Source: Acaryochloris marina MBIC11017 (GTDB taxonomy: Bacteria; Cyanobacteriota; Cyanobacteriia; Thermosynechococcales; Thermosynechococcaceae). Taken from it: a DNA stretch of 32,000 bases. The notes under the pieces were generated by a model. The model was not told the origin of the DNA. It saw only the letters and a program-made list of their open reading frames with translations, and made no database searches. A program made the translations under genes and the position numbers. Of this stretch, positions 1 to 32,000 are shown piece after piece. The DNA lies in contig NC_009928.1 in assembly GCF_000018105.1 (NCBI RefSeq), positions 30,001 to 62,000 of the forward strand. The letters run 5' to 3'. The stretch's first letter is position 1. The number at the start of each line of letters is the position of its first letter.

Positions 1-66
1 AGCAGGGGCTATCTGCGTTAGGGAGGGCAGACTAGCCAGGAAAAAGGCAAGTAATTTCTGTTTCAT
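1..66 (-). CDS. N-terminal fragment (22 codons) of a signal-peptide-bearing protein that continues off the left edge
   Basis: Minus-strand ATG at 64-66, then MKQKLLAFFLASLPSLTQIAPA..., open to the window edge. No clear SD. Same strand as the T4SS operon. Confidence 0.25.
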   Translation of the reverse strand, partial: MKQKLLAFFLASLPSLTQIAPA

Positions 67-202
67 AAGGGGAATGCTATGGTGCGATAAATGAATGTAC
101 CGCTCAAGGAAAACGGCCCCATCTGGAGCCGCTATCTGTCCATCCCAGAAGGGAAAAACTAAAAATGATTGATTGACGATCTACAGCTCAACAAATTGAG
201 GT

Positions 203-343
203 TCACTGATCATTTCCTGAATTCTTTCCAGAATCCTTGAGCAGCAAAATCCAGGCGATAATCCCCAAAATCCAGCCAATGGGGCCTGAGAGGAGCAGGA
301 ACGGTGTGAGGACGATCAGGAGAATGACAAGACAACCTTTCAT
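203..343 (-). CDS. Small (46 aa) hydrophobic membrane protein, translationally coupled to the upstream VirB10-like gene
   Basis: Not in the ORF track (shorter than 60 aa). Its ATG at 341-343 directly abuts the TAG stop at 344-346 of the upstream gene (TAGATG). Translation is MKGCLVILLIVLTPFLLLSGPIGWILGIIAWILLLKDSGKNSGNDQ, which gives two predicted TM helices. Confidence 0.45.
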   Translation of the reverse strand: MKGCLVILLIVLTPFLLLSGPIGWILGIIAWILLLKDSGKNSGNDQ

Positions 344-1792
344 CTAAACCCCCTCCACGAAGTAAATTTCCACTTCCTTATCAAAGTGATAGAGGCCACT
401 GCGAGAACGACTAGAGCGATTGGGAGCAAAGCTATTCACGAGGGATGAGGCTCTATCTCCCACACTGCTAGAGCGAAGCTGGTCAATGCCGACGTTCAAG
501 CCCGCTCTCAAGAGTTTGTTGCCAAAGCCTTCTCCTTGGCCTTTGAGCTTGGCTTGCAGATAGGGAGACTGCTTATACTGGACAACGGCAACAGGCGTCT
601 TTCTAGCCTCTGGTGAGTCATCCGTCAGATTGACATGCTCAATGGGCTGCTGATTGACTTCCACCACTTGCATACTCAAGAAGTCGCCCTCCGCACTGGT
701 CACTTCAGCAATGACTTTGGAGCCTTTCTTCGCCATTGCCCCTAAGTCTTCACTCAAGGTCAACAGATACCGCTGACCGATGATCGCGTCACTGTTTTGG
801 GGTATCCAGGTAATCGGGTTATCGAGCTTGGCCTTGGCGGTCGTACCAGGGGAAATCAGTCCTTTACCCAATGGGCTACTGCTAGCGGGATAGAGGGCAG
901 TGGGTGTATCGGATACCTGATTATCTTCCAGCAAATCACCCGTCAAAGAAGCCACCAGTATTCCTTGGGGTGGTGTAGGTGGCACTTTAGCAAAAGGTTT
1001 CGTGGTAATCGGTTTACGGACGGGGTGAGAGGTGGATACCTTGATGGGACGAATGGGCTTTGGCGTAACAGGTCGAGCAGGCTGCACGGGCTTCGGAGTA
1101 AAGGCCGACTGCTGGGCAAGGCTAAAGTTAGCAGCAGGCTTGGGGGCTTGGGCGACGGGTCTCGGGGCGGGGGGTCTAGCCGCAACCGCAGGCTTGGGAG
1201 CAGGTCTATTGCGATAAACGATTCGAGGTTGAGATGGGGGTACAGACCGACGCACCTGGATGGGTCGGGTCACCCGATGAGCTGCACTGGGCGGTCTGCG
1301 GTTAGGCTGGGCTGGCTTTGTCTTCGGCACCACTATCGGCTTCTGGGGAACCGCTGTGAGCTTGTTCTGACCAGGGGCATTGGTCACATTCCCCGTTTCA
1401 TACTTCTGCTTTAGCTCAGAAATTTGAAGGGCTTGGCTCTTGATAATGGCATCCTTATCATCCTCTGGCATCCCAATTGTGGGTTGGGGCCTGGTGGCAA
1501 CCGCAGGCTTGGGAGTATCACTGTTCCCCGATGTCACGGCTTGAACCACCGCCAGAATCAAAAAGATACTCCCTCCAATCACCCCAATCTGGATGGGTAG
1601 CCGTCGCCTTGTCTTGGTCGGGGTCTGGGCATCAAACTCATGGGTCAGTTCCGGTAAATGGAAGTCTTGCAGAGTGGCGGGTACGGGTTCTTGTGGTTGT
1701 ACCTGTGATGGGTCTGGCTGGGTTGGTTTGGCCTTGGGCTTGGTCTTGTTAATCGCAGCTAGGGCTTCTTTCTTGGTCTTGATCTCGCTCAT
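344..1792 (-). CDS. VirB10/TrbI-like T4SS component (bitopic, proline-rich)
   Basis: 482 aa. It has a short cytoplasmic N-terminus, one TM (IQIGVIGGSIFLILAVVQAV), a ~200-aa Pro/Lys/Arg-rich spacer (PKP/RPx repeats) and a ~200-aa beta-rich C-terminal domain. This is the VirB10/TrbI layout. Its ATG overlaps the upstream stop (TAATG at 1790-1794). Confidence 0.6.
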   Translation of the reverse strand: MSEIKTKKEALAAINKTKPKAKPTQPDPSQVQPQEPVPATLQDFHLPELTHEFDAQTPTKTRRRLPIQIGVIGGSIFLILAVVQAVTSGNSDTPKPAVATRPQPTIGMPEDDKDAIIKSQALQISELKQKYETGNVTNAPGQNKLTAVPQKPIVVPKTKPAQPNRRPPSAAHRVTRPIQVRRSVPPSQPRIVYRNRPAPKPAVAARPPAPRPVAQAPKPAANFSLAQQSAFTPKPVQPARPVTPKPIRPIKVSTSHPVRKPITTKPFAKVPPTPPQGILVASLTGDLLEDNQVSDTPTALYPASSSPLGKGLISPGTTAKAKLDNPITWIPQNSDAIIGQRYLLTLSEDLGAMAKKGSKVIAEVTSAEGDFLSMQVVEVNQQPIEHVNLTDDSPEARKTPVAVVQYKQSPYLQAKLKGQGEGFGNKLLRAGLNVGIDQLRSSSVGDRASSLVNSFAPNRSSRSRSGLYHFDKEVEIYFVEGV

Positions 1793-2511
1793 TAGAAATC
1801 CTCTATTGATGTAATCATCAGGCCGTGACGCTGGTACTTGGTGATCAGGTGGTTGAGTTGGCTATAAGAGTCCCCAAACAGTCGCTGGGCTTCCCCTTCC
1901 GTGGGAATCACCGCCTCAACCACGAGCTTTTTATTCAATTTCTCCGGGAAGGATTTACCGTCCTTGGACCGATGGGTACGGATGGAAATCACATGGATCT
2001 GCCACTGACCCGGTTGGATCTGGGTGAGATGGATATCCGTATCCCGCTTAATCTCAACGACGCTCTGCCATTGACCCGACAGGTATTCTTGGATCGGCTG
2101 CTGAGCTTTCTCATATTTCTGATGCTCAATCTCTAGCCAGCCGTCCCGGAGCAGGGGGTCGATGGACTGGGCTACGGCAAATAGCTCCCCTGGATAAATG
2201 TGGTCGTTATGCTTCTTGGGAGGACTGCCCCCATTCCAGGTCCAGCCCACTTTGACGAGTTCATAGGCATAGGTTCTCAGGAGGGCGTCCTCCCGATGCA
2301 AGGGGTCCACTTTTTCAGCCTGGACGGTCTCATCGTCCTGGGTCTGGACGTAGATGGTGGATTGGTCTGATGCGAGTTGGGCACTGCGGGAGCTGGAGAG
2401 GAACGCTCCACAGCTTGAGAAGAAGTTGAGGGTGAACACCCCCAAAATGGCATACAGCACATAGGGGGGCTGCTTCTTGTGGGTTTCGGTGGGATCTTGG
2501 AGTTTTAGCAT
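1792..2511 (-). CDS. Bitopic T4SS-cluster membrane protein, possibly VirB8/TrbF-like
   Basis: 239 aa with an N-terminal TM (YVLYAILGVFTLNFFSSCGAFL) followed by a ~190-aa soluble domain. The size, topology and operon position match VirB8. There is no motif-level proof. Confidence 0.5.
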   Translation of the reverse strand: MLKLQDPTETHKKQPPYVLYAILGVFTLNFFSSCGAFLSSSRSAQLASDQSTIYVQTQDDETVQAEKVDPLHREDALLRTYAYELVKVGWTWNGGSPPKKHNDHIYPGELFAVAQSIDPLLRDGWLEIEHQKYEKAQQPIQEYLSGQWQSVVEIKRDTDIHLTQIQPGQWQIHVISIRTHRSKDGKSFPEKLNKKLVVEAVIPTEGEAQRLFGDSYSQLNHLITKYQRHGLMITSIEDF

Positions 2512-2540
2512 GGGTCTTGCAATTGGGAATGAGGGGGCTG

Positions 2541-3926
2541 TTATCGATTTCTCAAGGCTCTGGAGGTGACGGCTGAACTCGCGGATAAGGCAGCGGATGA
2601 CACAACGGTCACTGCTGCTCCCACGGTGGTCACCACAGCTCCCGTATAGACCCCTGATGCAGCTAATGCCCCCACCGTCACCGCAGCCGTGGCGACTGCA
2701 GGGGCGACATAGCCTAAGAAGGTAGCAAAGGCGGCTCCTTGATCCGCGATGGGGTTATCCGTCAGATAGATCGCCCCAAACCCAATCACGAAGATATAGG
2801 CGAATCGCACTAGGGCAATAATGACCAGGGCTTTCAGGTACTGCAAAACAGCCCACTTATGACCCGCTATCGGTAGGGTGGAATAGATGATCATGATTGG
2901 GGCTAAGATCCCTGACAGAATCAAGGCCAGTTCTTGGCCGGAGACAAACCAGTATTGGATCTGGAGGGGACCTTCAATAGAGACGGTCCGTACCGCATTC
3001 TCTTTAACCACGTTGAAGCCATGTATGGCATCATCAATGGGGTTCAAGGTGTTAAATATCGCGGCACTAATGCGGCCTAGATCGGCTTGAATCCCTTTCT
3101 TACGACTTTCAATCACTTGCTGAGCTGTCTCACAGCTCGGGCAGTCTTTCTTGATGGCAGCCTCATCCCGTTCCAGCTTTTGGGCTAACAACTCCAAGCA
3201 GCGCACGGCGGTTTGCACTTTCGAGGCTTGAACCTGGTCCAGTCCTTGACTGGAAGAAGCGGCTGCGGGGTCTCTGAGGGTGATCGCTGGCAGACGAGAA
3301 CAGCTCGCAGACTGGCGGTTATATTCGGCTATCGCTGAGGCCGCATGAATCTTGTCCTTGAGGGCATCCCGGACCACTAGCCCCGCCCATTGGGAATCGA
3401 GGATCAGTTCGCTCCCTCGATTCGCCACCTCCCGAAAACTCCAGGCAACGGCTTTCGCCCCCCAGCCATAGTTGAGGGTAAAGGCGAGGAGTAAGACGAT
3501 GGGGACGATCTGCTGCAAGACAATCCGATGGGTTTCCCCACTCAAAAAGCTGTATCCCGCTCTCGCCATCAGCACGAGGCAGGCCACGAGCAGAAAGGGC
3601 AGCAGGATGCTAAACATCGCCTTGTTATTGACGGTCGTCCGGGGATTATCTCCGAGGATGTCATTCCACAACTCATCCCACCATTGGGAGGTCTCAAACA
3701 TGCGGATCTTGGACTGCCGCAGCAGGTCTACACCCACGGAAGGGTCGAGGTCCTCATTAATGGCATGGGCTGACACTTCACCCAAGGCGATAAACAGTAG
3801 GGTGAGACCGATGACGGACACTATCGTTCTAGGGAGTGGTCTCTGAATATAAGCCAGGAATGTAGAGGTAGTTGAAGCTAAGCTGCTCCCGCAGAGCAGC
3901 CTGGTCTTGGGCACGGTGTCGTTCAT
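2541..3926 (-). CDS. Polytopic membrane protein, VirB6/TrbL-like
   Basis: 461 aa with at least 6 hydrophobic helices, a central soluble loop and an Ala/Val/Thr/Gly-rich C-terminal tail. It lies directly downstream of the secreted helical protein and VirB4, as in trbJ-trbL / virB5-virB6. The 98-nt overlap with the upstream ORF would disappear if the GTG at 3819-3821 is the real start. Confidence 0.6.
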   Translation of the reverse strand: MNDTVPKTRLLCGSSLASTTSTFLAYIQRPLPRTIVSVIGLTLLFIALGEVSAHAINEDLDPSVGVDLLRQSKIRMFETSQWWDELWNDILGDNPRTTVNNKAMFSILLPFLLVACLVLMARAGYSFLSGETHRIVLQQIVPIVLLLAFTLNYGWGAKAVAWSFREVANRGSELILDSQWAGLVVRDALKDKIHAASAIAEYNRQSASCSRLPAITLRDPAAASSSQGLDQVQASKVQTAVRCLELLAQKLERDEAAIKKDCPSCETAQQVIESRKKGIQADLGRISAAIFNTLNPIDDAIHGFNVVKENAVRTVSIEGPLQIQYWFVSGQELALILSGILAPIMIIYSTLPIAGHKWAVLQYLKALVIIALVRFAYIFVIGFGAIYLTDNPIADQGAAFATFLGYVAPAVATAAVTVGALAASGVYTGAVVTTVGAAVTVVSSAALSASSAVTSRALRNR

Positions 3927-4980
3927 CTTTGTATAGCTCCAGTTCAGCTCGGATTTGTTCTTGGAGAGTGAGTTCTGAGGCGCTTAAGTGCAGCCCCGTC
4001 GTGCGCTGCTGATGGGCAAGGGCAGAGCCAACCACGAGGGCATCTGAGGACTTCTTCTGCTCCTCTTGACCCGATACGACGTTGCTCAGTATGGCTCCAT
4101 TGGTTGCGGTTCCTTGAGCCATCAGGCTGTTTTGAGCGGTGAGGGACTTGAGGACTGCTTGGGAGGACTTGAGGGTTTGGGCTTTCTGACCCGTCTCCCC
4201 AACAGAGGTCGCAATCCCAGCCCCCGCTGTGGCTTGCTCTTTGCTAGCGGCACTGAGCTGCACGAGGGCTTGTGTGGACTCAATGGTGTTAACCACGGAC
4301 TGCTGCACCTGCTCTCCCTGCTGCTGAATCAAGGCTTGACCATCTTCAGAAAAGACGAGCTGAGTCATCAGTTGGGGGAGTAAGGCTTTACGGGCCTCGT
4401 TGTTGCGGGCTTGGGTATACACCTGAAAGGGGTCTTGGGGATCCGAATAAATGGGGTCCTCAGATCCACTGCCTCCTTGCTGGCTCCCGCTGGTGCCGTT
4501 GGTGCCCAACTTGTCGTAATTGGCGAGGATAGACGAGACGGACCCGCTTAGGATCCGCTTCAGGGAGAAGTTATCGATTGCGTCATAAATGGCTCGGCCT
4601 ACCTTGTAGGCATCAAGCGCTTTCTGTCCATATTCATAGACCTTGAGAATTTTGCGTTGAGTCTCATTGATCACCCTCGCTTGTCCAGGTTTCTGCTTGG
4701 GTCCCAGGACATTAAAGACCGTGCCGAGGAGACCACTAGGGAGCTGAGCCGTGGGTACTTCCGTATAGGTGGCCGTATCTAGAGGATTATCCTTGGCTAT
4801 CGTCACATCCCCCGTGGGGATGGGCACATCAGGGAAGGTGGTGGGTGCGGTGGTAGTCGGTAAGGTGATATCGCCGCTAATCACGGGGTCGTCATAGGAC
4901 ACCTGAGCATAGGCGGGGACGGTGGTGATGGTAGCTTGAACTGACAGCACCAGAGTTATCAGTAAAGGTTTAGGCTGCAT
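3829..4980 (-). CDS. Secreted Gln/Ser/Ala-rich helical protein (TrbJ/VirB5-like position)
   Basis: An internal ATG at 4978-4980 gives a classical signal peptide (MQPKPLLITLVLSVQATITTVPAYAQ). The ORF-track start at 5046 would add 22 non-signal residues. There is an 11-nt overlap with the VirB4 stop. The mature part is rich in Q/S/A and predicted helices. Confidence 0.55.
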   Translation of the reverse strand: MQPKPLLITLVLSVQATITTVPAYAQVSYDDPVISGDITLPTTTAPTTFPDVPIPTGDVTIAKDNPLDTATYTEVPTAQLPSGLLGTVFNVLGPKQKPGQARVINETQRKILKVYEYGQKALDAYKVGRAIYDAIDNFSLKRILSGSVSSILANYDKLGTNGTSGSQQGGSGSEDPIYSDPQDPFQVYTQARNNEARKALLPQLMTQLVFSEDGQALIQQQGEQVQQSVVNTIESTQALVQLSAASKEQATAGAGIATSVGETGQKAQTLKSSQAVLKSLTAQNSLMAQGTATNGAILSNVVSGQEEQKKSSDALVVGSALAHQQRTTGLHLSASELTLQEQIRAELELYKDERHRAQDQAALREQLSFNYLYIPGLYSETTP

Positions 4981-7900
4981 GGTCTTCCACTCCAATGGTT
5001 TCAACCTCAATCCCTTGTTTGTTGGCCTGGGAGAGCTGATCACCAAAGTCCACTAATCCCGCAACGGGGTCATCAGGATAGCGAGACATCACCCGGTTGC
5101 GGGCTTCGGTTTGCTTTCCTTGGTTGGAACCAACCCCCAAGGTGAAGTTGCTGGGGTTATGGGTGACAATCAGTTGCCGAGACCCCCGCTGCCAGCACCA
5201 GTGGGACTGCTGGAGGGTCTCAGATGCTTTGAAGGAATCATGCTCAAACTTCTTTAATATCTCGGCCTGGAATCCAAATTCTGAGACCAACAGCTCACGG
5301 GCATACTTGTTGACGTAGCTGACAAGTTTGTTCTGGAGGTTGGAAATGACCTTGGATGAACAGCTTGAATTGAGTAAGGTTTTAACTTCCGTCATCCCAA
5401 TCAGGATGTTGCACTTCCACTTGCGGCCTGAGTTAGCGAGGGACCCCACCATCTCGGCAAAGATGGGACGGGTGAGTAGCTCTGACCCTTCATCCACGGG
5501 TAATAGGGTGCGCTTGCCGTTCATGGCTTTGCGGATCAGCAGGTCAAACCCCGCCACCCCATAGACGAGGGAGTCACTATCGTTATCGACGTTGGTCAGG
5601 CCCAGCATCAGGGCATCCACGTTGGCGTCAAAGGAGCTGATGCCATTGATGGAATCGCCTAATGCCGTGGGGATGACACCCTCCAGGAGCAGCTGCAGGT
5701 TCTCAAAGGTCCGCTGCAAGTCTGGGCCGCAGTCATTGTCTTGGATGTACTGGTTGAGCCAACTTTTGGCAAAGGCGACAAACTCCTCATAAATGGGCAT
5801 CTGTGCCGCTTCAGCAGAGCCAAAGGGAGCTATGGAAGCTTTCGTATAGCGCTCTAAGTTGGCCTGATGGAATGCATCAAAGCAGAGACCCAAGGCCCGC
5901 TCAATTAGCAAGTCCTCCATTGGGCTGGACTGGCCCGCCTCTCCCAAGGCAATGGCCTTAAGGATGCGAAGCTTGTTGCGCTTGATAAATTTCCAGGCTT
6001 CCTCATGGGTGGGTTGCTGATAGTCATAGCCCGGTTCACCCGGTTTGGGTAGATCATCAATCCAGGAGACATCGGGCGTCTCCATGACGTTGATGGTGGC
6101 TTTGTCCACAGGCTGATAGGTGGAAGACACATTGAGCTGCTCTTGCGTCTTCATATAAGGTTCATAGCTGGATTTACCCGTGGGGGGTGGGAAGTCAAAT
6201 CCCACGACGTTCATCCCTTCCCGCTGGCAATAGCTCGTCATCTCCAGCATCAGCATGGTTTTACCTGCCCCCGTTTCCCCCGTGACGAGGGTGTGATTGG
6301 GGAAGGTATGGGCTAGATCGAGGTAGAAGGGAATCGGAAGGTCATAACCTATGAGCAACACCCCCCGACGATCCATTGGGGCAGGATGGATTTGGGGCAG
6401 GGTGGGCAGCACTCTCGGGGACATGGTTTTATACAGGTGATTCCCCCCGCCCGGTAAGGTGAGCATGGGGGCGGCACTGATGGCGAGGCTCGTACACCAG
6501 TGATGCTCGAATTTCTGGGTAATCTTGACGGCTTTGGTCCCCTCTAGCTTCTGGGCTAAGGCGTCCAGGTCAAGGTTGAGTTGGTCTACGGAATCTCGAT
6601 AGAGGAAGATGGCGAAGGCGATCCAGAAGGGACGATTGCCGTTGTTCATCCACTCTAGGTTTTTCTTCGTTTCTTCAAGGCGTTCTAAGGCAATGGGGTT
6701 CAGTTCTTTACGCTGGGCGGCATCCCCCATCTTGCGGATGGAGTTCCGCCCCGTTTGCTCCAGGATGGCTCGGGTCAGCCCGGATTTGATGGGCAGCAGT
6801 TCGGTGACCACACGAGCATCTAAGAACAGTTCTCCAGGGGTGGCAAGGGTGTCAAACAGGAATTTGATAAATCCCAATTCCGTGGAGTCTTGGACCTCGG
6901 GGATGGTCCTGAGTCCTTCAAACCGCAGTGCGCCCACATACTTCCCTTTACTCGGCAGGTAGGCGAGGCTTTCACCGAATTGGGGAACAGCAGGTTTCCC
7001 TTTCTCGGGTTCAAACAGGACCCCCAGGCTATGGAGGTGATGCTCACTGACTACTGGATTGGGATCTAAGCCCAGGTCGTCATAGCGAGTGTATTGGGGG
7101 ATGGGGATGCTCTCTTCATGCAGTTCGGCGTAATCCCAATCAAATAGCTCTTGGGCCGTGAGGGGCTGAATTTTATGACCTAAGCCTTCTGCACCCGTGA
7201 GCATCCTCGTCATCCGCCTATAGGAGTTGGTATAGGCGGCAAAGATGGCTTTCTCCCACTGCTCTTTAGATTGGTAGGCTTCCCCCATCACCTTTTGGGC
7301 CACGGTGTCATTCCAAAAGCCCGATACCCACTCGAACACCACATCAGCGGGAGAGTCCGGGGTGTCATAGTCTCCACCGAGACGCATCCGGCATTTAGCT
7401 TGGTAGAGGAGGCGGGATTTAGCGATGCGACCCTCAGCTTCTAGAGATTGCAGGTTCTCAGCGTCGGATTGCAGTTGAGCGGTGGTCAGGGCATCCGTGG
7501 CCTTCCCTAGGGCGGTGGCCGTGGCAATCAAAGGGTCTGAGCAGTCTGCTCTAACATCCAAAATTGCTTTGAGGTCGGTGCCACCGAGATGGCAGATCTT
7601 CTGATTACTTTTATTGAGCTGCTGTTTGGATTGAGCGGGGGTGACGGTCGGGTCCAAACCCAGCACGTCAAACATAAACGCAATTTTGATCTCTCGACTA
7701 TTCCAGTGATGGAGATGGAACCCAACGGTGACCCCTTCAAATTCAAACTGCCCATAGGTCTTAAGGCAGAAGTTATCTTGAATCCGTCTCAGGGGGTCTG
7801 TCTTCTTGGCCTTTGCCATAACGGGCATCCCCACGTTGTCGAACCTTAGGGACGGGCGACCGTCCATGTACGTCGTGGGCTTACCCACCCGCTCCATCTG

Positions 7901-8116
7901 CTGGGAGGGATTGCGGCCAAAAATAAGAATGATGCCGATGCTCGTCAAGGCGATGAAGAGGACGGCCAGCAAAAACCCAAATTTGATTAAGACGGCAAAA
8001 CCCACCCCCAAAACAGCGATGGATGCTCCAAGGTAAAAGACGGGAATACCGTCTAGCATCGTATTCACGGAGAGGATATCTCGTGTTTGACCTTCGTTAA
8101 CGGCTTCAAAATCCAT
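4970..8116 (-). CDS. virB4: VirB4/TrbE-family conjugation ATPase with an N-terminal VirB3-like two-TM segment
   Basis: 1048 aa. Walker A is LVTGETGAGKTM (about nt 6256-6290) and the Walker B-like motif is TLLPVDEGSELL. The N-terminus carries two TM helices (IPVFYLGASIAVLGVGFAVLIKFGFLLAVLFIALTSIGIILIF). A strong SD precedes the ATG (AAAGGAGGACAGCTATG). Confidence 0.9.
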   Translation of the reverse strand: MDFEAVNEGQTRDILSVNTMLDGIPVFYLGASIAVLGVGFAVLIKFGFLLAVLFIALTSIGIILIFGRNPSQQMERVGKPTTYMDGRPSLRFDNVGMPVMAKAKKTDPLRRIQDNFCLKTYGQFEFEGVTVGFHLHHWNSREIKIAFMFDVLGLDPTVTPAQSKQQLNKSNQKICHLGGTDLKAILDVRADCSDPLIATATALGKATDALTTAQLQSDAENLQSLEAEGRIAKSRLLYQAKCRMRLGGDYDTPDSPADVVFEWVSGFWNDTVAQKVMGEAYQSKEQWEKAIFAAYTNSYRRMTRMLTGAEGLGHKIQPLTAQELFDWDYAELHEESIPIPQYTRYDDLGLDPNPVVSEHHLHSLGVLFEPEKGKPAVPQFGESLAYLPSKGKYVGALRFEGLRTIPEVQDSTELGFIKFLFDTLATPGELFLDARVVTELLPIKSGLTRAILEQTGRNSIRKMGDAAQRKELNPIALERLEETKKNLEWMNNGNRPFWIAFAIFLYRDSVDQLNLDLDALAQKLEGTKAVKITQKFEHHWCTSLAISAAPMLTLPGGGNHLYKTMSPRVLPTLPQIHPAPMDRRGVLLIGYDLPIPFYLDLAHTFPNHTLVTGETGAGKTMLMLEMTSYCQREGMNVVGFDFPPPTGKSSYEPYMKTQEQLNVSSTYQPVDKATINVMETPDVSWIDDLPKPGEPGYDYQQPTHEEAWKFIKRNKLRILKAIALGEAGQSSPMEDLLIERALGLCFDAFHQANLERYTKASIAPFGSAEAAQMPIYEEFVAFAKSWLNQYIQDNDCGPDLQRTFENLQLLLEGVIPTALGDSINGISSFDANVDALMLGLTNVDNDSDSLVYGVAGFDLLIRKAMNGKRTLLPVDEGSELLTRPIFAEMVGSLANSGRKWKCNILIGMTEVKTLLNSSCSSKVISNLQNKLVSYVNKYARELLVSEFGFQAEILKKFEHDSFKASETLQQSHWCWQRGSRQLIVTHNPSNFTLGVGSNQGKQTEARNRVMSRYPDDPVAGLVDFGDQLSQANKQGIEVETIGVEDHAA

Positions 8117-8128
8117 AGCTGTCCTCCT

Positions 8129-8680
8129 TTATCGGGTTGCCGCAAAAATCAGGGCACCAATCATGATCATGACGATGATGAAGTAGAGGAGTCCCACCAC
8201 GGGGCGGGACATCTCTTGAATATCCCCACCATGATGAGAGTGGCCCAAACTGTTCTTACCCGCAAAGCCAATGGCACCGAGAACCACACCCGCGAGGATC
8301 AGCCAGCCAATCCCGCAGACGGCTCCCGCCAAGGAGAACCCTTGGACATTCAGCCAACCCAAGCCCCCAATCATGGCCTTCCCAAAACCTGGGATAACGT
8401 CGAAGCCATTACAGACGGAATCGGGTACGTTCAGTTGCGCTTGGGCATATTGCTGATAGCCGATGGTGATGCTCACGGTTTGCAGGCCCGCGAGGACATG
8501 GGGAGATCTGCGGATAATTCTGCGCCAAGCGATGGCTGATGCTGTGATGGCGAGACAGGCGAGAGAGGTCGCTTGTAGCCAGGGCAGATTGTAGATCAGG
8601 CCGATGATAAGAAAGCCACTATAGCCAAACCACCAGGGCTGTTTTGAGGTTTTTTCGTAAAGGATCTTGAGTCGTTTCAT
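8129..8680 (-). CDS. Polytopic membrane protein of unknown function immediately upstream of VirB4 (pilin/VirB2-like role only speculative)
   Basis: 183 aa with about 4-5 hydrophobic helices and Gly-rich TM segments (GGLGWLNVQGFSLAGAVCGIGWLILAGVVLGAIGFAG). An SD (AGAGG) lies upstream of the ATG at 8678-8680. Confidence 0.6.
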   Translation of the reverse strand: MKRLKILYEKTSKQPWWFGYSGFLIIGLIYNLPWLQATSLACLAITASAIAWRRIIRRSPHVLAGLQTVSITIGYQQYAQAQLNVPDSVCNGFDVIPGFGKAMIGGLGWLNVQGFSLAGAVCGIGWLILAGVVLGAIGFAGKNSLGHSHHGGDIQEMSRPVVGLLYFIIVMIMIGALIFAATR

Positions 8681-8693
8681 GGGAGTTGCCTCT

Positions 8694-8709
8694 AATGGAT
8701 CAATGGATC
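8694..8709. repeat. Tandem 8-mer AATGGATC x2 in the 35-nt gap between two operon genes
   Basis: Read directly: aatggatc (8694-8701) and aatggatc (8702-8709). Confidence 0.9.
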
Positions 8710-8715
8710 TAGGGG

Positions 8716-10809
8716 TTATTGCTGGGCGTAGTTGAGCAGGGTCTGAAGTTGGTCAGGAGAGATTTTGGCCCGCTTTGCTGCCACATCAGCCTTTGCTCCC
8801 CAACGCATCTGGCGAATCATGCCGTTAACTCGCCAATGCATTTCCGAGAGATAGCTATACGTCTGGTTGCCTGACGCTCTAGCGATGTTTAGACCCCTCA
8901 AAAGGGTCGCTGGAGTGATACGGCTATCGGACACATTAGTTTTAGTCAGGGGTATGTTAGCCGTTGGGATAGGCTTTACCTTCTGAGTTAGGGGGACTCG
9001 TCGCACAGGAGGACGTTTGACGATCTTCGGTTTGGGAAGTGTCTGAGCCTGGGGCTTTAAGGTCAAAGGCTGGACCGCTGTCGAAGCTTGATGAACGCGA
9101 GTCCTCTCAGGTGGTTGACCCAGGCGACCTGTGAAGACTCGCGATTGCTCTGGGGTATGAGCAATGGGGGTGGGTGTTCCAATCCGAGTGATGGCAGTAC
9201 TGGGGGCACTGTCAGACCGATTGATCGTTAACTCCATTGAGGAGCGGTTGCAGCCCACTAAATCTTGGATTAAGTTCGTCGATTTCACCTGGGTATTGGG
9301 TTTCCAAGTCAGGTAAATCTTCTGGGTTTGGGGTTGGGGCCGATCCAAGCTCAGGTCAAAGATTCCCCTCGTACCCATATAGGCTTTGGAGACCCGGCAC
9401 CCGCTTGCGGTAAGGTCAATCAGGTGACCATGACCGGGCGCTATCTTAATGGTTTCCGCTGTGGCTGGGGAGATGAGCAGCCCCAACCAGGCCGCGATCA
9501 TGGCGGCAATGGTTTTGTACATGGCGTTTTTCCTTGGCAAGTGCATCTGCTGGGGTGGAGGGTTGCTATCAAAGACAGCTCCTCGCTGTGGTTGTTGGCT
9601 GGTGTCAGGGCCAGCCCGTGATGGAAATCCTCTAAGGCAATCAGATATCGTCGCTAATGGTCTGTGAATAAACTCGGTTACTGCTTGGCAGAATCCCAGA
9701 TGTCCTCGCCCAGTCGTTCCAGGCTCTCCCAGTCCACGGCATCGCTGATCCGCTGGGGAAGGTTGATGCCCCGGTCGATCAGTAGACCCGTCACTGCGAC
9801 CCCCACAAAGAACCAAAAGAGATTCCTGAGCATGGGCAATAACTCCTTTGACTAAGTTGATAGCTTTAGCAGAAAGAGACTCTATAGCAGGGGGAGCCTG
9901 GGAATAAGCGTAAGGATTAATGCTGTTTTCGTAGCAGAAGGAAAGAGGAGCAGGCCAGGTATTGAGGTTTACTCGTTCCTGACCTACTTCTGGTGCTGTT
10001 GATGGGGAGGATCTGCTGAAACTTTGGGAAAATCCTAGTCGAGTATGTTCCAGTTGGTCTTTGGCTGCATTCACGAACTGCGCCAAGCCAACCCGGAACC
10101 ACTGCTTGAGGAGATGGATTGGGATTTGATACTTCGGTGGAATGAAAGGTGGAGGTGCTTTGATTAGGACGAGATTTGTCTTTGTCTCAGGTTCAAGCTC
10201 AATATCAAAATACTCGTCATATTCTTCATCATCCGTGTAGAATGACGCATCATCAATCACAAATTCATGCCAGTCTGGGATTTCTTGAAATGAACGGCCC
10301 CAATAGAGTAAATCCTCGATATATTCCAGCTTTAGGTTCGCTTTTCGGGCAATCTCTTCCAGGTTGGCATCAGGAAACTCGTTTTGGAGTCTGTAAACCC
10401 TATCGAGATGGACTTGTTTTTTCTCGGGCAATCTCAATTGCTTGGGTCTGTTTTTATAGCAGAATCTACGGATATATCCGCGAATCCAGCCTCTTGCATA
10501 GGTGGAGAACTTGCATCCTTTCGTAGAGTCGAATTTCCCCACGGCATGACGGATGCCTAACATCCCCTCTTGGATCAGGTCTTGAGCATCATCCAAAGTC
10601 CATGCGTATTGTTTGGCGAGTTTCGCCACCAAGCGAACATGCCCGATCATCAGCCATGACAAAGAGGTCTCATGGCCTCGCTTAGCTTTGCGGATCAGGT
10701 CTAGCTCTTGCTCTGGGTCTGGGATGGGGAAGCGGTGCAAGAACTGAACGAGATATTCGGGTAGACGGATTCCGTCTGAGAAGGGGCTAGCAATCGTAGT
10801 GGTCGTCAT
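8716..10809 (-). CDS. 697-aa ORF: N-terminal sigma-70 region 2/region 3-like module, ~240-aa low-complexity linker, signal-peptide/TM segment, then a beta-rich periplasmic domain (VirB9-like?) with a Pro-rich spacer and a helical C-terminus
   Basis: The sigma region 2 signature is DLIQEGMLGIRHAVGKFDSTKGCKFSTYARGWIRGYIRR, followed by a region 3-like LRLPEKK...LEEIARKANL. No region 4 HTH is recognisable. A strong SD precedes the start (TAGGAGGTTTGACCCGATG). An internal in-frame ATG at 9520-9522 has its own SD-like AAGGA and a signal-peptide-like MYKTIAAMIAAWLGLLISPATA. Confidence 0.65.
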   Translation of the reverse strand: MTTTTIASPFSDGIRLPEYLVQFLHRFPIPDPEQELDLIRKAKRGHETSLSWLMIGHVRLVAKLAKQYAWTLDDAQDLIQEGMLGIRHAVGKFDSTKGCKFSTYARGWIRGYIRRFCYKNRPKQLRLPEKKQVHLDRVYRLQNEFPDANLEEIARKANLKLEYIEDLLYWGRSFQEIPDWHEFVIDDASFYTDDEEYDEYFDIELEPETKTNLVLIKAPPPFIPPKYQIPIHLLKQWFRVGLAQFVNAAKDQLEHTRLGFSQSFSRSSPSTAPEVGQERVNLNTWPAPLSFCYENSINPYAYSQAPPAIESLSAKAINLVKGVIAHAQESLLVLCGGRSDGSTDRPGHQPSPADQRCRGLGEPGTTGRGHLGFCQAVTEFIHRPLATISDCLRGFPSRAGPDTSQQPQRGAVFDSNPPPQQMHLPRKNAMYKTIAAMIAAWLGLLISPATAETIKIAPGHGHLIDLTASGCRVSKAYMGTRGIFDLSLDRPQPQTQKIYLTWKPNTQVKSTNLIQDLVGCNRSSMELTINRSDSAPSTAITRIGTPTPIAHTPEQSRVFTGRLGQPPERTRVHQASTAVQPLTLKPQAQTLPKPKIVKRPPVRRVPLTQKVKPIPTANIPLTKTNVSDSRITPATLLRGLNIARASGNQTYSYLSEMHWRVNGMIRQMRWGAKADVAAKRAKISPDQLQTLLNYAQQ

Positions 10810-10842
10810 CGGGTCAAACCTCCTACAAGAGGGTGACTGGAA

Positions 10843-11013
10843 TTAGCGAGAGGGTTTGGGATGGAAGTTAATCTTGAGGTGGCTGGGTGTTGGGGAGTGT
10901 TCGTCTGAGATTGCAAGAGCGACCTTGCCATGCCCCGTTTTGCCCCATATCTGGGCATGGCTAAGGATTGGGTTTGGCTGAAGGTTATGGTCTGAAGAGT
11001 TCCTGTCGGTCAT
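10843..11013 (-). CDS. Small (56 aa) hypothetical protein
   Basis: ATG at 11011-11013 preceded by GGAGGACGAACC (a strong SD at good spacing). It lies in the 240-nt gap between the 408-aa gene and the sigma-like gene. The composition is unremarkable and there is no homology signal. Confidence 0.35.
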   Translation of the reverse strand: MTDRNSSDHNLQPNPILSHAQIWGKTGHGKVALAISDEHSPTPSHLKINFHPKPSR

Positions 11014-11049
11014 GGTTCGTCCTCCATGCAAGGCTGAAGTGGGTGGACG

Positions 11050-12276
11050 TTATGCAGGGGTATGAACTGCGGCTTGTAGCGTCTTCCAGGCAAAGGGGAA
11101 TCGCTTGGGGAAAGCTTGGAGTGAATAGTGGGCGTGATAGGCTTCGTCAACGTCCTCACGCGCCAAGCCCGTATCGGTATAGCCCTTGCCATCTACGCCT
11201 AGAATTTCGGTCGAGGCTCCTTGGGCAACCTCCAATCGGCTCACCTGGCGTGGGAAAAACTCCAGAATTACAAAATCGTTCCATCGGGCGCAGCGGTCTT
11301 GAAGGCCATACCGCTGAATATTCTCCACACCCCATTCCGGGCACTCGTCCCAACCGGACCAATACCAATCGTCATCTTCTACACGACACCACAGCGCAAT
11401 AAAGGCAGCTCTGCGGGTTCCTACAACGGGAGCATTCTCGTTCCACCAGCGACAAAGCCGTTGAAGACCTGGAGAACGGTCATACTCTCCGATCTCAAAA
11501 TCGACCTCAACCTGGGTGTCACAGATAGCTTGATGGAGAACATCCGCTGGAATTTCAATGCAAGCATTCTGGCGATGTAGGTCAATGTGAGTTTGGAAGC
11601 TTTGAGCAGGTTCAATATCCCGCAATAAGGTAACGTCCTCCTGGGCGGTGCAGATCAGGTCTGACCAGGCACAAGAGTTGAGGATCAAGGTCTGGTAGAA
11701 TGCCAAGCCGTGAGGGGAATCCATCCGATAGGACTTAAAGGACTTGTCGCCTTTGGTAAAGCTGTCGTCGATATGATTGAGACTGATATGGCTGATGGTA
11801 CGGGCATTCGGATCATAAAAAGTATTGGCCTGATCCATTGAGAATACTTGGCCTTGTTGGGTAAGGATGAACTCTAAAGTAAATCGATGATAGATCGTCA
11901 AAATTGAGTGTTCTATGTCTGAAGGTGTTCGTACCTCCCAAGTCAGATCCAACCACTTAGGGGCCGCATCCAAATCCAATGGAATATCCCAGCCCATCTT
12001 CCGCTCAGCCATCCCCGCGACGTAATAGTTTTCGTTGGGATAGGGCTGTCGAATCGTTACGTCTTTGGGTAAGACTGAGACAGGTTTAGTGGAATCATGG
12101 GGAGCGATAGTGGCTCCAACCAGGGAAATATCACTCAGACCGATATCGCAATAAGGATTAAACAGTTGAGGTTGGATATGGAAGGTGGGTTGTTCGGTAT
12201 CCTTGTGAGGTACGGGCTTACCGTCCGGGGTGACGAGGAGAGTTGCATCTCCGATTTTTGCGATCGCAACTTGCAT
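11050..12276 (-). CDS. Hypothetical 408-aa soluble protein (Trp/Cys/Asp-rich C-terminal part), early gene of the T4SS operon
   Basis: A long ORF with a strong SD (AAGGAGAAAAGAATG), on the same strand as the operon. No motif was recognised. Confidence 0.75.
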   Translation of the reverse strand: MQVAIAKIGDATLLVTPDGKPVPHKDTEQPTFHIQPQLFNPYCDIGLSDISLVGATIAPHDSTKPVSVLPKDVTIRQPYPNENYYVAGMAERKMGWDIPLDLDAAPKWLDLTWEVRTPSDIEHSILTIYHRFTLEFILTQQGQVFSMDQANTFYDPNARTISHISLNHIDDSFTKGDKSFKSYRMDSPHGLAFYQTLILNSCAWSDLICTAQEDVTLLRDIEPAQSFQTHIDLHRQNACIEIPADVLHQAICDTQVEVDFEIGEYDRSPGLQRLCRWWNENAPVVGTRRAAFIALWCRVEDDDWYWSGWDECPEWGVENIQRYGLQDRCARWNDFVILEFFPRQVSRLEVAQGASTEILGVDGKGYTDTGLAREDVDEAYHAHYSLQAFPKRFPFAWKTLQAAVHTPA

Positions 12277-12304
12277 TCTTTTCTCCTTGTGGCGTGAATG
12301 CTTT

Positions 12305-12340
12305 TCTGATGGGTTTAGATAATCTGATGGGTTTAGATAA
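12305..12340. repeat. Perfect tandem direct repeat, 18 bp x2 (TCTGATGGGTTTAGATAA)
   Basis: Read base by base: 12305-12322 equals 12323-12340. It lies in the 87-nt intergenic gap upstream of the 408-aa gene. The core octamer GTTTAGAT recurs as a tandem pair at 18697-18712 on the other strand. Confidence 0.95.
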
Positions 12341-12363
12341 ACTGAAACTCCGACAATGGCTAC

Positions 12364-12804
12364 CTAAGCAGCAGTTGTCGGAGCTACTTGAATTTGGCTC
12401 AATTCCTTCAAGGGTGCGGGTGGGGTTGGAGCAATGGCTAATCGCTGACGGATATAATCCCTGGCCCCACTTTCAGACATACTGTGATCCAGCATCTGCG
12501 CCTGAATATAGGGACCATAAAGAAGGATATTCACCTGATCATCTTTGGAATACCCACTCAACCGCAGCTCCAAGCTCACAAGAGCATCAATTCGCTCACT
12601 TAATTTCGGGTGATCGCAACCGTGCCTATAAAGCTGGTCGTAGGTATATAGAACGGGCATCGACATTAAGCCTTGAACCTTCCAGGCAATTTGAAGGTAT
12701 CTCTCTCGATATTCCTGAATCACCTGTGGATCAAGCTGATCAGAGTTTTGGAGGTCGTTGCTGCCTCCACGGGATTTCCCGGAATCAGTATTTATAGTTA
12801 GCAT
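12364..12804 (-). CDS. Hypothetical 146-aa protein
   Basis: ATG at 12802-12804 preceded by GGGAG 8 nt upstream. The ORF-track start at 12837 is a GTG. The translation looks protein-like (VIQEYRERYLQIAWKVQGLMSMPVLYTYDQLY...), unlike the overlapping plus-strand ORF. Confidence 0.6.
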   Translation of the reverse strand: MLTINTDSGKSRGGSNDLQNSDQLDPQVIQEYRERYLQIAWKVQGLMSMPVLYTYDQLYRHGCDHPKLSERIDALVSLELRLSGYSKDDQVNILLYGPYIQAQMLDHSMSESGARDYIRQRLAIAPTPPAPLKELSQIQVAPTTAA

Positions 12805-12970
12805 GAAAACATCTCCCGTCGCGGAGGTATAGATCACGGCTTGTGCGTTGTGGTAGATGGGCAGGCCGTGGTTTGCAAATTTAACTAGGGATTATTTCTG
12901 TGTAATACAGAAACAGGCAGGACTCCTGTCAGGGATTCCCGTTAGAATTGGCTTTTAAAAAGCAGGCTTG

Positions 12971-12998
12971 GCAAAGGCTAGACCTTTGCTGTTTTGTT
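12971..12998 (+). terminator. Terminator-like hairpin GCAAAGG-CTAGA-CCTTTGC followed by TGTTTTGTT
   Basis: A 7-bp stem, 5-nt loop and T-rich tail, read directly. No convincing plus-strand gene ends upstream, so its function is uncertain. Confidence 0.25.
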
Positions 12999-13386
12999 CA
13001 GGTAGTAGATAGGATTTGGAAGTAAAAAAATTGGGCGAGCAAATGACTTATTTGATTACTCGGAAATACTTTAACGCCAACGGATAGTTCTTGCCAAATT
13101 CACCGTTACAATTGGCAATGATTTTCAATTTCTAGCAATTCAACTGACAAGCAATAAACCACAGAAGCATTACTATAGTTAGACTTCAGACCCCCTCAGA
13201 TTTAATCACCTTGTTCACTAACCGTTACTTCTAGCCTTGATAGTGACAATATCAACTATGAAATGAAAGCAGATTGCTATCACTTCAGACGACATAAAAC
13301 GTTCTACCGAATATCCAATTTTTAAAATAATAATGAAGCTACAGGATCTGCCGATACTTCATATCAGCGAATACAAAGCATCACCC

Positions 13387-16300
13387 TTATGCCGCCAGCT
13401 CTGGCATTCCTCTCTCCAACATCTTCACAGGCAGCGTCATTGCTAACCCCTCCAGAATCGCCATCTGGCCCGATGCACTGACTTCACTCCATACCGAACT
13501 CCATTCCTTGGGCTTGAGCCAGTCAAAGAATACTTCATTTAGGCTCGGCAATAGGTCATTGACGGGTAGATCCGCCAGTTCATCCAAAACACCCGCAATC
13601 GCTTGATGGGTCTCTTGGTTTGGATTTGGCGCGTTGCATAGATTGTTCATTTTGCTATTTAAACCTTTTAATAGCGAAATGAACAGACGCCAGTATCGCG
13701 CAATCGTCCCTCTGGGGATTTGGGTCATTGCTGAAACGATTTGCTGAGTGACCTTCTCGCCTTTGGCTTGGAGTTGGAGAATGGCCGACTCAATGGCGAT
13801 TTCTACTCGCTCTGTTTTATGAGCAGCATCCAGGGTAAGTTCCTTAGCTTGGACTTCCTGAACGAAGCAGTCCATCTCAATGTTGGAAATCAGTACCACT
13901 TGTAGGGATTCATGCGGACGCCGATGTGCCCTCAGTCGCCCGATGGCTTGGTGAATTTCTGCGAGGATGGAGCGGTCAATAAATGCCGTGAATGCTGGAT
14001 TATCCTCTTCTGGATAATATCCACAGACAATGGCGAATTCAGCAGCCAAGTCATTGAGATTGCGGCAGGGAGTGCCGACAAGGACTAGAGTCTGGACGGT
14101 GAGGAAATCATTGACCCCTCGGCTATCGCGCCACCAGGCCCCATCCTTTTCAAACTTCTTGAAGTCAATCGTTCGGGTATTCACTGCATCCAAATCTTGG
14201 TAATGCTGGGCCAAGGCCCCAATACGCTTGGTCTGATCCCCGCCTCTACTCATGCCCACTCGCCCCATGTCCTTCACCTGAATCACCTCTAGGTTTCCGG
14301 TGTCTGGGACAGCTTGGCGCACCACTAGGATTTCATCAGGAGAGCAGCCCAGCTTCAGCGCCAGGTCTTCACGGGATAGAGTGGCATCGAGGAACACATT
14401 GGCTTGGGCAGCTTGAGCTAAGTCTCGATGGCGAGGGTTGGGAGTATTGAGAGTTAAAAGGCCATAGCGACTGACTTGGATACATCCTGCTCCACCCTGC
14501 AAGATGCGGATTAGGGGGATGAGCCACTGCTTAACCACTCCATTCCTAGCCTGCTCAGCCATCTCCGAGTCTCGCTCAGAGAACTTTTTGCGAAGTTGCT
14601 TGGGTAGATCAGCAAGATCCACCCCATAGTCTGAGGTGGTGTTGAGAAAGCCCAGGTTAGGCATCAGGACTTGGGTCAGTTCGCCTAGCTTCACTCCAGC
14701 CATGTCAGGGAGCTTGGCTTTCATCTCCAAGTGATTGAGGCCATACTTTCCCAGCTTCTCAGACCCATCCATTAAGGGCAGCAGCGCAGAGAGTAAGGGC
14801 TGCACTAGGGCAAAGATCTCAGGGTAGGCAATCAGACCTGAAATGGTTTGCTGTAAGTCATTGAAGGTGACGGTCACGGACTGCTTGACCTGGAAGTTTT
14901 GCCCTGGCTCATCCCAGATCAGCATCGTGTTCTCTAAGGGGTAATCCTCTGGGTCTGGTAGTGAGTCGGGATGTGCCCTCAACAGTGGTGTACCCAAGAC
15001 ATTTCGCCGCTGATTCAAGAACCCGTATCCTGGCCCATCCGCATTGATACAGGCTTCTCTGGCAATGCAGGTGCCACAGATGAGATTGGCGGTATCAGCA
15101 CCAGGGATGTTCTTGTCTCGCAGGGCATTCAAGACTCCAATGCGGCTACAGTTAGCAGGAACAGCGAAGGCATCCCCTTTGGCAGATCGTTGGAGTCGAT
15201 TTTTGACCCGGTTGAGTCCTCCATGTCTCGCTTCTAGGTCACACCAGCCATTTCCTTGTTCTAAAGTTGATACGGTGGGATTGCGGTGCTGGTCTGAAAG
15301 ATAAATAACCTGCTCCATCCCAAAGCCAATCGGGGTAACGTTCCCAGAGTCGTAGCTTTTCCCAGTACCCGGTTGGGACTGATCGAGGATATAGGGGAAT
15401 CCTGATGAGATGAGGGTTTCCCAAGTTTGGAGTCGTTGTCCGGGTTGGTATTCGTGGACTAGAGGTGTTGTCGGGCTGAGAGTCCCGTTATCTCCAGGGC
15501 AGCTTTGTAAGCTGCTGCTTCTGGAGTTTGCTGATTGTGCTGTACGTCTTCTAATGCGACTTCGATAATTTTCCAGTCGAAGTTTTGAAATATATCCATG
15601 TCTACGATGAGCTGCAAGGAGTCGTGCAGTGCGACGACGGGATCGTCTAGCTCGACGGCTTGTTGCAGGCAGCGTTGCAAGACGCTCTTCATCTGGTGCA
15701 GTTCGCTTCGTTCTGCGAGATTCAGTGGGGTGGGTTTGTTGGTCATTGGGAGTGGCAAACCCTTGAGCGGGCGATGAAGGACGAGTGAGTTTTGAGAGTG
15801 CCTGCTGAAGCTGATGCAATAGCCCATTACATTGAGCTGCAATCCGTTCAAAGTCAGCCACAGACAAATATTGAATCTGGCTTAGGTCATCCAGTTCATC
15901 AATGTCAGTGTGGATGCGTTTGTCTGTCTGCTTCCACCAGGCAACGGTGACAGTGTAACCCCACTCCTTCAGCAGCGCCCAGGTTGACCGGTATTGCCGC
16001 AGTACTGACTTGTTCTGAATCGCCCCAGCATCGGGGTAGAACTCGATAGTTGTTATCCCAAGCTGGGCTAGGGTTGCTTTCAAGGTTTCAGGGGATGCCG
16101 CGAACAATCCCCCCGCTGCGCCGATGGTCACTTGGCCCATGCGCTGAGCTAGGAGGTGAGGTTTTGCTCCAGTACCTTCAACGAGTGCGAATGCATCTCT
16201 CGTGATTTGCTCTGGACGGTGGATGGCTAGGGGTAATTCACCATTGCGAAGGTGGGGTGTGGGTCCGTTGGGCCGTTTCCTAGTTTTGCCTGTGAGCCAG

Positions 16301-16911
16301 AAATAGCGACCACCCTCGGAACTGCGGGATCTGATTTGGAATCCGACGATCTGACCGTCAGCATCCATGATGGGGCAAAGGTAACCTGGCCTTGGGGTGT
16401 TGAGAGACTTCCCATCCAGGTTTATTCCTGGCAAGTCATGGGGTAGTTCACCAGAGAGCGGTTGCCACTGTTCGACTGACTTAACTCCCCAGTCTTGGAT
16501 TTGCTCATTGGTGAATCCTCGACGATGCAAGTCTGCCCGATCTGCTGGGTGCAAGGTGAGCTGGTCAAGGAGTTGGCGATATAGCCGATCCCGTTCAATT
16601 GCGGGGAGCGATTGGGCATGGCGTTGAGCCTCAACTTGGGCACGTTGCTCTCTGAGAATTCGTTGCTCTTGCCATCGGCGTTCCCAGTCTTCCTGGCTAA
16701 GGTCTTCCCCGTCATCAAGGACGTATTTACCCCAGAGGCCATCTTTGGATTGGCCGAGGTAGCGATATCCCTCGATCTTGCCTGAAAGGGTCATGCAGAG
16801 ATTGAGGTTGCCTGCCTTTCTACATTTGCCTGTGATATCCCCGCAGAGATCGCAGGGGTTGGAGCGGTTGGTTGCAAGCAATTTACTCGAAATATTTTGA
16901 AAGCTAGACAT
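13387..16911 (-). CDS. Giant Zn-finger / Toprim (DUF3854-like) / P-loop NTPase protein: primase-helicase-type plasmid replication (CyRepA1-like) or DNA-processing protein
   Basis: 1174 aa. The N-terminal Cys cluster is CDLCGDITGKCRKAGNLNLC. Toprim-like acidic motifs are FALVEGTGAK and IEFYPDAGAI. Walker A is QPGTGKSYDS and Walker B is MLIWDEPGQ. An SD (GGGAG) precedes the ATG at 16909-16911. Confidence 0.75.
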   Translation of the reverse strand: MSSFQNISSKLLATNRSNPCDLCGDITGKCRKAGNLNLCMTLSGKIEGYRYLGQSKDGLWGKYVLDDGEDLSQEDWERRWQEQRILREQRAQVEAQRHAQSLPAIERDRLYRQLLDQLTLHPADRADLHRRGFTNEQIQDWGVKSVEQWQPLSGELPHDLPGINLDGKSLNTPRPGYLCPIMDADGQIVGFQIRSRSSEGGRYFWLTGKTRKRPNGPTPHLRNGELPLAIHRPEQITRDAFALVEGTGAKPHLLAQRMGQVTIGAAGGLFAASPETLKATLAQLGITTIEFYPDAGAIQNKSVLRQYRSTWALLKEWGYTVTVAWWKQTDKRIHTDIDELDDLSQIQYLSVADFERIAAQCNGLLHQLQQALSKLTRPSSPAQGFATPNDQQTHPTESRRTKRTAPDEERLATLPATSRRARRSRRRTARLLAAHRRHGYISKLRLENYRSRIRRRTAQSANSRSSSLQSCPGDNGTLSPTTPLVHEYQPGQRLQTWETLISSGFPYILDQSQPGTGKSYDSGNVTPIGFGMEQVIYLSDQHRNPTVSTLEQGNGWCDLEARHGGLNRVKNRLQRSAKGDAFAVPANCSRIGVLNALRDKNIPGADTANLICGTCIAREACINADGPGYGFLNQRRNVLGTPLLRAHPDSLPDPEDYPLENTMLIWDEPGQNFQVKQSVTVTFNDLQQTISGLIAYPEIFALVQPLLSALLPLMDGSEKLGKYGLNHLEMKAKLPDMAGVKLGELTQVLMPNLGFLNTTSDYGVDLADLPKQLRKKFSERDSEMAEQARNGVVKQWLIPLIRILQGGAGCIQVSRYGLLTLNTPNPRHRDLAQAAQANVFLDATLSREDLALKLGCSPDEILVVRQAVPDTGNLEVIQVKDMGRVGMSRGGDQTKRIGALAQHYQDLDAVNTRTIDFKKFEKDGAWWRDSRGVNDFLTVQTLVLVGTPCRNLNDLAAEFAIVCGYYPEEDNPAFTAFIDRSILAEIHQAIGRLRAHRRPHESLQVVLISNIEMDCFVQEVQAKELTLDAAHKTERVEIAIESAILQLQAKGEKVTQQIVSAMTQIPRGTIARYWRLFISLLKGLNSKMNNLCNAPNPNQETHQAIAGVLDELADLPVNDLLPSLNEVFFDWLKPKEWSSVWSEVSASGQMAILEGLAMTLPVKMLERGMPELAA

Positions 16912-17590
16912 GGGCTAGCTCCCATGCCCGTAGCTGGGTGCTGAATAAATGGTTCATTTACGAACTCCCTGAAGTTTCTAGATGTAGCGAAAGGGAGCCG
17001 TGGAAAAGGTTTCAGCAAAGGCTTGCAATGAATTACAAGTTAGGGCTAAAATCTAAGCACGGCAAAACCCAGGTAACCAAATGCGTGGTGTCAAACAAGC
17101 TTCGGTTCCCGCCTTGCAAGTTAATAATGATCAAACCCCCTTCTCGCCAAAGTTGGGGTTTTGTCATTTATAGGGTCATTCTCACCTCCTATTTGTTTAA
17201 GTAATAGACTTTAAATACACTGAAAGCGTTGATCGATCAAGCTTTTAGCGTATTTGTATACCGTATAGACACAGCCCAAGGCGAGTGGGGGACTGTCAAG
17301 ATATATTTTTGAGTTTATTCTCAAGGAGAACTTGCAGATACAGCGAGAGAAATCAAGGATGTCTTGCGCTGGTGTTATAAAGAATGATGAAACTTAAAGT
17401 TGTCTTGGACAAATTCAGATCTGCTATAAGAAGCTGGTATTTGAGACTAGCTTGAAAAGAGATCCTTTAGTTGGTAGTTAGAAAAATGCTTAACGCAATC
17501 TTACCGCAAAACTGATAGGTGATCATTAGCCTTTTCTAAATACAAATATGCTTTCTGCAAAGTTTTTTAACGCATTATCCTCCTTCGAGT

Positions 17591-18664
17591 TTATAGCTTT
17601 TTCACTGGTTGCTTGATTGCGGCCCAAGCAGCGAGAGCGTCTGTGCATCGCTGAGGATCTGGCTCAGCACAGTAACAGGAGCAGAATAAACTCTCCATTA
17701 AGATAAAGAGCAAAGGATCTGCAAGATTGATAACTACTATGGAATCATCGGCATCCGTTGTAGTGGAAAGACAGTTTTCAATAATTTTTCTCAGATTTTT
17801 TAGATCTATATCTTCTCCGTAGAAGGTGTGAAATAGCAGCGTACTTCTAGCTTGTAGCGTTATGGCCTGTGTCCAATCTTCTCTCTGCCGTGGAAAATAT
17901 AGAAGTAATGCTACTTCAGGTGGGAAAAGTTTTAGAAACTTCCTAGATGAACCTTCCCCGCAAAACAAGTAATGAGATTTACCTAGTTTCCAGGTATCCC
18001 CCTCTTTAACTTCTATGGGTTTTCCCTCAAGGGGCTTAGGAGAAACAGGTTGTTTCTTTGCTCGTGAGCGCTTAATAGACTTCTTCTGTTCAGTTTGAGG
18101 TCTATCGCGGATATTTGTTGTGTCCATCTCGAAAATAGTTCCACCTCTTTTCGCCAGGCGTACGGAAGGGTCTAAATCTAGTCCTTCTGCGTCATGGTTT
18201 ATCTGTTCTTCAGGAACGGATAGACTTTTACGGATACGTCCAACAAAACTGTTTGCGACTCCACAACGCCTCGCTATTTCTCGATCACTCCATTTCATCC
18301 ATTCCTTATCACGAAGTAACCTTTTAACAGCCCGATGCTTGTCTGCATTTGTTCTTCGAAGTCCATGCGCTGCATTAGCTCCAACTGCGTATAGGACAGC
18401 ATCTCGCTGTGTTCCGAGACGCACATCAGCAGTTACATCTTTTGATCCTATGGTTTCTCTAGCGCGTACTCTATGGAAACCATCAGCTAACCAATACTCT
18501 TCTCCATCGTAATAGACGATAACTGGAGGGAAAATTGCACCTTGCTTCATGTCTTCAGCATATTCAGCAACCACTTCTTCAAATAATTGAGCGCGAGGTT
18601 GGGTACCGCCATCCATGCAGATTTTTGCTATGTCCACGGACTGAATAGAAGGTTCGGATGGCAT
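17591..18664 (-). CDS. ParB/Srx N-terminal domain protein with central HTH and a degenerate DNA-methyltransferase-like C-terminal region
   Basis: The ParB-N motifs are DGGTQPR and DGEEYWLADGFHRVRA. The HTH-like segment is WSDREIARRCGVANSFVGRIRKS. The C-terminus (GDTWKLGKSHYLFCGEGSS...ALLLYFPRQ) resembles the GD.W.LG.H.L.CGDS...TDPPY entry of ParB-MTase fusions, but the catalytic residues are replaced. The ORF-track start at 18667 is a TTG and the adjacent ATG is at 18662-18664. Confidence 0.8.
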   Translation of the reverse strand: MPSEPSIQSVDIAKICMDGGTQPRAQLFEEVVAEYAEDMKQGAIFPPVIVYYDGEEYWLADGFHRVRARETIGSKDVTADVRLGTQRDAVLYAVGANAAHGLRRTNADKHRAVKRLLRDKEWMKWSDREIARRCGVANSFVGRIRKSLSVPEEQINHDAEGLDLDPSVRLAKRGGTIFEMDTTNIRDRPQTEQKKSIKRSRAKKQPVSPKPLEGKPIEVKEGDTWKLGKSHYLFCGEGSSRKFLKLFPPEVALLLYFPRQREDWTQAITLQARSTLLFHTFYGEDIDLKNLRKIIENCLSTTTDADDSIVVINLADPLLFILMESLFCSCYCAEPDPQRCTDALAAWAAIKQPVKKL

Positions 18665-18696
18665 CAAGAGCTAGTGGTAGACAACAATATATCGCT

Positions 18697-18712
18697 ATCT
18701 AAACATCTAAAC
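18697..18712. repeat. Tandem 8-mer ATCTAAAC x2 (GTTTAGAT x2 on the minus strand), 33 nt upstream of the ParB-like gene start
   Basis: Read directly: atctaaac (18697-18704) and atctaaac (18705-18712). This is the same octamer as the core of the 12305-12340 repeat. Confidence 0.9.
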
Positions 18713-18767
18713 CTTCCTGGCAATAGACAATTGAGAGAATTACAAGTCTTTTATTAAGATATGTTAG

Positions 18768-19229
18768 CTAAAGTGTCCGTATATTTGTTGCAATAGTCTG
18801 TCCTCTCTTCCTTCTAGAGCGATTTGGTGATTGGTCCAAGTATTGTAGAGGCTCACTTTGGCCATCATACAAGATGTTCTCAAAAAATCTGTGTTTTTCT
18901 TCACTGCTATGTATATCACTAGGATTCAAATTGGAACGTGCTGAGTAAAAATTTGCATCGTAACGAGAACCAGGCTGCACCTCAGTCGAAATACTTTGTT
19001 CAGCTACAAACTGCTTAGCCAGAAATCGATGCAATCCATCCGCTAACCAGTAATTATCGCCATCAAAAAAAACAACCACTGGTGGAAACTTAGCCCCTTG
19101 CCTCATTGCCTCAGCAAATTCACCAACAACCTCTTGAATCAGTTGTTGATAAGATTGTATTTCATTATCAAGAGTTATATCTGATAGTTTCAGATTGGTG
19201 AATGAATTATCAACTTTTGAATAGCTCAT
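18768..19229 (-). CDS. Stand-alone ParB/Srx N-terminal domain protein (paralog of the downstream gene)
   Basis: 153 aa. QEVVGEFAEAMRQGAKFPPVVVFFDGDNYWLADGLHRFLA aligns with the neighbouring ParB-like protein, but its GGTQxR motif reads DNEIQSY. An SD (TAGGAG) precedes the ATG. Confidence 0.8.
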   Translation of the reverse strand: MSYSKVDNSFTNLKLSDITLDNEIQSYQQLIQEVVGEFAEAMRQGAKFPPVVVFFDGDNYWLADGLHRFLAKQFVAEQSISTEVQPGSRYDANFYSARSNLNPSDIHSSEEKHRFFENILYDGQSEPLQYLDQSPNRSRRKRGQTIATNIRTL

Positions 19230-19388
19230 TAATTTAAACTCCTAATACAAAAAGATATAAGTTGAAGACTGAAGCATGCAGGGCCTTAATCTCCTGATTG
19301 ATGAATTCTAAAGCTGTATAACTCATTGACATTTAGTAATTCATATCAGATTAAGCTAATAAGGACTCATATGAATGCAGTATGAATA

Positions 19389-19464
19389 AAAGCTTTTAAC
19401 AGCGCAACTAACAACTTGTTAACAAGAACGTTAACAAGTTGTTAGTTGCGCTGTTAAAAGCTTT
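19389..19464. repeat. Perfect inverted repeat: 35-bp arms (19389-19423 / 19430-19464) with a 6-nt spacer AAGAAC
   Basis: All 35 pairs were checked individually. Left arm is AAAGCTTTTAACAGCGCAACTAACAACTTGTTAAC and right arm is GTTAACAAGTTGTTAGTTGCGCTGTTAAAAGCTTT. Pairing stops on both sides (19388/19465 and 19424/19429 are mismatched). Confidence 0.98.
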
Positions 19465-19740
19465 ATGCAGGTAAGTTTATCTTGCTAATGGCGCAGATAT
19501 GCATGGATATAAGCAGATTAAAATAAGACTTGATTACCAACAAAAATAAATGGTTATTTGAATAAATACTATCTCTATAAATGAATAATAGAATAAAAAA
19601 TACTGCATATCACTAATTAGTAATTGCAAAAATACTAATTTAATATATAAAAATGTATTTTCATATAATTGCTAATTGCTAACTATACAACTATTTATAT
19701 GATACTCTTGTATTGAAATTATTGATTTCTATTATGGAGT

Positions 19741-20832
19741 ATGGAAATACCCTATTCTCAACATAGGAATACTTCACCAATGGATAAAGAGTGGGATCTT
19801 CAAAGATTGTACTCTGATTTAGAGATGGTGAATAAACAGAGCTTGTCAAATAGTGCCAAGCAATACTTAGAATACATTTTGTTGGGTCAATCTCCATCGA
19901 ATATTGCTGAAACTTTAAATCCTGAAAGCAGACAATCATCAGGGACTATTAGAACGGTTTTATCAAGAGATGTTTATCCTAGTTTAATTTTATTATTAAA
20001 CCTGCCAGAAGATTATAGAATGCGCTGGAACAAAGTTCCAATGTTGCTAAGTCAGTATAAAATCGCAAAGAGAGAAGCTTGTTCATCATCGCCTTCTTAT
20101 ATTCACTATGAAAAGAATCAGAATAGCTATGTTGGCTCCTGCCAGATCAAGTCAGATATTATAAATGGGCTTCTAAAAAAGTATTTTCTAAAAAAGGGTT
20201 TCACTGAAGATTTTCTCAGCTCTAACACAAAAAGTATGAGTTTTAGAAGTGAGTGGCAAACAATTGTTAATAAGCTTGTGAGTGAAACAAGAGAAACTTT
20301 ACTAGCGATGGTCTTAGATACTGAACTAAAGAAATGGTGGTCATCAATCGCAGGAATGATGTATATGGCAACTAATGTCAATCTACTAAAAAATGGGGTT
20401 AAAATTAAACGAATATTTATATTAAACTCATTAGACTTTAGGATAAGAAATAATGCTATTATGAATGCATATTTGCATGAAAAGATGGGAGTCGAAGTTA
20501 AAATTCTAGACAATATTGATTGCAAAATTAAAATGTTTATCGATGCAGATATGATATCTGTACATGATAAAGAATTGATAGCTTTATATTATCTTTCTGA
20601 AGATTGTGAGATTACGGAACTTCTTTTAGACTATTGTTCTATTTCAGCCTTTAGCTCTTTCTATGATGAATTATTTGATGATGATAGATTGTGTGAAAAT
20701 GTTGATAAAATAATATCAAATAGCAATTTGAGTAGCTCCTTCTTTTCTGATATTGAACATCAAATCAATTACTTAAAGAGAATTAGTTGCTCAACATCTG
20801 TTAAAGAATTTCTTGGTATATTGCCTAATTGA
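19741..20832 (+). CDS. Hypothetical 363-aa protein with an N-terminal LuxR/sigma-r4-like HTH segment and an uncharacterised C-terminal domain
   Basis: LSNSAKQYLEYILLGQSPSNIAETLNPESRQSSGTIRTVLSRDVYPSL follows the L..xE...L.L...G.S..EIA..L......T.R pattern of LuxR-type HTHs (a weak call). The C-terminal ~170 aa (GVKIKRIFILNS...HEKMGVEVKILD...) has no motif I can name. The start could also be the ATG at 19780. Confidence 0.65.
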   Translation: MEIPYSQHRNTSPMDKEWDLQRLYSDLEMVNKQSLSNSAKQYLEYILLGQSPSNIAETLNPESRQSSGTIRTVLSRDVYPSLILLLNLPEDYRMRWNKVPMLLSQYKIAKREACSSSPSYIHYEKNQNSYVGSCQIKSDIINGLLKKYFLKKGFTEDFLSSNTKSMSFRSEWQTIVNKLVSETRETLLAMVLDTELKKWWSSIAGMMYMATNVNLLKNGVKIKRIFILNSLDFRIRNNAIMNAYLHEKMGVEVKILDNIDCKIKMFIDADMISVHDKELIALYYLSEDCEITELLLDYCSISAFSSFYDELFDDDRLCENVDKIISNSNLSSSFFSDIEHQINYLKRISCSTSVKEFLGILPN

Positions 20833-20836
20833 ATAT

Positions 20837-21295
20837 ATGAAAAGTACTGAATTAAAAACAGGAAGAACTTTTGGTGTTACTTTTGAACATCAATCAGATT
20901 TTTTTCAAGAGCTTTCAAGCTTTTGTAAAGAGAATCAAGTACAGCAAGGATATATCCCCATGTTTATTGCTGGATTCTCCGAAGTAGAATTAGTGGGAAC
21001 TTGCAGCAAAATTGATGATGTCAATGCTCCAGTATGGGATAAGGTACACTTAAGCAATGTAGAAGCTTGTGGATGTGGTACTATTGCCTATGATTCTGAC
21101 GAAGATAAAATATCTCCACATATTCATGTTAATACTGGTATAAAAAGTTATTCTGCTTCTGGACATACCAGTCATTTATTAAGTGCTAAGGTTCTTTTTT
21201 TGGTTGAAATGCTTATTGTAGAAGTTCTACAACCTGACATGAGAAGAGTTGTTGATCCAAATTTATATAATATTGGATTACTTCAGTTTATTTAA
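20837..21295 (+). CDS. PPC (DUF296) domain protein
   Basis: 152 aa. GRTFGVTFEHQSDFFQELSSFCKENQVQQGYIPMFIAGFSEVELVG ... HIHVNTG...SGHTSHLLSAKVLFLVEMLIVEV matches the PPC/DUF296 pattern (GR...L..G.D....L..F......A.....G......L ... H.H........GH.......V....E). The ATG at 20837 lies 4 nt after the upstream stop. The ORF-track start at 20813 is a TTG. Confidence 0.7.
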   Translation: MKSTELKTGRTFGVTFEHQSDFFQELSSFCKENQVQQGYIPMFIAGFSEVELVGTCSKIDDVNAPVWDKVHLSNVEACGCGTIAYDSDEDKISPHIHVNTGIKSYSASGHTSHLLSAKVLFLVEMLIVEVLQPDMRRVVDPNLYNIGLLQFI

Positions 21296-21333
21296 TTACC
21301 CTAAAAACTATTCTACTTCTTGGGCTTAATGAA

Positions 21334-22143
21334 ATGAAAGTAGGTTTTATTCAATTCTCACCTATTCTCGGTAAGCCAACTCAAACTTTAGAACGACTAG
21401 AATACTTAATTGATAAAGGTAAACATTCAGATATTCTTGTGCTGCCAGAATTGTGTAATTCTGGATATGCCTTTAATTCTAGGCAACAAGCTCTAAATTC
21501 AAGTGAATCTGTCGCTGATAGTAAATTTATTCGTTTTCTTCACGAAAAGTCAAATAAATATAATCTATATATCGTGTCAGGTTTTTGTGAAAAATCTGAC
21601 AAGGATTTGTATAATTCTTCTTTTCTAGTTGGACCAAATGAATATATAGAAGTTTATAGGAAGTCACATCTTTTTCTGAATGAAAAAGATTTTTTTTCTC
21701 CTGGGAATACAGATTATTCTGTCTATGACATTGGTATCTGTAAAATAGGGATGTTGATTTGTTTTGATTGGGTGTTCCCTGAAGCATGGAGAATCTTAGC
21801 TCTTAAAGGTGCTGATATTATTTGTCATCCCTCTAATATTGTTCTACCTGATTTGTGCCAAAAGACCATACCTGGCCACTCTATATGCAATCGAATGTTC
21901 ATCGTAACAGCTAACCGTATAGGCACTGAGGATAATCTTACGTTTACAGGTAGTTCAATTATTTGTGACCCTAGAGGTAATATTCTGACCCAAGCTTCGG
22001 ATGATCAAGAAGAAGTAATGATTTCAGACATTGATTTGAATTTAGCTAGGGATAAATCAATTACATCTAGGAATCATATCTTTCTTGATAGACGGCCAGA
22101 TAAGTATTTGGATATAGCGAAAGCAATTGAAGAATCAGTATAG
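21334..22143 (+). CDS. Carbon-nitrogen hydrolase (nitrilase superfamily) protein
   Basis: 269 aa. The Glu-Lys-Cys triad sits in its canonical contexts: VLPELCNSGY, VYRKSHLF and GMLICFDWVFPE. Confidence 0.9.
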   Translation: MKVGFIQFSPILGKPTQTLERLEYLIDKGKHSDILVLPELCNSGYAFNSRQQALNSSESVADSKFIRFLHEKSNKYNLYIVSGFCEKSDKDLYNSSFLVGPNEYIEVYRKSHLFLNEKDFFSPGNTDYSVYDIGICKIGMLICFDWVFPEAWRILALKGADIICHPSNIVLPDLCQKTIPGHSICNRMFIVTANRIGTEDNLTFTGSSIICDPRGNILTQASDDQEEVMISDIDLNLARDKSITSRNHIFLDRRPDKYLDIAKAIEESV

Positions 22144-22243
22144 GTAACATCTAGTTTTGATTTCTAATCCGTTATCACTTTATTTGTTGGAACTACTAAA
22201 ATGACCTAAATATCTACCGAAAATTTTGAAATTATTTCCTAGA

Positions 22244-22558
22244 TCAACCTGGACTCTGAATTCGGTTAATCTTCTCGACAATCACGCTAGCTTGCTGTTC
22301 CACATATTCCTCATTACCCAACCTATGAGTCACCTTGTTTATCCTCAGTTGACCTTGCAAAACGAGTTGGTCGCCAGCTTGTAATGCATTGTGTGCTTGC
22401 TCCCCATTCTCTCCCCAATAGATAGCCTTGAGATTTTCCTTGGGGTCTTCTTCCATCAGAGGGTTAATTTCAACAACAAACTCAGCGATCGCACGTCTTT
22501 CCTGGGTATATCGCAGGGATCTCTCTAGGAGTATTCCTTGGAAAGTACAAGTGTTCAT
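22244..22558 (-). CDS. ssb: Single-stranded DNA-binding protein (short cyanobacterial/plasmid type OB-fold SSB)
   Basis: MNTCTFQGILLERSLRYTQERRAIAEFVVEI...LKAIYWGENGEQAHNALQAGDQLVLQGQLRINKV follows the MNSC.L.G.I...P.LRYT.....AE......L.V..WG..A......GD.V...G.L pattern of SSBs. The start is taken at the internal ATG 22556-22558. The ORF-track extension to 22696 overlaps the divergent gene. Confidence 0.7.
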   Translation of the reverse strand: MNTCTFQGILLERSLRYTQERRAIAEFVVEINPLMEEDPKENLKAIYWGENGEQAHNALQAGDQLVLQGQLRINKVTHRLGNEEYVEQQASVIVEKINRIQSPG

Positions 22559-22683
22559 AATTCGTTGATTATAAGCCTGCGCATGGGCTGTGTGACGTTT
22601 TCTGGCAAGAATCCCGAATTTAACCCAAAGACCAACTTCATACCTTAGAATAGCCGCAAGTTTGCACCTAGCGAGGTTTCCCC

Positions 22684-23505
22684 ATGCCCTCAGCAACTAT
22701 CGACAAGCTCAACCAACTCAAAGTTCAGCTTAAGCAGTGCAACAATGACACTGCTGCTCTACTCCTAAAACGGACGATTGCAAAACTCGAATCTCAACTC
22801 CAGAGAGAGCAGCTTACAACACAGTCTGCCAAAATACCCTCAAAAGAAATACCAAAGGTCTCTCAGGCTATTTTCAAACAACAATCTTTAGTCCAGGATA
22901 AGAAAGTAGTACCTCAACAACAGCAGATTACAAAGAATCTTCAGGCAAAATCCAAGCAGCGAAACCATCGCAAAAAGAGACGGCCTCTGCTCCCTGGCAA
23001 TGGCACACATCGCGCCTGGTGCAGGATTCCAGGAATCATCCGAGTTCAGGAAGTGGAAGGTGAGGGAGAACAGCCAGTATATTTCATAGAACTGGATGGT
23101 CATCAGCTCCCTTTGAGGGTAAAGAAGCGCTTCAGCAAATTGATAGGAGCGTCATTGGATACTCCTTTAATGGTGAAATGCTACCCTCAAATTATTGAAG
23201 GTCAAATTGTTTTCTTGCAGTTTTGTGGTGCTGCTGAACCGACCCCTGAGACCCCTGAAGACTGGGTGATGATCGGTGTGTGGAATTCAGAGAATCAGCG
23301 AGTCTTAGTACAGCGTGATCAAAGATGCGATCAGAGCAGGCGCATCCTTCAACATTCTCCGCTAGTGAAAGAGGCATGTTTGGAGAAACTGGAGGCTGGA
23401 AAGCTTTATCGGTATCAATGTCAGAGAGAGGGAATCACCGTGACGATCGTGGGTGTGGAGGTTGTTGAGGGTGAGGAAGGGAAAATTGTTCAGGAAGCCT
23501 CATAG
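22684..23505 (+). CDS. Hypothetical 273-aa protein (N-terminal coiled coil, Lys/Gln-rich basic linker, C-terminal beta-rich domain)
   Basis: ORF with an ATG at 22684, divergent from ssb across a 125-bp gap. No motif was recognised. Confidence 0.65.
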   Translation: MPSATIDKLNQLKVQLKQCNNDTAALLLKRTIAKLESQLQREQLTTQSAKIPSKEIPKVSQAIFKQQSLVQDKKVVPQQQQITKNLQAKSKQRNHRKKRRPLLPGNGTHRAWCRIPGIIRVQEVEGEGEQPVYFIELDGHQLPLRVKKRFSKLIGASLDTPLMVKCYPQIIEGQIVFLQFCGAAEPTPETPEDWVMIGVWNSENQRVLVQRDQRCDQSRRILQHSPLVKEACLEKLEAGKLYRYQCQREGITVTIVGVEVVEGEEGKIVQEAS

Positions 23506-23556
23506 CTCTGAAAAACCATTGAGCTATGAGATCAGATTCTATTATTCAAATTAGCT

Positions 23557-23802
23557 CTACCAGCGATTACCACCACCTCTGTTCTCATGGGGTCTGGCTT
23601 TATTCACTTTCAGAGTGCGTCCCATCAATTCAGCACCCTCTAGCTCATCGATAGCTTTAGCTTCTTCGGCATCATTACCCATTTCGACAAAGGCGAATCC
23701 ACGCTTGCGTCCTGTTTCTCGATCAGTAGGCATCTTGACCTGTTTGACAGTTCCATATTCAGCAAAAACGGCGTTTAGGTCTTGTTGGACCAGCGGGCGC
23801 AT
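23557..23802 (-). CDS. RRM-type RNA-binding protein (cyanobacterial Rbp family) lacking a recognisable RNP2/beta1 N-terminus
   Basis: RNP1 (RGFAFVEM) and the typical DLNAVFAEYGTVKQVKMPTDRETGRKRGFAFVEM...GRTLKVNKARP core are present. The expected N-terminal M-S-I-Y-V-G-N-L is absent in all three frames upstream. Confidence 0.75.
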   Translation of the reverse strand: MRPLVQQDLNAVFAEYGTVKQVKMPTDRETGRKRGFAFVEMGNDAEEAKAIDELEGAELMGRTLKVNKARPHENRGGGNRW

Positions 23803-24102
23803 TTGAACAGAAAGTAGCGCTTTCGCCTGAAACCCTTTTCCTGCATAACCTCCAGATTGTGATATTGGAATCCGCTAAGAAAGTCATCGATTTTTTGACA
23901 TTCGCCTTTTGAACCCAATCTGGCTTCGACCAGCACAAAGAAACCTGCCTATAAGTCAACGCTCAGTAGACTTCATGGAGTTTATCGTTCTTAATCTGTC
24001 TCCAGTGAAGCCTGTCCACTATCTAATCATCGCAAGAATCGGGTGGCTCATTTGTTCATAGCTTTTGTAAGCTAATGCGAACACATCCTAGAGAAAACTG
24101 GT

Positions 24103-24990
24103 ATGGGTCTACGAAGACTTACCCCGGAAGACGACCCGTCAGACCACTATCAGATGGTCGCAGCAGCAATCGCTTTTATTCGTGAGCATCGCTTTGAGCA
24201 GCCAGCCTTATCTACCGTTGCTCAGCACATCGGACTGAGTGAGTACCACTTTCAAAGGCTATTTACCTATTGGGCAGGTATTAGCCCAAAGCGGTTTCTG
24301 CAATATCTGACGATTGAGCAAGCCAAAGCGACTATTGCTCAAACGGATAGTTTACTTACACTCAGCGAAGATCTAGGTCTTTCAGGCCCTAGCCGTTTAC
24401 ACGATCTGTTCGTTTCTATAGAAGCGATGTCACCTGGCGAATATAAAAATGGTGGCGAAGGACTAGAAATATACAACGGTTCGCACAACACCTTGTTTGG
24501 AACCGTTGTGATCGCCACAACAAAAAGAGGTATCTGCTCACTTCAGTTTCAAGACAAGGCCACGCTGCCTGTAGACGACTTGCTAACCAATACTTGGCCG
24601 AATGCCACGTTGACTGTGGATCAGGAGAAAACACAGGGGTTGTGTGATCGCATCTTTTTACCAGAGATGTCTCAGCCGACTAAGCCCTTGACACTGCTAG
24701 TTAAGGGAACAAACTTTCAAGTCCAAGTCTGGCGAGCGTTGCTTCAAATTCCACTAGGTGGTCTCACAACTTACCAAACAATCGCTGAGATGATCGAGCG
24801 ACCTAAAGCTGCTAGGGCTGTCGGTACTGCCATTGGCAAGAATCCGATTGGCTATCTCATTCCTTGTCATCGTGTTATTCGAGGCTCAGGAGAGATCGGT
24901 GGCTACAGTTGGGGACTAGATCGCAAGCAAGCCATCTTAGGTTGGGAAGCTGCCCAACTCAATCATTCAACCATACAGGAAGGAAGCTAA
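24103..24990 (+). CDS. AraC-type HTH fused to O6-alkylguanine-DNA methyltransferase (Ada-like regulator/repair protein without the N-terminal Zn domain)
   Basis: The AraC HTH is GLSEYHFQRLFTYWAGISPKRFLQYLTIEQAK. The MGMT active site is IPCHRVIRGSGEIGGYSWG. Confidence 0.9.
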   Translation: MGLRRLTPEDDPSDHYQMVAAAIAFIREHRFEQPALSTVAQHIGLSEYHFQRLFTYWAGISPKRFLQYLTIEQAKATIAQTDSLLTLSEDLGLSGPSRLHDLFVSIEAMSPGEYKNGGEGLEIYNGSHNTLFGTVVIATTKRGICSLQFQDKATLPVDDLLTNTWPNATLTVDQEKTQGLCDRIFLPEMSQPTKPLTLLVKGTNFQVQVWRALLQIPLGGLTTYQTIAEMIERPKAARAVGTAIGKNPIGYLIPCHRVIRGSGEIGGYSWGLDRKQAILGWEAAQLNHSTIQEGS

Positions 24991-25871
24991 TGCGGTTATC
25001 GGATGTCCTTGAACTTCTTCTGCTATCTGCGCTATGGGGCGGTTCGTTTTTGTTCATGCGCATAGCGGCACCCGTACTAGGCCCAATCTGGCTAATTGAA
25101 TGCCGTGTGCTGTTCGCAGGACTAGCGCTATTGCCTCTGCTACTTCGCTCTCAGGCATGGTCAATGATTTGTGCGAATCTCAAGTCCTTATTCATCGTTG
25201 GCAGCATCAATTCGGCACTGCCATTTCTTCTTCTAGCGTTTGCCTCGCTTTCTCTACCTGCAGGCTACACCTCTATCGTTAATGCAACAGCACCTTTGTT
25301 CGGCACTTTGATAGCTACCACCTGGCTCCACGAGAAGCTAACGGCGGCTCGGATGGTAGGGCTACTGTCAGGCTTTGCTGGCGTTGTTCTACTGATTGGC
25401 TTACAGCCAATGGAGATAACTCCGGTGGTGATCGGCTCGATTGTTGCTGGGCTACTGGCTGCAATAATGTATGCAATTGCCGCTCCATTTGCTAAACGCC
25501 GTCTGTCAGGAATACCACCTTTAGTGATTGCTACGATGACTCAGCTTAGTGCTGCTGTAGCACTGCTGCCTTTGTTGCCTTTTACCTTACCTGCAGCTAT
25601 GCCTTCAACTACAATTATGCTAGCCGTTCTTGCATTAGCATTTTTCTCTACGTCGCTCGCTTATCTGTTGTACTTCCGTTTAATTCAAAATATCGGAGCA
25701 TCTAAAGCACTGACTGTAACTTACCTAGTTCCAATTTTTGCCGTACTGTGGGGAGCAGTCTTCCTCCGTGAAGCGATTACAGTTGCGATGATCTCAGGAT
25801 GCTGCTTGATTCTGTTGGGAACTGCCATCGCCAATGGTTTGCTATTTTCTGCCTCTCAGCGGAACCTGTAG
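24990..25871 (+). CDS. EamA/DMT-family transporter (10 TM)
   Basis: The start ATG overlaps the upstream stop (TAATG at 24988-24992). MRLSDVLELLLLSALWGGSFLFMRIAAP is a typical EamA N-terminus, and there are two hydrophobic 5-TM halves. The ORF-track N-terminal extension (24864) lies inside the upstream gene. Confidence 0.85.
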   Translation: MRLSDVLELLLLSALWGGSFLFMRIAAPVLGPIWLIECRVLFAGLALLPLLLRSQAWSMICANLKSLFIVGSINSALPFLLLAFASLSLPAGYTSIVNATAPLFGTLIATTWLHEKLTAARMVGLLSGFAGVVLLIGLQPMEITPVVIGSIVAGLLAAIMYAIAAPFAKRRLSGIPPLVIATMTQLSAAVALLPLLPFTLPAAMPSTTIMLAVLALAFFSTSLAYLLYFRLIQNIGASKALTVTYLVPIFAVLWGAVFLREAITVAMISGCCLILLGTAIANGLLFSASQRNL

Positions 25872-25982
25872 GTATGAAGAACATACCTCAGAGTCAAGTA
25901 GTCAGATAGGGGGCCGACAATGATCCGTGCAATTGACGCTATAGGGCTGAAAGCCTTGCCCAACAGTTGCTTGAAGCCACAC

Positions 25983-26918
25983 TTATGATACAGCTATGCG
26001 TTCTGCTAAAGAGCACATTGTAGACAAATGGCTTTTCTCGCTTTTCATAAATTCCACGAAGGCTCGAATTCTAGGAGAGACAAAATTGCGATCGAGATAA
26101 CAAATCCAAACAGGAGTCTCTGGGGGCTGATAGGAATTTAACACTTCCACCAGTTGTCCTCTCGATACAGCTTCCTTTGCTAAAAAGGAGGGCATCTGGC
26201 TCAGCCCTAGGCTAGAGATTGAACTTCTCACGACCGCATCCGCATTATCAAACACAAGGGGGCCACTCACCGTATAAGACTCTACTGCTCCATCAATCTC
26301 AAGCACCCAAGGAAAGAATCGGCCTGTATCGGGATTACGAAAATTAAGACAAGAGTGTCTTTGTAACTGTTCTGGATGTTGGGGCTCTCCGTGCTCTGCG
26401 AGGTAGTGTGGCGAAGCACATACCACCAGTCGATAAGTAACTAATCGACTCGCAATCAAATTAGCACTATCAGCCAGTTGTCCGGTGCGAATCACAATAT
26501 CAATACCCTGGGCAGCGAGATCTATAGCGTGATCATCTATGGAAATATTTAAAGTAATTTCGGGATAGGACTGCATGAAAGACTGTAATAGAGGGACTAA
26601 ACACAGACGCCCAAACGCTGCTGGAGCACTAATCGTCAATTGTCCCCTAGGCGTTGCTCGACTGCCTTGAACCTCAGCAGTGAGGGCATCAAATTCGAGC
26701 AATAGTTGCTGACAGCCTTCATAAAATTGTTTGCCATCGGGGGTAAGGCTAACACTACGAGTGGTGCGATGAAATAGCTTTACACCCAAATCAGCTTCGA
26801 GCCGAGCCACGGCCTTGCTCACGGCTGACGTCGATAGACCCAAAATATTTGAGGCTCTGGCAAAGCTCTCCACTTCAGCAACACGGACAAAAGTCTTTAT
26901 GTTGGACAGGCTCTTCAT
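25983..26918 (-). CDS. LysR-family transcriptional regulator
   Basis: The N-terminal wHTH is FARASNILGLSTSAVSKAVARLEADLGVKLFHRTTRSVSLTPDG, followed by a C-terminal substrate-binding domain of the expected length (311 aa). It is divergent from the next gene. Confidence 0.9.
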   Translation of the reverse strand: MKSLSNIKTFVRVAEVESFARASNILGLSTSAVSKAVARLEADLGVKLFHRTTRSVSLTPDGKQFYEGCQQLLLEFDALTAEVQGSRATPRGQLTISAPAAFGRLCLVPLLQSFMQSYPEITLNISIDDHAIDLAAQGIDIVIRTGQLADSANLIASRLVTYRLVVCASPHYLAEHGEPQHPEQLQRHSCLNFRNPDTGRFFPWVLEIDGAVESYTVSGPLVFDNADAVVRSSISSLGLSQMPSFLAKEAVSRGQLVEVLNSYQPPETPVWICYLDRNFVSPRIRAFVEFMKSEKSHLSTMCSLAERIAVS

Positions 26919-26975
26919 AGTTTATTAGTGAGAAAAAGTGGATAAAGAAGTGATATTAAACCCCTTCTCAAAGGA

Positions 26976-26999
26976 TTGTAATCCAAATATCTTGTAATC
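26976..26999. repeat. 8-bp direct repeat TTGTAATC (26976-26983 and 26992-26999) in the LysR-divergent intergenic region; possible operator
   Basis: The repeat was read directly. An operator role is inferred only from its position between the LysR gene and its divergent target. Confidence 0.4.
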
Positions 27000-27057
27000 A
27001 AGCCAGCAACGCGCCGTTGTCTCTGAACAAAACAATCATTCAATGGAGAACTGAACC

Positions 27058-27591
27058 ATGAAGTACACCACCAACAAAACAGAAGCCTCAAATACGGAAA
27101 CTCTGAGCAGTGATGAACTCAAAGCAGCCCTTGCTGAATCCGAGCGGATTGGGCGACAAATCTACACAGGCTTCAACGAGCGCAAACTGGACCTATGGGA
27201 TGATGTTATAGCATCTGATGTCCAACTCCGCAGTACAGTAGGCGATCAGCCCCAATACGGTCTAGAAGCACTCAAAAACTGGACTGCAGAATTCCATAAA
27301 GCGTTTCAACCGCGTCTCGATTTGGTCGATGAAATCTATGGTGTGAATCGCGCTACGATTGCCGTCAATTTGATCTGGCAGCATGTGGATGAATTCTTTG
27401 GACTTGCTCCCACTGGTCGTAAAGGCACTTCTATTGAGTACTTCATCTTGACTCACGCAGAGGGTAAAGTGACGCACTACTGGGTCGCCGATCATAGCTT
27501 AGACCTCGCCTCTTATCTTACTCATGAGCGCGGTTTGCACTATCCCCAGAACTTTGAGCCAGAGCCGATCATTCGCGGAATTGACTTTTAA
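27058..27591 (+). CDS. SnoaL-like (NTF2-fold) ester/polyketide cyclase-family protein
   Basis: GLAPTGRKGTSIEYFILTHAEGKVTHYWVADHSLDL matches the G..PTGK.........I....GKI.E.W...D pattern of SnoaL-type cyclase-like proteins. A GGAGAA SD lies upstream. Confidence 0.75.
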   Translation: MKYTTNKTEASNTETLSSDELKAALAESERIGRQIYTGFNERKLDLWDDVIASDVQLRSTVGDQPQYGLEALKNWTAEFHKAFQPRLDLVDEIYGVNRATIAVNLIWQHVDEFFGLAPTGRKGTSIEYFILTHAEGKVTHYWVADHSLDLASYLTHERGLHYPQNFEPEPIIRGIDF

Positions 27592-27674
27592 CTGCACACC
27601 GAAAATTAGCAAAAACGTGGTGGCTTTGCCCACATCCAAAATTCATATTCACTTCAATCAAGCGGAGAAGTCCT

Positions 27675-28619
27675 ATGCAACGCATCATCATGAACTCAGA
27701 TCAAGAAGGCGGTCTTTCTTTTGTCGAAACCGATTCCCTCCAACCTTTACCGCACCAAAGTCTGATTAAGGTCACGGCCTTTTCTCTCAACCGTGGTGAG
27801 ATCAATATTGCTCAATCTCCAACAAGCGGGGGTAGAAGCATTGGCTGGGATTTCGTCGGCGTTATTGAGAACTCAGCGGCTGATGGCACCGGGCTAAAGA
27901 AGGGCACACGGGTCGTCGGCTGGCGACCGGAAATGGATGCATTTGCTGAATATGTAATTGGAGAACACCAGTTCATTGCTCCTATTCCCGATGCTGTTTC
28001 CGACGTCCAGGCTGCAACTTTGCCAGTTGCGGGCTTAACTGCCCTCGCAGCAGTGGATCAGGGAAATCGCCTAGTGGGCAATTCAGCTCTCGTTACTGGA
28101 GTCACAGGTGGTGTTGGCTACTTTGCTCTACAACTCGCTAAGCTAAGTGGTGCAAGAACGGTAGCTCAGGTTCGTCGATCCGAGCAAGCAACGTTCGCTA
28201 GCAATATTGGTGCAGATGCAGTGGTCGTAACAGAAGATGGGTCAGGGCTAGAGGGAGAAGGACCTTATCATCTGGTTGTGGACGGCGTTGGCGGTCAACT
28301 ATTTAGCTCATTGCTGAGCGTCACAGCAAAGGGAGGCACTCTAGTATCCTATGGTTCCTCTGAGAGTCATGAATCGACTGTTAATCTCTATCCTGCGCTT
28401 TTTGGTAACGGGGGACAACGTCGAATCTATGGTCTAACGCTCTACAGCGAAATTGAAAAGGAACCCTCGTCTGCAGCTTTGACGCGGCTTCTGAATCTGG
28501 TTGAGCGAGATCTATTGAAATTGCCTGAAACTATAACTTCAGATTGGTCAGAAACCCCTCATCTTGCCGAAGACCTATTGGCGCGTAAGTTCACTGGCAA
28601 AGCTGTATTAACCCTCTGA
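27675..28619 (+). CDS. MDR-superfamily NAD(P)H:quinone oxidoreductase / zinc-independent alcohol dehydrogenase-like protein
   Basis: 314 aa with a GroES-like N-terminus and a Rossmann motif (VTGVTGGVGYFALQLAKLSGARTVA). A GGAGAA SD lies 5 nt upstream. Confidence 0.85.
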   Translation: MQRIIMNSDQEGGLSFVETDSLQPLPHQSLIKVTAFSLNRGEINIAQSPTSGGRSIGWDFVGVIENSAADGTGLKKGTRVVGWRPEMDAFAEYVIGEHQFIAPIPDAVSDVQAATLPVAGLTALAAVDQGNRLVGNSALVTGVTGGVGYFALQLAKLSGARTVAQVRRSEQATFASNIGADAVVVTEDGSGLEGEGPYHLVVDGVGGQLFSSLLSVTAKGGTLVSYGSSESHESTVNLYPALFGNGGQRRIYGLTLYSEIEKEPSSAALTRLLNLVERDLLKLPETITSDWSETPHLAEDLLARKFTGKAVLTL

Positions 28620-28752
28620 ACGACTGACTTTTCCTGTAGGAAATGCAGTAGTTGAAGCATGTCTGATAAGTTGAAATCTTTATTCTCTGGTTGGCTGTCA
28701 AACCTTTGCTTCCGACATAAAACTTGCAATAAATGTGTCAACAAAGCTCAAG

Positions 28753-29661
28753 TTATTGAAGGTTACTATCCGAATTTTTGAAGTCTACGATAGCCAAATC
28801 TACAAATGCTCTCACCTTCGGTGTCATATAACGACTGGAGGTGAATAATGCTGACACCGATACAGGTACTCTCTCCCAATCCTCTAGCACCCGAGTCAAT
28901 CGTTTTTGAGCAAGCTGCGGTGCAGCATGGAAATGGGGTAGCAATGCAATACCCAGTCCATCTGCTGCGAGTTCCCTGGCTGCCAAATTATTGTTAATCA
29001 CACACAACGCTTCTAACGTTACATCTTCTCGCTCTTTTCCCCGAACCATTGGCCACACTGGCTTTCCTCGTGGCGCAAACATGATCAATGAATGCTGGGC
29101 CAAAGCTTTCAATGACTTAGGCTCTCCTCTGGTATGCGCATAGGCTGGACTGGCATAGAGACCATAACGAATTTCACCCAGGGGACGAACGGATAGCTCT
29201 GAATCCACTAAAGGGCCGACCCGAATTGCAACATCAATGCCTTCATGAATTACATCCACAATGCGATCAGAAAAATCTGCTTCCACGCGCACTTCAGGGT
29301 AGCGCTTGAGATATTCAGCAATCCAATAATTGACTCGCATAGGCCCAAACTCTGCGCCTGCCGTGACGCGCAAGACACCGCGAGGTTCACCTTGGGCATG
29401 GGCAATGCTGGCTTCGGTTTCTTCCAGAGCAGCCAAAATGCCACAGGCCCGCTCGTAGAAGTCACGACCAATTTCAGTAATGTTCAAGCGCCGCGTCGAT
29501 CGCTTCAGCAACTGTACGCCTAAGCGTTTTTCCAAACGGCTGACAACCCGACTGACATGTGCCTTGTCTTTATTCAAAACCCCTCCCGCTGCTGTGAAGC
29601 TCCCGGCATCGACAACGGCTCGAAATATTTCTAGGGATTCCAAATCAATTGTTGACTTCAT
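28753..29661 (-). CDS. LysR-family transcriptional regulator
   Basis: The start is taken at the internal ATG 29659-29661 (MKSTIDLESLEIFRAVVDAGSFTAAG..., wHTH AHVSRVVSRLEKRLGVQLLKRSTRRLNITEIG). The ORF-track extension of 51 aa is not LysR-like. Confidence 0.9.
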   Translation of the reverse strand: MKSTIDLESLEIFRAVVDAGSFTAAGGVLNKDKAHVSRVVSRLEKRLGVQLLKRSTRRLNITEIGRDFYERACGILAALEETEASIAHAQGEPRGVLRVTAGAEFGPMRVNYWIAEYLKRYPEVRVEADFSDRIVDVIHEGIDVAIRVGPLVDSELSVRPLGEIRYGLYASPAYAHTRGEPKSLKALAQHSLIMFAPRGKPVWPMVRGKEREDVTLEALCVINNNLAARELAADGLGIALLPHFHAAPQLAQKRLTRVLEDWERVPVSVSALFTSSRYMTPKVRAFVDLAIVDFKNSDSNLQ

Positions 29662-29945
29662 AATCAACAGTCTATTGAGATTTTCAGTATTTATCAATCC
29701 AGGCGAACTCGATACAGTCAAAACAGGTTTGAAACATACCTTTGAACTTTTGAAATTTGTCCTAATGAGGTCATCATGAGTGGTCAAAAACAAACACTTC
29801 AGCAAACACTTCAAGCCAAGCTAGACGAGCCTAATCAGCCGTTTGCTCTACTAACCAAGCTACGAGTTAGAGACAAGGCTGCGGGTGATCGCCTCGAACA
29901 AGCCATATCTAAACCCTGCCATTGCGTTAGGAAGGAGAGCAACTC

Positions 29946-30371
29946 ATGGAACAGACTAATGTTGAGACTGTACAAAAGTTTTTTGAAGCCCACTACGCAG
30001 GCGATTTTGACCGCGCTTTTCAAGCCTATGCCCAGCCTAACTTCCAATGGATTGTCTCCAGCAGTAGTAACGAGAGCTTAAGAGCAGCCATTCCCTGGGC
30101 AGGTTACACCCACCAGGGTAAAGAAGGCTACATCCGTCTCGTGACGTTACTATTCTCGGAATTTGAAGTACTGACATTTGAACCGAGTCGCTACACCGAT
30201 GCAGGCGATCGCGTTTTCGTCGAGGGCCATTTCACCTTCCGCCATCGTCAGACAGGCAAGATAGCCGACAGCGACTGGCTCGCTCGCTTCGATATGGAAG
30301 ACGGTCGGATCACAGGCGGTCAATTTTACGAAAACACAGTAGGCGTAGCTGAGGCGCGCCGAGCAGCGTAG
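29946..30371 (+). CDS. NTF2-like (SnoaL_2 / ketosteroid isomerase-like) protein
   Basis: 141 aa. The N-terminus NVETVQKFFEAHYAGDFDRAFQAY... and the motif GDRVFVEGHFTFRH..TGK are typical of this fold. A strong SD (AGGAAGGAGAG) lies upstream. Confidence 0.7.
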   Translation: MEQTNVETVQKFFEAHYAGDFDRAFQAYAQPNFQWIVSSSSNESLRAAIPWAGYTHQGKEGYIRLVTLLFSEFEVLTFEPSRYTDAGDRVFVEGHFTFRHRQTGKIADSDWLARFDMEDGRITGGQFYENTVGVAEARRAA

Positions 30372-30416
30372 CCCATTCAAACCACCCGAGCACAAATTTA
30401 CTTTTCAAGGAGAATC

Positions 30417-31085
30417 ATGATGAAAATTGGCATTATCAATGCAGGCAATATTGGTCGCACCCTTGCAAAGTCCTGGCATGAGGCAGGACACCAACTCAAG
30501 TTGGCTAAAGCTGGTGACCAGACCAAGCTAGAGCATTTTCTTGAAACGATTGGAGGCGTAAAAGGCACGGCAAGAGAAGCTGCGGAGTTTGGCGATGTGG
30601 CCCTATTCTCGGTGTACTGGCCTAACTTGGACGCAACCTTGGCTGAAGTGGGTGACCTGGCAGACAAGATTATCATCGATACGATGAATCCACTCAACGT
30701 CACCGAACAGTTTGAACACTATCACGATCTGGAATTCATGCAGTCCAACTCAACGTCCGAAGAGTTGCAAAAACGCCTACCCAAAGCTCGTGTGGTCAAG
30801 GCTTTTAGCACAATGCCATCGACTGTACTGGATGCCAACGAGTGGGCCAACAACCCAGTTAAGCCTGCTGTATTTGTCGCAGGCGATGACGAGCAAGCCA
30901 AGGAAGTCGTGATGCAATTGGCTCGCGATGCGGGGTTCGAGCCCTTTGATGCTGGGGCACTCGCCACCAGCCGTAATATTGAGCAGGTGGGCATCTTGCT
31001 GCACCACATTGGCACCCATCAGTTTGGCGGCGACTATGGACGGTTAGCTCCCACAATTTTGCAAGCGCGTGAACTTGCCGCTTAA
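30417..31085 (+). CDS. NADP oxidoreductase, coenzyme F420-dependent family (NADPH-dependent reductase, P5CR-like Rossmann fold)
   Basis: The dinucleotide-binding N-terminus is MKIGIINAGNIGRTLAKSW. The length is 222 aa, and the SD context is AAGGAGAATCATG. Confidence 0.8.
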   Translation: MMKIGIINAGNIGRTLAKSWHEAGHQLKLAKAGDQTKLEHFLETIGGVKGTAREAAEFGDVALFSVYWPNLDATLAEVGDLADKIIIDTMNPLNVTEQFEHYHDLEFMQSNSTSEELQKRLPKARVVKAFSTMPSTVLDANEWANNPVKPAVFVAGDDEQAKEVVMQLARDAGFEPFDAGALATSRNIEQVGILLHHIGTHQFGGDYGRLAPTILQARELAA

Positions 31086-31170
31086 TCGAAACTGTTGAGG
31101 TCACTAATATGTGGCCTCACCTCCCTTTTAAGCAGCTCATTCCAACAGAAAATTTTCAGGAGATTTTGCC

Positions 31171-32000
31171 ATGACAATCCAAACAATGATGCGTGCAATT
31201 CATATGACCAAGATTGGTGGCCCCGAAGTTCTTCAACTAGCGCATGCTCCTCGTTCTATCGCCCAAGCAAATGAGGCTTTAATTCGACTGAGCTATTCTG
31301 GGGTCAACTATAACGACGTCATGGTTCGCACCGATTTCTTTCGCCATCCCGGCGCTTCAGCCCCTGAACTACCGTTGATCTTGGGCGAAGAAGGTGCCGG
31401 AATTGTTGAAGCAGTGGGCTCTGATGATGACAATTTTACCCCTGGACAACGTGTTGGGTTCTTTTGGGATAAGACAAAAACCTATGCCGAATATGCGGCT
31501 GTCCCAGCGGAAAAACTTTTTGTCCTACCAGACGATATCTCGGAAGAGGTGGCTGTTGCTTTAATTCATTCTGGTTTGACGGCAAGGGCGTTGCTCTATG
31601 AATATCGTCCAATCGAGAAAGATATGCCCGTATTAATCACGGGTGCTAGCGGAAGTATTGGATCGGTTTTAGTCCCGTGGGCCAGCCAATTGGGCGCGAA
31701 AGTGATAGCTACGGTTACCTCTGTTGCTCAATCAGTTGGTTACAACAGGGTTAGTTGCATTACTACTCACCTATGTCGTGATGCCACAGCTAATGAAGCT
31801 CTTTCGTCGATGGCTATCGTCTTGACGATCACTCCATTCAATCAAATCCTCCATAAGTTTTCAATCGGTTCAAATCCCTTCACCGTATTCTCAAACATGG
31901 CTTCCACTCGTTCAAATCAACCTTATAAAAAGACTCAACCTGCTTCAATTAGCACCGATAAAGTGTTTCTAGCAAACCCTGCGCCATCTGATTTACCTTC
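31171..32000 (+). CDS. MDR-superfamily quinone oxidoreductase (3' end beyond the window)
   Basis: Not in the ORF track because there is no stop before the edge. I translated it by hand from the ATG at 31171: MTIQTMMRAIHMTKIGGPEVLQL...GVNYNDVMVRTD...LPLILGEEGAGIVEAVG...ITGASGSIGSVLVPWASQLGAKVIA. The frame stays open to 32000. Confidence 0.8.
   Translation, partial: MTIQTMMRAIHMTKIGGPEVLQLAHAPRSIAQANEALIRLSYSGVNYNDVMVRTDFFRHPGASAPELPLILGEEGAGIVEAVGSDDDNFTPGQRVGFFWDKTKTYAEYAAVPAEKLFVLPDDISEEVAVALIHSGLTARALLYEYRPIEKDMPVLITGASGSIGSVLVPWASQLGAKVIATVTSVAQSVGYNRVSCITTHLCRDATANEALSSMAIVLTITPFNQILHKFSIGSNPFTVFSNMASTRSNQPYKKTQPASISTDKVFLANPAPSDLP

Follow-up and report, generated by a model that had tools for sequence, protein, structure and literature searches.

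Between two divergent operons of a cyanobacterial plasmid lies a perfect inverted repeat of 76 nt, and the locus raises the question of whether the whole of this conspicuous structure matters or only a part of it does. The 32-kb stretch of DNA that was analyzed (here called the window) belongs to an Acaryochloris marina plasmid and is 99% identical to pREC3. The relevant features, with window coordinates, are as follows.

13387-16911, minus strand: CyRepA1-family plasmid replication protein, 1,174 aa (annotated as such in the S15 homologue; weak primase-like matches)
17591-18667, minus strand: ParB-like protein, 358 aa, with a ParB N-terminal domain and a helix-turn-helix (HTH)
18768-19229, minus strand: small ParB N-terminal-domain protein (ParB_N), 153 aa, lacking an HTH; first in the leftward operon
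19375-19380, plus strand: ATGCAG motif in the left flank; a second copy (19465-19470), 90 bp away, abuts the right arm
19379-19407, minus strand (that of ParB_N): promoter-like element, TTGCGC (19402-19407), 17 nt, CATACT (19379-19384); putative promoter
19389-19423, no strand: left arm, 35 nt, AAAGCTTTTAACAGCGCAACTAACAACTTGTTAAC, fully complementary to the right arm
19405-19448, no strand: conserved palindromic core, 19-nt arms plus spacer; probable protein-binding site
19424-19429, no strand: asymmetric 6-nt spacer AAGAAC, kept in sequence, with an orientation that switches by lineage
19430-19464, no strand: right arm, 35 nt, of which the inner 19 nt (19430-19448) alone are kept in locus L013
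19741-20832, plus strand: putative regulator "H", 363 aa; first gene of the AT-rich cassette
20813-22143, plus strand: PCC/DUF296 gene and CN-hydrolase gene; remainder of the AT-rich cassette

A real, nonrandom palindrome

The arms pair at all 35 positions around AAGAAC, as an earlier note on this DNA had described, and the nested AACAA-C-TTGTT and GTTAAC sites that it pointed out are present, as is the 511-bp intergenic gap (19230-19740) with divergent genes on either side. The element is by far the longest inverted repeat of the window (the runner-up has 20 nt at 90%); the longest perfect inverted repeats in shuffled windows (n = 5) reach only 8 to 9 nt. With up to three mismatches allowed, it occurs once in the window (chance expectation, 0.00). 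As single-stranded DNA, it has a predicted folding energy of −40.7 kcal/mol (z = −12.3). No open reading frame of at least 20 aa runs across the palindrome, and the nearest one (19463-19543) shares only its last two bases. The concern that the structure might be an assembly artifact can be set aside because the palindrome recurs in three complete plasmid records and in five independent Logan/ENA assemblies.

The main switch of gene orientation in the window is at the palindrome, which adjoins a stretch of 20 to 25% GC. The drop in base composition had been placed at the palindrome itself, but the fall in GC begins at about 19100, inside the small ParB_N gene.

Distribution among related plasmids

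The genes around the palindrome form a divergent unit: the ParB-like and small ParB_N genes to the left, the 363-aa regulator, PCC, and CN-hydrolase genes to the right. This five-gene unit (the ParB-like pair plus the regulator-PCC-CN-hydrolase cassette) is a previously undescribed, rare but conserved arrangement on cyanobacterial plasmids. PADLOC found no defense system match among its five genes. The palindromic site is present, single copy and homologous in position, in eleven further loci with the same unit; the element is locus specific and is kept in homologous plasmids. BLAST lists a second "place" in each matching plasmid, which is the palindrome aligned to its own opposite strand. Counting the window, the site was found in 12 of the 12 loci in which the cassette abuts the ParB pair (window, L001 to L003, L011 to L013, L015, L018 to L020, and L022). 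It was absent from all eight ParB pairs with other neighbors (L004 to L010 and L021) and, in a single case, from L016, the sole cassette without a ParB pair. These counts come from a small sample of about six independent lineages, in which L011/L012 and L018/L019 are near-identical pairs, and the co-occurrence may reflect nothing more than linkage, the intergenic region being inherited along with the cassette. Beyond these plasmids, a scan of GTDB representative genomes gave no matches to the 22-nt arm core and no confirmed loci for a protein pattern of the 363-aa family, and a palindrome-specific pattern had no matches in JGI metagenome contigs.

Relatives with protein identity as low as 58% still have this gene order and a homologous site in collinear position, and their cassette is AT rich as well. 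Three recombination breakpoints were observed, all of them away from the palindrome: those of L018 and L002 fall within ParB_N, at about 19026, and that of L016 precedes the 363-aa gene by about 100 bp. The ParB module has been swapped in L018, L019, and pMB01, where the ParB protein is only 62% identical and the site is unchanged. At 97% identity to S15, the L018 recombinant is of recent origin, leaving little time for the decay of an orphaned site.

A conserved core beside a promoter-like element

Only part of each arm is conserved. Arm positions 17 to 35 (CAACTAACAACTTGTTRAC) are conserved in every Acaryochloris-type locus, and in these loci and L013 the left-arm copy (19405-19423) is invariant except at position 33 (A/G). 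The core holds two 13-bp subpalindromes of the form TAACAA-C/G-TTGTTA (19409-19421 and 19432-19444), with centers 23 bp apart; the 13-bp palindrome carried by each arm, TAACAANTTGTTA, has no further copy within two mismatches in the 32 kb. Between the window and L013, identity is 86% over 19372-19448, whereas the intergenic DNA flanking this block has 60% and 49%. More-distant relatives keep only TGTTAAC-N6-GYWAACA, collinear with the core: TGTTAAC-N6-GCAAACA in L011 (41/71 matches; P < 0.001 versus shuffles) and TGTTAAC-N6-GCTAACA in L015 (39/71 matches; P = 0.003 versus shuffles). These two loci retain the linear sequence block but could form a hairpin of only about 7 bp. Dyad-symmetric half-sites (TGTTAAC/GTTAACA) are thus conserved above background, a pattern that suggests purifying selection on the core. 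The earlier description of the stem as far longer than a normal operator does not hold, given that only the inner 19 to 23 nt or so per arm are conserved and that 35/35 pairing is confined to the window/pREC3 lineage. Its companion statement, that the stem is not a terminator, stands: a scan found no terminator-like site, and no U-tract is present.

The asymmetric left flank is conserved together with the core, as is a −10-like box. This box belongs to a minus-strand promoter-like element, TTGCGC-17-CATACT, whose −35-like box falls within the left arm. The pattern [GT]TGC[GA][CT]-N17/18-CATACT occurs exactly once per sequence, at the same position, in 11 of 11 matching sequences (window included); L022 has CATAAT in place of CATACT. 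Its likeness to the sigma-70 consensus is weak (3/6 and 4/6 matches), and a simple promoter scan missed it, reporting a candidate at 19332-19305 instead. The site lies 117 to 197 bp from the ParB_N start codon and 314 to 714 bp from the start of the 363-aa gene.

A candidate operator of the divergent control region

Tentatively, we favor the possibility that the palindrome serves the cassette's regulator as an operator for control of the ParB-like operon, a reading that rests on sequence comparison. The inner core (about 19405-19448), with its two TAACAA-N-TTGTTA units, would be the binding site of a symmetric dimeric or tetrameric DNA-binding protein, located in the control region common to the two divergent operons. 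From its position directly upstream of the −35/−10-like element, a protein bound there may control transcription of the ParB_N/ParB-like operon, and such regulation would couple the AT-rich cassette to the plasmid maintenance module. The 76-nt length and the 35/35 perfection would not be needed for function; they would come from arm-on-arm template switching, which occasionally inverts the center.

The most likely binder would be the cassette-encoded 363-aa protein. It consists of an N-terminal helical, HTH-like head and a conserved C-terminal domain of about 210 aa, and in four relatives a true XRE HTH stands in for the head. Similarity of the protein to DNA-binding domains is below threshold (E of about 0.3; Foldseek E above 1), and for the head, neither LuxR nor any other HTH family gave a significant match. 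AlphaFold modeled the full protein poorly (pLDDT, 61), and a fold search with that model was empty. Modeled alone, the N-terminal domain does better (pLDDT, 77.5), and its best fold matches are to PerR/Fur/Zur, the −35-binding domain of ECF sigma factors, and MecI DNA-binding domains, all with E above 1. A putative helix of the regulator, SGT(I/V)RT(V/L)L(S/A)RDVYP, is conserved.

In its layout, the locus resembles the palindromic operators of dimeric HTH proteins, such as the 20-bp lux-box-type sites of the LuxR family: a symmetric site with half-sites lies in a shared intergenic region, overlapping and just upstream of a −35-like box; its core is kept amid diverging DNA; and an adjacent putative regulator gene co-occurs with it. 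Unlike a lux-box-type single dimer site, it has a longer core (about 44 bp, enclosing two 13-bp palindromes), and it lies 314 to 714 bp from the regulator's own gene. If the operator reading holds, the functional unit is something other than the conspicuous 35/35 pairing, and the object to study would be the core of about 44 bp with the adjoining promoter-like box; work on how maintenance genes of Acaryochloris megaplasmids are regulated could start from there.

The binder could instead be the 358-aa ParB-like protein, with the palindrome acting as a ParB-type centromere and autoregulatory operator for partition, self-repression, or both. We consider this rather unlikely. ParB-family proteins typically bind palindromes, the site is directly upstream of the ParB_N/ParB operon, each arm has its 13-bp palindrome, and the alignment of the 358-aa protein with Spo0J/ParB structures extends through the HTH. 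In ParB-parS and in KorB, which has a 13-bp palindromic operator in RK2, a plasmid palindrome likewise lies 5′ of a ParB-family operon, with a 13-bp subunit in common. The site does not, however, follow the protein. Eight same-family ParB pairs are without it, among them L021 (72% identity in ParB_N) and L007, which shares its ParB recognition helix with L018; the recognition helix of L011 differs from that of the window, yet the half-site is retained there; and, as noted above, the site stayed unchanged when the module was exchanged for one with a ParB only 62% identical. Unlike ParB-parS, the element is single copy, with no ParA in the window and no extra copies of its submotif, and shows no sequence resemblance to parS: inspection by eye revealed no parS-like 16-mer, and the stretches examined had one site per locus. 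The ParB box reads DGFHRVRA rather than the canonical GERRxRA, and the ATGCAG repeats flanking the palindrome are better candidates for ParB sites.

Arm homogenization and spacer inversion

Outside the core, the symmetry of the arms varies by lineage, with 35, 32, 29, 29, and 24 of the 35 positions paired. The outer 16 nt of the right arm are a lineage-specific copy of the left arm, and in L020 and L022 the right outer arm, once reverse complemented, resembles the left arm of L013. In S15, the arms carry two mirrored double changes. The spacer occurs as AAGAAC, AAAAAC, and GAGAAC and is flipped to GTTCTT in pREC3, S15, pMB01, L018, and L019. The whole 76-nt unit of the window is the exact reverse complement of that of pREC3, while the flanks of the two are 99.5% identical. 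The S15 center, TTGTTGAC-GTTCTT-GTTAACAA, is an exact inversion of an L022-like center, with position 33 as the marker. At least two spacer inversions were recovered in 200 of 200 bootstraps. The tree places the orientation of the window as ancestral and rejects the window lineage as the flipped one. The earlier note had proposed neither an inverting spacer nor an operator.

Arm homogenization and spacer inversion are the paired outcomes of template switching (PMC8604942; PMC8794818), and both are found here in close relatives, as arm-homogenizing multinucleotide changes and exact spacer inversions. The 35/35 perfection, the extra length, and the flipped loop look like by-products of template switching during replication. 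Homogenization, stem extension, and spacer inversion are all shared with known template-switch inverted repeats (Ripley-type quasipalindrome correction; PMC8604942; PMC8794818). The published cases are from yeast coding regions, RNA genes, and primate genomes, whereas here the setting is a plasmid regulatory site, the arms are unusually long, and the process is read from comparison. In the present series, the arms grow from about 7 to 19 to 35 nt across dated relatives, with mirrored double substitutions and two independent spacer inversions, one of them within 0.5% divergence and one carrying an inner-arm marker base. It is an unusually clean natural series in which template switching appears to lengthen and perfect a bacterial plasmid palindrome and repeatedly flip its loop, one such flip separating two plasmids that are 99.5% identical.

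Two orientations of an asymmetric loop between perfect arms in close relatives are likewise seen in the flip-flop of chloroplast noncoding hairpin loops and in the flip/flop termini of parvoviruses. Of the two, the chloroplast loops are the closer parallel, and their flipping is mutational rather than functional. Parvovirus termini differ, as the element is internal to a circular plasmid and shows no sign of hairpin-primed (rolling-hairpin) replication.

Since perfect stems can arise and persist through template switching alone (PMC8794818; PMC8604942), the palindrome might be a neutral or self-propagating product in a noncoding region, with no sequence-specific function. The lineage-specific outer-arm symmetry, made and restored by interarm copying, and the flipping spacer agree with this. 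We regard it as improbable, however, because interarm copying homogenizes arms within a lineage and leaves unexplained why the core sequence is retained between lineages amid DNA of 49 to 60% identity. Nor does it account for the collinear homologue at 58% protein identity or for the conserved asymmetric left flank and −10-like box.

Readings based on DNA structure, RNA, or recombination

A replicative or transfer role for the DNA hairpin or cruciform is similarly improbable. The palindrome could then be a CyRepA1 origin or single-strand initiation site, an oriT repeat, or a single-stranded promoter active after conjugation; the very stable fold, the neighboring 20 to 25% GC stretch, and the position at the orientation switch fit such a role, as do the CyRepA1 gene 2.5 kb away, the typing of pREC3 as conjugative, and the spacer inversions, which show that the arms interact during replication. 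The distribution of the element argues otherwise. L018 carries it with no CyRepA1 nearby, pMB01 and S15 plasmid unnamed43 carry it although both are typed nonmobilizable, and modules with CyRepA1 and ParB but no cassette (L010 and others) are without it; in the distant relatives, it is the sequence block rather than the hairpin that is kept. The origin of pSYSA maps within the ssr7036-slr7037 fragment, which covers Rep and the small gene preceding it, with no long palindrome reported, whereas here two genes separate the palindrome from Rep. The CyRepA literature makes no mention of palindromes or ParB. A DnaA-box search returned 19 matches against 16.3 expected, which is no enrichment, and the gap 5′ of CyRepA1 (16912-17590) has weak two-copy repeats only and nothing origin-like. 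No relaxase was found in the window. The oriT, single-strand initiation site, and origin roles put forward earlier are thus unsupported.

There is a slim chance that the palindrome is a structure-dependent element, an extruded cruciform or single-stranded hairpin and more than a duplex operator, by which a horizontally mobile AT-rich cassette controls the ParB/Rep maintenance operon, with the spacer orientations as rapidly interconverting functional states. If so, both spacer states might be present within one culture, and the element would be a very small invertible switch operated by replication rather than by a recombinase.

We think it very unlikely that the element acts as RNA, either as a long 5′-untranslated-region hairpin (an RNase III or stability element) or as a small RNA across the palindrome. 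Hairpin potential is strong on either strand, and a minus-strand promoter-like site at 19613-19585 could give ParB_N a long leader. The arm mismatches, however, favor neither strand consistently: in S15 a G:U pair forms on the plus strand, in L022 on the minus strand. L011 and L015 conserve the linear block but not the hairpin. The structured RNA suggested by the earlier note found no backing in an Rfam scan of 16800-20000: even at a permissive threshold, no family emerged, only the generic noise of microRNA hairpins far below threshold (MIR5635, 39.8 bits versus 149; MIR6288, 33.9 versus 74).

Exceedingly unlikely is a site-specific recombination site or a scar of cassette insertion, such as a tyrosine recombinase core, an attC-like site, or a protelomerase target. 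Core sites of the dif/lox type share the geometry of inverted arms around an asymmetric 6-bp spacer, and the site is near the fall in GC. Against this, the window has no recombinase, integrase, or protelomerase, and none of the three breakpoints is at the site. The spacer is not self-complementary, as a protelomerase would need, and recombination at one site alone cannot flip the spacer of that site. The insertion is not recent because cassette, site, and ParB pair remain syntenic, with the cassette AT rich, in deep relatives; the suggestion of a scar marking the cassette boundary is thus unsupported. attC sites carry extrahelical bases, which perfect arms preclude, and neither R′/R″ core sites nor an integrase is present. 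GGTGCGCA in L011 matches the start of E. coli dif, and a dif/Xer-like reading was rejected, as no XerD-type arm or central region follows.

Readings as a MITE or foldback element (the unit is single copy, its flanks TATGAATA and ATGCAGGT are not a target site duplication, and the genome and metagenome scans were empty) or as a Rho-independent terminator (the flanking genes diverge from the element) are likewise unsupported.

Repeats flanking the palindrome

Four copies of the ATGCAG motif lie in the intergenic region, where 0.48 would be expected (P = 0.002), and the motif resembles the GATGCTAGGT direct repeats of the paralogous modules. The flanking pair, with its 90-bp spacing, is kept in L003 and L020.

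A perfect inverted repeat between divergent genes

The palindrome is real, conserved and locus specific. As the earlier note described, the arms at 19389-19423 and 19430-19464 pair exactly as reverse complements (35/35), with AAGAAC as the spacer between them; a nested AACAA-C-TTGTT and a GTTAAC site lie in each arm. This unit occurs once in the 32-kb window even at 3 mismatches (0.00 expected) and is by a wide margin its longest inverted repeat; perfect inverted repeats in shuffled windows (n = 5) reached at most 8 to 9 nt. The predicted single-stranded DNA fold is −40.7 kcal/mol (z = −12.3). The runner-up, at 13644-13685 (20-nt arms, 90% complementary, 2-nt spacer), is internal to the CyRepA1 gene, in its 3′ part. 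The palindrome lies within the 511-bp gap separating two divergent genes:

13387-16911, minus strand, CyRepA1-family replication protein (annotation of the strain S15 homologue)
17591-18667, minus strand, ParB-like protein, 358 aa, with an N-terminal domain and HTH
18768-19229, minus strand, small protein, 153 aa, with the ParB N-terminal domain only (ParB_N)
19389-19464, palindrome
From 19741, plus strand, 363-aa protein without a Pfam match, first gene of the cassette
Within the cassette, plus strand, PCC/DUF296 protein
Ending at 22143, plus strand, CN-hydrolase, also of the cassette

No ORF spans the palindrome, and a scan found no terminator-like site there, in agreement with the earlier view that it is not an intrinsic terminator. 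The drop in base composition placed at the palindrome instead starts near 19100, within the small ParB_N gene. The cassette has 27 to 34% GC. No ParA, recombinase or relaxase genes were found in the window.

Conserved gene order in related loci

Homologues of the 363-aa protein are rare: 12 were found among 5.8 billion proteins, 8 of them full length. Four of the 12 have only the C-terminal ~210 residues in common, behind a bona fide XRE HTH. This swapped head and sub-threshold similarities are the two supports for the putative HTH of the 363-aa protein. We compared plasmids pREC3, S15 unnamed43 and Moss Beach pMB01 and Logan/ENA contigs L011 to L013, L015, L018 to L020 and L022, scoring gene order wherever contig extent or insertion sequences leave it visible. 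Across these loci, the order is ParB, ParB_N, a 500- to 836-bp intergenic region, the 363-aa gene, PCC and CN-hydrolase, and it persists to 58% protein identity. The window itself comes from an Acaryochloris marina plasmid and shares 99.3% identity across 3.5 kb with pREC3 of strain MBIC10699.

A conserved core and its candidate binder

Pairing of the 35 arm positions and spacer sequence
Window: 35/35, perfect; AAGAAC
pREC3: 35/35, perfect; GTTCTT
S15 type: 32/35, two changes of the left arm with mirror counterparts in the right; GTTCTT in S15, as also in pMB01, L018 and L019
L022: 29/35, imperfect outer arm; AAAAAC
L020: 29/35, imperfect outer arm; AAGAAC
L013: 24/35, inner 19 perfect; GAGAAC
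L011, L015: 19/35 and 14/35, centre TGTTAAC-N6-GCAAACA / GCTAACA alone

In a MAFFT alignment, L011 and L015 are collinear with the window through the palindrome block, and both match it above shuffles (41/71, P < 0.001, and 39/71, P = 0.003, respectively). Between the window and L013, 19372-19448 is 86% identical, against 60% for the intergenic sequence to the left and 49% for that to the right. Conservation is lopsided: it takes in the left flank (AGTATGA...), all of the left arm and the spacer, but of the right arm just the inner 19 nt. Read on the ParB_N strand, the pattern [GT]TGC[GA][CT]-N17/18-CATACT occurs once in each of 11 matching sequences, window included; L022 has CATAAT for CATACT, one step nearer to TATAAT. 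We infer that this is a −35/−10-like element with its −35 box within the left arm. A generic promoter scan left this element unlisted and gave another candidate, at 19332-19305.

The palindromic site is present in 12/12 sequences, window included, in which the cassette abuts the ParB pair. Eight other ParB pairs of the family (L004 to L010 and L021) lack it; there the divergent gene is NB-ARC-like, a kinase or a TPR gene, and in place of the site are GATGCTAGGT-type direct repeats or a short hairpin rich in GC. The ParB_N of L021 is 72% identical to that of the window. The only cassette found without a ParB pair (L016) also lacks the palindromic site. The site lies 117 to 197 bp from the ParB_N start codon and 314 to 714 bp from the start of the 363-aa gene.

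Judging from sequence comparison, the core (19405-19448) is probably a protein-binding regulatory site. A more specific and tentative model is that it serves as an operator at the ParB_N promoter, bound by the cassette-encoded 363-aa regulator, and would be needed only where cassette and ParB pair adjoin; this single model would cover the distribution, position and recognition-helix data. The comparison holds only about six independent lineages, and the co-occurrence of site, cassette and ParB pair could be simple linkage. The location of the site and the habits of the ParB family would also fit a ParB centromere or operator, but paralogous ParB pairs lack the site and the swap of ParB modules described below speaks against this reading, which we consider unlikely. 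Nor does the ParB recognition helix track the site: SNTFVGKIRNE is common to L018 and L007, of which only L018 has the palindrome, and L011 keeps the half-site with helix DEKTVRNIRKQ. The putative helix of the 363-aa protein is conserved throughout.

Other repeats occur in these intergenic regions. In paralogous ParB_N/ParB pairs (L004, L006, L008 and L009), 4 to 5 copies of the GATGCTAGGT direct repeat face an NB-ARC and kinase operon, and L021 has TGTAGGT-like repeats at 5790-5830. The related ATGCAG occurs four times in the window's intergenic region (19276, 19375 and 19465 on the plus strand and 19603 on the minus strand; P = 0.002). Two copies, exactly 90 bp apart, bracket the palindrome, an arrangement that the A. 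marina clade retains. All of these repeats are candidate iterons or true ParB sites.

Spacer inversion and arm homogenization

Reverse-complemented, the pREC3 unit matches the window's 76-nt unit at 100% identity. With the palindrome masked, ~2 kb of flanking DNA gave a neighbour-joining tree on which parsimony required two independent spacer inversions in 200/200 bootstraps, with the window's orientation ancestral; the pREC3 flip occurred within just 0.5% divergence from the window. The S15 centre, TTGTTGAC-GTTCTT-GTTAACAA, is the exact inversion of the L022-like centre TTGTTAAC-AAGAAC-GTCAACAA, and the inverted segment therefore extended into the arms, taking along the asymmetry at arm position 33, the one variable site of the inner arm.

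The reverse complements of the right outer arms of L020 (AGAACTAATTGCAGCGC) and L022 (AGAACTGTTTGCAGCGC) resemble the left arm of L013 (AGGACTATTTGCAGCGC). This similarity indicates that an ancestor copied its left arm onto the right, after which the arms would have diverged and been rehomogenized in the window/pREC3 and S15 lineages. Arm homogenization, stem extension and reversible spacer inversion are documented outcomes of template switching in replication, favoured by long arms and short spacers (PMC8604942; PMC8794818). Hence the 35/35 perfection is most plausibly a by-product of mutation, and mirrored "compensatory" changes are no proof that pairing is selected. A known mutational process explains the striking length and perfection of the palindrome. 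That the whole element is a functionless template-switch product is improbable: this would account for the outer arms but leaves the conservation of the core between lineages unexplained. Most likely, the palindrome is a control site of an ordinary, palindromic kind within a rare and uncharacterised plasmid gene unit. It is of interest mainly because the related loci record palindrome growth and loop flipping as a clean evolutionary series, and because it offers a testable tie between a plasmid's ParB-like operon and an AT-rich accessory cassette.

Other proposed roles and the age of the cassette

A hairpin origin, or a single-strand initiation site or oriT as listed among the candidates of the earlier note, is as improbable as a functionless product. 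The distribution gives this no support, as the site is on plasmids typed non-mobilizable and missing from the other CyRepA1 module examined (L010); moreover, the pSYSA origin maps next to its Rep gene, and distant relatives lose the hairpin potential but retain the linear sequence. A structured RNA is very unlikely, with no matching Rfam family and wobble pairs favouring neither strand. A foldback or MITE-like element is excluded by the single copy, the lack of a target-site duplication and the absence from two large collections searched.

A recombination site or scar marking the cassette boundary is the least likely of the remaining readings, since no recombinase was found in the window and breakpoints are located elsewhere. 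In L018, L019 and pMB01, a different ParB module (ParB 62% identical) joins near 19026 (window numbering), inside ParB_N, and in L016, the stretch homologous to L015 starts only ~100 bp ahead of the 363-aa gene. In the distant L011 (6001-8443), the cassette has 29 to 35% GC, versus 51 to 52% for the genes at both locus ends. The cassette has therefore long accompanied the ParB pair and is no recent insert with the palindrome at its edge; its 29 to 35% GC in ~52% GC replicons, in Acaryochloris and in a relative at 58% identity alike, is a persistent compositional anomaly and no sign of recent transfer.

Both halves of the unit also occur apart in one data set, SRR17348485, which has the L016 cassette without ParB pair or palindrome and the L021 window-type ParB pair beside an NB-ARC-like gene and a kinase. 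The pMB01 locus (3387-8047) is decaying: its ParB module contains transposase genes, IS21-like ones among them, and the 363-aa gene is split by an ISL3 transposase; its palindrome core and arms are still identical to those of S15. In XRE-headed relatives (L023 to L025; JGI 3300054965, 3300054961; SRR35626477), the PCC/DUF296 gene also comes directly next, so the pairing of regulator and PCC is conserved in another setting as well, one that may be mobile and adjoins HTH_17 (excisionase-like) genes.

Other genes of the neighbourhood

The C-terminal half of the ParB-like protein (residues ~225-358) contains GDTWKLGKSHYLFCGE, a motif commonly seen at the join where ParB is fused to a DNA methyltransferase. 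No methyltransferase domain was detected in this protein, and the half may be a degenerate methyltransferase-like domain. The small ParB_N proteins of the window clade and L011 (147 to 158 aa) lack the HTH segment WSDxxIAxxCGVSxxFVGKLR, which is kept by the 205- to 214-aa small ParB of L013 (650-1267), L018 (3770-4414) and L010. A 697-aa protein (8716-10809, minus strand) has sigma-70 region 2 alone, near its N terminus, and weakly resembles sigma proteins of the MzaA type; in pREC2 and L018, a comparable "HTH regulator" of ~700 aa comes after ParB. At 344-8116 (minus strand), a co-oriented run of genes without Pfam matches and a 1048-aa P-loop ATPase with weak HerA/AAA-like matches is possibly a conjugation module. 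Typing classes plasmid pREC3 as conjugative (MPF_T mating-pair formation, MOBF relaxase).
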